Assembly: GCA_964106645.2 (NCBI GenBank)
Contig: CAXKZF020000004.1
Reading direction: 5' to 3' (one strand)
Length of the DNA: 64,000 bases
DNA from: Podarcis pityusensis
Lineage: Eukaryota
The notes under the pieces are model-generated. The model saw only the letters and a list, made by a program, of their open reading frames with translations, searched no databases and was not told where the DNA came from. The position numbers were made by a program, and so were the translations under genes. How positions within the stretch are numbered: the first letter of the stretch is position 1; each line of letters starts with the position of its first letter. Shown one piece after another: positions 1 to 64,000 of this stretch.

Positions 1-1476
1 AGCTTTCACAGCCGGCATAGGAAGCATACTGATAGCTCCCTCTGCCTTTCCAAAATCAAGACGTTTCCCAATTCAGTTCTGCTCAACTGCATTTGAACTT
101 CAGCATCTGAAGGCGGCAAATGGGAACGGCGATGATCCCGTGTTGGGATTTAATGAGACGGGACCAAGAGACTAGATGCACCTACAAAGAGGAAAACACG
201 ACTGGCTCCCAGACAGAATTTGGGGCTTGCTCTTTCCACCTTGGCTCTGGGCTCATCGAGGCCCATTTGCTCCAAGTTCTTTGCATCTCTCCACAGACAG
301 CAGCACGTCTTGGAGGCTGCAGTTCAGAAGCCCTAAAGAGTAAATTCTAGAGCGCAGGAAGGGAAATGCTATTCAGAATTCTATGGCATAAATGTTGAGG
401 AGGGTTTAAGCCCTGCTACAAGGCTAAATCTCTCGTTTGCCCATGTTCTCTTCACAAGGGTCCAAAAGATCAGAAAGTTCACCAAGACCTGGCAATTTTC
501 TCCTTAGCACCATAATGCATGGTCACGTTTTAGATTCTGGCAGGGCCAACAGTGACGCAAAAATTGTGACCCCGCAACTGCAGAGCTGGTCAGTAAGCCA
601 GTGTTCGTAGGAACCAAGGAACTGCCAGGAAGCCTCCAAATTTCGACGTGCTCTTCTAAAAATAAGCTTTGGAGTCCTCTGAAAAGAAAGCTTTTTCCTT
701 TTTGGAAAATAAACACTTGCCTTCCTCATCCTCAATAGTTCGGGCAGAGCAAGGCAGAGTCAAAGAGGGGGGGGGGGAGAGCTTTCAAGGAAAAGAAATG
801 TCAGAGCCGAATGAGTGACCTTCAAACTGCATCAAGGGGAGAGATCCAACTGAGGCGTTCGAGAGTGTTCCCTTTTTGCCTCCTCTTCAAAGCGTAAGGC
901 AGGATTTTTGCCACAAGTGGCAGCTTCCTATTTTTACACGCTTTCGAGAGCGATGAAGTGGGGTCGTCTTATAACAAGGTGCAATTTACGCAGAGAACAG
1001 CTATCTCAAATTAATGTCGTGGAGTAGTTTTTCAAAAATAATAATAAAAAAGTGTAGTGAAAGGAGACTTTAAGTGGAGGAGGGGGCTCTCTTGGTTACA
1101 AGCTCCTGGAAGGTTTTTCTTTTTCTGCCCCCCCCCCCAATAACTGGATTGCTTCAGTAGTCTTATACTGTGCTCTGAAAAGAAGTTTCAAACAAAATGC
1201 ACCAAATAGTCATCTTTTTTTTGGAGGGGTGGGGGGCATTTAAAAAACAGTTTGTGAAACCCTGTATATAAAATGAGCATTCATGAAATCCTCGTGGCCT
1301 CTAAAAAGCCTATGCAAACCCTGTCCACCCCCCGCCCACCTACGGAGGTAAAAATATGTAAACTGATGGAGAGCTAAGAAACAAACAGGAGATGCCATCA
1401 AACTACGCAGAGATCCCAGCCAGGCGATTTCCATTTCAGCTATGTCAAACATACATACAGTTGACAATTCAAGTAA

Positions 1477-1482
1477 TTTATT
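1477..1482 (-). terminator. Candidate polyadenylation signal of SLC45A4
   Basis: AATAAA on the minus strand about 1.8 kb past the stop codon, followed by a GT-rich tract (CTGTATGTATGTTTG, 1460-1446). Confidence 0.55.
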
Positions 1483-3291
1483 AAAAACTGCTTTTCATTC
1501 TGAAATATATAGATAAGATAGGGTTTTTGCTTTCGAGTTGCTATACTTGCAGCATGGTTCAAGGCATGCATTTTAAATAGGTGAGTTTGAGGCAGCAGAA
1601 ATCTCTCGCAAGAGCAGCCTGGGTTCACTGCGGTTTCAGCCTGCAAACCAGCTGCGGCCTCTTTTGGCTCCCACTGCCTGCAAGGTGCAAGGGGAACGTG
1701 CAAGGAGAAGCCCCCCCCCCCATTTCTAAAGAGAAGGACCTTCTAAGCTGGCTGTTCTTAAGGATATCCTCTAACAGGCTGTCGATCCCCAGCAATGACA
1801 CTTGGCTTGGCTTGGTATGGGAGCCTGGCACACCCGACAACCTGCTATGTGTGTTACTGCTATTGTCCTGGACTCGGAATTGGGGAGTTGGGAGGGGAGG
1901 GAGTCTGGGTTGAAAGGACGTGGGAAAACAGCTTGGTAAGACTCCGGCATACCTAGGAATAAAGTTACAGCATTTTTTTCTTAAAAAAATGGTGAATTTT
2001 GTTTTCTTTAAGGCCCAAAGCTGTTTCAAGATACATTTTCCTTTTTAAAAACAACAACAACAACACACGCAACACACACGCACTCTCTCTCTTTCTCTCC
2101 AGGCTGCAGTTATCAAGAGGTAGGCCTTTGGTTTACGCTTGCGGGAGCCAGACTACCTTTCGAAACTCTCCGCTGTCGCAATTTCCAGCCCAGAAGTTCA
2201 GACAAAAGTGCAATCGACGACCCCCTTTCTAAACAAAGGGGAACCTCACAGCCCGCCTGCAGAAACTGACAGCGGGGAATCTGCGTCCCCATTAGCAGCT
2301 TCGTCACAAAGGAGATGATTGGCTTTCAAACGCCACCAAAAGATGAAAAGAAAAATAAGTCAAATTCTGACCGGCTCGCCGATCAAAACAGGTCACAGAA
2401 TGTTCCACTGGTGCTCCTCAGAGCTACACATGTCGCCTCCCACCGTCCTGAGGAGAGCCAAAAGTCCCTCCCAACCACCGAAACATCGCCATCTCTGCGG
2501 CGAAGAGATCACACTCGAGGAATCCTTGGCAAGCAACAGTCGGCGGGGACGGGTGCTCCAAACAGCTTGAATAAAAATAAAAATAATAATAAAAAATAAA
2601 GCGACAGCAATTCTTGCAGTAACTGATGCAATACGTCCAAGGGAAGTCGGGGGTGGGGGAATACTTAGTAGTAATTGCACGGAAAAATAATGAAATCCAG
2701 ACTATGGTTCAAGGGGGTGAGGAACATAAAGCAGAGAACCGCGACTGTCAGCCTAATAAAAATGGCATCAGTTTTAAAATACACCATCCTACTGAACTTG
2801 CAAGGTCTGAAGGAGTCAGAACAAAAAACAGAAAACTTTTCTGCAAAAGCCACAGCCAAAATTGCTTTCGTTTTTTAATTACAGTTTTTAAAAATGGTGG
2901 TGTTGGTGGAAGGGAAATAAACAGTCCAAATGGGTAATTTGAGAATTTTGAAAAACCGCCACGAGGTCTTAAAAAAACAAAGCAAACCACGCAAGAACGT
3001 TTTCCTGCCCATCGATAAAAGTCCCCGTGGAAATGCGTTTTCTCGCCATTAAAAATACCTCTAAGAAAGGAGATTTTTCTGGATTGTAGAGAAAGCAATC
3101 AGCATCAAAGCTACCTATTCAAGGCTACCCTAAGACTATGGAATTTCATCTACATTTTTGCATGAAAGAACCATTTCAATCCGATGCTGCAGCAAGGATG
3201 TCCTTAGAAAAGTTCAGATTCTGCTTTGCGAGAACGTCCCGATTCGTGCACCTGGAACGGCTTGGAATGTGTGCAAATGGCGGCGGTTTGC

Positions 3292-3657
3292 TCAAACGGC
3301 CGACTCGTTTTCCACTTCTGTCTTGGAGGCTTCTTTCCGAGAGAGCTTGATCACGGTCGGCTTCTCCCCATCCGCGTCGCCACCGCTCTCGGCCGCCTCG
3401 GGAGGCGCCAGCCCTTTCTGCTCTTCCTTAGGGCTCTCGCCGACGTCGGGGTAAATCACCAGGAACGTGGCCGTCAGGAAGCCCAAGAAAGACCCTACCG
3501 ACGCCACCATGGGTATGACCCGCACGGTGCCCACGGCGTCCACCACTCCTCCCAGCGCAGAGGCCACGAGGATCTGGGAGATGTAGACTTGGCAGGACAA
3601 GATGGCGCAGTCTATGCCAAAACCTCGCTTTGAGTTCCCAGGGCTATGGTGGATATA
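3292..3657 (-). CDS. SLC45A4: SLC45A4 last coding exon (366 nt including TGA)
   Basis: Acceptor CTCTTTCAG|TATATC. Encodes [17 protein letters not shown]...ENESAV*, with the stop at 3294-3292. Confidence 0.96.
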   Translation of the reverse strand, partial: YIHHSPGNSKRGFGIDCAILSCQVYISQILVASALGGVVDAVGTVRVIPMVASVGSFLGFLTATFLVIYPDVGESPKEEQKGLAPPEAAESGGDADGEKPTVIKLSRKEASKTEVENESAV

Positions 3658-6600
3658 CTGAAAGAGAAAGGGACAGGAGATGCTATCAACAAAACGGGGA
3701 ATCGGGTAGCAGAGCACACATCGCGTTGCAATATCTGAAGCAGCTTGCTTTGGGGACTGATACCCTGGGGACAAGTCCTCTATGTCTGTGGTCAGGAACT
3801 GCAAAGAGGTGGAGGGAACGTTCTTTCATATGTGGTGGACTTGTAAAAGAGTACAGTCATACCTCGGCTTGAAGTTGCTTCAGGTTGAGCACTTCTGGGT
3901 TGTGCTCCGCGGCGACCCGGAAATAATGGAATGCGTTACTTCTGGGTTTCGCCGCTCGCACATGCGCAGATGCTCAAAATGACGCCACACGCATGCGCGG
4001 AAGCGGTGAATCGCGACCCCGTGCATGTGCAGACGTGGGTTGCGTTTACTTCAGGATGCGAATAGGGTTCCAGAACGGATCCCGTTCGTATCCAGAGGTA
4101 CCACTGTATTGGGAAATAATCTATAATGAATGGTGGGGAAATGTTTAAAATTACTTTTCCAAAAAACCCCAGAGTACGGACAATTCAGAACGAAATTCCC
4201 AAGTGTCAAAAAAAGAAGGTTATATATGTATGCAACTACTGCATGCAGCCCGTGTTCTGTTAGCCCCAAAATGGAAAACAAGTGAGGTCCCAACTGAAGA
4301 AGAATGGTAACTTAAGTTGACGGAATATGCGCAGCTTGCAGATTTAACATATGGAAGCAGAGAACAAGAAGAACATACGTTTAGAGAAGATTGGGAAACT
4401 TTTATTTAGTATATGGGGGGGGGGGGAACTGTGCACACCTGAAAAGATTGGAAGCATTAAGATAAATTCAACAGTGTAAATAAGGTTTGATGGATGTATT
4501 GATGGAATATTGAATGGTTTAGTTTTTGTAAAATACGCAGGAAGCTATGATACGAAAAACGAACCATGGAAGGAGAAGAACGGAAGTCATTGATATTTTA
4601 ATGATGTTAAAATGAGTATTTCANNNNNNNNNNNNNNNNNNNNNNNNNNNNNNNNNNNNNNNNNNNNNNNNNNNNNNNNNNNNNNNNNNNNNNNNNNNNN
4701 NNNNNNNNNNNNNNNNNNNNNNNNNNNNNNNNNNNNNNNNNNNNNNNNNNNNNCCTCAGGCCAAAAGCAGCCTGAAGTGCTGCTTGCTGGATACTGGGCT
4801 TTCCAGCTGCAAACTACGATTTGATGGGCTTGTCTCCCTCTCTTCCCATTCCCTGAAGGCTCTCCAGAGCTTAAAGACTGACTCTGCAGGTCTGTGTATG
4901 CCGTGGGATGCTTTCAAAGCATCAAACCCCCTCTGTGCTGGCTGGGCCTGATGGGAAATGTAGTCCAAGACACCTGGTCGCTGCAGCAGACAGCGGCTGG
5001 GCTGGATGGATCTGGGGTCTGATTTCATCTGTCCGTATGGTTCTTGCCCAACTCACGTTCCCCAACACCCGGCCCACGGCCACCTACCTGCTTGATGTCG
5101 TGATACTGCCCTAGAAGGGCGTAGGGGCAGTAGGATATACTCATGGAAACGATGCCCATGGAGCTGATCATGATCATGGCGACGTACACATTGGGGAACA
5201 TGGCCATCACTGCCGTGCCAATGGAGAAGCCCAGAGTGCCCAGGATGTAGATCACTCGGATGCTGAGGTCGTAGTTGTCCAAGTATTTCTGTAGCAAGGC
5301 TGCAAAAAGGAGGCCAAGCATGTCGCCATTAGAGAAAAGCGCCCCGCGCTCTGGGTGCAATTAGCCACCCAACTCTCCCTCATTAAAGCACTTCATGGCC
5401 AGGGCCTTCCTAACTTCCCCCGCTCAGTCCCCTTCCTCGATTCTCTTATCTGTCAGCCACACACGGCTTCTCTGGTCCGGGGTGCAGAGACTTTCAGCTG
5501 CCGGCACAGAACCTCTTACCTGAACACACAGCTGCAGTAGCGGCATAGATGACCAATCCCCAACAGCCCATCTGAACGCCGGCATTGTAGGCATGCAGTT
5601 CGGTGGAATTCGAAGGGGCCTGCAGTGAAGCAATAGAGCAGGGGTCAGCAAACTTTTTCAGCAGGGGGCCAGTCCACTGTCCCTCAGACCTTGTGGGGGG
5701 CTGGACTATATTTTTTTGGGGGAATGAACAAATTCCTATGCCCCACAAATAACCCAGAGATGCATTTTAAATCAAAGCAGACGTTCTGCTCATGTAAAAA
5801 CGCCAGGCAGGCCTCACAAATAACCCAGAGATGCATTTTAAATAAAAGGACACATTCTACTCATGTAAGAACATGCTGATTCCCGGACCGTCCGCAGGCC
5901 GGATTTAGAAGGTGACTGGCCCGGATCTGGCCCCCAGGCCTTACGTTTGCCTACCCATGCAATTAAGATTTAAGCAAAGGCCACACTATGAACAAGAGCA
6001 TGGAAGTGTCAATGTTCGCACCTCTCTACCTAGCCAAAGATTGATTGATTGGTTTTATTAAATTTGCATACAGCCCTTCATCCAGATATCGCAGGGCAGC
6101 TCAGAACATAAAAACAGATAATAAAAACAAGAAAGAAGAAATATCCCTCCCCAATATATTTAAAAGGACACAGAATATTAATCAGCCAAACGCCTGGTTG
6201 AAGAGGAACATTTTTGCATGGTGAAATCTAAAAATCTAATGAAGGTGCCAGGTGAGTCTCCCTGGGGTGAGCATTCCACAAACGTGGAGCCACAGCAGAA
6301 AAGGCCTGCTCTCGTGTCACTGGTCTCTGAACCTCTTGCGGAGGAGGCACACAAAGAAGGGCCTCAGAAGATAACTGCAGGGTCCAGGCTGGTTCCTATA
6401 GGGAGAGGCGGTCCTTGAGGAATTCTGGTCCTGAAGCACTTAAGGCTTTACAGGTCAAAACCAGAACTTTGAATTGGGCCTGGACACTAATTGGCAGCCA
6501 GTGCAATTGGGCCGGGATTTACACTTTCGTTTATTCATCTGGCTTTTTTTCAACCTGTGTTTCAAAGAAAGATTCTCGAGAAACTCGGAACGATAAAAGG

Positions 6601-9594
6601 AGTGAAACCGAAACCAAATCGGCCATAAAGCAATACAATTTCAGGCCACAAAGAACCAAACTTCAAACGTCCTTGCCCACCAGGTTGCCAAGGCAAATGA
6701 TGATGAAACAAACCTGGGACCCTGACAAACCCGGGAAATTTCTTTGCAGCGCCCTCTGCTTGGGCTGAGCTAATTTGCAGAGCGATGCGAAATATCTATG
6801 GAGCGGAGGAGTGACTCAGTAAGTAGAACACGTGGTGGAGGCAAGCTTTGCGACTCACCTTGGGGTCGCCGTTGAAAATGACCTGCCCCATGAAGTCGGT
6901 GTAGAACACGGCTTCGGCGATGATGGAAAACCAGGTCAGGAGGTGGCAGACGCAGAGGCGCAGGAGCTCCTGCGGCATCTTCAGCATGGACAGCCACAGG
7001 AGCCGGACGGTCGTTTCGGTCTCGCCTTCCTCGCTCTCGGTGTCGCCGCTGGAGTTGGTGGTTCCGCTCTGGTTCCTGTGCCGGCACCTCTGCCGCTGCC
7101 TCTTCTGCATGTCGTAGATATCGTTCATGCTCCGCGACGACTTGATCAGCACGATGGCGTTGGCCCGCCGGAAGCGGTAGCGGTGGGAGCCGATCTTGCC
7201 GTAGTAGGAGAAGGTGTGGGAAGGCTGCCGGTAGAACATGTGCTTGCGCCTGCGCATGGAGTTGGAGGTGCTCGACTGCTTCATGCCGATCCTCGCGTGT
7301 CCGTTCAGGAGGTCTTTTGGTAGGGAGCCGTTGCTGTTCGGGGCTTTGGCTTCGTTCAAGTGATTATCAAGTAACATGTCCTCCTCCTTCTCGTTCTCCC
7401 TGAGGAAAGCAGACAGGCGGTTGAATTTGGACTTCATGTACTCCTGGCTGGCACTGTGCGGGGTGTTGGGGTAGGAGGAGTCCTGGAAGATGGAAGGCTC
7501 GATTTCGTGGAGGAAAAGCAGCTCGGATTCCATCTCCAAGGTGGCGTCGGGCATGTGCAGGACAGAGTCGCTCTTGCTGCGGACAATGTCCACGTCCAGG
7601 AAGTCCATGTTGAGGTCCTGCTCAGACTGCACCTCGTCCCGGTACATGGAGCTCCTGTAATGGTCTTCCTCGCTGATGACGTTCAGGCGGCTCAGGGGAG
7701 GGAGGCTGCCGCTCAGCTTGACGCTCGAAAGGGTGTCGGCCTCGTCGTCGATCCTGTCCTGCTGGGGGTTGTATTGCTCCTCCTCGATGCTGCAAAGGTG
7801 GAGGACGACGGAGACGGAAAAGATGATGGCAGCAAAGAAGAAGAGGACTTGCTCCTGAGAGACGAAGATGACCCCAAAGAACGTCTGCATCCAGTCGAGG
7901 CCTCCCAGCATGTAGCCAATGGCCCCTCCAAGACCTAAGGAAGGAGAGATGGGCAAAAAGTTATGCGCTGGTGGCTTTGTGAAAAGGCTGGGAACCACGC
8001 AAGTGGGCGGGGCAGCAGTGCCTGCTATCTGGTTGCTACATAAAAGAGGAGAAAGGTCTTCCTTTTTGGAATCCATCAACAATGGGGGCACAGGTTCCAC
8101 ATCCGATAACAGTAGCTCTTTAAATTTGATGTAGTTAATTTGGTTAGTTCAGTTGAGAACTGCAGCTTGCCAAATGGACAGACCTTGCTTCTGGCACTGC
8201 TGCAGACAAATGAATGGAGCCGAAAGCAGTCATTTCAGCGATCAAGCCAAGCCAGGGTTTCAGGTTGACCATGGTTCGGAACCCAAAGCGTGGCGTGAAC
8301 TTCCAACCATACAGTAAAGCCAGGAACATTTTTCTCTCAAGTTCCCTTCAAACCAAAGCTTGTTTGCTCTGCTTTGCCGGCTGATCAAATCCCCCAAAGA
8401 ACTTTGGTGACAGTTGACTTTCCTTAACCATGGTTTGGTGTCATCTCAACTGAGCCACCTTGGGAAACAGGGTGCAATCTTAAAAGGGAAGCGCTGTTGG
8501 AAGTTTAAGTATGCTCTTCTATGGAATAAATTGAAATAAAAATTATTTAAGGGACACAGGAAGCTGCCTTATACGAAGTCAGACCCATATGGAGTCTAGC
8601 ACTGTACTGTCCCACACTGGCTGGCAGCAGCTTTTTGGAGTTCCAGGCAGGAGACATTCCCACGCGCTACCCGGAGATGCCTGGGACAGAAACTGGGGCA
8701 GGTTTCATTACAGAAAAGGACAGAATCACATACCAGCTGAGAAGGCGTGGATATTGAGCGCCATGTCCTGTTCCTCGCTGTCCACCACGTCCAGCAGATA
8801 GGCCCGGATCGGCCCCTCCGTCGCATCAGCGCAGAAATCCAAGACCACCACCCCCAGAACAGTGAGAACGATGCCGATGGGCTGCTTGTCTGGGACATCT
8901 CCGATGGCCAGGCCTGGCAGGAAAGAAGAGCAAAGAAATCAGGAGGGTGTTTTCTCTCTCTCTCCCTTTTTCTTTTCCTCGTAAAGAACCGACCCAAGAA
9001 CAAAATAACAGTCCTTTTTATCATTAAGGAAACAAACGGATCTCCTTAACGGATTTGGCTGCCAAGAAGAAATGCTGGAATTATCCCTTGGCCGCTCTGG
9101 CTGGGCATTTCAACCCTGTGGCACGGGTTAGGCCAGGGCTGGTTTGAGGGCTTGTTTTGCCTCGGTCCAGTATATCTGAAGGAGCGTCCCCACCACCATC
9201 GTTCTGCCCAGACAATGAGGTCCAGTGCCAAGGGCCTTCTGGCAGTTACCTCGCTGTGAGAAGCTAAGTTACAGGGAACCAGGCAGAGGGCCTTCTCGGT
9301 AGTGGCACCCACCCATAGCTGACAACTTTTCCCTTTTCTTGCAAAGAATCCTATTCGGAATAAGGGAATTTCCCTTTAAAAAAGGGAACCGTTGACACCT
9401 ATGCACCCACCCTGTGGAAAGCCCTCCCACCAGATGTCAAAAACTACCACCAGACTTTTAGAAGGCACCTGAAAGCAGCCGTGTTTAGGGAAGCTTTTAA
9501 TGTTTGATGCATTACTGTATTTTAATATTGTGTTGGAAGCCGCCAAGAGTGGCTGGGGAAGCCCAGCCAGATGGGCGGGATATAAATAATAAAC

Positions 9595-9633
<39 letters not shown>

Positions 9634-10757
9634 TAGGATTGACACAATGTGTTTCTGATGAGTACAAAATTATTTATTGGGAGCTCTCGGTTACCTGCTT
9701 CTTCCCTTGTCTGACAAAAGTTGGCCGAGAAGGTCAGCCCAGGTTAAGGTGGTGTTTGAAAATTTTATTATGCAACTTGTGGGAGGTGGGGGAAAAAAAA
9801 CAACCCCAAACAGAAAAAGGAGGAAGTAATGAAATGTGCTTGGCTACAGCCACAATACAGAGTGAGGAATGTACTCTTAAAAAAAACCCCAGAGCTGCCA
9901 AGATTTGAAGCGTTTGCTGGGGGGCGAGGGGGGCTTTTAAAATACACGTGTCGCTTGTCCTCGATTGCAGGCAAAGCCCGAATGTTCTAGTGGGGCAGAT
10001 CGAATGTTCATGGGCTGAACCACCTCAGAGAGATCAGAGCTTGCAGGCTTTCTAAGTTCAGAGCGGGAGGAAGTGCTTCAAGTCAAGCAGGGGAGAGAGG
10101 CTGTGAGTTCTGCATTCAGAAGCTGCGAGGTGCAATACCTGACATCTCCGGGCAGGGCTGGGAAAGACCCTAGATCAGGGCAGAGAGACAGCCTTTCCCT
10201 GCAGAGGACAGCTTTGTAAGTTCCAACACATTCGCTTTCCATAAGTTCTGGGAGCCTATTTTACAAAGTGTGAACACTCGATGCTGCTCCCGTCCTCGGG
10301 ATGAGAATGGCACAGAAGCGGGGGAAACTAATTGTTTTCCATTTTTTTTATTGTTGTTGTTGTTTAGTCATTTAGTCGTGTCCGACTCTTCGTGACCCCA
10401 TGGACCAGACCACGCCAGGCACTCCTGTCTTCCACTGCCTCCCACAGTTTGGTCAAACTCATGCTGGTAGCTGGTAGATAGGTTTGATTTTCTTGCAGTC
10501 CATGGGACTCTCAAGAGTCTCCTCCAGCACCAGAATTCAAAAGCATCAATTCTTCGGTGATCAGCCTTCTTATATTCTGCTTTTCCTCCAAGTTGCTCCA
10601 GTACAGGGTTTTCCGCCTCCCCCTTTTATCCTCACAACAAGCTGGGGGGTGTGTGTGTACTGTTTTGTTTAGTTATTGTTTTTATTGTGTTATTTGTGTT
10701 TTTATCTTGCATTATTATCCTGCGAACCACCCTGAGATCTACAAATGAAGGGTGGTA

Positions 10758-10789
<32 letters not shown>

Positions 10790-13700
10790 ATTTAGGCTTA
10801 GAGTGTGTGACTGGCTCAAGCGCAGCCAGTGAGCTTCATGGCTGAATGGGGATTTGAGAAGATCAAACATGTCCATTCTGAAGGAAATCAGCCCTGAGTG
10901 CTCACTGGAAGGACAGATCGTGAAGCTGAGGCTCCAATACTTTGGCCACCTCAGGAGAAGAGAAGACTCCCTGGAAAAGACCCTGAAGTTGGGAAAGATG
11001 GAGGGCACAAGGAGAAGGGGACGACAGAGGACGAGATGGTTGGACAGTGTTCTCAAAGCTACCAGCATGAGTTTGACCAAACTGTGGGAGGCAGTGGAAG
11101 ACAGGAGTGCCAGGCGTGCTTTGATCTATGGGGTCACGAAGAGTCAGACACGACTAAACGACTAAACAACAACAATAACTCTCAGGTCCTAGCCCTGCGC
11201 TCTTAACCACTGAACCACCTTGGCTAATACCCAGCAAACGTGAAGAGTTGCCAATGGAGTTCGCCTCAGGCTGAATCCCCAAAGAAGGTAAATTCCCAGC
11301 TTCTATTGTTTCCACAGAGTGTTGCTCTAACAGCACCGACGGGGATGAAGGAAAGAGTTATTCTTCCCCCTTTTAGTCATTTGATAAACAATTTTTAGAT
11401 CTTGCCGTGTTCTCCCCCCTTTCCCCCCCCTCAGCCTAAGAACAGAACAAGAAAAAGCGAAACGATCTTTTTGTCCTTCTTTCCCCCCCTTTTCAAATAA
11501 TGCTGGAAACAGGATATGTTTGCCAGATATGCATTAAAGGGAAATCAGAGCACAACAGGAAACATTTCCCTGTGAACAGGTTCCTACAGTTTTCCCATGC
11601 CAAGAGCTGCAGTCGTTTCAGACCTGCTAGGATTTTGCTAGTAACCACTGAATCGGTGGGAAGGTAAGCTTGAAAATGCAGCCACCACGAGCCATCACGA
11701 TAAGCCCGGCAGTCGCTTTTGATGAGAAGAAACAGAGGCTCTGTGTACAAATCTGTAGGCGCAGACCATCGCCCAACTCAAAATAGTCAGGCATGAAAAT
11801 CCCCAAACTCGGTTCCATGGGTGACTCTGAGTCAACTCCGTAGGATAGTTTATTGTTGTACATTGTTTTAATTGTCTGTTTTAACCATATTTGCACATCA
11901 GTTTCTAATGTTGTGAGTGTCCTCTATTTCAGAGGCTTCTACTCTGCAGCCTCTTATAGTTGTTTTAGCTGCGAGCCTTTTAGTTCTTATGCTCTTACAG
12001 TTGTTTTAACTGCGTGTTTTTATTTGTTTTTAGTTCTTATCTGTTTTAATTATCAGTTTTTACCCACCCATTATCCGTGTTTAATCTTGTATTTTATTCA
12101 GATGTTTTATCCTATGCTTGTTTCTTTGTCCTTATTTGCTCTAACAATTATCGGTTGAAAAAATAATAATCCTAACTGCCATTTTATTTATATGTTGTTG
12201 TTGTTTTTTGTTTTGTTTTTTATCCTGGTCTGTGACCGTAATAAAGTTCATTCATTCAGGCTAAGGCACTGAAATTAACAAGCCTGAGTAAGTAGGACCA
12301 ATGCTGGATTAAGACAACTTTACTTTCTGCAGCTTGTTCCAGTCACAGAATTCAGGTGCTCGGTAGCAAAATCCCACAGCGCCTCCACAATAAATGCTTT
12401 TTTAGCTGGCTGCGGAGTGCGGTCCTTTGCTGCTTGTTTGAGCAGACAGCACAGTGACCCAAGCATATTCCCTGATTTACCTATAATGGAGCCGTTCAGG
12501 AAAAGGGCAACTCCAAAGAGAACACCAATGCAGAGGGCAAGGATAAAAGGCCGCCGGCGGCCCCAGCTGAGAGTACAGCGGTCACTAGCTGAACCTATTA
12601 GAGGAGTGAAGATCAAGCCCAGGATTGGGCTGAGGAACCAAGTGAGGCTGTAGTACTGTTCAGGAAGACCTAAAAGACAGAGAATTCAAGAGGGTTATTG
12701 GTTACGTTTTGGAAAGCAAACATGTTCAACTCAACACAGGACCCCCCAGGCTAGCCAATGCTGTTGTAGGTTTAAGAAATGCAGTCAACCAGGCAAACGC
12801 TGGCCTGGTTCTGATGCAACAGGAAACCATGGTTTCCTGTTACAAGATTATGGCTGAATGACCCTTGGGCTTGCACTCTCCTTTTGGGTCCACGAGAAGG
12901 AGATGACAAGCACCCGCTTCTGCTTTTAAACAAACCACAGTTCCCCGTTGCATCCAACCTCAGGGAACTGCAGTTTGTAAGTAGTGAACAAGCCAGGATA
13001 TGAAACCATAGCTTACGCCTTGCACACCCATGACCCCACTTGGAAATAAGGATGTAAACGTACGGATCAAATGTGGAAATCCGTGCTAAATAAATATAAC
13101 TAAACATTAATGGAACAAGGGAATGCAACAGCTAAGGATGGGGAACATTTTGAAAGAAATAATCTTTGAGGGATCAGGAGTTCTAAGAGGTTAACAGCAT
13201 TGTGGTGCCGCTTGTGTGAGTGCCGCCAATGCAGAGTTAGAATCATAAAATTTCAGTATCTTAGAGTTGTCAAGGGACACCAGGGGTCATCTAGTCCAAC
13301 CCCCTGCGGTGCAGGAACCTCAGCTAAAGCATCCATGACAGATGGCCACTCAACCTCTGTTTAAAAACCTCCCAGGAAGGAGAGCCTACCAACTCTCGTG
13401 GGAGTCTGTCCCACTGCCGAACAGCTCTTACTGTTGGAAAGTTCTTCCAAATGTTTTCAACAGTTTTAAAAAAAAATTATTTAATCGTTTTTTCGATACA
13501 AATAACAACTGCAAAAGACACTACAACAAAAACCATAATAACAATAACACAATTTGACAATTCAGATTTACATACACTGATATACCTATGACTGCACCCT
13601 TTTAACAATATTTCCCCACCTCTCTCTCCTCCCCCCACTTCCCCCCACTATCCGCCTTATCGCGTAAATAGTCATTCCAGATTTCTTAATATTTATCCAT

Positions 13701-16700
13701 TCTTAATTTGCATCGACATGCAATTTGTTCATATGCAGCTAATCTGTCCATATTATCAATCCATGTGCTCAATGGAATCTTTCTGCGGCTCTTCCAATTC
13801 ATCAAAACAATTTTTTTTGCTTCGAATATAGCACGGTACATCCATTTTTTTTGACCCCTTGAAATCTCCCATGTATCCGGAATATAATTTAGAATTCAAT
13901 TCAATTCCCCTAAATAACAATTTCTTTTTATTACTCTTACTCTAAATAGTTCACCCAGTGTTGATAAATCTTCTCCCTAAATAGGCGGAGCGCCAGTAGA
14001 GCATTTGCCTTGCAGGCAGAAGCTTCCAGGTTCAACCCCCAGTTTCTGCAGGTAGGCCTGGGAACAGACTCCTGCTTGAAACCCCAGAAAAACGGCCACT
14101 CAGTATAGGAGTGCAGCTAGATGGACCAAGGATAAGGCCCCTTCCTATGTTTCTATGGATGTGGGGTAGTGGGTTTTCTACCTGCTTGCCTCCACTCACG
14201 CTCTCCTTGCATATTTGCAAATACAGCATATCTTAAAGGTAAAGGGACCCCTGACCATTAGGTCCAGTCGTGACCGACTCTGGGGTTGCGGCGCTCATCT
14301 TGCTTTATTGGCCGAGGGAGCCGGCGTACGGCTTCCGGGTCATGTGGCCAGCATGACTAAGCCGCTTCTGGCAAACCAGAGCAGCGCACGAAAACGCCGT
14401 TTACCTTCCCGCCGGAGTGGTACCTATCTATCTACTTGCACTTTGATGTGCTTTCGAACTGCTAGGTTGGCAGGAGCAGGGACCGATCAACGGGAGCTCA
14501 CCCCGTCGCGGGGATTCGAACCGCCAACCTTCTGATCAGTGAGTCCTAGGCTCTGTGGTTTAACCCACAGCGCCACCCGCGTGCTTTAACTCTCTGTCAA
14601 AGAAAGCCAAAACCTGAGCGGAACAACCCCTTGTTAATTTTTCATTATTCCATTAAGTAGGGAGAGAGCAACAAGACGGTGGATTCCTCCGCCGTTTATG
14701 AAGCCCAACGAATAGACATTTATATGCTGGGTTTGCTGTTTTACTGGCTGTGAAATGCCACCTTTTGAGTATCTGGGAAAAGATAACACTGTATATTGAA
14801 GAGATTATTTAGTATGTGTAATGCTAACTTGGAGCCTGTAGATGGTGCCAGTGTAAGAATAACGTGACAGAAGAGGCTGCTTTAAAAAAGGATTCCCCAC
14901 CAAAATATACAACCATGTTTTTATTCGCCACTTCAAATAATCATCTGAGAGGTCCCAATTAGCAACTGGGCAACCAAGGCCAATCTTTAAAACCCCAGTG
15001 CGGTTAAAAACATCCGCTTCCCAAAGACACATGGCCCGGCTGTGCCTAGGATTTGACCTTGCAAACATGATCAACATGCATTTAAGGTTACATTACTATT
15101 CTGTATTTGCCATCGGGATTACGCAATCCGTTTTCTGAGAAGCTGATGCGGCTGTTTAGGCGAGACTAAAAGGGCTGTTATTTAAAGCACGGACAGATCT
15201 TAATCTTCCTGCAGACTTGCTTTGTGAGGTTATACGCTGGGCTTTCCAGAAACCCCTGTAGCGTTTGAACAGAAACATTTAACATGCATCTAAGGTTACC
15301 TTTAAAACAATCCAATTAATGTTCAACCTAAATATAAGGAGTGGAAACTTGTTTTTAAAAGATGTAGCTGAGATTCTGACGCCGAAAGCCAAGGCCAAGC
15401 AAAACAAGGTGGCGGTGTTTAGGATTTTTTAACCCGTGAAATTTGTATCTCGCCTTCGCAAGCTGCAAATTCCTACATGGTAGTGTGAGCTTCTGCATCA
15501 ATAACAATCATAATCCCAAGATTAATTTTAATTTGCATTTACAACCTGAGAGGATAGAAACAAGACAAGGGGGAACGAGGGATGGATTAAAAAGAAAAAG
15601 ATATATTTTGGGTGAGCTGTTTTATGCCAACAGCAATTTCACCAGCTATGCTGTTTGCTGACTGGAAAACCTCTCCTTCAAAGAGGCTTGTTGACGTCTG
15701 CATTCCTAAATTGGTACAGCCTGTTTTAATAAGCCTGTCAAAACTGTAGCTGGCAGAAAGAAAGAAAGGACAAACCTGACTAGTACACAGTATTTTTTTA
15801 AGGTTGCTGGACGTTCGCTGTGTGGCGTATAAACAAGGGAAAGGCACCCACCTGCAGAAACCCGTCCGACGCTTTCACTGAAATACTTATTATGGCTGCA
15901 GTTGTGCAATACAGCAGAGAATTTAGCAGTGAATGCATGGGTCTGAGTATCACGTATAGGGAGACCTGTTGCCCTCCAGGTGTTTGCTAAAATACACCTC
16001 CCATCAACCCTGATGACCGGCCGTCATAACTGGAGCCGATGGGAGCTGTAGTTCAGCAGCACCCGAAAAGTCAAAGGTCCCCTGTACCTGCTGAGCACTG
16101 TGGGTTTCTGTTTAAAAAGAAGAGCAAGATTCTAGATGTCACCAGAGGGAAAGCTCACAGGTGTATGGGAAGCAATGAGACTCGTCTGTTGTCTTTGAGG
16201 CAGCGGTTATGAGAGAGGCGGCAATCCCAGTTTGCCCGTTTCATGGGCTCCCACAGGTATTCTCTCTCCCAACACCCCACCCCTCAAGAAGTCCAACACA
16301 CCTTTCCACAATCTAGAAACCACCCATTTCATCTCGGTTTCCAGTTCACTCCTTTCTTTCCACCACCCTAAAGGTACCCTTGACCATTAGGTCCAGTCAC
16401 GGACGACTCTGGGGTTGTGTGCTCATCTCACTCTATAGGTCAAGGGAGCCAGCGTTTGTCCGCAGACAGCTTCTAGGTCATGTGGCCAGTATGACTAAGC
16501 CGCTTCTGGCGAACCAGAACAGTGCACGGAAATGCCGTTTACCTTCCCGCAGGAGCGGTACCTATTTATCTACTTGCACTTTGACGTGCTTTCGAACTGC
16601 TAGGTTGGCAGGAGCTGGGACCAAACAACGGGAGCTCACCCCATCTCGGGGATTCGAACCGCCAACCTTCGGATCGGCAAGCCCTAGGCTCTGTGGTTTA

Positions 16701-19700
16701 GACCACAGCGCCACCCACGTCCCTTCCACAAACCTAGGCTCAGTTTAAAACAAACAATTCTTCCCAAACTCAAAACTGGATACACACTGCCTGCTTTGTT
16801 TAATTCATTCCAGTTGCAGAATCCCAAAGCGAACACAGAAACAGTTCTGGCTCCCCTATGGCTTTAGTATCAACACTGATGACAAAATTAACTATACTAT
16901 CAAACTATATTAACTATACTATCAAAAACAGGCAAGTCTGTACAGAGGTTTCCCGCACTTCTGATAGACGAGGCACATTCTTTTATCACCCTTTATTGAA
17001 GCTGGAGCACAGTTTCTTTCCACCACCCAAAACAGTGCAAGATTAAGCACTCAATCAACTGTGTTCCTTTCTGCAAGAGCTAAGGAAGTCCCTTGACTGG
17101 AGCAGGGACTCCTACAGAGATGCAACAGGCAGCTTCCTCTGAGGGAGGGGACTGCTGCTGCAGCCCTGTACGGGAGTGACCAAGTGATCTAACCGCATCT
17201 GACGCAGAGAGCTATGGCAGACTTCCTTGCTGCTAGCAGGGGCTGAATAGAAAATGAGTGGCGCATGGCTAAGGACATTAATTCGGCGGATGCTGATACC
17301 ATGTCCCCGGGGGATGGGACAGGTGTGCTCTAGCCACTAAGCAGCCTTCTATTAATTCACCACAACCTATTAGGGGGCTGTTTAGGAATTAATGCTGGTG
17401 GCACCCCACAAGACCAGCTGAGTGCAATACATCTGGGATAGGGGCAAGGAACTCCCGTGTGGGAATAAATTTCAAAGTCTAAATCCAGGAAAGGCATGCA
17501 ATGCGCCAGAGACAAAATACAAGGGCAACAAACCTGTAGGCAGTGAAAACAAAAAAGGGAACTGATTTGGGGACCCTTTTTAGTACATCGTAAGCACAAC
17601 TCAGATCTCAGTCAAGCAGCAAAGCAAAAAGAAAGGGGGGGGGGAGAAAAGGAGGATTTCAGGAGCTAAGCATTGTGAAAACGCTGCTTGTTTCTGACCC
17701 TATCGCCTCATCTGACATGGAACAAAACACAGCCAGGAATTTAGATCCAGGTACAGCAGCATAAAGGAGGGCTCTGTCTCTGAATTTGCCATCGACAGCT
17801 AAGAGAAAGGGACTCAATGCACCCTTAGCTTGTAGAGCGGCTCTTAATCTGATCCGAGCTGACCAAGCACAAAATTAAAACCCACTCTAAATGTTCTTTC
17901 AGCTGCCGATAGGAATACGCTCTTGTTTTGGAGCGCCGCAGGGCTTTGAAGCATCGTAAGCCAAAGGAGGGATGGGAACACCATGTTTTCCCGTCGCCCA
18001 CACCGTGTTACTTGCAGTGATTTAAAATCAGGCGTCTTGGCAAGGAGTTATTTGGGCTTGCCATGCCTCTTGGCGCCTTAAACCCGCCTGAAGGCTTGAG
18101 GGGTTCCATATGGATCCTTGCAAGTCAGGCTACGCTCACAGAGGATTTGCGGTGCGACCCCGGAAGGCTTTGCCGAAATCCCGAGAAGCCCAAACCAACC
18201 TCTACCCTTCAAGCTCTCAGCTTCAAAGTAAGAAATGATGATCAACACAGCAGGAAAATAAGTCGTGTTCCTTCTCAAAGCGCTATCTGGGAACACCCTG
18301 GACTTTGGCCGCCCTCAAGAAATGACCACTCTCCCTATTTTGGGGGTAGGAAGGAAAGTACGGTTGACACACTAGAACAGTAAACACGAGTGCCCCATGC
18401 GGCAACATTCTGTTGCAGATCCCCCTTGCATATGTACACTAATTGCTTGTGCTTATACAGCAAGAGGTGGGACGCGGGTGGCGCTGTGGGTTAAACTACA
18501 GAGCCTAGGGCTTGCCGATCAGAAGGTCGGAGGTTTGAATCCCCGCGACGGGGTGAGCTCCCATTGCTTGGTCCCTGCTCCTGCCAACCTAGCTGTTCAA
18601 AAGCACACCAGTGCAAGTAGATAAATAGGTACCGCTCCGGTGGGAAGGTAAACGGCGTTTCCGTGCACTGCTCTGGTTTGCCAGAAGTGGCTTAGTCCTG
18701 CTGGCCACATGACCTGGAAGCTGTATGCCGGCTCCCTTGGCCAATAAAGCGAGATGAGCGCCGCAACCCCAGAGTCGGCCACGACTGGACCTAACAGTCA
18801 GTGGTCCCTTTACCTTTTATACAGCAAGAGTATGGGGTGCTGGGGAGGGGGTAGCACCTCTAATGGGGAACATACTGTCCTCCTTCTGGGGTAGTTTGAG
18901 CACCTTTGGACTCCACCCTGCACTCACCTCTCACCTGTGGCTCCTAGAAGATGCCAGCATGTGACAGCAGCCACACCCCAGGAACAGCTTCAACTGGCAG
19001 GCTAAACCAGGGGAGGGTAGTCACTAGGTCTCAAACACTCTGTGAGTTAGGGACTTCCTCTGCAAGCAAAGACTAGTTCCAGCAGACTGAGCAGAAGAGA
19101 CCAATAATGGGTCCCATGGTCAAGAAAGTGGTTTCTGCATGTGATGTAGAGGGAAGGGAAGGAAGAAAACTCTTCCTAGAAAACTTCTTCCTAGAAGGAA
19201 GAAAACTCTGATCCTAAACCTCCGCTGCCTCACGAGACATCTTTGGGAGAAGAACAGGCTAAGGAGTAAGCCCTGCACAGATCTGGAGTGGAGTCCCCAG
19301 ACAGTTGGATGGCGCCTTGTACGCAAATCCTGCAGTCAAGCTGGTGCCAACGTATTTCTCTGCTTTCCTTTGGGCCACAACAGCAAGGCCAAGAGGGGGG
19401 CCTTGTCCTCTGGGCAGTGTTACAGAAAAATCTAGGTGTGAGGCTGCTCAGTCACCCAACTCGTCAGGCAGAGCCCATGGGTCCCTGCGGAATAAAGGAA
19501 GCAGCCCAGCCACCAAGCGGAGAAAATAGCTGTAGACCAAAGTTTATTGCGCAACAGGTTCAAAGAAGAATTTTGAACCCCGAGGATGGGCAAGCAATTG
19601 TCACCTCTGGGAACTTCTTGGGGTCGCTTTCAAGGGGAAAATAGCTTTGGAATGGAGGAAACTGGCAAAGGACTTGATTTTATATTATTTTTAAACTAGG

Positions 19701-21097
19701 TAACTTCCCTGAGCTGTCAAGTTGACATTCAGGCATAATATTTGTAACATTTAACTTTAAAGATGTGCCCCCCCCCCTGTAATTTCTGTAACACAGCCCA
19801 AGACCTCCATCCACACTGCCCAGGCTTGCGTCCCGAGGAGGTCAGTTTGGCGCAGCTAATGCAGCGGCTTGACTTCACCCCCGGAGGCGCACTCCATTGT
19901 CTCTCAAGACAGACGCTTGCCAACAAGGCAGCGAGAATGGCACCGTCCCCGCAGAGTGGGGAGGCATCAGCTAGTTTGCAGGGGGAACCTGCAAATTTTC
20001 CCAGAAGTATAAAATAACTTGGGGAGGGGGGCTGTAAAATGGGAGCCCACCTAAAACAGCCCCGTGAGGACTGAGCACGCTCAGCGGACATGATGGGAAG
20101 CTGGGGAGGGTGGGATTGGCAAGCACACTCCTATGAAAACAACCTACAGGCCCTTGATGGCTCAGACGGTAGAGCATGAGACTCAATCTCAGGGCTGTGC
20201 GTTCGAGCCCCACACTGGGCAAAATATTCCTGCGTTGCTGGGGGTTGGAGTAGATAACCCTCAGGGTCCCTTCCCAACAATTCTGTGATTCTATAACTCA
20301 AAGAACCGCATCCCAGCAGCTCTCTTCTGCCATGCTTATTCCAATGGGATAACTGGAAAAGAGAATGAAATGATTTGGCAGCGCTCATTATCAGGGACTA
20401 GGCTGAGTAATGCTTATCTCCCCCCCCCCCGCCATTTGTTTCTGTTGACCTCCAGAGCGGGTGGGAATGATACACCTCTCCTGGAAGTTATTGAGGAAGT
20501 GCTGCAAAACAGTCTGGGAAAACAGGTCACCCAAAAGCACCCCTGATAAGCAAAGTTGATTGTAACTTTTTTTTAAAAAAAGAACAACCTGCCTTTTGCA
20601 CAAAGCTGTGACGTGCCCACACAAATCAATAGAAAACAATTTCGTTTGTTTGCGGCCGCTGCTCCTGCTGAGACTCTGGAAAAATGGCATTTCCCAGCCA
20701 GCTACAAACAAACAGGACACGGGCCTACAGTAAATAAGTTTTGTTTGTTCTCCCCCCCCCCCCCCCTGCAGACACACAGCACACAAAAAAAGCCCCAATG
20801 ACTGACTGGGCAACAATAGTGGGACCTGAGGAGTTGGCTGTTCACAGGAAATTGCTAGCACGAGTCTCGGTCACACGGCACATTCAATATTCCTTTCGTG
20901 ATAAGGTCTGCAGGGACAGGGATCTTGCATGTGAACCATTTTGGATGGAGAAAAAGGACTGCAGAGAGTCCAACTTTTAAGGCCAAAGTTTTCAGCTATC
21001 ACAAGGAAGCTCCTTCTCCTGGGTAGCTCAGTTGGTCAGAGCATGGTGCTGATAACGCCCAGGTTGCAGGTTCGATACCCGTATGGGACAGCTGCAT

Positions 21098-21137
<40 letters not shown>

Positions 21138-24100
21138 CTTACTATTATAACAACAACAACAACAACAACAACTTACTATTTATACCCTGCCCATCTGGCT
21201 GGGCTTCCCCAGCCACTCTGGGCAGCTTCCAACAAAATATTAAATTACCGTAATACATCAAACATTAAAAGCTTCCCTAAACAGGGCTGCCTTCAGATGT
21301 CTTCTAAAAGTCTGGTAGTTGTTGTTCTCTTTGACATCTGGTGGGAGGGCGTTCCACAGGGCGGGTGCCACTACTGAGAAGGCCCTCTGCCTGGTTCCCT
21401 GCAACCTCACTTCTCACAGGGGGGAACTGCCAGAAGGCCCTCAGCGCTGGACCTCAGTGTCCGGGCTGAATGATGGGGGTGAAGACGCTCCTTCAGGTAT
21501 ACTGGGTTGAGGCCGTTTAGGGCTTTCAAGGTCAGCACCAACACTTTGAACCAACACTTTGCAGGGTCTCAAGGGGCATGGGCTACTTGCCCTATTTTCC
21601 CACTGCCCCCGTGTGAGCACGTACAAGAGGAACGAACTCTGCACAGGCGCGCAAACTGACACAATGCTCACGAGCAGAGGGGGAGGAAAGGTGGTTTGGC
21701 TCCTGTCCACCGAGATCCTAATCAAAGGAAGCCATCTCCTTATCATCCGACTGCGCCCTCTTCTAGTGGAAAGCTGCTCAGCTCTGGCAAGGGGAGTGTT
21801 TCAATTGCACGGGTTAATTGCAGAGTTGGCTCAGGGCGTATCTTTTATATCTGGAGGGTGACCCAGCAACGGGAACACACCCTGCGTGACCATTCGGGCG
21901 AATGACTACTGCTCCAAACAGGCTTGGCAGTGGAAACTGCCACCTGCTGCTCGCTCAGGTTTGCTCAATGACGCAACGTGCATGAGATTTCTGTCTTTTC
22001 AGGTTTCAAATCGGCCACATGGAAACAAGGACACCTCCTTATATGCCAGGTGCCATGGAGGCTGCCAACGCTGGCCATTTTTTATCCAGTTATCAAGGTT
22101 GTGTCCACGGAAGCGGTTTTTTGGGGAGCAGTTTTCTGGGAAGGAATGAAGTCTGTGCACCCACTTCCTGAGTTTCTCACACCCAAACCTGTACCATTAC
22201 AGAAGCAGAAGCAGTACCTCTAGAATGAGATCCACCCAACCCTTTACTTTTCAGGAGATTGTGGAGAAGCAGCTGGAGTGTGGATGGGGCTCCAATTTTG
22301 GAACTACAGGAGGGCAGAAACCAAACTCTCCTGGTTTTGAAATTCTAAAAATACAAGCCATGTCCAGAACGCAGCTTGTAGTGAGTTTGGCGTCCAGCAG
22401 TCAACTCCCCCTCAAGCAGCCCTACTGATTTTGAAGTGCAAGGTTGGAGATCAGGAGCAGGGAGTGGCTCTCTATTGTCAAGAAAAGATTTAAAGGCCTC
22501 ATTCTTAATGCACTGCTTCCCGTTAGGGTGCATGGGAATAGTAGTTTTTATTATTATTATTGTTATTTTTTAAATACCTCCCAGTAGGCAGAAAAAACTA
22601 AGGTCCTATCTATAAAGGTAAAGGGACCCCTGACTGTTAGGTCCAGTCGTGACCGACTCTGGGGTTGCGGCGCTCATCTCGCTTTATTGGCCGAGGGAGC
22701 CGGCATACAGCTTCCGGGTCATGTGGCCAGCATGACTAAGCCGCTTCTGGCGAACCAGAGCAGCGCATGGAAATGCCGTTTACCTTCCCGCCAGAGCGGT
22801 ACCTATTTATCTACTTGCACTTGGACGTGCTTTTGAACTGCTAGGTTGACAGTAGCAGGGACCGAGCAACAGAAGCTCACCCTGCTGCGGGGATTCGAAC
22901 TGCCGACCTTCTGATCAGCAAGTCCTAGACTCTGTGGTTTAACCCACAGCGCCACCCGCGTCCCTGGTCCTATCTATACCATGCATTTAAAAGTCCTGGG
23001 AGCTATAGTTCATCCCTCACAGAACTACAATTCTCAGCAGCAAAGTTCCTTGATTCTCTGGAAGAAACCCTGTGCCGTTGTTTATCAATAGCACATATTC
23101 AGAGTAAGTTGCGATTCCTGCATTGCCTTTCCAACTCTACAGCTCTATGATTCTGTCAATGAAGGAACAATTGAAATATTTTACTGGACAAACAAAAAAA
23201 GAGAGAGCTTTAAGTCTTTGGCGCAGGGAGATCTAAGACCAAAACAATGTGCTTTTAAAAGCAGGAAAGAAGTATTTCTGCAGAACACAAAGAGGACGCT
23301 GCCTGCTTTTTGGCATTCCCCAAACATTTTATTTGGACGAAGCTGCTCCACGAGATCAGAGCAAGCATGAAACATCCTCCCTTTGAAGTAAATGGCCTTG
23401 AATAAATTGAAGTGAGGCTCCCAGTACTGAAGCACCACTGGTTTGCAAGTAATTTATGTACTTGAGCATCCCTCCTTGGTTAAGCTGTTTTGCCTTTGAC
23501 CAGATCAAGCGCTTGCAGAATTACTGATGCAACAGAACCAAAAGGAGTCTGACGAGGGAGCAACTGGGCCCTATTGAAAGGGGTCAACAGGCCAGTGGAG
23601 GTAATTGAGAGCCCTCTTTCCTGCTGCCAATTATCCCATCTGCTCATTCTTCACTGAATCCTACCCTGTCACTGCGTTCCCTGCCATCCTTCTGTGCTAC
23701 ACTGAGCTAAATTAGTGTTATGCTGCTGTATTCATCAAACGTCACGTTTTATTGGCTGTGCAACAAAAAGCCGTCGGGGCAGAACGTACATGCCAAAAAG
23801 GCAGCAGAGGAGCAGGGCATACATGTCACCAGCAACACTGCCCAAGAGCGGAATCCGACAGCCGCTTTTCTTTTAAAAAGCAAGTTCCCAGGGCTTGTGA
23901 CTTGCTGGGGGGGGGGGGGAGAAGAATTTGGGTGGCAGCCAGTGGGATGAAACTGAGCAGGCATCTACACCGGGTGTTCACCTCATTTTGTGACTTGTAG
24001 GTGCACAACGGACCACAAACGACAGCTCAGTCAATGGAGCATGAGATTCTTAATCTCAGGATCGCGGGTCTGAGTCCCATGTAGAGCAGAAGATTCTTGC

Positions 24101-27100
24101 ATTGCAGTGGGTTGGAGGAGATGGCCTTTGGGGTCCCTTCCAATCCTATGATTCTTTGACAGAAAATAAGTATAAATCTGCTTTTAAAAAAGGAAGGAAG
24201 GAATAAAACCCTGTTTCGTTTCAGAGAGGTTCACCGCAGTACTGCTTTTTGAGTCCACGGAATCTGAATTTTGTTGCATGCGAATTACAATCGTAAGAAC
24301 CTGGTTGCTGTGATCAGGCCAGAGGCCAAACTTAGCCAGCACTCATAAGTGGCCAACCAGATGTTCATGAGAAGACCACAAGCAGAACAATGAGTGCAAC
24401 CGCCCTCTCTCCTCCCTCTGTGATTCCCAACCACTGGCCTTGCGATAAGCTCATCTCAATTCACTAAAAAACAAAAAGGCAGTGCATTTGAAAGCAGAGA
24501 TGGATCTGGGCGAGAAAATGTTGGAGGGGATGCCGGCAGGTGTGTGTCAAAGCCCCAACTCCCCCTTTTCCATCTCCAATGCTGATTCCTTGAGACTCTT
24601 AGTGAACACCTGTAAACCACCCCCTTCCCCAGCCCCAGCGTACATGCTCACACTGAGAAATTTGCTGACTTTGCAATGGACTGCTGTCAGTCAGCTGGAG
24701 TGACAGGTACAGGAGGCAGCTAATAACCACCAGCACCCCACGCACGGAAGGAAATACTGTGGGTAGTTGGGCCTGCCCCGAAAAAGGATGGAGCCACTCC
24801 CAAATGGTCAGCAAGGCACTTGGAAGATCACACGGAACTTCCCAAATACTCCACGAGAGATGCCAGCCTGCAAGGGCTCGGTTTTTTCGCTGCGCTATAA
24901 TCTTCCCCTCCCCCTCTCTGGAGGGCTGTAATTAAAGCGTACAGGCTGCACATGAGGCCCCCACTTATGCGCCACATGCGTTATGTAAGCCTGCAGTGCT
25001 CTTGCTGAAAGATTAGACATCAGTTCTAATGACATGTGTCGCCCACAGACATGCAGCAGCCCAGTTTACCCAAAGCTCAATAGAGCTTTTTTGCAATTCC
25101 AAGAATATTGACCAATTTAGGAACAAGTTCCCATAAGGGTAATGCACACAGTACGGTTTGATGGGGAAGCTTTAGGGGCAAACCTGGCTATATGTATTTA
25201 AAACAGATTATTTTCTGGATGCTCTTATAAACATGGGACCTCACAGCGTCACTATCAGGGTTAAAATCCCTGGCCTGCTACCAGGAGGACAATAATATTA
25301 ATCTGTCTTGACTAAACCTTAGCTGTCTTTCTAAAATGAGAATTACCTGTATCAATTTCAAAGTTGGGGGGGGGGACCCTGTTTATACAAGATATGGGCA
25401 ATGATCTCATTATCCCTGGGATGGAATGCCAGGAAATGCTGCGGGCTGAGAAGGAGGGACTCAATGAATAAGTTGTCCAAAAGAATTGGCAGAGGTTAAT
25501 GAAAATGGTTTCCAAACTGATCCAAGAAGCAGTGTGTGGTTCATTGGCAGAGGAAAGAGAAATCAATTTTTTTTTTCGAAATGGTGGGGGCAGCACAACA
25601 AAACTGATGACATCAGACACAGAAACGACGTCCTTTGTAAACATGTGGTTAGAGAGCACTTTGCTAGAATCAATGAAAAAAGCAGCTGGATGCTATAGAG
25701 TGCCATGAAACAATGAATAAGAGAGAGAGAGCGCGCACAGTAGTGTGAGCTGCTGAAATTTTCTGGAAAAGCAGGAATACTATTTTATGTCACGTGTTCT
25801 ACAACCGTTTGCATTTGTTCCAAATTAAAGAGTTCTACAGTGGTACCCCGCAAGACGAATGCCTCGCAAGACGGAAAACCCGCAAGACGAAAGGGTTTTC
25901 TGTTTTGGAGGCGCTTCGCAAGACGAATTTCCCTATGGGCTTGCTTCGCAAGACGAAAGCCCATAGGGAAATCTCCGGGGACCTCTTTTAAATGCTGGCG
26001 GTGGGGAGCAAAGCCTTTCCCCCCCTCCGGCCTTCAGAAGAGGTCCAGGAAGGCCGGCGGGGGCCGAAAGGCTTTGCTCCCCACCGCCAGCATTTTAAAA
26101 GCAGTCCGGGATAGCAGGGAAGAGCTTCCCGCTATCGCGGACGGCTTTTGAAGGCAGGCGGGGGGGCAAAGACTTTCGCCCCCCGCCCGCCTTCAGAAGA
26201 GGTCCAGGACCTCTTCTGAAGGCGGGCGGGGGGCGAAAGTCTTTGCTCCCCCCTGCCTGCCTTCCCGGGCGGCTTTTGAAGGCAGGCGGGGGGGGGGGGC
26301 AAAGACTTTCGCCCCCTGCCCGCCTTCAGAAGAGGTCCAGGACCTCTTCTGAAGGCGGGCGGGGGGTGAAAGTCTTTGCTCCCCCCTGCCTGCCTTCCCG
26401 GGAGAGCGGAGAAAGGCAGCGCCTTTCTCCGCTGTTCCGGACGGCTTTTGAAGGCAGGCGGGGGGGGGGGGGGCAAAGACTTTCGCCCCCCGCCCGCCTT
26501 CAGAAGAGGTCCAGGACCTCTTCTGAAGGCGGGCGGGGGGCGAAAGTCTTTGCTCCCCCCTGCCTGCCTTCCCGGGAGAGCGGAGAAAGGCAGCGCCTTT
26601 CTCCGCTGTTCCGGACGGCTTTTGAAGGCAGGCGGGGGGGGGCAAAGACTTTCGCCCCCCGCCCGCCTTCAGAAGAGGTCCAGGACCTCTTCTGAAGGCG
26701 GGCGGGGGGCAAAAGTCTTTGTCCCCCCTGCCTGCCTTCCCAGGGGCTTTTACATCGCCCCGGACAGCGGAGAAGTCCTCCGCTGTCCCGGGCGATTTTA
26801 AAATGCCGCCCGCCAGCATTTTGAGATCGCCCCGGACAGCGGAGAAGTCCTCCCCTGTCCCGGGGTTTTTTAAAATGCTGGGGGTGGGAAGAAAAGCCCT
26901 TGTTTCCCCCCCCCAGCCTTCAGAAGAGGTCGGGGGACAGACTGTCCCCGGACCTGGTCTGAAGGCGGTTTCCCTAGGAACGCATTAATTGATTTTCAAT
27001 GCATTCCTATGGGAAACCGTGCATCGCAAGACGAAAAACTCGCAAGAAGAAAAAACTTGCGGAACGAATTAATTTCGTCTTGCGAGGCACCACTGTAATG

Positions 27101-30100
27101 TATTTGCTGTTGCAGACGAGAAACAGAGAAATGGAAATCAGTATTAAGAAGCGTTAGGGTGCAATTTATGCTGCTCCAAAAATGCATCAAGATGAATGTC
27201 ATGAAAGTGTCCCCCCCCCAAAAAAAACCCCGATCCGGATCCCCAATTTTTGGAGATGTGGGAATAGGAAAACACAAAAGCAAAAATGTGTGCAGTAATG
27301 GGAACATAGGGAGTTGTCTTAGACCACATTAGGCTGCTGACCCACATAGGCCAGTGACTGACAGTGGCTCTCCAGAATTTCAGGATGGGGAGATGCCAGG
27401 AGCACGCAAACGCTATTAGCAACACCCATTTTTCATATTAGAAAGACTTTAAAGCAATTAAGCTCACTTCGATACAGTGGTGCCTCGCAAGACGAAATTA
27501 ATTCGTTCCGCGAGTTTTTTCGTCTTGCGGTTTTTTCGTCTTGCGAAGCACGGTGTCGGAAAAGTTTTGGAAAAGCTTCAAAAATCACCAAAGTCTTCAA
27601 AAACCTCAAAAAAGGCTACCACACCGCGTGCTATGAGTTGCTCCTCGAAGTCAAGTCGCAACTGTATTAACGGTTTTAAGAAAAAGGAAACAAACTTGCA
27701 AGACGTTTCCGTCTTGCGAAGCAAGCCCATAGGGAAAATCGTCTTGCGAAGCAACTCAAAAAACCAAAAACCCTTTCGTTTTGCGAGTTTTCCGTCTTGC
27801 GAGGCATTCGTCTTGCGAGGTACCACTGTATACTTGTTGCAGCAAGGACTGGATCCTGCTCCCTTCTCTTCCCATTAAACTGCAAGTTTTCTGCAAGTTC
27901 ACATGCTCCATGCTAAAATCTCCTCCTCTCTTCCCACCTCCAAAAACTTCTGGGTCCCAAGTTCATCAACGTTCTGCCTGGGAAGGTCTTTGTTTGCAAT
28001 TCAAATATTGTTTTGATTTGCTATGGGGTTTTATTTCTATTCGACGTACTGTGGGGGTTTCAAATAGGCCTGATGGAACCCTGGGTTTTTAAAGCAGCTT
28101 ACTGGGAGTTGAGCACCATGAGATGATCAGTATCGGTAGAACAGCTTTGCCTGAATCTCAAGCTCCCCACAGGATGCAGGTGAATTTAGAAGCGCTGTAC
28201 CAGCAACACACTCAAGCCAATGGGGAGGCATGATGGGCTGGCCAGCACCTTCCATGAAGAATGTGCCCCAGAATCCTTTGCCATATGCCGGTGGCTTGTG
28301 GTAGTTGTGTGGGGGGTTTGTTTCTCTCTATAGATGAGTCAATTTGGGGTGGGTGGGTGTTGCAGTACACACCAAAACAGCAAAAGGGAAGGTTTAAGTT
28401 TCCTGCAGACTATGCAAAGGAAACCACTGAGTCGCCGTATTTACCAACCCATTACAAAACAAAACACAATCTTTGTTATCCTTTCAAAAAGGCCTACGAT
28501 TACCTAACCAACAATGGCGATGAATGCACAGCGACTAACCCCCCCCGGGTGTTTGCGACCCACAGTTGGGGTATTCGGAGGTGGTTTTACTGCACTCCAA
28601 ATACACACAAAAAGAACCACTCACCCCAATTCTTTTGTCGTCAAAAGGGAACGCAGTTGCTGATTCATACGTTCCAAGCATTCCAATAGATCCATCAATC
28701 CCTTTAGCCCCACCGTTCATTGAAAACCTGGAACTGGGAGGGTGTTCTGAAATAATTGCCTACTAAGCTTCATTAAAAATAAAAGTGTTTGCCACTTCCG
28801 AGGCATGTGGCCTTTATTGAAGCTGGAGCTTCCTGCAGCGGTGAGCGAGATACACAAATCCTATTTAGTGCAAAACTGTGGGGGCTTCATTCTGTGTGGG
28901 GTTGGCTATTTAGACAATCAGCTCTGGGAAGCCTCTATATAGTACGCCGGTTGATGACTGAAGCTCATTCATGAATGGAGGACCATAAGTGCTTAGGGTA
29001 TTAAAAGGGCCATTGTGCTTGCAGCACTTAATAAAGTTAATTCAGCTATGCCAGTTGAATGAAGTGATAAAATTAATACTGCTACGTTAGTCTACTGGCT
29101 GCTCCTTCTACAACCCCCCTGCAAGTATATTTTAGAAACAGATTTTTATTTGGAGTGGGGAGGGGCACAGGGACACAGCGGGAGGTTTTACTCCCCCATC
29201 CCAGCAAGTCAAACCTGATGATTCCAAACTGGCTGAAATTTGAGAATTTTGCAAAAACACAGAAGGATACTGTAAGAGTTTTAAACACAAGGTGGCTCAG
29301 ATACACAGCGATGGGATATAAAAGAAGAAAGCCTCTTTCCCAGCCCATCAAGGGTTGTTATAAAACTGTTTGCTTCTTCCAACATCAAGAAGATTAAGCA
29401 GGGGTGTTGTTTCCCTTTACCTGCATTTTTTACCTGAAAGCCACAGAATCCCAAATGGGAACGATCCTTCTGGACATGCTTAATTTGAAGTTGGCAAGAC
29501 AAAAGGCAAGAAATCAGGTTTACAACAGAGCCGCAGTTTCAAGTCATCCTCTAATATCTGAGGATTTCAAGTGGAGCATTCTTGAGTCAGCTTAATCCCC
29601 TGACAATGCAGAAATCCAGTTTGAAGCTACATCAAGCTCTTTTTTTGTGTTAAGGCGCATGTCTTGATTTTTCTTTGCTAAAGAACTCGTTTGGCTTTAG
29701 CAGCCAGCTTTCCAAATTGGGAAACAGAACAAACCTGCAACCGACTTAAATCATCACGAACCACTTGTGGCTAATATGGTTTGCATCATTTCAAAGCCCA
29801 AGAGAAAGAACGACCAAGCAAGAGGGACGTTCATGTTTGGCAGAGAGCAAACTTAATTTCACACCTAAAGGTAGAAAATCAGCTTAGATTTAGCTGGTTC
29901 TTGAAGACTCAAAGGAGGCCAGGAACAAGAACTGGACTCTTGTGCATTTTACAGACTTACTTTTTTGACCTTGCAAAAAAGAAAAGAAAAAAGAAGGCTA
30001 ATAACTCACAAAATAATTAACTCTAGCTAGCATGCAAGAAAGCTAGACTTCAATGGGGAAAGGGAGTTGTGTTACCCTGCCCTGTGCATGGTAGGTCACA

Positions 30101-33100
30101 ACATCCTCACTCAACCATGGGAGAGGCACCCGCTGTGTATTCCCCAAACTCCTTCTCAGACTGCAGCCAGATGTGGAAAGAGCTGTTGCTTCTCCCAGAA
30201 ATTATCTGCACCTCCTTGGGATGCCCACCTTTAACGCCAGAGAACCGATGATTCCCAGTGTACCATATTCACTAAACGACTCCTATTCATCCCCCCTTAC
30301 TTCTTAAGTTGCTAGCCTGGGGTTGGGGGGGGGGGGTTAGAGCAACAGAAAAGCAAGTCATGCAAGAGAAACCTGCCTGATAAAATAGGGCTTACTTTCC
30401 CCTTGTTGCTATGCCACTAAGGCCCCGGATATGGTTACATGCTTCCAGCTACTAATCTGGAGAAAGCACTGTTCGAAGGGTAACGCAGTTTAGAACAAGA
30501 AGACGTGCAAATGAATGGCCACAATGCGGGGTTTGTTTGGAGAGACCTATTTAGCGGAGGTCAAAGGTTCTCTTCCATGCAACTGGTACCAGGGTTACTG
30601 CAAGTCAATTTCGAAAGTCACAAAAAAACCCCACCACAAGCACAGCGGAGGCATTTTGCAATGGAATGTCAGCGGAAGTGCCCTCCTTTAAGTCTTCAGA
30701 AATTGCACATATAAATGTCGGGAGCACTCTACTTAATATGCAGAGTTATGTAAATGAGGGGCTGCTGAAACCAACTTGCCAACACACCTCAAAGCAATGA
30801 GGGCACGAGTCTAGGTTTCAATGTTGAAAACAAGGCATAGTATGAGTTTCTAGACACAAGCACATGAATGAGATCGCTCCCCCTAAATTTGCATAGCTTG
30901 GTCCTGTTTTTTAGAGGACAGCCTGGAGGCAGATCACTGGCTGTAGAGAGCATCACCGCTGAGGTCACAGAGAGGAAGGCAATACTGTGACCCACTTATC
31001 ATCTCTTCTAATATCTACATTTTATCCCATCCTTTTCCGAAGGTGATGGCAGGACTAAACGGTAATCAGGCATTTAATACGGCACTGTTTAAAAATATCA
31101 GAACCTATTATGGCATGAGTCCTGTACATCTTAAAGAGTTCCTCTGCCTATAAAAGAACTTCTCTACTGTCCTGGACTGGCTGGGTGCAGAGGAATGCGG
31201 GGAGGAGCTGGCTGGGGAACTCCCAAGGGAAGAAGGCTCAAAGTCCGGGAAGAGGAGGTGTTTGAAGCTGAAGAGGTAACAGGGCTTAGTGAGTGAGAGG
31301 AGTCTACGGCAGAGATGTCCAGAATTGGTGGCAGAAGCTGAAGCAGAAGAGGGAGGCCAAGAGGCAAGGATGAGTGCAGCTGGTGAAGAAGCCAGGGAGT
31401 CTCCCCCTCCTGCGGGGACAAGCTCTCTTCCTCCCTGAAGAACCAGGAGAGGTCTGAAGAGGGTGGAGAAAGTGCAGGCTCAGATTGCTTGGGGTAAACC
31501 CTGGAGAAGAGGGGTCTTAGGCAGCTGTGGGGAGGTGGGGATCTCCTGTCTCCGCAAGTGCTTTGCAGGGGCAAGACCTGTTGGAGATTAGTTGCTGTGC
31601 TCATTAGTCTGGATACTCCTGTGCAGATCCTGTTGTTGTTGTTTTTTTCTAATAAAGAGTTAACTCCACCAACTGTGCTTTCCCGCTAGCTCACTCCTGG
31701 CATCTACCTACTGGTACTTGCTGAGATAAAGGTTTCTGTTCCTCGATAAGGGAGATGTAGCAAAGACCGGTTCAGTGCATTTTACGCACCCTCACTCTCC
31801 ACTGTGATGGGGAACCACACGTCCAGGGCCCCAATACGGCTACCCAGGCCTCTCTGTTCTGGCCCTCTGAATCTTCCCTGGCCACACCCCTTAACACTAC
31901 ACCCTCCTTGAGTGTTTTTGCCTGTCTAGACTGTGTCCTTGACCTCCAACAAGGCTTTGTGCTTGCCTGGATAGAGAACAGAGAGGGATGCATAGAAACT
32001 AACCTACGATTCGAAAAGTTAAACTTATCCGATGTTACACCACCCTCTTTTCTCAGTCCCCACCCAAAAGAGTATGTGGCAGCTCACCTCGGCCTCTCCC
32101 CAGGAGGCACAACTGCCCCACACAATTCTCAAGGGGCAGTTTTAAGTTGCTAACGCCAGAACACTGGCACACCCTTGGGTGAGTGTAAAAGCCTGCCCTG
32201 CGTTCAAACTGAGGTTCCTTCTGAGCCATCCAACCCACAGGTCTTTGGACAAGTTACGGCCAGTTTAAGCTCACCGGGGTCAAAGAGAGGCGTAAAAGAT
32301 TTCCGAGAAGAGTTATGGCACAAACACCTTTCTAGGCCAATATTTTGCAAGCTAAGCTCCTTATTTGTAGGCAACATTTCGCAAACAAAGCTCTGCCTTC
32401 TACTGTATGCCTCCATATATATATATTTTTGATGGCTTTACATTATGCAGCAAAAGCCGCTGAACGTTCACTCATTGTGGATAATCTGTCTGAGAGATCT
32501 GCAGTTAATTGAGAGACATGTCTTGCATCTTAAGATAAAGTCTTCAACACTACTGAGAGCTGCACATCACTCACTTCCAACTTAGATCAATCCCTTTTGA
32601 TAATCACTATCCCGTATGCTATGTATGTCACACTCTAAGGTTAACATTACAAATGTGTAGTGTAGACATCCTTGAGTCAATGTAAATAAGTTAATTTGTT
32701 CAGATTTCCCACCCTATCCTGAGGGTTCAAAACTAAATTGGTGCTTCTAAGCAACACCGTGTGAGGTAGTGTTAGGTAAGAAATGTGGCTTCCCCAAGGC
32801 CAAACAGCAACGTGGCCCCTTGTCTTCTGCATATGTGAATGAAACATGATCTACTGTTCTACCTGGGCTTCTTAAAAAAAAGACGAGGACTTAGATTAGG
32901 CTTTGGAACATCTAAACTGAAATCTAATTCTAAGCATTACTATACTCCTATTGCACAAGCAACAGCTTCAAACCATCAAAACATCAGGAGACATTGGAAT
33001 ATGTATTATTTGCTGAGTAATGTGAACTTCAAGAGCTGAGTCAACTTTGAAAGAAGATGGACTTTGGTACTGGAAGATCAACATTATTGCGACTTTAAAA

Positions 33101-35299
33101 GTGTGGTGTCAGTTGACGTTTCAAGGATAGCTGAAATAGTTGGCTTTTGAACAGGGATTTGCAATGACCTGGGGAGAACCTCAGAAAAAGCAGAACAGCT
33201 CAATAGTGTGCTACAGGTAAGGCCTAGAACCACAAAAGGCCAGGAATGAGTACAAAAACGTGTGTCCAATAGTGTCCTTAGGGTACGGTGAATGGGGGTG
33301 ATCGCCCCAGTCCTCAAACCTGGGGAGCCACGCACAGGTTAACACAAAGCACTGTGTCACCCAAGGTGAATGTTACTGCCTTGGCTCTTTGCTTCCCTCT
33401 CCTTTGGCTAAGGAAGCTGTTCTGCTGCTGCTAACATGGCAGTAGCCACTTCCCCTCTTACTCTTAGGAAGGTGGGGGGTCCTTCTCCGAGCCAGGCATT
33501 CTCGAGGTAGCCCAGACCAGCGCTTGTGTCACCGCCACTTCAAAGTTGCTTTCAACATCACTAAATGAACGCTGGGCTTTCCTTTGAAGCCTGGAACAAA
33601 CTAGCCTACCCATAAATACAGCAGAGAGCTAAATCCTTTAGGATTGCCAAATGCACACCTGGGGAGGCAATAATGGGATGGCTGTATTGGAAAGTTGGGG
33701 GGGGGGGGTAATTTAGTAGAGTGCAACATGTAGCAGTATCTATTGCCAGGTAGTTGGATGTGCAGCTGGTGATATCGGCCTTGACTAGAAGCCAGGGTGG
33801 ATAAAAAAAATCAAAATAAAAAAAATATCAGATTTTTAAAATTTAAATTGGATTTTTTTTAAAAAAATTGGATTTTTAATATAAAATGCTTTTGAAGGAA
33901 AAATCTTTCTAAAGATAACTTTGTATTTAATTTACACTATAGTCCAAAGGCTATTCATCAGGAAATAAGGATTTAAGTTTTTCATGTGTGCTAAAACTCA
34001 GCCTAAATTTTTGGTTTTTGTTTTAAAAATGTTTTAACCACATCAGTTAACAAACATGTATACATATGCTATAATGTTATTGTTTTAGTTAAATAAATTG
34101 TTTAAATTGTTATTAAGGAAACGATTGTTTTTCTCCTTCCAATTAAGTACAGCAGCAAAGTTGTCCAAATATAAACAGTTAACTTATTAAACCTCATAAT
34201 AATTTCATAATTATCTGTCTATTTCTAATAGTATAACCAAATCAGTAATTTTTGATATAACTGTAAAACCTACTCTGAAAATTTATTATTCCAAAAATGA
34301 AACCTTCATCTTGTTGTAAATATTAAGATTATACCAGCAAGAATGAGTCTTTCTGTAATTTTTTTTTTATTTAAATCAAGTTTTACTGACTAGTAAAGCA
34401 TGATTCAAATTGATTTGATTTAAATCAAATCCACCCTGCCAGAAGCTAAAAGTTTTGCAAGTCCTCTAAGGATGAAAGTAGAAAAAGGAAAAGGGAAGGC
34501 ACAGAAGGCAGAAAAATTAAGGTAACTCTTAGGAAACACAAACACACCAATAATGGGATCAGTTAATTTCTTCATATGATACCTACAAATCTGCCTTATT
34601 CAGTGAAAGTTACAGTTCCTTCTAACTCCCAACGCCACCACACCAGCCTTGTAGGGTTTGGATATTCCTTCCTGAACTAGGGTTTTGTTGAATGATACTG
34701 CAGCATGGCGATTGGCTGGCACACAGGGAGGCAAACTGGGTTGGGTGGCTGGATGATGGCGTTACTTCTCACGTCAGCATGGCACCTCCCTTGGAGCCAA
34801 GACACTGGTATGGAAAGTAATCGCATGATCCACTCAACCCGCATGGCTCCTGGTTACACTGATGTGGATTGAGGGTTCCACCATAGGAGTGGCTTCCTGA
34901 GAACCAGTGGCTTGTATGCTGTGGTCCCTGCTTGCCTCTTGAAGAGGTGGGTACAGCAAAATCAGAAAACACCTCCAGAGGGCCAACTTGTTCTGCTGTT
35001 TCATGGATAACAGAGGATGAACGATGGCGACTGTTCATGGTTATGCAATTCCACTTACCTATTTGTAACAATACTGGCGTCACCAAAGCTGTCTCCATGG
35101 CGTAACAGAATTCTCTGCCAAACATCACGGCCCCGTGCATCACCCAGAGACGTACAGGTATCCGATCTATGGATCCTTCGCTTATGGTCTCTTCCTTACT
35201 CTCATTCTCGTTTTCCGGTTTCTGAAGCTGAACCACGGGTAGCTCTTCAACTTGCATAGATTCCGAGTCAGCATTCTGGGGAGCCATTTTCATTACCAT
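3292..35299 (-). CDS. SLC45A4: Solute carrier family 45 member 4 (MFS-fold transporter); spliced CDS of 7 coding exons, 787 aa
   Basis: The joined exons (241+189+180+1076+100+212+366 = 2364 nt) read without a break from [16 protein letters not shown] to [10 protein letters not shown]. Recognisable SLC45A4 segments include [30 protein letters not shown] and [19 protein letters not shown]. All introns are GT-AG with matching phases. Confidence 0.97.
3790..4623 (+). mobile_element. L1-clade LINE ORF2 3' fragment, interrupted by a MITE
   Basis: Translates to [18 protein letters not shown] (part of a C-terminal Cys/His motif) and continues after 4108 in degenerate form. Confidence 0.6.
3854..4106. 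mobile_element. Tc1/mariner-superfamily MITE
   Basis: TA|CAGTCATACCTC...GAGGTACCACTG|TA termini with TA duplication; internal GCATGCGC-like repeats. Confidence 0.8.
4624..4753. other. Assembly gap (130 N)
   Basis: Run of n characters in the last SLC45A4 intron. Confidence 1.
5088..5299 (-). CDS. SLC45A4: SLC45A4 coding exon 6 (212 nt)
   Basis: Acceptor CCTTTTTGCAG|CCTTG and donor GCAG|GTAGGT. Encodes [13 protein letters not shown]...[13 protein letters not shown]. Confidence 0.96.
5520..5619 (-). CDS. SLC45A4: SLC45A4 coding exon 5 (100 nt)
   Basis: Acceptor CTTCACTGCAG|GCCCCT and donor TCAG|GTAAGA. Encodes [33 protein letters not shown]. Confidence 0.95.
5639..5959. mobile_element. hAT-type MITE (family A)
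   Basis: TIRs CAGGGGTCAGCAAAC / GTTTGCCTACCCATG and a degenerate 8-bp TSD (caatagag/caattaag). Homologous copies at 49746 and 52574. Confidence 0.8.
6040..6515 (-). mobile_element. Older L2-like LINE 3' fragment
   Basis: Diverged similarity to the reverse complement of the L2 at 61488-62385 (e.g. ggctttacaggtcaaaaccagaactttgaattg), with an (ATTG)n tail remnant. Confidence 0.55.
6859..7934 (-). CDS. SLC45A4: SLC45A4 coding exon 4 (1076 nt; includes the large central cytoplasmic loop)
   Basis: Acceptor CCTTCCTTAG|GTCTTGG and donor CAAG|GTGAGT. Lies within ORF 6796..8100 and reads [15 protein letters not shown]...[16 protein letters not shown]. Confidence 0.97.
8553..8700 (-). mobile_element. 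tRNA-derived squamate SINE (Squam3-like), 3' part
   Basis: Reverse complement of the element at 13985-14155 (ggaagctgccttatac...ctggctggcagcagc). The family name is tentative. Confidence 0.45.
8734..8913 (-). CDS. SLC45A4: SLC45A4 coding exon 3 (180 nt)
   Basis: Acceptor TTCCTGCCAG|GCCTGG and donor GCTG|GTATGT. Encodes [60 protein letters not shown]. Confidence 0.96.
9159..9633 (+). mobile_element. L2 LINE 3' fragment with (TTA)n tail, split by a 90-bp MITE
   Basis: Colinear with 62012-62385 on both sides of 9314-9403. Confidence 0.85.
9314..9403. mobile_element. 90-bp hAT-type miniature element
   Basis: TIRs CATAGCTGACAAC / GTTGACACCTATG (11/13 complementary) and a perfect 8-bp TSD CACCCACC (9306-9313 and 9404-9411). 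Confidence 0.85.
10350..10571 (-). mobile_element. Bov-B (RTE) LINE 3' fragment with an internal deletion
   Basis: (TTG)n tail followed by tttagtcgtgtccgactcttcgtgacccca, the reverse complement of the 3' end at 11056-11173. Confidence 0.85.
10757..10789. repeat. (TAC)n microsatellite
   Basis: Seen directly. Confidence 0.9.
10855..11178 (+). mobile_element. Bov-B (RTE) LINE 3' fragment
   Basis: [40 protein letters not shown]...[12 protein letters not shown] is a typical Bov-B RT C-terminus; (CAA)n tail. Confidence 0.9.
11823..12258 (+). mobile_element. LINE 3' UTR of uncertain clade
   Basis: T-rich tract ending ggtctgtgaccgtaataaa followed by an (ATTC)n tail. Confidence 0.4.
12481..12669 (-). 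CDS. SLC45A4: SLC45A4 coding exon 2 (189 nt)
   Basis: Acceptor TCTTTTAG|GTCTTCCT and donor ATAG|GTAAAT. Encodes [63 protein letters not shown]. Confidence 0.96.
13237..13455 (-). mobile_element. CR1 LINE 3' fragment
   Basis: agaatcat...gggtcatctagtccaacccc...catccatgacagatggcca, shared with 57164-57570. Confidence 0.75.
13456..13980 (-). mobile_element. Probable L1-clade LINE 3' fragment
   Basis: Degenerate minus-strand coding-like segment ([12 protein letters not shown]-like) with an A/T-rich 3' region. Confidence 0.4.
13985..14155 (+). mobile_element. tRNA-derived squamate SINE (Squam3-like)
   Basis: Head with A/B-box remnants (gtagagcat...ggttcaaccccc) and tail gctagatggacca...cttcctatgtt. 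Confidence 0.5.
14234..14583 (-). mobile_element. Sauria SINE
   Basis: Full-length copy with a tRNA-like head (ggttcgaatcccc on the minus strand) and an ACCTTT tail; near-identical to other copies in the window. Confidence 0.92.
16369..16723 (-). mobile_element. Sauria SINE
   Basis: Same family as 14234-14583. Confidence 0.9.
18467..18816 (+). mobile_element. Sauria SINE
   Basis: gggacgcgggtggcgctgtgg...ccctttacctt with a 14-bp TSD TTATACAGCAAGAG (18453-18466, 18817-18830). Confidence 0.95.
18850..19370 (+). mobile_element. Probable RTE-type retroelement 5' region fragment
   Basis: Motifs such as ggctaaaccagggagggtag and aaactctgatcctaaacctccgctgcc resemble RTE 5' UTRs; recognised from memory only. 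Confidence 0.3.
19790..19926 (-). mobile_element. Probable RTE-type element 5' end
   Basis: The minus strand begins TTGTTGGCAAGCGTCTGTCTTGAGAGACAATGGAG with a short hairpin. Family assignment is tentative. Confidence 0.3.
20155..20296 (+). mobile_element. SINE with tRNA-Lys-like head and CR1-like tail
   Basis: gctcagacggtagagcatgagactc..atctcaggg...ttcgagccccac matches tRNA-Lys(CTT); tail gggtcccttcc...ttctgtgattcta. A second copy lies at 24021-24155. Confidence 0.7.
21017..21097 (+). mobile_element. tRNA-Ile-like SINE head, truncated next to an L2 tail
   Basis: tagctcagttggtcagagcatggtgctgataacgcc...ggttcgatacccgta; the acceptor stem does not pair. Confidence 0.6.
21098..21551 (-). mobile_element. 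L2 LINE 3' fragment with expanded (CAA)n/(TTA)n tail
   Basis: Reverse complement of 61975-62350. Confidence 0.88.
22615..22964 (-). mobile_element. Sauria SINE
   Basis: Full length, with a 13-bp TSD GGTCCTATCTATA (22602-22614, 22966-22978). Confidence 0.95.
24021..24155 (+). mobile_element. SINE with tRNA-Lys-like head and CR1-like tail
   Basis: Homologous to 20155-20296. Confidence 0.6.
25838..27095. mobile_element. Non-autonomous Tc1/mariner-superfamily element with an internal GC-rich palindromic array
   Basis: TA|CAGTGGTACCCCGCAAGACG...CGTCTTGCGAGGCACCACTG|TA with subterminal CGCAAGACG repeats; no transposase-like ORF. Confidence 0.88.
26140..26740. repeat. Tandem array of four long palindromes
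   Basis: Unit GCAAAGACTTTCGCCCCCCGCCCGCCTTCAGAAGAGGTCC-A-(reverse complement), centred at 26206, 26339, 26513 and 26682. Confidence 0.95.
27475..27828. mobile_element. Short MITE of the same family as 25838-27095, in inverted orientation
   Basis: TA|CAGTGGTGCCTCGCAAGACG...CGTCTTGCGAGGTACCACTG|TA. Its ends are reverse complements of the long copy's ends. Confidence 0.88.
31168..31702 (+). mobile_element. Solo LTR (535 bp; Gypsy-like or ERV)
   Basis: TG...CA termini, 5-bp TSD TCTAC (31163-31167, 31703-31707), AATAAA at 31651. Confidence 0.75.
33793..34438. mobile_element. AT-rich hAT-type MITE (family B), copy 1
   Basis: TIR CAGGGTGGAT / ATCCACCCTG with 8-bp TSD ctagaagc/ccagaagc. Confidence 0.9.
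35059..35299 (-). CDS. SLC45A4: SLC45A4 coding exon 1 (N-terminus and TM1), 241 nt coding
   Basis: ATG at 35299, with further in-frame ATGs at 35293 and 35287. Donor ATAG|GTAAGT at 35059/35058. Encodes 80 codons plus 1 nt. Confidence 0.95.
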
Positions 35300-35347
35300 A
35301 AAAATATATATAATATATATATTTATATATTTATTTATTTATTCTAC

Positions 35348-35494
35348 CTATATAAATAACACTATCATCTCTAACGATAAGTTACGGTGTCTTCTCTTTC
35401 TGATGGCGTCACGTTCCTCGTGCAAGCAATATTTGTAATTCCCCTCGTTACGAACAGGTTCCGTCATCAATTTCGTGTGTAGGCGTTGAAACAT
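35348..35494 (-). other. uORF4, 48 aa (MFQRLHTKLMTEPVRNEGNYKYCLHEERDAIRKRRHRNLSLEMIVLFI*)
   Basis: ATG at 35494 to TAG at 35350-35348. Ends 48 nt before the main ATG and contains 10 CpGs in 147 nt. Confidence 0.6.
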
Positions 35495-35535
35495 TCAGAG
35501 GAACAAAAAGCTATATTTGGTAGGAAATTCAACAT
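35467..35535 (-). other. uORF3, 22 aa (MLNFLPNIAFCSSECFNAYTRN*)
   Basis: ATG at 35535 to TGA at 35469-35467. The stop overlaps an internal ATG of uORF4 (TGATG). Confidence 0.55.
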
Positions 35536-35560
35536 ATGGCTTGCTGGGCTTGCGTTTTGC

Positions 35561-35707
35561 TTACTGTGAACTAGAGTTAAAAATCCATAATTGCCATTCA
35601 GTTAATACCAGTTTCATAATTATTATTGAAGAGGTGCTGAAGTTGTTTTGCTTGCTACACAAAGGTGGAAAGGTGACACAAACAGCTGCTCCACTGGTAA
35701 TCCCCAT
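35561..35707 (-). other. uORF1, 48 aa (MGITSGAAVCVTFPPLCSKQNNFSTSSIIIMKLVLTEWQLWIFNSSSQ*)
   Basis: ATG at 35707 to TAA at 35563-35561, inside the UTR part of the exon. The frame is also open from the exon's first base. Confidence 0.6.
35577..35597 (-). other. uORF2, 6 aa (MAIMDF*), nested in uORF1 in another frame
   Basis: ATG GCA ATT ATG GAT TTT TAA read directly from the sequence. Confidence 0.55.
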
Positions 35708-35751
35708 CGAGTGGCTGATTAATCTGCAAAGAAGGACAAAAGGCAAGTCAC

Positions 35752-36355
35752 CAGGGTGGATAAATATCAATGATTGCTTTTTTTAAAAAAATGGATTTTA
35801 AAATTTTAAATTGGATTTTTAAAATAAAATGCTTTTGGAGGAAAAATCTTTCTATAGATAGTTTTCTATGTAAGTTACACTATAGTCCAAAGACTATTCA
35901 TCAGGAAATAAGGATTTGTTTTAAGTTTTTCATGTGTGCTAAAACTCAGTCTAAGTTTCTTATTAAAAAATGTGCTTAACCACATCAGTTAAGAAACATG
36001 GATATGTATGCTGTAATGTTATTGTTTTAGTTAAATAAAATTGTTTGAATTGTTATTAAGGAAATGATTATTTTTCTCCTTCCAATAAAGTACAGCAGAA
36101 AAGTTGTCCAAATATAAACAGTTAACTTATTAAACCTCAGAATAATTTCATAATTATCTATGTATTTCTAATAGTACAACCAAATCAGTAATTTTTGATA
36201 TATCTGTAAAAACTACTCTGAAAAATTCTTATTCCAAAAATGAAACCTTCATCTGGCTGTAAATATTAAGATTATACCAGTAATGAGACTTTCTATTTAA
36301 AAAAATGATTTAAATCAAGTCTTAGTGACTAGTGATTTAAATCAAATCCACCCTG
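35752..36355. mobile_element. AT-rich hAT-type MITE (family B), copy 2
   Basis: Same TIRs, 8-bp TSD caagtcac/caagttac; colinear with copy 1. Confidence 0.9.
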
Positions 36356-38646
36356 CAAGTTACAGACCATCAGGGCACCTTGAGATGAGCTATATCTCCT
36401 TTCCCTGTTCTAGGAATGTAAATGAACTCAAATCAAAGCCTCTTCCACCACGCTTATGGACATGTCCCCAAATTATGCTCTCACTGTGAACACATAGCTC
36501 CATGGAATCTATGGCTCCACGTTAAGCGACTTTTATTATATTATTTAGTACATTTGTATTTCCTTCAATCAAGGAATTCAAGGACCCAGACCTACTAAGC
36601 TTCAGCAAGGTGGATTCAACAGATTTCCTCAACTTTGTCAAGCAGCTTGAGGCAGCTGAAAGGGCTGTGGCTTTTCAGTTCTCCTGATCAGGCTGTGCCC
36701 AATTACACTTCAAAAAAGTTTCTGTAACTGAGAACAAGTACTCAAATATGCTTATTTCCTCCACCCTCTCGATCCATCTTCCTTTTGTGTCATTTTTTAA
36801 AGGCTAAGCCTGAGGGCAGAGACGGCCTTTTTAAAAAAGCAATTTAAAAAAGCAATTTGTAAGTTGATATCTGGGAGTAAGCAACCATCAAACATAACAC
36901 TTGCTAGTCCTGGTAAGAGTCACAGTTGCACTGGTTGTTAATTATATATCAGTATCGTTGAGCAGACTTCCAGGATGTACTACTGCAAGTAGCAAGTAGC
37001 ATACACCGGGGCTCTCCAGAAAGGGTAGGTTTGAGAGCTCAAATCTAGCTGTTCAGTTAACTATATGATTTGCTTAAAGAACAAATGATAGCTTTCAGTG
37101 ACTAAAGCGTACAGTCCTAATTTAGGACGTCAACACTGTTTACAGTGAGCTAACGCCAATCTGAGTTATTTAATGATTCTCTGCTCTGTCCAATTTGCAT
37201 CTAATTCTGCACAGATTATTATGCACCAAGATACATTTATCAAAGAAAGCACTGTGGACTGCAAGAAGGTGAAATGATGATAACATTCCCATGTTTCAGT
37301 TCCCCCCACCTCCACCATTTTCTGGAAATTAAATGCTGGGTCTGTTATCTCCATCCATTATCAACGGATCACAAATGACAACAATGGTTTATCTTTCTAG
37401 GTCAGAAAGATGCACAAACATGCAAGTTCAGGCCTATAATCTCCACGGCGATAATTTCAAAGATATGAAATGATCTGGCAGATTCCTTAGTCATAAACAC
37501 TCACGATACTTTATGCAGATATGTTCTGTTGTTGCTGACCTTGTTTGGCAGTTGTGCTCAGTACAAGTCTCCTCCACGACAAACAAGATGTGAGCCCAAC
37601 AAGTGAAATGTGCTATTGCACAACTGTTAGAGACTTTTAGAAACTGGGGAAGAAGAGTCCTCGACTGGAGATGCCCATTTCTTATTATCTCAATTATTCC
37701 ACATTGATCTAGCCGTACATCAAAGCTGCATGCATTGCTGGTGGGGATGTATTGGTAAGGAAACCCAGCTCACATGCAAACCAAACAGGCAATCACATTA
37801 AACGGGAGTAAATGAATGGCAAAAGGGAGACTTCGCTGGGATGTGAATGCGGTTCCTTGTGGACAAATATTTCAGCTTCTGTTATTCAAGTGTGGAGCTT
37901 ATCACAGGGCTGTAGCAGTTCAATAAACCTGCGACTCTGACCTAATTTCCAACAGAAACTGGCACTGCGAATTGTTTTGTATTAAAAATAAAAATCTGCT
38001 CCTGTAACAAGAAATGATGCCGAATTATGTGCTTGCTTTTTAAATCACTTGCAAAACACAAACCTGGTTATGCACAGGTAGGGTTGCCTTTTTTCAAAAA
38101 GTGAAAATCCAGAAAGGAAAATTGTTGAGCTTTGAGCTTCTTTGAGGCCAAAGTTGTTGACTTTTTTTTTTTTTTTTTGCAAAATTGAGCCTTTTCTGAG
38201 GATGACTGGCAAATTGGCAAAACCGACACTGCCATATGCCATACGTATGGATTTTCCAGGATATTTCGCCAAATTCTGCACAGAAACGGCTTGCAGCTAC
38301 AGTATTCAGGATATGTCAGGGAAATTGTCATGTTCTGTGTTCAGGATCTAAAGAGCTACAGGTTAAGGCTGCTCCTTCTCAAAAGGAGACCTCCAGGCCA
38401 CATCACAAGCCACTTTTGAAGTTCCTTCGGTTTCAAAATCAGCTTGCCATGCAGCGCTGCAGGTTGCTTGTCGAAAGCAGGAATCAAGTGTCCCCAGAAC
38501 TAGAAGCATGATTATTCAGTCATGCACAATTCTACTACTGTTCCATAATAGTAACTGGACTTGTTGCAACTATTGGCGGCAATGATTTAAAAACAGAGAA
38601 ATCTAATAGTGGCAACCAAGATACCAATGGCTAGATTACTTAAATA

Positions 38647-38890
38647 CAGTGGTACCTCGGGTTAAGTACTTAATTCGTTCCGGAGGTCCGTACTTAACCT
38701 GAAACTGTTCTTAACCTGAAGCACCACTTAAGCTAATGGGGCCTCCTGCTGCTGCCGCGCCGCCAGAGCACGATTTCTGTTCTCATCCTGAAGCAAAGTT
38801 CTTAACCTGAAGCACTATTTCTGGGTTAGCGGAGTCTGTAACCTGAAGCATATGTATAACTTGAAGCGTATGTAACCCGAGGCACCACTG
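38647..38890. mobile_element. Tc1/mariner-superfamily MITE
   Basis: TA|CAGTGGTACCTCGGGTTA...TAACCCGAGGCACCACTG|TA with repeated TAACCTGAA motifs. Confidence 0.85.
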
Positions 38891-41334
38891 TATGTAGAAT
38901 AGAATCACTGTTGTAATAATGGGTGTAGGCGTTGAGTTGTAGTGCCTTGATAGAAATACTAACTAATGCATAAAGATAGGGTCCCTTCCAACTCTAGAAT
39001 TGTATGATATGAAGTTGAAACAAAAGAACTTACACCTTCTGAATATAAAAAGTGTTGATAAGAGAAGCATCAGTCCAAAATGAGAAACCGCGCACTGAAT
39101 TTCAAACTCCTACATTCCAGGAATGGATGAACTCAGCAAGTTTTATCCAACACTGATCTAAATCCTATGGGAATGAGCTCATGCAACCTAATAAGATCCC
39201 AGGTTGTTGTTGCTGTTTTCTAACTTTGCTAGCAATAAGATCTCCTGCAAGGCTGGCACAAGACATGGCGTGTGAAGTGATACTCCAAGTTCTGCTCTAT
39301 TTAGGCTGAGGCCTGAATACAATCCTCATTCATACAAGTGGTGGCTGGCTAGGCATACAAATGACTATGTTGCTTGTATGGAACCTCCATGCTTAAGTGA
39401 CGGCATGGCAGTGAATCCAAGATGTCCAGGGGAAGAAAATGACAGAATGCGTCCATGTCTTTACACCCTGTTTGTGGACTTCGCCAAGGCATCTAACTGG
39501 TCACTAGAGGAAGCAGGATGCTGAAAAAGATGGACCTTTGGTCTGATCCTGCAGGGCTCCTAATGAGTGTGGATCACTATAGACATTCCAGCAGGATCCT
39601 GGCTGAGTGAACAGTTTGATGCTCAGAGACAAATAGGAGATTGATAAGTCCATCCATCAAGGCAAGGCAACTGGCTGGTCTGCACCTAACTGGACCAGCC
39701 CAAGTGGCTGAAATAGGGTCATATGTTAACACTGAACACATGACACATTATGGATGAATTGCCTCCAAAGGATCTCACTGGGCCTTGGGGAGCACTTGTA
39801 AATGGTGACCCATTTTCAATATTCCTAAATTAGCTTGCAACACCCTTTCCTTTCATGCCCATCAGTGTCTTGCTTCTCTAGCATTTTGCAATGGCCTGAA
39901 AGGGCAATAAAACTTTGGCTGCAACTGTAGTATCGTGTCTGTTCACATCCCCTAAGATAAGGAAGACATTGACTTTTCATGATCTGTCTTGCTGCCAGGC
40001 AAAGGTTAGCAGGTTTAATTATACCTTATGCCAATTATTGATTACAAGGGCAAACATTTAAGAAAGACTATTTAAAGCAAGACTATCACAATTAGCGATC
40101 CCTTTATAAGACACCCTAACTTACGGAAAGACTGTATGGTCATTGCAAAGGTCCAAAAGACGGATTAGATTTGTAAATGAGAAGAATCAAGGGCCAGTGG
40201 TGCTTATTGCTCCTGGATTCTTGTATCAGATACCTATGGTCTCCCCTTTGCTTCTCTTAATTGCTCAGATGTTCTAATGTTATAGCGGTCCTGGACATCA
40301 AATCTATCCTACCGATCTGCCATTGTTCTGGTGTTATGAAGAAACTTTCTGGCTTAGGCTCGAGGCAAGTTAATGCTCAGGAGGCCCCGAGAACCTGAAT
40401 GCCAACACTGAAAAGCAACCTATGCAGAAGTGAACCTCTGTGCATCGAAAATTCAACGTTAAGGCTCATTTGTGTGGCAGGCCCAGGAACTGTACACCTG
40501 CATACTTCAATGGTGCACCCGTGCTGCTCAGATTCTGGAAACCAGATGTGCCATTCTAAGGCTTCAAAATCCTGCAGTTGCCATTCAGACGGCGCTTGCC
40601 CAAGGAGCACAGAAGGTAGGCAGTTATTTGCCTGGCTCCCTGAGCCAAGCATGACAACAGCACCCAGTGTGTACTACGCTGCATAGGCCAGGGAGTGGCA
40701 TGCCTTTAGAGCTTTACGAATAGGGAATTATCTCAGAGATGCTATCTTTCAGCATCTAATATTGCAGGTATCATCCATGGGTGTACGTTCTCAGATTACA
40801 AGAGGCCCTTTGTGTGCCCCTTGTTACCAGCTTGAAATGTGAGAGTTCTTTCATCATGGCCCATTGCCTCATAATGGAGAGAGAGTGAGCAAGATGTGAC
40901 TTGCTTCTAGTCTCATGATATTGACAACATCTCTTTTTACCAGCCTGTACGGATGCATGCAGTAACTCTCCGGACCCAGAATTTGTGCTCTTTTGGGGAT
41001 AAGCAGCTATGGGATGGGGTGCTTTGTATCTTAACTGCTGTAGGATTTCAGTGTGATGATTACATGAGGCTTCCCTTTGCTAAAATTACCCGTATTCTAA
41101 TGGATAAATGTCAAATTCCATATGGAAACAGGGAAGGCTTACCTCAAGAGTCATCACCAAACCAAAGCCACTTGCCCATACCTCAACGGTTGTGTGACCA
41201 ACCATTTGGTGGCTGGTGTCACAAGCCAAGGCCACAAGGAGAAACTGCAGCGTCACTCACTGCAGGGGGTTGGAATAGGGTCCCTTCTAACTCTACAATT
41301 CTGTGATTCATGCACAACCTTTAGTACATATGTA

Positions 41335-41845
41335 CAGTGGTATCTTGGTTCTCAAACTTAATCCGTTCTGGAAGTCCGTTCTAAAACCAAAGCGTTTCTA
41401 AACCAAGGCGTGCTTTCCCATAGAAAGTAATGCAAAACAGATTAATCCATTCCAGACTTTTAAAAACAACCCCTAAAACAGCAATTTAACATGAATTTTA
41501 CTATCAAACGAGACCACTGATCCATAAAATGAAAGCAATAAACAATGTACTGCAGTCATGCAATCAATCAATCAATCAGTAGCTGAACTGGGTTCCACAT
41601 AGTCACAAAAACAAAAAAAGAGCGCCACAATAACAAAAATGCAAAATAAATAGCAAAAACAGACAGACCTCTCTGTAACACTCAAAAGAGAAGTATGGCA
41701 CTCAAATCGGAAGCGTAACACTCAAAACGGAGCACGTTCGGCTTCCGAAAAACGTTTGCAAACCACAACACTTACTTCTGGGTTTGCAATGTTTGGGTTC
41801 CAAGTTGTTTGAGCACGAAGGTGTTTGAGAACCAAGGTACCACTG
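41335..41845. mobile_element. Tc1/mariner-superfamily MITE
   Basis: TA|CAGTGGTATCTTGGTTCTCAAAC...GTTTGAGAACCAAGGTACCACTG|TA. Confidence 0.85.
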
Positions 41846-44678
41846 TACTACATTATCTTGCTGTGGTGTGGCTTTGTCTCTAGGCTACTGAGCTTTCAGG
41901 TAGACAGCAGTGCAGAACAGACACAAAAGCCAAGACATGAGTTCAGACATCCCTGTACCACAGCCCCTTATCACTGTTGGCCCCTTATTCCCATCCAGGG
42001 ATGCCACCAACCCTCTGCTAAGTGTGCCATTTGTTGTATCTTCGCTGCAAGCTGGATATGCGTGCCAAAGACCACTGCAATCTAGAAGAGGCCAAGGACT
42101 CGAGTTTGATTTTAAAAGCAGTTTAAGTTTATTCAACTCTGCCTGCATTACTCAGGTTATTTTCCATTTCCAATTCACTCCTTTCAAAAAAAGATTTCTG
42201 CAAAACACAAAGACTTTACCCAGACTGCTGCAAGCAAAATGAGCAAGTTCATGAAGAAAAACTGTATTTGCATAAATTATACCGATTTGCATAACTCATT
42301 GTATGTCTGAATTGACCTGGCACAAAAAATGTCTCCCATCTACAGGAAAGGGCAGCCCCATGTTTCAGTTGCGACCAGCTATTTACATTCAATTTTAATT
42401 TGATTGTCTGCAGTTGAGTATGTTTGGTGTGAGATGCACCTTTTTTGAATATGACCAAAGTGAGCAGCAAGAAAAAAAAATCTGAACAAAATTAAATGAA
42501 CCAACGCATGCTTATGAGCTTATATAAATGGCCACGAGATAGTTGCTCATAGAGGCTGGCAATTAAGGGCTCTCCTTTCATGCATTACAAAAGAAAACTA
42601 ATTATCAGTTACTCTGCACTGGAAAGACAGCGAAGGTCTGAAAAATACAAACCCGGTAATTTTTATTAAACGTCTAAGCATTCTCAGACAACATTATTGC
42701 AAGCGACCCATTGGGTGGCCATTTTTTACCTGTCATTCAAGCAGTCTAGGCATTAACACAGCTGGCTTCCCTTCCTCAAGCAGAGCAAATGAAGAGGCAC
42801 AGTAAAGAGTTTTACCCAGGCAACGTCTATAGTGATGAGACCGACAAACCTCAGGGCATCTTAAATGCAAAAGGAGGAAACAATCAGTGCATTGTGATAA
42901 TCAATATAGGGCTCACGACAACTTAAGGCAACCCAGTACTCCCCGCTACCATCCACTCCAGATGTTTGAGTTCTTCCTTCTTAGTAGTAGTAGTAATATT
43001 GTGTGCTGTCATAAAATTAATTAAGATGCGGTCCCAAAGTATCCACCCAGAGAAGGATACCAATTGCATCTCCACATGACCTCCACCGTGAGCTTTGCCT
43101 CCCTCCCATCATCATCATAATAATGTCAGTCTTATCAGTCTTATCTAGATGTGGTTTTCTGCATTGGATAAAGTGGGATCATTCAATTGCTTCCAATCCA
43201 GTAGAGTTACCAACTGTTGAAGGAAGCCCAATGCGGCAGTGCAAGGACTTGCTGATCTTGAGACATTGCCTCCTTCCAACAAGAAAATCACCACCTCCCA
43301 GACCAGTAATTCATGCAGTGACACAAACAGACAGACTCTTCTGGAGGCGGTGAATTGCTAGACCCTCTTTAAAAATATTTTGGGGCGTACAGCAGAAATG
43401 TGGCTTTTATTCCAATTAAAAAAAAACCACAATGCGCCTCAGCTATAGGAAGTATGGGTCTCAGTATCTGTGTGGAAACACGGAGAACTCAAAAAAGTAA
43501 ACAGGCCGTAAAAAGCCCCAGAGGTAAATTCTGTAAGTGGCGAATGTGTGTGCTTTGAAGATGGGTAATTGTGATTCTTCCAAAGCTTTAGTCTGGCAAT
43601 GCTGATGTTAATTCCACCAAATTGAAAGAGAAGGGGGCCTGTGTTAAAAGCTAAGATTGTAGTAGGAAGGCAAACATGTGTTTGACTTTTACACGCACAT
43701 ATATAAGCCACACTGTAAGAGGATAAGCATTGTGGGAATATTGTGGGCACTTACCATCCTCTTAAAGATTATTTGCTACAGATAACGTCTAGCAAAAAAA
43801 GCAGCCAGTGATACTGTGAATAACTTAAGTCATCAATCCAATTTGTCCAAATTCACTGTGAAATATGCATAAAACCCAGTTCTGGCATAAAAGATACTTA
43901 GCAAACCAAAAGAGCTTCCTTTTTCAGATGCAGGGCTTCACACAATAAGACAAGATGGCTGCTTGTTCCACCAACTGGAATGGTGTTAGCAAATGCACCT
44001 TCTAATAAACTTTCTGGGCATTTGTTGGCTGATATAAACATTTTCAGAAGCTGCAGTTCCTTCATTTTGAAAGAGCAGCATCTATTTCCCATGTCAGAGC
44101 TGCCTTTAACCTCCTTTCTGCACAGCATTCAAACAAACAGCGAAGCTGGTCTTCAATTTCTTACACTGAGAAGCAAGCATAATGTGGGTGTTTGTCTACC
44201 CCTTTAAAGCTACAAAAAATATGAGTGGAAAAAGCTGCATTTGCAGCCTGGCACTCGCCAAAGCAAGCCTCAAGAGGAGAGGCTGAATTGAAATATTCCA
44301 GGCAAAAATCTTCTCAGCCGTGGCTGAGCCTTCCTGCACAGGAGTGCCAGCAATTCTTTCCTGTATTCAGTTTTCAATCTGCGGGACTGCCAGCTCGAAC
44401 CATTTCATCCACACAAGTAAAATATTCTACCTTGCTTACTAAACAGAAGGATGACTCCAACTGCATATAGGCCTATGCGGGCATAAGTCACAGTTACCCT
44501 AAGCACAACTTCAAAGGAACTTGGGAGGAGGAGGAGACAGATGTTTAGTGGTTCTATTTTGCATAAGGAAATATTATTATATTTGCATACCACCCTTCAT
44601 CCAAAGATCACAGGGCGGTCTGCAACGTAAGAATGCAAAATGAGAACACAAATGCATTTTAAAAAGTAAATAAAGATA

Positions 44679-44904
44679 CAGTGGACGCTCGGGTTGCGAA
44701 CGTGATCCGCAGCTGCGCGTCTGTGCATGCGCGGGTTGCGATTCAGCGCTTCTGTGCATGCGCAAAGCGCAATTCAGTACTTCTGCGCATGCGCGACCAC
44801 CAAAAACGAAAGTAACCTGTTCCGGTACTTCCGGGTTTTGGCAGTCCGTAACCCAAAAAAACACACAAAAAACCCCTGAAGCGTCTGTAACCCGAGGTAG
44901 ACTG
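44679..44904. mobile_element. Tc1/mariner-superfamily MITE, related to 3854-4106 (inverted)
   Basis: TA|CAGTGGACGCTCGGGTT...AACCCGAGGTAGACTG|TA with three GCATGCGC repeats. Confidence 0.78.
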
Positions 44905-44989
44905 TAAATGCACCAGATGAGAATTGGATAGTGGTAAGGTGACTCAAGTAATGTACTATTGCTAATGCTTGCTTATGCATTGTAAAGAG

Positions 44990-45287
44990 TGTTATGTACT
45001 GAGTTGAATAGGATCCAAGATGCCGCAGTCTGATTGGTCCTAGAACAATAGGATTCAGAATGCAGCAGTCTGATTGGTCCACAGGAGCCACCCAATCCAG
45101 CTCCAGGTGGAAGTGAATCCACAACCTGATTGGCCTACAGAAGAATCCCGGAATTAGCCAATCACGTGGGGCCCATCGTGTACATAAGGTATATAAAGCA
45201 GACATTCTGGGGGAACTTCCATTCCTCCTCACCACTATGAGCTGAATAAAGAGCATGAAATCCACTCTTGACTCTGAGTATATTTCA
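44990..45287 (+). mobile_element. Solo LTR (298 bp)
   Basis: TG...CA termini, 4-bp TSD AGAG, five CCAAT/ATTGG boxes, TATATAAA at 45190 and AATAAA at 45245. Confidence 0.85.
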
Positions 45288-46805
45288 AGAGGTTAAGCCA
45301 CAAGTGCATGGCCTTGAAGCCTAAACAAAGGTGGTGCAGGGAGTGGAGAAGGTAGGTAAGAGGTGGTCTTGACCCTTGCTGAAAAATACAGGGGGGTCAA
45401 ATAGCATCTCAAGCAAAATCTAGCAGGCCCGGGGGCAGTGAGTGCAACAGGGAGAGAGCAATACTACAGGAGATTCCAGAAAATGCCACTCGCAGAGAGA
45501 CTATGCCCTGTAGACAGAGTCCTATAGAACCACTTGTGCGTGTTCTTTTGCACTGCCCCTTGTATAATTCGGTAATTCGATCTAAATTCATTCATCAGTT
45601 GATTGTTAGCAGGGAGTGCCAGTAAGACGAACTGCAAGGTAGCCTTCCTAATGTTTACTTGGGACGGGGATAAGATGGCGATAGCAGCCAGGTTTCTGCA
45701 ACACGCAATGGGGATTCGTGAATGTTATACAACAGTATTTTCATCATTAGATGCAGACTTTGCCGAGCGATTTTATTCTACTGAACCTTTCGGAATCTTG
45801 TCTATATGCCAATAAGGGTTTGAGATTTGAGTCTGAGATTGTAAACCACCCTCTGCTAGCTTGGAGAGACTGAAACAGGGAATAGGGGCAGGGAGATTTG
45901 GCTCAGAGGACATGCATCCTGCAATGTGTGTCAACTGGGACCAATCCCCCCTTTCTAAGTGAAATTTTCATAGACCCTAGTCTGGCTATTTTCTGTTTTG
46001 AGCAAAATTATTTTACAAGCAAGCTTCGTTGTGGGTTCCTACTATTGCCTTGTTTTTTTTCCAGTTGGCTGAACATATTTCCATGGGCTTAAGAATATCA
46101 ACCGCGTTCACTGGCAAGCCTTTCATATTTAGTTCTGGCAATGTATGGAGCCCACGAAGCAGACACAGAGAAAGTTAATCTCAAATATAAGAACTTCTCA
46201 ACTTGCTCTACTGAACTGCCATATTTAATTCTCAGGTATATTTGTCAAGAGTGCCAGGGTGGAAAACCATTATTACTTTCTCTCTCTCAATAACTGTAAG
46301 CATTCCTCTTGCCAATGACTTCTGGAATAGCACCCCTTCCAGCCCCTGATTTTTATCTGGCACTAAGGAGAGAGTCACCACAGTGGCCCCTGGTTAATTT
46401 GGGCTTCCAATTCTGACAACCAGCAGAGAATCCAGCACTCTGTGCCCAATGGACAGGTAAATAAATTTAAAAAATCAATAAAATGGGACTCTACTTTTAA
46501 GAATATTTATGCAAATTAGAATAATATTGCAACTATGGTTTTCTTTAAAATTTAGATTTCAATAATACAACCAGGCTAAAGCCTAACGATTATTTCAAAC
46601 TTAAACCTACTGCCATCTAGCATAGCTACATTGAGTTATTCTTTTTTTGTACAGGGATGGGAGGGTTTACTTGAACCCTCTCATGTTTGAGATCAAATAT
46701 TACGGAGAATGTTCATTTAGTGTGGTTTTTCTAGTGCAAATGCTGGTTAGGATCCAGAATATACTATCCTAGACCCTATCACAGAGCTTTCCAAATTCCA
46801 AAGTA

Positions 46806-46987
46806 CAGTGGTACCTCTGGATGAGCATGGGATCCGTTCCGGAGCTCCGGTTGGATCCCGAGATGTGCATATCCGGAGGTGCCGCTTCTGTGCATGCGGC
46901 AAAATCTGGAAAAATACTTCCAGGTTTGCCGCATACGTATCCCAAAGGATACATAACCGGAGGTAAATGTAAGTGTAGGTACCACTG
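46806..46987. mobile_element. Tc1/mariner-superfamily MITE
   Basis: TA|CAGTGGTACCT...AGGTACCACTG|TA. Confidence 0.8.
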
Positions 46988-48001
46988 TACAAGCTCTTGC
47001 TTTTCATTTAAGGGGTTGCACTGAGAACCTCACATGTGTACAGACTGCCAAACAGAAATCCATCAAGTCCTCTTACCTAGAATTAAGATGCAGTTTTGTA
47101 CCGGAAGAGGCATTAACAAGCAACACAGGATACATACTGGGTCAGAATTTTTGTCCATCTAGGGCAGCATTGCCTACTCACTTAGCAGCAGCCCTCTGGG
47201 GTCTCCGGCAGAGATCTCTCGTCACCTGCTACCCTGGCTCTTTTTGCTGGAGTTGCCAGGGGCCTCCTGAATGCAAAGTGTGCTATACCACCCAGCTGCT
47301 CTGGATGACTGAATGCAACCTTCTACCAATGTCCTCCAGATGTTTGGGCTCCAACTCCCACCAACCTCAGCCAGGATGGCTAATGGTCAGGGATTGATGG
47401 GAGCTGTAATCCAAAACATCTGGAAGGCACCAATCTTGGGAAGCCTGATATAATGTGCGGCAAGGTAGCAGAAAAGTTCTGTTTAGCTGAAAACTATTAA
47501 TTAATAATAATAATAATTAATATAATATACCGTCCTTCCATCTGAAGATCCCACGGCGGTTCACAACAGAAAAAATATTATACAGAGCTGTTATATGCCT
47601 GTTTAGGAGCATATGAACAAGACTTAAATTTAAATAAAGTTGGCATTTTCTGTGGTGATGTCCATCCATCTTGGTTGTGAGTTGCTTTGGGTTGCCCCAG
47701 GCAAGATAAAGTGACTGACAAATAAATGAAAATCCATCTATCCTGCCCACAGCAAAATAACTTTTTCTACAGGAGAGTAAGTGAGCAACATTTAAAGTCC
47801 TTCTTGATTAGCATAGTTGTAGGTCAAGGAGAAGACTGGACCAAGGTTCAGCCTAAACTGGAGCTATCAGCTGTTACAGATTTAGAGGCCATTGTGTGAG
47901 CTGGAATAAGTTGTCAGCACACAGAAGTAGCGGTATGGAATCAATCCAGGGAACCGCAGACACCAAGAGCTGACACACTTTCTTGTACCTTTATCTTAGA
48001 A

Positions 48002-48137
48002 AAGGCATCCCCAAACTCAGTCCTCCAGCTGTTTTGGGACTACAGTTCCCATCATCCCTGACCACTGGTCCTGTTAGCTAGGGATGAAGGGAGTTGTAGT
48101 CCCAAAACAGCTGGAGGGCCGAGTTTGGGGATGCCTG
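48002..48137. mobile_element. Palindromic hAT-type MITE (family C)
   Basis: Near-perfect fold-back with a perfect 8-bp TSD TCTTAGAA. Relatives at about 49404-49535, 47330-47450, 15956-16090 and 52022-52160. Confidence 0.85.
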
Positions 48138-48485
48138 TCTTAGAAGAAGGAATGCAGCGCCTGTAGGATTTATTAGTCTGAGACTGACTAAAGCTATTCT
48201 GCACCTGATGCTTTTCTGATGAGGCATGCATTATAACCTTGTGCATCAGCCAACCCCCGTACATTGCATTTGGCATCAGTGTGAGGGGAAGTCAGCAACA
48301 AGAGCTGTCAGAAAACCCTGGTGAAGGCTCACAGCCCATCTCTCACTTGAACAGCAGTCAGTGGAGAGAGGCATCACTCTTAAACTGGCCATTAAGGGAG
48401 AGCCTCAACAAACCAGTGGACTTTGTTCAAAAAATTGAGAGCGGGTGAAAACGACAATTAACTCAACATAAGGCTTTACAGAAAG

Positions 48486-48857
48486 GGGACGCGAGTGGCG
48501 CTGTGGTCTAAACTACCGAGCCTCTTGGGCTTGCCAATCAGAAGGTCGGCGGTTCGAATCCCCGCAACGGGGTGAGCTCCTGTTGCTCGGTCCCAGCTCC
48601 TGCCAACCTAGCAGTTTGAAAGCACTCCAGTGCAAGTAGATAAATAGGTATCACTGCAGAGAGAAGGTAAACGGCATTTCCATGCGCTGCTCTGGTTTTG
48701 GTGTTCCATTGCACCAGAAGTGGCTTAGTCATGTTGGCCGCATGACCCAGAAAATTGTCTATGGACCAACACTGGCTTCCTTGACCTGTAAAGCGAGATG
48801 AGCGCCTCAACCCCAGTCATCTGCGCTGGACTTAACAGTCAGGGGTCCTTTACCTTT
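48486..48857 (+). mobile_element. Sauria SINE (more diverged subfamily)
   Basis: gggacgcgagtggcgctgtgg...gtcctttaccttt. Confidence 0.88.
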
Positions 48858-49403
48858 TAAAAAAAGTCTTTATAGGCAAGTCTGGAATGTATTTAGGGGC
48901 GTGCTTGAAGAGCACTCTGCTCCATGCTCCTTTCACAGCTCTGAGCTTCAAAGAAGCAATCTTCACTCTGGGACCCAACTCAACTTTTTCTGATCCTGCA
49001 GCACAAACACCGTCGTTGGTTGCGATTTTATTCAGATTTAGAGGATTATTGCCGCATCCCCCCCAAAAGTGCTCCAAACACCACAAGCCCTGTTTCTGTT
49101 GCCTTTTAATAGCTGCATCAACGCAGGCATTGCTGCCGTGTAATTGGTGTTTGCTGATGCAAAGTGGAGGAGCAAAACTGCCGCTGTTGTCCGAATTAAC
49201 AACTTCCTGTATTGCCTTGTTTGAAACGTAAAGGCAACTGATGCCAAGCAACGTTGACTTTCCCCAATGCAGTGCTGAGCCGTGAGTAGCATGCAGCTAA
49301 CCTTGGCTTACGGCATCTTTCATCGTATGCCACACCTCCATAAGGCCAGTGCTGGGTGAGCAGATGCTTCCACTGAACGGTGACTAGCTCAACCACTTAC
49401 AAG

Positions 49404-49535
49404 AGGGATGGCCAAACTTGGCCCTCCTGATGTTTTGGGACTATAATTCCCATCATCCCTGACCCCTGGTCCTGTTAGCTAGGGATGATGGGGTTGTAGT
49501 CCCCGAAACAGCTGGAGGGCCAAGTTTGGCCAACA
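49404..49535. mobile_element. Palindromic hAT-type MITE (family C)
   Basis: Colinear with 48002-48137. Confidence 0.75.
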
Positions 49536-49745
49536 CTGACATACGAGGTATTATGATAAAACACTCTGGGGGATGTTGCCAATGCCTTGGAGATCCAAAG
49601 ATCCTGGTTATAATTAAATAATTCAACCTTAGTTCTGTACTCATCTCCAAGCCTCCCCAAAGCATTCTGCTGCAATAATGGAACGGTGATAACTCACATG
49701 CCACATTAAACCATTGCCCTCCCTTGCTCCTACCATGCTATAGAC

Positions 49746-50003
49746 CAGGGGTCAGGAAACGTTTTCAGCAGGGGGCCGGTCCACTGTTCCTCAGACCTTG
49801 GGGGGGGGGGCTGGACTATATTTGGCGGGGGTGGGGGGAATGAATGAATTCCTATGCCCCACAAATAACCCAGAGATGCATTTTAAATAAAAGGACACAT
49901 TCTACTCATGTAAAAACACGCTGATTCCCGGACCGTCCATGGGCTGGATTTAGGAAGCGATTGGGCCAGATCCGGCCCCTGGGCCTTGGTTTGTCTACCC
50001 ATG
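49746..50003. mobile_element. hAT-type MITE (family A)
   Basis: CAGGGGTCAGGAAAC...GTTTGTCTACCCATG with TSD ctatagac/ttatagac. Confidence 0.85.
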
Positions 50004-51049
50004 TTATAGACAAACCAAGCTGGGGTTTGGCTTGTTATGTTATGTGATCCTGGGCTCAAGGGATAAGCCCCAAATGAATCTCAGCTGCTGCATGTGGTTG
50101 GTGTGGAGGAAAGAAAACCAAAAAGTCCAACGTCTCTGTGATTTACCTGTAGTGGAGCTGGCGGGAGCAGGGGAGGAGCACTCTGGGAACTTTTGAGCAG
50201 CTTGCACCAACATCCTGCTCATTCACATTACTTATCAAAATTTATACTGCTTTATTGTAAAGAAGCCTCCAAACAGTTTACAAAAAAAGCACACAATAAT
50301 AAATACATTAAACCACAGTTCAAGTTATGGTTAGTGAGACTTGTGAACCAGGGTGATATCGGAAACTCAAGCATGGCATTCATCAATCATTTGATACTGC
50401 TAGACATACCCAGGCTGGAGTTAAGATTTCCGCAGAGGGGAAAAATATGCAAGGACGTTTCATATCTTCTTCTGTAATTTATAATGGGGAGGCAGCCACA
50501 GTTGTCTGGCAAAGCACATGTTTTGCACACAGAGTTCCTGTTTCAGTCTCTGGCACCTCCAGATAAAGCATCAGAGACTTCTTCCCAAGATACTACAGTG
50601 AAACCACCACTTGGGCTGACTGATCTATGTGTATTATATAAGTTCCCGGCCCTTCCTCTTTCCAGTCACAAAGAACTTCAGACGTATCTTTAGGTATCGT
50701 ATTTAGCTATATTCCTTTACTTGGGAGTCTGCTTTCAAATTTGCTGTTGATCCTGAACTATGATTGGGAACCAGATCTCTGAACATGCAAACTGGCTGAA
50801 GAGGAGGTGCCTGTTCCTTAACCATTTCATCTGTAGCCAACCACAGCTTTTGGGGTTAAAGGGTTGGGCTCCTGAGTTACAACTCATACCTTAAATGGCT
50901 CAGCTTTACATTTTAACCAACTGGGGCTGCATGGCTTTGTGCACAATATATATATATTAGGGCCCCATAACATTTTCCTTCCCTCCATTAACTAGGTTAA
51001 TTATTAGAGCGTTAATCTTGAGGCACTATGTATCTCAGTACATGATATG

Positions 51050-51210
51050 AAAGGACGACAGAGGACGAGATGGTTGGACAGTGTTCTCGAAGCTACGAAC
51101 ATGAATTTGACCAAGCTGCGGGAGGCAGTGGAAGACAGGAGTGCCTGGCGTGCTCTGGTCCATGGGGTCACGAAGAGTTGGACACGACTAAACGACTCAA
51201 CAACAACAAA
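51050..51210 (+). mobile_element. Bov-B 3' end
   Basis: [42 protein letters not shown] followed by a (CAA)n tail. Confidence 0.88.
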
Positions 51211-52573
51211 TTTTAGTTTTACAGACAGGGAAAGGATTAAGACTAGTTCTGGATGTCCTGGGAGGAGATAATACTGTGTTTTCGACAGTGAAAAGCCCTT
51301 TTTTCAAGGATTCCAGCCAATCGTCTGGGGTCACTAATTCTATGCCATTCTACGCCATCGTGTTTTATTGCTAGCAGATCCTCACATTCTTAAAATGTTT
51401 GCTTTCCTGAGAGAGGAAGGAAAGAAACTAAAGATTATATCAAGACGAAGCCTGGTTTATTTTGCTTTCTCATTCGAAAGGTGCGTGACTCCAGGGGACG
51501 CTTTCTCTGTTTTGAAAAATCAAGTTTTGATTTCACCACTCAAAATCATGAATTAAAACCAGCGCCCGGTGGTAGGTTACAAGATTATGTCTTCAGAAAC
51601 AGTCCCTTGAAGCAGCCAGCTACCACCAGCTCCTCCAATATGCCTGTCAGCTCAACTATCCCCCACCACAAAGGAAATTCCAGATCGCTTATGATATCTT
51701 AACAACGGACTTGCTGAATCAGATCTAGGGACCGCTCAGTCCCTAAGCATTCTGCTTTCAACCACGGCCTGGCCAATGGCTGCTGGAAAAACACAAGCTG
51801 GGCACCATGCCCCTATCCCCTGCTTGCCTCCAGTGCCTGATATTCAAAGTTACTTGGTCCCTGAACTCTTGTCCCCCATTTAGTTAAAAAGGCTAACAGT
51901 GGCTGATACAACCTTGGCCTACCCCATCAAATGCGCTTGACAACCATGGATTTAAGGCGCTTGTTAGTTCTTCAATCCTGTTGAGAAGAGGAGTTAGTTG
52001 TCTGACTTTTCTGCTTTTAAAAGAGGGATGGGATGCCTGTGGTCTTCCATAGGTTGTTGGACTTCCGATGTCCATCAGCCTCAAACAATATGGCAAGTAC
52101 TCAGGAATCATGCGCGCTGTAGTCAAGCAATATCTGGAGGGCCCCAGGTTCCCCATACCTGTTTTAAAAGATGTTGCATCTAGTTTCCTATGGCCAAAGT
52201 TCCAGGGTTTTTTTTTAATACACTCAAGCACATTTCTATGCTTTTAGGCAGCAAGAAACGAAGAACTAACCATTCTGTCCATGGAGAACAGTACTATAAG
52301 TACCACAACAATATCATCAGGCAAGTGATCTACACGACCTGGATAAGAGATGGGGTTGCACAATCAGCTGGCATCAATATTCCCCCTCCCCATCCCATGA
52401 TGCTATCCATCGTTGGCAGGGGAAGTATTTTATGAAGAAATACTCCTTTTGCAATGCCAGCTGCATGCTTTGTCCCTTGCTCGTTCCGTGCAAAGAGGAA
52501 ATGGTGGTGGCCGATACTTGTGTTTAAATTATTGCATGCATACACTAAGGAAATATATTACATTTATCTACAC

Positions 52574-52778
52574 CAGGGGTGAGCAAACTTTTTCAGCCGG
52601 GGGCCGGTCCACTGTCCCTCAGACCTTGTGGGGGCCTGGACTATATTTTGGAAAAAAATAAAAATGAACGAATTCCTATGCCCCACAAATAACCCAGAAA
52701 TGCATTTTAAATAAAAGCACACATTCTACTCATGTAAAAACACGCTGATTCCGTGGGTCGGATTTAGAAGGCGATTGG
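52574..52778. mobile_element. hAT-type MITE (family A), truncated at its right end
   Basis: CAGGGGTGAGCAAACTTTTTCAGC..., colinear with the 5639 and 49746 copies. Confidence 0.8.
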
Positions 52779-52812
52779 CTAGACCTTGACTTCATTTGTT
52801 TTGTTGTATATA

Positions 52813-53071
52813 CCGTATTTTTTGCTCTATAAAACTCACTTTTCCCCTCCTAAAAAGTAAGGGGAAATGTGTGTGCGTCTTATGGAGCGAATGCAGGCTG
52901 TGCAGCTATCCCAGAAGCCAGAACAGCAAGAGGGATTGTTGCTTTCACTGCACAGTGATCCCTCTTGTTGTTCTGGCTTCTGAGATTTAGAATATTTTTT
53001 TTCTTGTTTTCCTCCTCCAAAAACTAGGTGCGTCTTGTGGTCTGGTGCCTCTTATAGAGCGAAAAATACGG
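52813..53071. mobile_element. Tc1/mariner-superfamily MITE with CCGTA termini (Tc2-like)
   Basis: TA|CCGTATTTTTTGCTCTATAA...TTATAGAGCGAAAAATACGG|TA. Confidence 0.82.
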
Positions 53072-53281
53072 TAATCACTGGTCCTCTAGGATTGGTTTCC
53101 CCAACTTGTCTAACACCACCACAACTCCCTCCCCCCCAAATCAGGCTAAGAAACAAGAAAAACCGAAAGTGGACTTGTGTGAGCTCAGTTCTCATACTGA
53201 AAACAAATCTATAGGCTCAGAAGCATCCTGTTCTTTAATTTTAACTGTATTTGCTCTGGCTGGTAATAATAATGGTAATTA

Positions 53282-53320
<39 letters not shown>
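53282..53320. repeat. (ATT)n microsatellite (L2 tail remnant)
   Basis: Seen directly; followed by the L2 3'-end motif ccgcccatctggctgg. Confidence 0.85.
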
Positions 53321-53322
<2 letters not shown>

Positions 53323-54276
53323 AATTCCATTATTTATACGCCGCCCATCTGGCTGGTAGATCTTGGGGTTTGGGTGGGGGGAGGTAGATCCGATAAGCCT
53401 GAAGTCTGCCCATTCTGACATAAGGGACCTGGACTGAGGCTCTCGACTTGTTTTATAAATGCATATCCAACCTTTGAATAAATATATCCCTTAAACCCCC
53501 ACGCACCCACTCTATTGTGCAAAAATGCTGAATGAAGTGACTGCACATACAACACCACTAAAAAACATGGATGTAGTTGCAGCAGCAACAAAGCAGAGTT
53601 AAGCCATAAATGTTTTTGTTATGTCAGGATGACGAAACACCAAAGCAGTATGGTGATGGTCCTGTTGTTATGCAACTGGCTTTTTAAGGTGTGTGTTTTT
53701 TTTACTAAGCGTGGCAAATGGTGAGTGTGGGCATTCCTGCACCGATTTTCAACTCTGCAAAAAGCATGCAGTCAGAAATGCTGCAGCGCACACACGGCTG
53801 ACCCAGTTTCGAAACAGCAGTTTATGTGCAATAAGTGCTTCGTGGAGTCTGCAGCATCTGCAGAGCTCCAAGAGTAGTAGCTGTGGTATATTCACAGCTG
53901 ACTTCAGGGTTTCTGAAAGAGCTACTTCCTGACTCATAGGCTGGGCGAAATAAGTACTGATGCCAGAACGTGGAAAAGCTCCAAAATCTGCTTTTGCAAC
54001 CTATATGCAGCTTAAGCAGGTATCCTTTAACTTTTGATACTTAGTCATTTCTCTCAGTTAGAACATACTCTTACAGTGTTAAAGCCTGTACTAAGAATGC
54101 TGCAGGAGCTTCCCCTATAGCTCTATAGTTCATTTTTCAAGTCTGTAGCAGTTTTAAATTAGATCTGGTTCCAACAGAGTTTACCAACTATGCTTTGCTT
54201 CTTGAAGGCATTGAGTTGGGTCGTCCGTACCCTTTCCAAATGCTATGCATAGTGCCGTGCTAATACTACTACTACT

Positions 54277-54622
54277 AAGGTAAAGGGACCCCTGACCATT
54301 AGGTCCAGTTGTGGCTGGCTCTGGGGTTGCGGTGCTCATCTCGCTTTATTGGCCAAGGGAGCTGGCGTACAGCTTCCGGGTCATGTGGCCAGCATGACTA
54401 AGCTGCTTCTGGAGAACCAGAGCAGTGCACAGAAGCGCCGTTTACCTTCCCGCCGTAGCAGTATTTATTTACTTGCACTTTGACGTGCTTTCGAACTGCC
54501 AGGTTGGCAGGAGCAGGGACCGAGCAACGGGAGCTCACCCCGTCGTGGGGATTCGAACCGCCGACCTTCTGATAAGCAAGTCCTAGCCTCTGTGGTTTAA
54601 CCCACAGTGCCACCCACGTCCC
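54277..54622 (-). mobile_element. Sauria SINE inserted in a (TAC)n tract
   Basis: Full-length copy flanked by tactactac repeats. Confidence 0.9.
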
Positions 54623-54654
54623 TTTACTACTACTACTACTACTACTACTACTAA

Positions 54655-55000
54655 AAATAAATGATAATTATTATTATTTATATACTGCCCATCTGCCTGG
54701 GTTGCCCCAGCCACTCTGGGGGGCTTCCAAGAAAGTCAAACATCAAATATAGTACAGCAAAAACATTAAAAACTTCCCTATACAGGACTGCCTTCAGATG
54801 TCTTCTGAAGTCAAACAATTATTTCCTTGACATTTGATGGGAGGGTGTTCCACAGGGCGGGTGCCACTACTGATAAGGCCCTCTGCCTGGTTCCTTGTAA
54901 CCTCGCTTCTCATAGTGTGGGAACCACCAGAAGGCCCTTGGAGCTAGACCTCAGTGTCCGGGCTGAACGATGGGGGTGGAGAGGCTCCTTCAGGTATATG
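54655..55000 (-). mobile_element. L2 LINE 3' fragment
   Basis: Reverse complement of 62025-62360. Confidence 0.85.
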
Positions 55001-55698
55001 GGGCATAGTAAACCAGAGGAAAGAGAAGTTTGACTTCAAATTGCGCATGCAGATGATTCAGAAGCAACGTGGTGAACAGCTAAAGCTATATGGGAGAACT
55101 GGGAATTTTAAACTGTACAAATGTCACCATCGAGGAAACAACCTGACCAAAGTTTCACCCACACACTTTTGCTGGCACAACCTTCAGCCCTATCTGGTGA
55201 CCAGCAGGGCATAGGAGGAATTCTGGAGACCAAAGGCCTACCTCTGGTCAGCATCTTGTTCTCAAGAGTGGCCAACCAGGTGCCTACAGGAAACCTGCAA
55301 GCAGGAACACAACTGTGCCCTCCCGTCTTCTGAATCTCCGCCATTCCGTGTTCAGAGGCATGCTGCCTCCCAATATGTTTCGTCATAGATGTTATTCTCA
55401 TCAGGACCAGAGTATGGAGGGAAATTTGCCCCTTTCTTCCACAGCTGTGATCGTGGATCCCACCCACCCCTGAACACCACAAAAGTCCCCACTTAACACA
55501 AATGGTGGCCCATTAATGTCTTCTGCACCAAGCAGTCACCAGGGCTCTCAAACCATGGAACTGCCTTCCATACGGAAAATCCGTATACAATTTGCGTTTA
55601 CAGTGATCTAGCCAGTATCTTACTCAAAAACCTTCTTGCTGACTAAAACAAGGCAAGGTTTAAAATTCATGCTTCGTGCATGAAATACACACACACAC

Positions 55699-56260
55699 AC
55701 AGTGTCCTTCAGCTCTCTATATTGGACAAACAGGCCAAACCTTACGCCAAAGAATAAATGGACATAAATCTGACATCAAGAATCACAAAACAGAGAAACC
55801 AGTAGGAGAACACTTCAATCTCCCAGGACATTCTATACAAGATCTCAAAGTAGCTGTTTTACTACAAAGGAATTTCAGAAATAGACTGGAAAGAGAAGCT
55901 GCTGAATTGCAACTCATTACCAAACTTAAAACCATGGAGAGACCTGGTTTGAACAAAGACATTGGATTCTTATCCCATTATACATGACTAAGCCATTTCT
56001 CACCTTCTCACCCCTTGCCTTTTCCTGTAAGACCTATTACAGTCGTTAAGAGTCGTCAGCAGGCTCATCTCAGCTATCTGCCAATCTCCCATTCCCACCA
56101 CCCTTCTGAGTAATACCCCTCCCCACCTTCTCACTATATAGAAGGATCTGGCAACTTCTGTTTCAGTGTATCTGAAGAAGTGTGCTTGCACACGAAAGCT
56201 CATACCAAGAACTAACTTAGTTGGTCTTAAAGGTGCTACTGGAAGGATTTTTTTTATTTT

Positions 56261-56261
<1 letters not shown>
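55699..56261 (+). mobile_element. Penelope-like element 3' fragment (GIY-YIG endonuclease and pLTR region)
   Basis: ORF QCPSALYIGQTGQTLRQRINGHKSDI...VGEHFNLPGHS...EREAAELQLI...GLN shows the YIG, R, H, E and N residues of PLE endonucleases; flanked by (CA)n. Confidence 0.9.
56168..56205 (+). ncRNA. Minimal type I hammerhead ribozyme motif of the Penelope element
   Basis: GTAT-CTGAAGA-A-GTGTG(CTTG)CACAC-GAAA-GC-TC^ATAC: catalytic core, stem II, stem I and palindromic AGCT stem III are all present. Confidence 0.72.

Positions 56262-56296
<35 letters not shown>
56262..56296. repeat. (CA)n microsatellite
   Basis: Seen directly; a shorter (CA)n lies at 55686-55701. Confidence 0.95.
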
Positions 56297-56298
<2 letters not shown>

Positions 56299-57163
56299 TT
56301 GCCATAAGAATAGCTTGGCACCACAAACAACTCCAGCGTTTGAAATCCAGTGCCGAGACCTAATGGTGCAAACTTCTTTTGTCTATGTGGGAGGGAGCTG
56401 TTGACACCATTTCCCAATATTTCCCCCCTTTTCTCATGGATAAAATACTGTCTTTGGCACCCATCTAGTTATTAATCCCTAATCCCAAGCACATTTTCCT
56501 AAAAAAAACTTGAGTCATTTCCTTTCTGCTTCCTGTTGCATCCTGTCTGTAGCCTCTCCATCAGATAAGCCATTGGCAAAGCACAGACGGAGAATGAAAG
56601 AAGGTATAGAGGGCATGAGAAAAGGGCAGCTAGGAAACTAACTGGCACCCCTGGAAGACAAGGGGCCTCAGCAGTAGGGAGAGACAGGATACATTAATGT
56701 CTTAGAAAACATTGGCTGCACATGTGTTTTTTTCATGAGCTTAAAGACTGAGCTGGCATAGATTTATCTACTGTTTGCAAAGCACAGACGTCCAACGCTA
56801 GCAATATGCATCACACCTCATAACATCTAGTCATCTGCAGATCTGCTTTGGGAACGCAGGCTGCTCTGAGTTTTAGACTTTATAAGCACAGGTAGCTGTG
56901 TCACTACAAGAGTCGCCATGCAAAATCCATCTTCTTGAAAACTGAAGATTCACCATTTGATCTTGTCCTAGGCATTTTCTTTTACTCCCCAGAGTTCTAC
57001 GTTTTGCTGATTTTTTTTCTCAATAGCTGGGTGCAGGGAGCTAAGTGAGATTAAGCCTTGTGGCAAGAAATGGAGGCCTAGCTGCATTCCCCCCCCCCCT
57101 TTTATCACAAGAGTAAACACAGCTCTGGCCAGGATTCTCATTTATTCTCAGCTGCAGCACATA

Positions 57164-57570
57164 TAGAATCATTGAACTGTAGAGTGGGAAGGGACCTTGA
57201 GGGTCCTGTCAAAGCCCCTGCAATGCAGGAATCTCAATGAAAGAATCCATGACAGGTGGCCATCCAACCTCTGCCCAAAAACCTCCAGTGAAGAAGTGTC
57301 CACAATCTTCCAAGAGAGAGCGGCTGTTCCACTGTCAAACGGCTCTTACTGTCAAAGTTCTTCCTGATGTTTAGTTGGAATCTCCTTCCTCGTAACTTGA
57401 AACCATTGGTTTGGGTCCTAGCCTCCGGATCAGGAGAAAGCAAGCTTGCTCCATCTTCCATGTGACAGCCCTCTAGATATTTGAATCTCTTCTTTTCCAG
57501 GCTAAACATACCCAACTCCTCCAACTAAGCTCCCCCAGGCTTGGTTTCCATACCCTTGATCATCTTTGCC
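57164..57570 (-). mobile_element. CR1 LINE 3' fragment
   Basis: ORF ELGMFSLEKKRF...NGFKLRGRRFQLNIRKNF is a typical CR1 ORF2 C-terminus. Confidence 0.85.
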
Positions 57571-59740
57571 AGACTACGTCCATAACTACTAGTAGCATAG
57601 GAGTATCCCTGCAAGGTTAGTAGTCCTCTTCAGGTATTTTCAAGAGAACAGAGAACTCCCCAGAGTTGTGGGTTTCTTCTAACAACCCCACATGGTTACA
57701 GAGAAGACTTGCATACCTTTGGAGGCTCCCTACGTGAGTGGGAACCCGGATCTCCAGGCGATAACACCTGAAGGGTGTTAGCCTCATGTTGGAAACCAAT
57801 TTACACATGAAAATGTCTCTCTGCTTTGTAACTACCAAGCAAGCTCCTAGATCTTCACCAACAGCCTTGGGTGGTAAAATCCGAAGCTGGAAAGCAGATA
57901 CTGGTTAGTGGGTTGTTAACATGCACAGTATACTTTCCCAGGGTGAACCATGCTAAGGTTACAACTGCTTACTAGCAATTCTTGCGCTCCCTTCTCAGGT
58001 GAGGAAGAGGAACCCAGGAAAATCATGCATCCCAGGTAGGACAAAGAACTCTTTTCCCACGCTGAGTGGTCAGGCAGTTTAATCAACTCCGTTTTCATCC
58101 TGAGGAAGTGCTGTACACACAGCATGCATTCCTTGTGGACGTTCACATGGCCGGGAGCTCAATGTTTATCATGGCTAGCTTATATTTTTAGCCACAGCTA
58201 GCCCTTTAATCTCCTGACGTAGAATCTCACATGGCAGCAAATGCTGATGGTAGATATATCAGGTTTTCCTCTGAGCAGCTCGGCAGCTATTTATGCAGCC
58301 GTAAGCTAGCTAATCATCAAGCCCTCTGCTAACATCTTAAAACATGCAAAGGTTGTGGCATCTTCATTATTGAAAGAGGATGAACCAGCAACTTAATTCA
58401 AGTTGCAGTAGGCAGCTTCAGTATTTTTATCCCGTAGTTTCAAGGTAACGGACCAAATCACACCTACCTCTTGTGAAGAAGGGACAGTGCCTGCTTGCAC
58501 AGAAACTGATAAAAGAGCTGTACAACACTGAAGCTTAAAGTCCCCATGCTAACATGGGTTGCTCAAAAGGGAGTGCCTTCATCCCTTTTGTATCTCATTT
58601 TAATAGCCAGCATGAAACCTATTGGATCTGTTTCTAGAACTGGCCAGCCTGATGTCTCCAGGAAGTCTATAAACAGTGTATAAAAGCAATGGATCTCACC
58701 AACTCTTCCCCGCACCCCCTAGGTATTCAGAGACGCACTGCATCTAAACATGAATGCTTCAATCACAATCATTTCACTATTAGCCATGGTAATAACTATC
58801 TATGTACCAAGCCAGTCAAAGTTAATCAGCTGTGTTGAAGTACAATAATTCATTCACCACCCAGCTCAATTTCAGAGCAGCTTGCGAGAAAGAAAAAAAG
58901 CAACTCAATTGTTAACGAAACCAGAATAAAAGTAACAGAAAGAATTATATTGAAACTTACTAACAGCAACAAAATCACAATATGTCTCATTGAATTAAAA
59001 GACGACTTTTCCAGGTGCCTGGAGGACAGCAGGGCAGGCACCAGGCAGGCCGCCTTAGGGAAGGGATTCCTTGACTAGGTTGTCACATCCGAAAAAGCTC
59101 TGCCTCTCACTGACAGCCACCTTATCTCAGATGAGGCAGGAGGGCTTCAGCAGATTTTTTTAACTGTTGGGCAAGCTGATATGAAAGTAATTCATTAATC
59201 CAAACACAGAATGGATCACTAATGTGAAAATCGTTGTATTTTAAGCATTGGCCGGCCTTCATCTCCATCACTGAGCCAGCCTCATCAAGGAGGAAAACTC
59301 TGCTGTCTTTCCTGTTACGGTTTACCCCGTTCCAGTTGTGTCAGGTAAAAACAGCCCTAATCACTAGCTGTGTAATGTTGCACCCGGTGCTGCTGTGTCC
59401 ATCTCATGCAACAGACTTCCACTTGCACAACAGAGCTCCATCCCACAACTGTAGCACACACACACCCCAGCACAGACTCAAAATCTGTTCCAGAGGGTTG
59501 AGGGACCCCACGATGCAGGTTTTTGGGGTGCACAGAGATGAGGGGAAGGGGGAGTCCTGTTGAGCAGGTGGAACACCATTTGTTGTTTAGTGAGCTGTCA
59601 AAAAGTTAAACTGAGGCAGTGAGTGCGAGTTCCTGACTTCATAGAGCAGTGGCTTCAAGCTTTCTGCCCTCAACGATCCCTTACACAAGATGCAAGAGAA
59701 AAATTGAGAGTAAGGGGAAGGAGCTCAAGACCTGCTGAGG

Positions 59741-59782
<42 letters not shown>

Positions 59783-60310
59783 TATTATTTACACCCCGCC
59801 CATCTGGCTGGGTTTCCCAAGCCACTCTGGGAGGCTTCCAACAGAACACTAAAATACAGTAACCTATTAAACATCAAAAGCTTCCCTAAACAGGGCTGCC
59901 TTCAGATGTCTTCTAAAAGTTTGGTAGTTATTTTTCTCTTTGACATCTGGTGGGAGGGCGTTCCATAGGGTGGGTGCCACTACCGAGAAGGCCCTCTGCC
60001 TGGTTCCCTGTAACTTGGCTTCTCGTAGTGAGGGAACCGCTAGAAGGCCCTCGGCGCTGGACCTCAGTGTCCGGGCAGAACAATGGAGGTGGAGACACTC
60101 CTTCAGGTATACTGGACCAAGGCCGTTCAGGGCTTTAAAGGTCAGCACCAACACTTTGAATTGTGCTCGGAAACGTATTGGGAGTCAGTGTAGGTCTTTC
60201 AAGACCGGTGTTATGTGGTCTCGGCGGCCGCTCCCAGTCACCAGTCTAGCTGCCGCATTCTGGATTAGTTGTAGTTTCCGGGTCACCTTCAAAGGTAGCC
60301 CCACATAGAG
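59741..60310 (-). mobile_element. L2 LINE 3' fragment with (TTA)n tail
   Basis: [21 protein letters not shown]...[15 protein letters not shown]. Confidence 0.9.
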
Positions 60311-61487
60311 CAGGCTGGCCTGGAGGGAGAGGGATGCAGGCATCTACACACAATTCAAGAGGACCACGATAAGGATTAAATAACCGACACAGTCGAAAAA
60401 TACAGGTTCGGGAGAGGCAGCCCATTCCAGGTGTTCCAAGCATCAGTATGTAGGTGGCTCGTTTTAATATGCTGCCTAGAGCAAAATGCTTCTCTAGCAC
60501 TGCCAACAGCGAGTTCCAACACCAGGAGGAGTGCGGAGGAGAGCAAATCTGCAGGCAACATTTGCAAAGATTTGCAGCTGCAGTCAAACAGTGGCAATGA
60601 GAAAGTCGTCCAAAGCTGTTGAACAGAAGAAGCTGCCATTCACAGAGCTAGACTTGCTGGTGACGTGCTGCTATCTTTTCTGACGCGGGAGCCGAGGGCT
60701 CATGTAACAATGCAAAACAAGGGCATAAAAAGCTATTTTTAATAATACCAAAGTCTGTCTGCAAGGTTTCGCTCTTCAGAGCTTATGCGCCTGAACGTGA
60801 GAAAGCCCAAACTGGTGATTCTCCAACTGTGTTCAAGTGAGAGGAACAAAGTGAATGCACCAGGTCACATTCCTCCTCTTCTCCTGGGAAAAGTCATTAC
60901 ACAGGGCAACCCTGTTTTTAACCCAGAAATAAACAGAGCCTCAGATATCAGAAGGTGGAGAAGACCAGCCTACACACTTCCAGGTTCCAGGTTCCTTAGC
61001 CACTGCCAAGAAAGAGCTGTTTCGTTCAGACATTTTTCACACACTACTTTGGGTACAAGAAGAGAAATGGAAGGAAGCCTTTTTAAAAATTATGCAAATT
61101 TAAGAGTTCATGGGGGGGGGCAGGGATTCTTTTTAAGGTGCCCATTACCTAAGAAGCCTATTTTTCATCTTAGCAAGCCTGGCGAGGAAGACCATATTGC
61201 CTTATCCATCACCCTCTCATGCATTCCATTAGTGGCACTGCTTTACTGTGAGAAACAAATCCATCAAATTAGGGATGTCAAAAAGCCACGGCCAAAAGGG
61301 AAGCAGTAAAATTTAATCAAAAATAAGAGCCAGCTTCATCAGAATCCTGTGTAGCGTAATGCTGACGGGAAGGAAAGCTCTTCTTTGGAAAATGGCCCGT
61401 GTGCATGAGGACCCAGTGTCTGGATGCTGGCAAGTGGTCAGCCAAAACGTCAGAGATTCCTACACCATAACTCCTTACATTCCCCAG

Positions 61488-62353
61488 CCATCCTGGAGTG
61501 CCTGGAGGCGGTTGGAGGATGGATGGCAGCTAACAGATTGAGGTTGAATCCTGACAAGACAGAAGTACTGTTTTGGGGGGACAGGGGGCGGGCGAGTGTG
61601 GGGGATTCCCTTGTCCTGAATGGGGTAACTGTGCCCCTGAAGGACCAGGTGCGCAGCCTGGGAGTCATTTTGGACTCACAGCTGTCCATGGAGGTGCAGG
61701 TTAATTCTGTGTCCAGGGCAGCTGTCTACCAGCTCCACCTGGTATGCAGGCTGAGACCCTACCTGCCTGCGGACTGTCTTGCCAGAGTGGTGCATGCTCT
61801 AGTTATCTCCCACTTGGACTACTGTAATGCGCTCTATGTGGGGCTACCTTTGAAGGTGACCCGGAAACTGCAATTAATCCAGAATGCGGCAGCTAGACTG
61901 GTGACTGGCCGCCGGGACCACATAACACCGGTCCTGAGAGATCTACATTGGCTCCCAGTACGTTTCCGAGCACAATTCAAAGTGTTGGTGCTGACCTTTA
62001 AAGCCCTAAACGGCCTCGGTCCTGTATACCTGAAGGAGCGTCTCCACCCCCATCGTTCAGCCTGGACACTGAGATCCAGCGCCGAGGGCCTTCTGGCGGT
62101 TCCCTCATTGCGAGAAGTAAGGTTACAGGGAACCAGACAGAGGGCCTTCTCGGTAGTGGCGCCCGCCCTGTGGAACGCCCTTCCTTCAGATGTGAAGGAA
62201 ATAAGCAGCTATCTTCTCTTTAGAAGACATCTGAAGGCAGCCCTGTTTAGGGAAGCTTTTAATATTTGATGCTGTATTGTTTTTAACACTTGATTGGAAG
62301 CCGCCCAGAGTGGCTGGGGAGACTCAGCCAAATGGGCGGGGTATAAATAATAA

Positions 62354-62385
<32 letters not shown>
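61488..62385 (+). mobile_element. L2 LINE, 5'-truncated, with about 260 open codons of the ORF2 C-terminus
   Basis: WMAANRLRLNPDKTE...LDYCNALY...QNAAARL...HITPVLRDLHWLP...LWNALP motifs and a (TTA)n tail. Confidence 0.93.
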
Positions 62386-64000
62386 CCTGCTTGGTGGCTC
62401 CTTGGAATGGCTTTGCAGATGTGAGAACCATCAACTTAATTTCCCTGGCCCCCTGCAGGCCCAGAACAAGAGCCCATGCACGGATCTCTGCTTTGCTTTT
62501 TTGTGCGCAGGTAGGAAGACAACTGCCATGGAACATACTCTCCTTACCCTGCCCTCCACACTTTTCATTTAAGTCTGTGTGCATACTGCTTCAAAAATAG
62601 ATACACACAGCTTTCTATAGCAGGTAACAAGTCAGCTGTACCTTGGAAATCCAGGTACGGCCTTTTGAGTGTTCTTGAACACGAGCCGATTTTGCAACAG
62701 CTAAATAAAGCTGAAACAGCTCCAGACAGATGTTACTAGGGTCCCTGGCATGGAGGTGGGCTGGCAGGAGGAACTACACAAGCTGCAGGGGAAAAAACAG
62801 CCACCTGTGTGACATGGGGGGGGGGGGGTTACTCAATGCTCATCTTCTCATTCAAGATCGGCCAGTCTGCCTCTTCATGCCACATACAGCTCCAGCAGAA
62901 TGGAATAGACAGAGGAAGAGTCTGTACCATCTTGCAATGGCTCCAGGTCAGCAAATACTGAAGTTTGTGCTGCAGCAATTTCTTTCCTCCCATCCTGTTA
63001 CATTGGCACAGCCATCTTGCCTGACTACTGTAACCTCAAGGATGCAAAAACAAAACAAAACAAGGTCTTTGTACAGTTCTGAGATCTGCTCTGGCACAAC
63101 GGCTGATGGTTACTCAAGGCAGCCCAACTTGATGGACATGATCCAGTATGTCACCCCAACCTCACATTTCTGAAGTGCCTTCCATTTAGCAACTTCCTTC
63201 TATCTTATTTTGTCCTGACATGTTGTGCTGCTTGTTTTTGCTATCCACTCTTTACATCAGAGAATGAGACTTAGGACCTGGGCTACACCAACACCTGGGT
63301 TGGAGATGAGGGAGCTTGGCAGGAGGCAAAGAGAAGAAGCAGGGAGGGGAGGGGAGCTTGGAGGCACCCATTTTTAGCAGGCGAGAGTCCTGAGCAGATG
63401 CAGGACTCATGCGGGCAGAGCCAATATCACTTATGCGCCAGTTCCAGAGCTGGCTCCGGGTCCATTGGAACAAAGCGCAGAGCGCAATAACAACACCTGC
63501 AAAGGCAGTTCTACAAATTGCTACATACAGGATTAGCATGCAAATGAACACCATGGAAAAAAATATTAGGCAGCCAGAGACTTGCCCGTGCTGGATCCTG
63601 GCCACATGATATGGTGGGACTAAATGCTTTCATTAGCAAATCCACTTGCTCAATAGGTACGCCTCCCAACCCAACCTTTCCTTGCTAGGATCCATGCCCT
63701 GTCCACGCTTGCAACAGAAAGGCTTGCCATAGCCCTAAGTATTTTTGCCGTATTGTTATGCCACATGGACATAATTTAGCGACTAAAGTGTTTGTCATTA
63801 TGTGCGAGTATTGGCAGGGCGTGTGGGTGATATTTTGAGTCCGTGGTTTCTTAATGCAGGTCACGATGTACCCCCGAAGCGGTAATGCTATGCCAACGAA
63901 CATCCTGCCCTGGCATTTGTTGTGTTCCACGTGGCTTAAGACTGGAATGCTTGCAGGACATTCTTAAAAGTCAAATCCTCAATGAGAAAGCAAGCCTAGC

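What the first reader, a model, noticed from the sequence alone, without database searches (positions are those of the whole stretch)
35059..35723. Likely circSLC45A4 exon; back-splicing closes an 81-aa ORF right after the junction
Established (from memory): mammalian SLC45A4 produces an abundant neural circular RNA from its start-codon-containing exon. Seen: here that exon is 665 nt, with strong splice sites and long flanking introns. Joining donor 35059 to acceptor 35723 gives ...CAA ATA G|AT TAA. The main ORF would then read MVMKMAPQ...LLQI-D-stop, an 81-aa peptide of the N-terminus plus first TM helix, and the circle keeps the A/U tract before the AUG. Inference: the locus may yield a circle-encoded or regulatory micro-product, and circularisation removes the start codon from the linear mRNA.
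Basis: partly seen in the sequence, partly recalled or inferred. Interest (0 to 1): 0.8.

Follow-up and report, generated by a model that had tools for sequence, protein, structure and literature searches.

The report
Conserved SLC45A4 start exon with uORF
This is the start-codon exon of a lizard's SLC45A4 polyamine-transporter gene, the counterpart of the exon that forms a known brain circular RNA in mammals. The predicted 81-residue circle product is correct arithmetic but unproven, and the exon's strongest signal is an old, conserved upstream reading frame in its leader.

Summary
Window 35059-35723 (minus strand) is the start-codon exon of an SLC45A4 orthologue: 665 nt, acceptor ...tttgcag|ATTAATC, donor ATAG|gtaagt. 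Joining donor to acceptor reads ATA G|AT TAA, an 81-codon frame.

In 12 tetrapods, similarity starts exactly at the acceptor AG and stops at the donor, so both exon ends are real. The exon matches the about 640-nt single exon reported as human circSLC45A4 (641 nt). It lies between a 22.4-kb intron and an intron of at least 28 kb.

The stop after the junction is kept in 9 of 12 species. It is lost in both placentals sampled and in a boa, where the frame runs on to 107-115 codons. It is therefore not a kept feature in the clade where the circle is known, and it sits in a generally conserved leader. Chance gives about 7%.

New here is a 48-codon upstream reading frame (35707-35561). Its start, frame and stop position are conserved from frog to mammals.

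Verdict: a known kind of exon, a speculative micro-peptide, and a conserved uORF worth testing.

The parts
35059..35723 (-). SLC45A4 exon 2 (start-codon exon), 665 nt: a 424-nt leader plus 241 nt of coding sequence
   Evidence: Boundaries are conserved in 12 tetrapods.
35724..35742 (-). Acceptor: pyrimidine-rich tract ending in cag
   Evidence: An AG sits at the same place in all 12 species, and similarity begins right after it.
35053..35058 (-). Donor gtaagt, after a phase-1 exon end (...ATA G)
   Evidence: The pattern G|GTAAGT (GTGAGT in Tamandua) follows LLQI in all 12 species.
35059..35299 (-). First 80 codons plus 1 nt of SLC45A4: N-terminal tail and TM1. In-frame ATGs at 35299, 35293 and 35287.
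   Evidence: PDB 9GIU residues 1-80, E 2e-31. TM1 residues from PMC12507699.
35719..35721 (-). TAA at exon nt 3-5, which would end the main frame one codon after a back-splice junction
   Evidence: Kept in 9 of 12 species. Lost in Candoia, Tamandua and Peromyscus.
35561..35707 (-). uORF1: conserved upstream reading frame of 48 codons plus stop. The ATG is at exon nt 17.
   Evidence: Same start in 12 of 12 species. 48 codons in 10 species, 47 and 42 in the other two through in-frame deletions. The stop is at the same place as TAA, TGA or TAG. There are 0 in-frame stops against 3-7 in each other frame.
35561..35617 (-). Near-invariant last 18 codons of uORF1, with their own ATG (A at -3)
   Evidence: Identity is 0.96-0.98. 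Variable sites by codon position are 2, 2, 6.
35348..35368 (-). Six-codon uORF (MIVLFI, stop) close to the main ATG. Its ATG is present in 10 of the 12 species; the six-codon frame itself is kept in 9 (8 codons in Dermochelys).
   Evidence: and, for Tamandua, the alignment. The ATG is absent in Tachyglossus and Xenopus.
35300..35343 (-). 44-nt A/T-only tract directly before the main ATG. Its length varies between species.
12670..35058 (-). Intron after the exon, 22,389 nt
   Evidence: The same intron is 17-46 kb in the 11 other tetrapods.
12481..12669 (-). Exon 3, 189 nt, phase 1 to phase 1. It begins G|GT CTT CCT (GLPEQYY...).
35724..64000 (-). Intron before the exon, at least 28.3 kb. Exon 1 and the promoter are not in the window.
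   Evidence: No CpG island. Only repeat-derived ORFs.
48486..48857 (.). Interspersed repeat in the upstream intron, reverse-complementary to copies in the downstream intron (22614-22964, 16369-16723, 14235-14582). Further pairs are 54277-54622 with 18469-18816, and 61976-62382 with 21144-21550.
   Evidence: All lie at least 12 kb from the splice sites and are outnumbered by pairs within one intron.

Best explanation
The stretch is the conserved second exon of the lizard SLC45A4 (polyamine transporter) gene: a 424-nt 5' leader plus the first 80 codons.

Shown:
- Gene identity, both splice sites, and the long flanking introns.
- Correspondence to the about 640-nt exon that is the single-exon circle circSLC45A4 in mammals.
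- The fact that a back-splice would close the main frame after one extra codon.

Inferred:
- The exon probably also circularises in squamates.
- The immediate stop is a by-product of a conserved exon start (ATTAATCAG), not a selected feature of a circle-encoded peptide.
- The main selective constraint on the leader is its role in the linear mRNA. The leader carries eight upstream ATGs. Among them is a 48-codon uORF whose start, frame and stop position have been kept for the whole tetrapod radiation.
- This uORF most likely captures scanning ribosomes and limits or gates initiation at the SLC45A4 ATG.
- Any circle carries the whole uORF and the start codon with it.
For: - Identity: E 2e-31 to SLC45A4 residues 1-80. 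Downstream exons of the same gene lie on the same strand.
- Boundaries: similarity in 12 tetrapods starts at the AG and ends at the donor.
- Circle orthology: the human circle is a single exon of 641 nt (PMC12888668), against 632-653 nt for this exon in four mammals. circSLC45A4 is reported as conserved between human and mouse (PMC11260338).
- Stop not specific: it is lost in 3 of 12 species, including both placentals sampled. The chance of a stop per codon is 0.07.
- uORF1: the ATG is at exon nt 17 in 12 of 12 species. The only indels are 3 and 18 nt, whereas only 25 of 118 gap runs in the rest of the leader are multiples of three.
- uORF1 stop: three different stop codons occur at one position. 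There are 0 in-frame stops against 3-7 in the other frames.
- uORF1 substitutions: pN/pS is about 0.5. There is a third-position excess in the last 18 codons.
Against: - No RNA data of any kind were obtained for this species. Neither back-splicing nor uORF translation is shown.
- Synonymous divergence in uORF1 is far below neutral (pS 0.32 lizard to frog), so part of the constraint acts on the RNA itself. That could equally be a function of the circle or a protein-binding site.
- The first 30 codons of uORF1 show no codon-position bias (21, 19, 22).
- The TAA after the junction is retained from frog to marsupial, which a by-product reading explains only through general leader conservation.
Confidence: 0.72

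Rival explanations
1. The exon circularises in lizard neural tissue and the circle is translated from the host ATG, helped by the A/U tract. This would give a functional 81-residue N-terminus-plus-TM1 micro-protein ending in Asp.
For: - The architecture is that of circ-ZNF609: second exon, host start codon, stop 3 nt after the junction (PMC5387670).
- The TAA is kept in 9 of 12 tetrapods.
- A 44-nt A/T tract precedes the ATG.
Against: - The stop is lost in both placentals sampled and in a boa, with unrelated 26-34-residue tails.
- No translation or junction evidence exists. Reviews list the mechanism of the mammalian circle as unknown.
- A lone TM1 of a 12-helix carrier has no evident fold.
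- Seven upstream ATGs and uORF1 lie between the junction and the ATG.
- Chance accounts for an early stop.
Confidence: 0.05
2. The leader is conserved because the circular RNA itself, as a non-coding molecule that binds proteins or microRNAs, needs these sequences. On this reading the open frame of uORF1 is incidental.
For: - Nucleotide conservation exceeds what a peptide needs. A block of about 45 nt is invariant or nearly so in 11 species, and pS is low.
- Knock-down of the mammalian circle has phenotypes.
Against: - An incidental frame would not keep only in-frame indels.
- It would not switch among TAA, TGA and TAG at one site.
- It would not stay stop-free in 12 lineages while the other frames carry 3-7 stops.
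- No conserved secondary structure was found: consensus energy -11.4 kcal/mol over 235 columns, covariation term +0.25.
Confidence: 0.2
3. uORF1 encodes a stand-alone 48-residue micro-protein with its own function, made from the linear leader or from the circle, rather than acting as a cis-regulatory uORF.
For: - Length and C-terminal 18 residues are conserved.
- There is a moderately hydrophobic C-terminal segment (Kyte-Doolittle 1.19 over 19 residues).
- pN/pS is below 1.
Against: - The N-terminal 30 codons evolve without codon-position bias, and pN/pS reaches 1.0 between the two placentals.
- No database or literature support could be sought by sequence. No paper in the library links SLC45A4 to a uORF or micro-protein.
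Confidence: 0.15
4. The exon does not circularise appreciably in squamates. It works only as part of the linear mRNA, and the circle is a mammalian trait.
For: - Reverse-complementary repeat pairs across the exon are few (6), at least 12 kb from the splice sites, and outnumbered by pairs within one intron.
- No conserved intronic elements lie next to the exon.
- No non-mammalian circSLC45A4 report was found.
Against: - Exon size, strong splice sites and very long flanking introns are kept in all tetrapods.
- Long introns around a 5' exon favour back-splicing in general (established knowledge).
Confidence: 0.35

Closest known systems
circSLC45A4 / hsa_circ_0001829 of human and mouse (Suenkel et al. 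2020, cited in PMC11260338 and PMC10503630; size in PMC12888668)
   Same: Same gene. The lizard stretch is a single internal exon of about 640 nt that holds the leader and start codon, with conserved splice sites and long flanking introns.
   Different: Circularisation is shown only in mammals and nothing is shown in squamates. In the two placentals sampled, the main frame does not stop right after the junction, as it would in the lizard. The primary paper is not in the library, so the statement that the human circle is this exon rests on size, position and my recollection.
circ-ZNF609 (Legnini et al. 2017, PMC5387670)
   Same: Second exon of the host gene, carrying the host start codon. An in-frame stop would be created 3 nt after the back-splice junction.
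   Different: circ-ZNF609 has polysome, tagging and mass-spectrometry evidence and a 753-nt frame. Here the frame is 81 codons, there is no translation evidence, and the stop is not kept in placentals.
Conserved regulatory uORFs of polyamine-pathway genes (AMD1 MAGDIS uORF, AZIN1 upstream conserved coding region); named from my own knowledge
   Same: A deeply conserved upstream reading frame in the leader of a gene of polyamine homeostasis, with a conserved C-terminal peptide and a fixed stop position.
   Different: There is no sequence relation. No polyamine responsiveness has been tested. uORF1 starts at an AUG and is 48 codons, longer than MAGDIS. The link to polyamines is only an idea.

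Membership tests
SLC45A4 orthologue, start-codon exon | Encoded residues homologous to the SLC45A4 N-terminus and TM1 | tested here: met
   E 2e-31 to 9GIU residues 1-80. 97.5% identical to Pogona SLC45A4 residues 1-81.
SLC45A4 orthologue, start-codon exon | Same exon end and phase as orthologues, followed by the other exons of the gene on the same strand | tested here: met
   LLQI G|GTAAGT in 12 of 12 species. Exons at 12669-12481, 8914-8729, 7941-6853, 5622-5521, 5303-5046 and 3660-3295.
Exonic circular RNA (circSLC45A4) | Reads or PCR products joining the donor to the upstream acceptor, and RNase R resistance | not testable with these tools
No reads were laid.
Exonic circular RNA (circSLC45A4) | Orthology of the exon to the circularised mammalian exon | tested here: met
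   The human circle is a single exon of 641 nt. This exon is 632-653 nt in four mammals and is alignable end to end with the lizard exon. No human DNA was used.
Exonic circular RNA (circSLC45A4) | Canonical splice sites and long flanking introns | tested here: met
   introns of 22.4 kb and at least 28.3 kb.
Exonic circular RNA (circSLC45A4) | Reverse-complementary intronic repeats that bring the splice sites together | tested here: inconclusive
   Six pairs, all at least 12 kb from the exon. More pairs lie within single introns.
Translated start-codon circle (circ-ZNF609 type) | Host AUG inside the circle and an in-frame stop reached after the junction | tested here: met
   G|AT TAA, 81 codons.
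Translated start-codon circle (circ-ZNF609 type) | Conservation of the circle-specific frame end | tested here: not met
   Lost in Candoia, Tamandua and Peromyscus (107, 114 and 115 codons).
Translated start-codon circle (circ-ZNF609 type) | Polysome association or a detected peptide | not testable with these tools
   No ribosome or proteome data within reach.
Conserved (peptide) uORF | Start codon, reading frame and stop position conserved across distant species | tested here: met
   12 of 12 tetrapods. In-frame indels only. TAA, TGA and TAG occur at one site.
Conserved (peptide) uORF | Purifying selection on the encoded peptide | tested here: inconclusive
   pN/pS is 0.05-1.0, mostly about 0.5. 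The last 18 codons vary at positions 2, 2, 6, but the first 30 at 21, 19, 22. Nucleotide-level constraint confounds the measure.
Conserved (peptide) uORF | Ribosome occupancy and an effect on downstream translation | not testable with these tools
   No data within reach.

The most novel reading that the evidence does not exclude
The label 'highly conserved' attached to circSLC45A4 may largely reflect a translated 48-codon uORF (window 35707-35561) that has been kept since before frogs and amniotes split. On this reading the uORF gates translation of the SLC45A4 polyamine transporter, possibly as a polyamine-sensitive stalling peptide like those of AMD1 and AZIN1. Because it lies wholly inside the circularised exon, it could also be expressed from, or sequestered by, the circle.
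Probability: 0.3. Interest if true: 0.65.

Novelty: new member of a known kind. Interest (0 to 1): 0.42.

Why it matters
As filed, the finding adds little. A squamate has the orthologue of a known circular-RNA exon, and the 81-residue closure repeats the circ-ZNF609 pattern without evidence of translation.

Two results make it more useful.

First, the comparison gives a clear negative for the peptide idea. The junction-proximal stop is ancestral in tetrapods but was given up in placentals, the only clade where the circle has been studied.

Second, the exon's leader holds a 48-codon upstream frame conserved over the whole tetrapod radiation, in a gene now known to carry polyamines (PMC12507699, PMC12634670). 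I found no paper in the library that links SLC45A4 to a uORF.

If the uORF is translated, it offers:
- a testable control point for neuronal polyamine uptake;
- an alternative explanation for why the circle's sequence is so conserved.

The second point bears on how knock-down phenotypes of circSLC45A4 are read.

Tried and rejected
- Because of that, the uORF1 peptide and the 81-residue product were not searched in any protein, family, Rfam or atlas tool. Novelty of uORF1 rests on word searches only.
Frames across the junction were computed only inside local scripts.
- Proteins named Homo sapiens (P0048-P0050) and an unlabelled Logan protein with a human-like N-terminus (P0047) appeared in the hit lists. 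They were not fetched, aligned or looked up further. No human contig was fetched.
- Pogona isoform X2 (P0001) is not on record for locus look-up. Full-length orthologues were used instead.
- Conserved RNA structure in exon nt 1-215: not supported.
- Repeat-mediated looping: only distant pairs, so neither for nor against.
- Primary circSLC45A4 paper: not held.
- Supplement searches for an SLC45A4 small ORF: none found, or files not held.
- Earlier notes of this scan: nothing at this place.
- Plus-strand ORFs over the exon (35017-35259, 35517-35786) were taken as chance frames. They have no start or stop conservation to test and are antisense to a conserved coding exon.

Full report
**What is in the sequence**

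On the minus strand a pyrimidine-rich tract ends in cag at 35726-35724, and the exon begins at 35723 with ATTAATCAG. An ATG at 35299 opens a frame of 80 codons. The frame ends ...CAA ATA G at 35059 and is followed by gtaagt. The exon is 665 nt: 424 nt of leader and 241 nt of coding sequence, ending in phase 1.

Joining 35059 to 35723 reads G|AT TAA. A 44-nt A/T-only tract (35343-35300) sits directly before the ATG.

**Which gene**

The 80 residues match residues 1-80 of the solved SLC45A4 structures 9GIU and 9GHZ at E 2e-31, and the match ends at the exon end. A 434-codon frame at 8100-6796 matches residues 202-546 of the same protein at E 1e-152.

With squamate and bird orthologues found by the word search, local tblastn places the other exons on the same strand:
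- 12669-12481
- 8914-8729
- 7941-6853
- 5622-5521
- 5303-5046
- 3660-3295

Exon 3 starts G|GT CTT CCT (GLPEQYY) after a cttttag acceptor. The intron after the start-codon exon is therefore 22,389 nt.

The 28.3 kb upstream of the exon holds no CpG island and only repeat-derived frames. Exon 1 lies outside the window.

The closest proteins are those of lacertid lizards, at about 93%. Glu63 and Tyr66, both in the exon, are assigned to TM1 by the structure paper (PMC12507699). This confirms 'N-terminus plus first TM helix'.

**Are the exon ends real?**

I fetched the genomic loci of full-length orthologues from 11 tetrapods:
- Podarcis, Eublepharis, Candoia
- Dermochelys, Alligator, Struthio
- Tachyglossus, Sarcophilus, Tamandua, Peromyscus
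- Xenopus

In all of them the coding part ends LLQI G|GTAAGT, with GTGAGT in Tamandua. Aligning the 600 nt before the ATG shows no similarity in the intron. An abrupt onset of strong similarity comes exactly after a (c/t)ag, with the exon starting ATTAATCAG in most species.

Identity of the other species to the window base is 0.5-0.98 inside the exon (11 species). In the flanks (10 species, Podarcis left out) it is about 0.5 in the 25 nt next to each splice site. It falls to 0.2-0.3 by about 25 nt upstream of the acceptor and about 100 nt downstream of the donor. Both splice sites are thus fixed by conservation.

The exon is 585-666 nt in all species, and the following intron is 17-46 kb.

**Relation to the known circle**

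[quoted passage not shown] The circBase entry hsa_circ_0001829 is described as a single-exon SLC45A4 circle of 641 nt (PMC12888668).

The start-codon exon is 632-653 nt in the four mammals sampled. It is the only internal exon of that size, since the others here are about 100-260 nt or about 1,090 nt. I therefore take the lizard exon as the orthologue of the circularised exon.

The primary paper is not in the library. That the human circle holds the start codon rests on this size argument and on recollection.

**Could back-splicing be tested?**

No. 

Junction frames were computed only in local scripts.

Indirect features are neutral. There are six reverse-complementary repeat pairs across the exon, but all lie at least 12 kb from the splice sites and are outnumbered by pairs within one intron. 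No intronic element next to the exon is conserved.

**Is the stop after the junction meaningful?**

From the leader's base composition, the first full codon after the junction is a stop with probability 0.07, and one of the first ten codons is a stop with probability 0.53.

The TAA is kept in 9 of 12 species, across frog, turtle, alligator, ostrich, two lizards, gecko, echidna and Tasmanian devil. It is lost in three:
- Candoia (ATTTATCAG)
- Tamandua (ATCAACCAG)
- Peromyscus (ATCCTCTAG)

In those three the frame runs on to 107, 114 and 115 codons.

The stop is therefore ancestral but was abandoned in both placentals sampled, the clade where the circle is known. It also sits in a 25-nt block that is 0.94 identical as a whole. 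This is what general leader conservation predicts, and it does not single out the stop.

The layout equals that of circ-ZNF609: second exon, host AUG, stop 3 nt after the junction (PMC5387670). The translation evidence that makes that case is absent here.

**What the conservation does single out**

The leader has eight upstream ATGs in the window. The first, at exon nt 17 (35707), opens a frame that ends at 35561.

In all 12 species:
- An ATG sits at exon nt 17.
- The frame has 48 codons. The exceptions are 47 in Alligator and 42 in Candoia, through deletions of 3 and 18 nt.
- It ends at the same aligned position, using TAA in ten species, TGA in Peromyscus and TAG in Xenopus.
- The frame has no internal stop, while the other two frames over the same span carry 3-7 each.

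Elsewhere in the leader only 25 of 118 gap runs are multiples of three.

The last 18 codons have their own ATG (35617, A at -3) and are nearly invariant. Their few variable sites fall 2, 2, 6 by codon position. The first 30 codons vary without position bias (21, 19, 22). Pairwise pN/pS is mostly about 0.5.

The position of uORF1 relative to the main frame differs among species, so it is not an N-terminal extension.

Synonymous divergence is far below neutral, so the RNA sequence itself is also constrained. A consensus fold finds no supported structure.

A six-codon uORF (35368-35348) has its ATG in 10 of the 12 species and keeps its six-codon frame in 9 (8 codons in Dermochelys). The ATG is absent in Tachyglossus and Xenopus (Tamandua from the alignment).

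**Reading**

The exon is an ordinary, deeply conserved SLC45A4 exon 2 and the orthologue of a known circle-forming exon. The micro-peptide idea is not excluded but has nothing specific in its favour, and the placental loss counts against it.

The best-supported function of the leader is translational control of the transporter through uORF1 and the other upstream ATGs. Any circle would carry uORF1 and the start codon with it.

SLC45A4 transports polyamines (PMC12507699, PMC12634670), and several polyamine genes are controlled by conserved uORFs (my own knowledge). A polyamine-sensing role is therefore an attractive but untested idea.

No paper in the library links SLC45A4 with a uORF or micro-protein. 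I could not search the peptide by sequence, so prior description elsewhere is not excluded.

Noticed in passing
window 12481-12669 (minus): Exon 3 is 189 nt and in frame (63 codons). The 723-724-residue 'isoform X2' proteins of Pogona, emu and kiwi lack exactly this exon, so it is annotated as a cassette exon in other sauropsids. Skipping it would remove 63 residues directly after TM1.
   Followed up: partly
window 35285-35299 (minus): Sauropsids start the annotated protein MVMKMAPQ, with three in-frame ATGs. Mammals and frog start MKMAPQ. Only the third ATG (35287) has a strong context (A at -3, G at +4), so the real start may be MAPQ. That would make the circle frame 77 rather than 81 codons.
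   Followed up: partly
window 25750-27560: GC-rich island (GC up to 0.67) inside intron 2. It has tandem 133- and 174-nt units that are themselves palindromic, and flanking 16-nt repeats in inverted orientation. It may be a transposon remnant or an internal promoter-like island.
   Followed up: no
window 61424-62269 (plus): 281-codon frame with the look of a retrotransposon reverse-transcriptase tail, inside a repeat whose copies also lie at 59852-60229, 54819-54998 and 21144-21550.
   Followed up: no
window 35535-35537 (ATG at exon nt 189) and 35586-35588 (exon nt 136), minus: Two further upstream ATGs are present in all 12 tetrapods: MDF-stop inside uORF1 in another frame, and the ATG in the conserved block GCCATATG. 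The frame opened by the second one varies from 12 to 37 codons.
   Followed up: partly
window 4624-4753: Run of N (assembly gap or masked) between SLC45A4 exons. Left as it is.
   Followed up: no

What the first reader, a model, noticed from the sequence alone, without database searches (positions are those of the whole stretch)
35348..35707. Dense uORF cassette upstream of a polyamine-transporter gene: candidate polyamine-sensing translational switch
Seen: the 424-nt leader in this exon holds 8 upstream AUGs (35707, 35617, 35597, 35588, 35535, 35494, 35467, 35368) forming four uORFs of 48, 6, 22 and 48 aa. They are nested or overlapping, with a TGATG stop/start junction at 35469-35465, and all four first AUGs have a pyrimidine at -3. 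Established: SLC45A4 has recently been reported to transport polyamines, and polyamine genes are often feedback-controlled during translation (AMD1 MAGDIS uORF, AZIN1 upstream coding region, OAZ frameshift, fungal HOL1 uORF). Inference: this cassette could be an undescribed polyamine- or eIF5A-responsive control module. uORF1 contains a Pro-Pro dipeptide (TFPPL).
Basis: partly seen in the sequence, partly recalled or inferred. Interest (0 to 1): 0.85.

Follow-up and report, generated by a model that had tools for sequence, protein, structure and literature searches.

The report
Ancient conserved uORF of SLC45A4
Just upstream of the gene for the polyamine and pain-linked transporter SLC45A4 sits a small reading frame whose start, length and last 18-20 codons have been kept from fish to mammals, so it is probably an undescribed brake on the transporter's synthesis; whether polyamines control it is untested.

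Summary
The eight AUGs and four uORFs are there, but their density is chance (9 AUGs expected). uORF4 and the TGATG junction are not kept beyond lizards, and TFPPL is absent in frog. The real element is uORF1 (35707-35561). In 10 orthologues (gecko to teleosts) and 3 divergent fish paralogues it keeps a weak first AUG just after the splice acceptor and an in-frame second AUG (35617). It also keeps an open frame and a 17-20 codon end, usually Trp-Ile...Gln-stop. Length changes are always multiples of three. The core is also frozen at synonymous sites (about 6-fold below the coding exon), so an RNA-level constraint overlaps it. The exon is very likely the one that forms circSLC45A4 (lead from scan note s1-729603). 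Best reading: a repressive conserved-peptide uORF that probably slows ribosomes near its stop. Polyamine sensing is plausible (about 0.3), but the Pro-Ser-stop, PPW, MAGDIS and frameshift hallmarks are absent. I found no paper describing it; two published 'SLC45A4 uORF' mentions exist, and the one I checked is a slip for SLC35A4. No ribosome or RNA-read evidence was obtained. The scan had not noted it on other DNA.

The parts
35059..35723 (-). First coding exon of SLC45A4 (665 nt): 424 nt of leader plus 241 nt of CDS. Very likely the orthologue of the single-exon 641-nt SLC45A4 circle.
   Evidence: Acceptor and donor; orthologous exon 527-1301 nt, 630-635 nt in two mammals; PMC12888668; next coding exon near 12757-12476
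35708..35725 (-). Splice acceptor and the 16-nt spacer to AUG1
   Evidence: Spacer 16 nt in 10 of 11 loci, 12 nt in frog, 17 nt in paralogue L019; used in spliced frog contig L006
35561..35707 (-). uORF1, 48 codons plus stop: the conserved uORF
   Evidence: Open frame in 10/10 orthologues against 2-6 stops in the other frames; alignments A2 and A3
35705..35707 (-). AUG1, suboptimal context (pyrimidine at -3, G at +4)
   Evidence: U at -3 and G at +4 in 11/11; C at -3 and G at +4 in L019
35615..35617 (-). AUG2, in frame with AUG1; purine at -3 in 13 of 14 loci, A at +4 in all
35579..35617 (-). 13-codon core (Met to Trp-Ile-Phe), near-invariant in amino acids and in bases
   Evidence: 92-100% base identity to gecko, bird-like, mammal, frog and cyprinid loci, against 76-93% for the TM1 coding stretch; synonymous changes 4 over 8 codons against 96 over 30
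35561..35578 (-). Tail and Gln-stop of uORF1
   Evidence: Gln-stop in 13 of 14 loci, with three different stop codons
35577..35597 (-). Nested out-of-frame uORF (6 aa; 3 aa from AUG 35588)
   Evidence: AUG 35588 kept in all orthologues and two paralogues, absent in L019; AUG 35597 lost in gecko and rodent
35467..35535 (-). uORF3. An AUG 9-47 nt after the uORF1 stop is present in all loci; peptide and length are not conserved.
35348..35494 (-). uORF4 (48 aa): not conserved as an ORF; the part from 35467 is shared only with gecko
   Evidence: no homologue in protein search
35348..35368 (-). 21-nt element (MIVLFI-stop). Bases are conserved in amniotes and L015, but its AUG is missing in L017 and L015.
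35059..35299 (-). Start of the SLC45A4 main ORF (in-frame AUGs 35299, 35293, 35287)

Best explanation
uORF1 is an ancient, translated, repressive conserved-peptide uORF. Ribosomes scanning the spliced SLC45A4 leader start partly at the weak AUG1 and mostly at the in-frame AUG2. They make the hydrophobic, Trp-containing last 17-20 residues and are slowed at or just before the Gln-stop. This blocks or queues following scanning complexes and feeds back on the weak AUG1, so transporter synthesis depends on leaky scanning or re-initiation. Shown: position, frame, starts, stop and core are under selection across bony vertebrates and across paralogues. Inferred: translation, repression, peptide-dependent stalling (about 0.5). 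Most speculative: the regulating signal (polyamines about 0.3; otherwise global start-site stringency, eIF2 stress or a constitutive brake). A second, base-level constraint overlaps the core in orthologues.
For: Frame open in 10/10 orthologues while the other frames hold 2-6 stops. AUG1-AUG2 distance is 69, 78, 90, 93, 102, 105 or 132 nt, always a multiple of 3, while the spacer to the main ORF (169-789 nt) takes all three frames. In six fish copies, paralogue pairs share only 40-56% of bases, yet the stop is at codon 21 in 6/6 (TAA, TAG, TGA), Trp12 in 6/6, Ile13 in 5/6 and Arg-Gln-stop in 5/6. Leu and Thr are kept through multi-base synonymous changes in the percomorph-like L018. L019 keeps Trp-Ile without the nested AUG. 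Conservation concentrated at the C-terminus is the pattern of sequence-dependent stalling uORFs, and 8 of 17 tested human CPuORFs repressed in a sequence-dependent way (PMC7530721). A conserved suboptimal uAUG is a known regulatory design (PMC8892498).
Against: Synonymous sites in the core are about 6-fold more conserved than in the CDS on the same tree (Poisson P about 2e-7), which peptide selection alone does not explain. Pooled pN/pS is only 0.42 for the core and 0.73 for the N-part. The Trp-to-stop distance differs (6, 8 or 9 residues). Paralogue peptides keep little beyond Met, Trp, Ile and Arg-Gln.
Confidence: 0.6

Rival explanations
1. The core is mainly an RNA element (protein- or microRNA-binding site, or a helix) acting in the mRNA leader or in circSLC45A4. 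The uORF around it is a generic, sequence-independent inhibitory uORF whose frame is kept only to place starts and stops.
For: Strong synonymous-site freezing; lizard and cyprinid agree at 39/39 aligned bases apart from a 3-nt indel. The exon matches the conserved circle whose knockdown affects neural progenitors by an unknown mechanism (PMC11260338; PMC12694936). The 21-nt element at 35368-35348 is conserved without needing its AUG. A possible 8-bp helix joins the bases before AUG1 with the core.
Against: The helix has no two-sided change and does not beat shuffles. Its pairing probability is near 1 only in gecko and rodent, about 0.3 in the window and 0.07 or less in the six others. No Rfam match. 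Paralogues lose the base sequence but keep frame, Trp-Ile and Gln-stop. The indel inside the core is exactly one codon.
Confidence: 0.22
2. One reading: a polyamine- or eIF5A-responsive switch of the AMD1, HOL1 or AZIN1 type that gives feedback on the transporter. This is a special case of the best explanation.
For: SLC45A4 transports polyamines (PMC12507699; PMC12130231; PMC12634670). Polyamine genes use uORF feedback (PMC10855120). A conserved weak AUG1 upstream of a conserved C-terminus fits AZIN1-like queuing logic.
Against: No Pro-Ser-stop, PPW or MAGDIS-like end. The Pro-Pro is far from the stop and absent in frog and L015. The transport direction is disputed (uptake, export, peroxisomal), so even the sign of any feedback is unknown. 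The link is association only.
Confidence: 0.3
3. The uORF makes a microprotein (48 aa, or 18 aa from AUG2) that acts in trans, possibly also from the circle, and underlies part of the circSLC45A4 phenotype.
For: Amino-acid change in the core (0.21 per codon) is as low as in the transporter's first membrane segment (0.07-0.27). Length is fixed at 48 aa in amniotes.
Against: The N-part changes 2.6 residues per codon and its length varies (40-64 aa overall). No Pfam, PDB or Atlas match. The profile search found only four unannotated Logan/ENA gene calls. Very short hydrophobic peptides are usually unstable (own knowledge).
Confidence: 0.1
4. Chance uORFs in an AT-rich leader.
For: True for AUG count, TGATG and uORF4.
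Against: Cannot explain uORF1: six distinct length changes all in frame (about 0.001), an open frame in every locus, and a core more conserved than coding sequence.
Confidence: 0.02

Closest known systems
Animal conserved-peptide uORFs (ESUCA set: PTP4A1, SLC6A8, MKKS and others; PMC7530721)
   Same: AUG-started uORF, peptide conserved over wide taxa, strongest at the C-terminus, upstream of a regulated gene
   Different: SLC45A4 not found in the supplements held (these may be cut). Two in-frame starts, synonymous freezing, persistence in paralogues, and location in a circularising exon.
AZIN1 upstream coding region (polyamine-induced stall and queuing; PMC7530721, PMC10855120)
   Same: Conserved weak start upstream of a conserved C-terminus; polyamine-pathway gene
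   Different: AUG rather than near-cognate start, a second better AUG in frame, no PPW motif
Fungal HOL1 uORF (MLLLPS-stop) and AMD1 uORF (MAGDIS-stop) (PMC10855120)
   Same: Short conserved peptide with a conserved last residue before the stop; HOL1 is also a polyamine transporter
   Different: 17-20 codons rather than 6; ends in Ser/Arg-Gln-stop; no proline; no sequence similarity
Arabidopsis bZIP11 uORF2, sucrose-induced stalling at the stop codon (Yamashita 2017, reference seen; the two-AUG layout is from my own knowledge)
   Same: Two in-frame AUGs, conserved proline-poor C-terminal part, possible stall at termination
   Different: No homology; plant transcription factor gene; the ligand is shown there and unknown here
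Hox and EIF5 inhibitory uORFs with conserved suboptimal AUG (PMC8892498)
   Same: Conserved pyrimidine at -3 of the uAUG
   Different: G at +4 (suboptimal, not 'poor' by that paper's rule); strong peptide-end conservation here
circSLC45A4 / hsa_circ_0001829 (PMC12888668, PMC11260338; Suenkel 2020 not held)
   Same: Single-exon 641-nt circle from the first annotated exon of SLC45A4; orthologous mammalian exons here are 630-635 nt
   Different: The reviews read give no mechanism and mention no uORF; back-splicing in this lizard was not tested

Membership tests
Conserved-peptide uORF (CPuORF) | AUG-started ORF in the spliced leader, ending before the main ORF | tested here: met
   spliced frog contig at the homologous acceptor
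Conserved-peptide uORF (CPuORF) | Peptide and frame conserved across distant taxa | tested here: met
Conserved-peptide uORF (CPuORF) | Non-synonymous rate well below synonymous rate | tested here: inconclusive
   Pooled pN/pS 0.42 (core), 0.73 (N-part); synonymous sites are themselves constrained
Conserved-peptide uORF (CPuORF) | Sequence-dependent repression or ribosome stalling | not testable with these tools
   Needs reporters, toeprinting or Ribo-seq
HOL1-type polyamine/eIF5A uORF | Pro-Ser-stop | tested here: not met
   Ends Ser-Gln-stop or Arg-Gln-stop
AMD1-type uORF | Hexapeptide MAGDIS-stop | tested here: not met
   the only 6-aa uORFs are unrelated and lose their AUG in some loci
AZIN1-type upstream coding region | Conserved weak start codon | tested here: met
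   Pyrimidine at -3 in all 13 loci with the 5' part; it is an AUG with +4 G, not a near-cognate codon
AZIN1-type upstream coding region | PPW pause motif near the end | tested here: not met
   No proline in the last 18 codons except one in the rodent; Pro-Pro far upstream and absent in frog and L015
Antizyme-type frameshift or stop read-through | Fixed frame relation between upstream ORF and main ORF | tested here: not met
   Spacer length mod 3 is 0, 1 or 2 depending on species
All polyamine-responsive uORFs | Output changes with polyamine level | not testable with these tools
   Needs DFMO and polyamine reporter assays
circSLC45A4 exon | Single first coding exon of about 640 nt between long introns | tested here: met
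   665 nt, 22-kb downstream intron; 641 nt in PMC12888668
circSLC45A4 exon | Back-splice junction in RNA of this species | not tested

The most novel reading that the evidence does not exclude
The last 17-20 codons of uORF1 form a proline-free arrest peptide that senses polyamines (or a derived amine) in the ribosome and tunes SLC45A4 synthesis. This would be a vertebrate counterpart of HOL1 feedback by a different chemistry, older than the fish-tetrapod split. The same frozen 39 bases would also be the working part of circSLC45A4.
Probability: 0.22. Interest if true: 0.88.

Novelty: new member of a known kind. Interest (0 to 1): 0.66.

Why it matters
SLC45A4 is a newly identified polyamine transporter and pain gene. 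The three functional papers I searched do not mention a UTR or feedback control where I looked. A leader element kept for over 400 million years (date from my own knowledge), and in duplicated fish copies, is the obvious place to look for how the transporter's level is set. It reduces the question of feedback on vertebrate polyamine transport to a few point-mutant reporters. It also gives the mechanism-less circSLC45A4 a precise 39-base candidate core, and warns that the exon's conservation, credited to the circle, may largely come from a uORF.

Tried and rejected
Dense cassette as a signal: chance. uORF4 as a conserved peptide: no homologue and not kept in bird-like, mammal, frog or fish loci. 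TGATG coupling: lizard and gecko only. Read-through or frameshift into the main ORF: the same frame in this lizard is a coincidence. TFPPL as an eIF5A motif: not at the stop and not universal. MIVLFI-stop as a HOL1-like hexapeptide: AUG missing in L017 and L015. Conserved RNA structure: no covariation, no Rfam hit. An 81-aa ORF closed by back-splicing: the immediate stop is in 8 of 11 loci but not in the two mammals or frog. Prior description: 'SLC45A4 uORF' in PMC5758873 cites Andreev 2015, which names only SLC35A4; the mention in bioRxiv 10.1101/106922 was not read. No paper holds the peptide motif or SLC45A4 plus microprotein. Supplement searches in two ORF catalogues missed the positive control too, so they are uninformative; the hyperconserved-UTR supplement gave no hit and was searched without a control. 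Protein P0033 looked human; I left it out of all alignments and did not fetch its contig.

Full report
Setting. The finding lies on the minus strand in the first coding exon (35723-35059) of SLC45A4. The large exon 7932-6859 matches the solved SLC45A4 structures at E=1e-150. The exon's 80 codons match a Gekko kuhli protein at 97% and named fish SLC45A4 proteins. The other coding exons lie from about 12757 down to 3295. The species is a lizard by inference. Sources name only L001 (Gekko kuhli) and L012 (Cirrhinus mrigala); my labels for the other loci (bird-like L002 and L009, rodent L003, mammal L017, tetrapod L015, frog L004-L007, fish L008 and L018, fish paralogues L013, L014, L019) are inferred from their proteins.

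Observation. Every AUG, length, the TGATG overlap, the -3 pyrimidines and TFPPL are as stated. None of this exceeds chance in a 36% GC leader: 8 AUGs against 9.0 expected, TGATG in 39% of shuffles. The leader is longer than 424 nt, because a frog contig enters the homologous acceptor from an upstream exon. Exon 1 was not located in the window.

What is conserved. I fetched the DNA around orthologous exons. uORF1 (35707-35561) is present in all that reach far enough upstream; L010 and L011 hold only about 160 nt and could not be judged. AUG1 sits 16 nt after the acceptor (12 in frog, 17 in L019) with a pyrimidine at -3 and G at +4. AUG2 (35617) is in frame, 69-132 nt downstream and always a multiple of three, with a purine at -3 in 13 of 14 loci. 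For L014 I picked AUG1 by frame alone, so that case is weaker. The frame has no stop in 10/10 orthologues while the other frames hold 2-6. The last 18 codons are nearly identical from lizard to mammals, and apart from a one-codon indel the core is the same in a cyprinid. Three divergent fish paralogues share only 40-56% of bases over this stretch. They still keep exactly 20 codons from AUG2 and Trp at 12, and mostly Ile at 13 and Arg-Gln-stop, with three different stop codons. By contrast, the spacer to the main ORF is 169-789 nt in any frame, and identity falls to 30-58% outside squamates in the uORF3/uORF4 body.

A second layer. In orthologues the 13-codon core is more conserved than the transporter's first membrane segment (92-100% against 76-93% of bases). 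Synonymous changes are 4 over 8 invariant codons against 96 over 30 in the CDS on the same tree (Poisson P about 2e-7). Part of this may be the nested out-of-frame AUG at 35588 and out-of-frame stops; part may be an RNA element. RNA structure is not supported. An earlier scan note (s1-729603) pointed to circSLC45A4. The literature confirms a 641-nt single-exon circle from this gene with a role in neural progenitors and no known mechanism. The orthologous mammalian exons here are 630-635 nt, so the identification is likely but was not shown by reads.

How it probably works. Shown: selection on start sites, frame, stop position and core. Inferred: most scanning ribosomes are captured by AUG2 (or AUG1, or the nested AUG), so the main ORF is repressed and is reached by leaky scanning or re-initiation. 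Conservation that peaks in the last 17-20 residues and ends in a kept Gln-stop is the pattern of nascent-peptide stalling uORFs (PMC7530721). A stall would queue scanning complexes and raise use of the weak AUG1, as described for AZIN1. The variable Trp-to-stop distance (6, 8 or 9) and loose paralogue peptides argue for caution. I put a repressive selected uORF at about 0.9, peptide-dependent stalling at about 0.5, and polyamine control at about 0.3. These readings overlap, so the confidences do not sum to one.

Comparison with known systems. It meets the conservation criteria of a conserved-peptide uORF; the rate-ratio test is inconclusive and function is untestable here. It fails the sequence hallmarks of HOL1 (Pro-Ser-stop), AMD1 (MAGDIS), AZIN1 (PPW) and antizyme (fixed frame), as these are described in PMC10855120. 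It may work like them, but it is not a member by sequence. It shares the conserved suboptimal uAUG design of the Hox and EIF5 uORFs.

Novelty. No held paper contains the peptide motif or discusses an SLC45A4 uORF. Of two passing mentions, the one I traced cites a paper that names only SLC35A4. No Pfam, PDB or Atlas match; the profile search gave four unannotated gene calls. It may still be listed, unnamed, in large ORF catalogues: my supplement searches were uninformative or possibly cut. Suenkel 2020, Ivanov 2018 and Vindu 2021 were not held.

Limits. Fourteen small Logan assemblies guessed to be RNA hold 66-78% of the exon's words, which is only a weak hint of expression in related species. 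One human-looking hit (P0033) was left out. The gene was searched exon by exon, with no joined model. The N run at 4624-4753 was left as it is. Sampling is 14 sequences with a hand-set tree and parsimony counts, with no shark or lamprey.

Verdict. The element is a deeply conserved, apparently undescribed uORF overlapping a base-level constraint in a known circular-RNA exon. New member of a known kind; interest 0.66.

Noticed in passing
window 35368-35348 (-): 21-nt AT-rich element 76-95% identical in amniotes and L015, kept even where its AUG is lost; possibly a second RNA element next to the main start.
   Followed up: partly
window 35540-35533 (-): A GCCAT-ATG motif shortly after the uORF1 stop is kept in amniotes, L015 and the distant paralogue L019; it may be a re-initiation site.
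   Followed up: partly
window 35715-35708 with 35599-35592 (-): Possible 8-bp helix between the bases just before AUG1 and the core; perfect only in gecko and rodent; no compensatory change.
   Followed up: yes
window 35723-35719 (-): A back-splice would stop the main frame one codon after the junction in lizards, bird-like loci, L015 and fish, but not in the two mammals or frog.
   Followed up: partly
window 48486-48857 / 22964-22614; 54277-54622 / 18816-18469; 61976-62382 / 21550-21144: Three inverted repeat pairs (79-87% identity, 350-400 nt) on either side of the exon, far from it; they could aid back-splicing.
   Followed up: no
window 35657-35655 (-); L002, L003, L009, L017: An acceptor-like AG inside uORF1 in bird-like and mammal loci could skip AUG1 while keeping AUG2; weaker in the lizard; use not tested.
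   Followed up: no
window 44680-44900: CpG-rich stretch with repeated GCGCATGC motifs; looks like a repeat rather than the promoter.
   Followed up: partly
window 4624-4753: 130-base N run downstream of the exon ending near 5046; left untouched.
   Followed up: no
literature: PMC5758873: Its 'SLC45A4 uORF' example is a slip for SLC35A4 (cited paper PMC4383229 has 0 against 16 mentions).
   Followed up: yes
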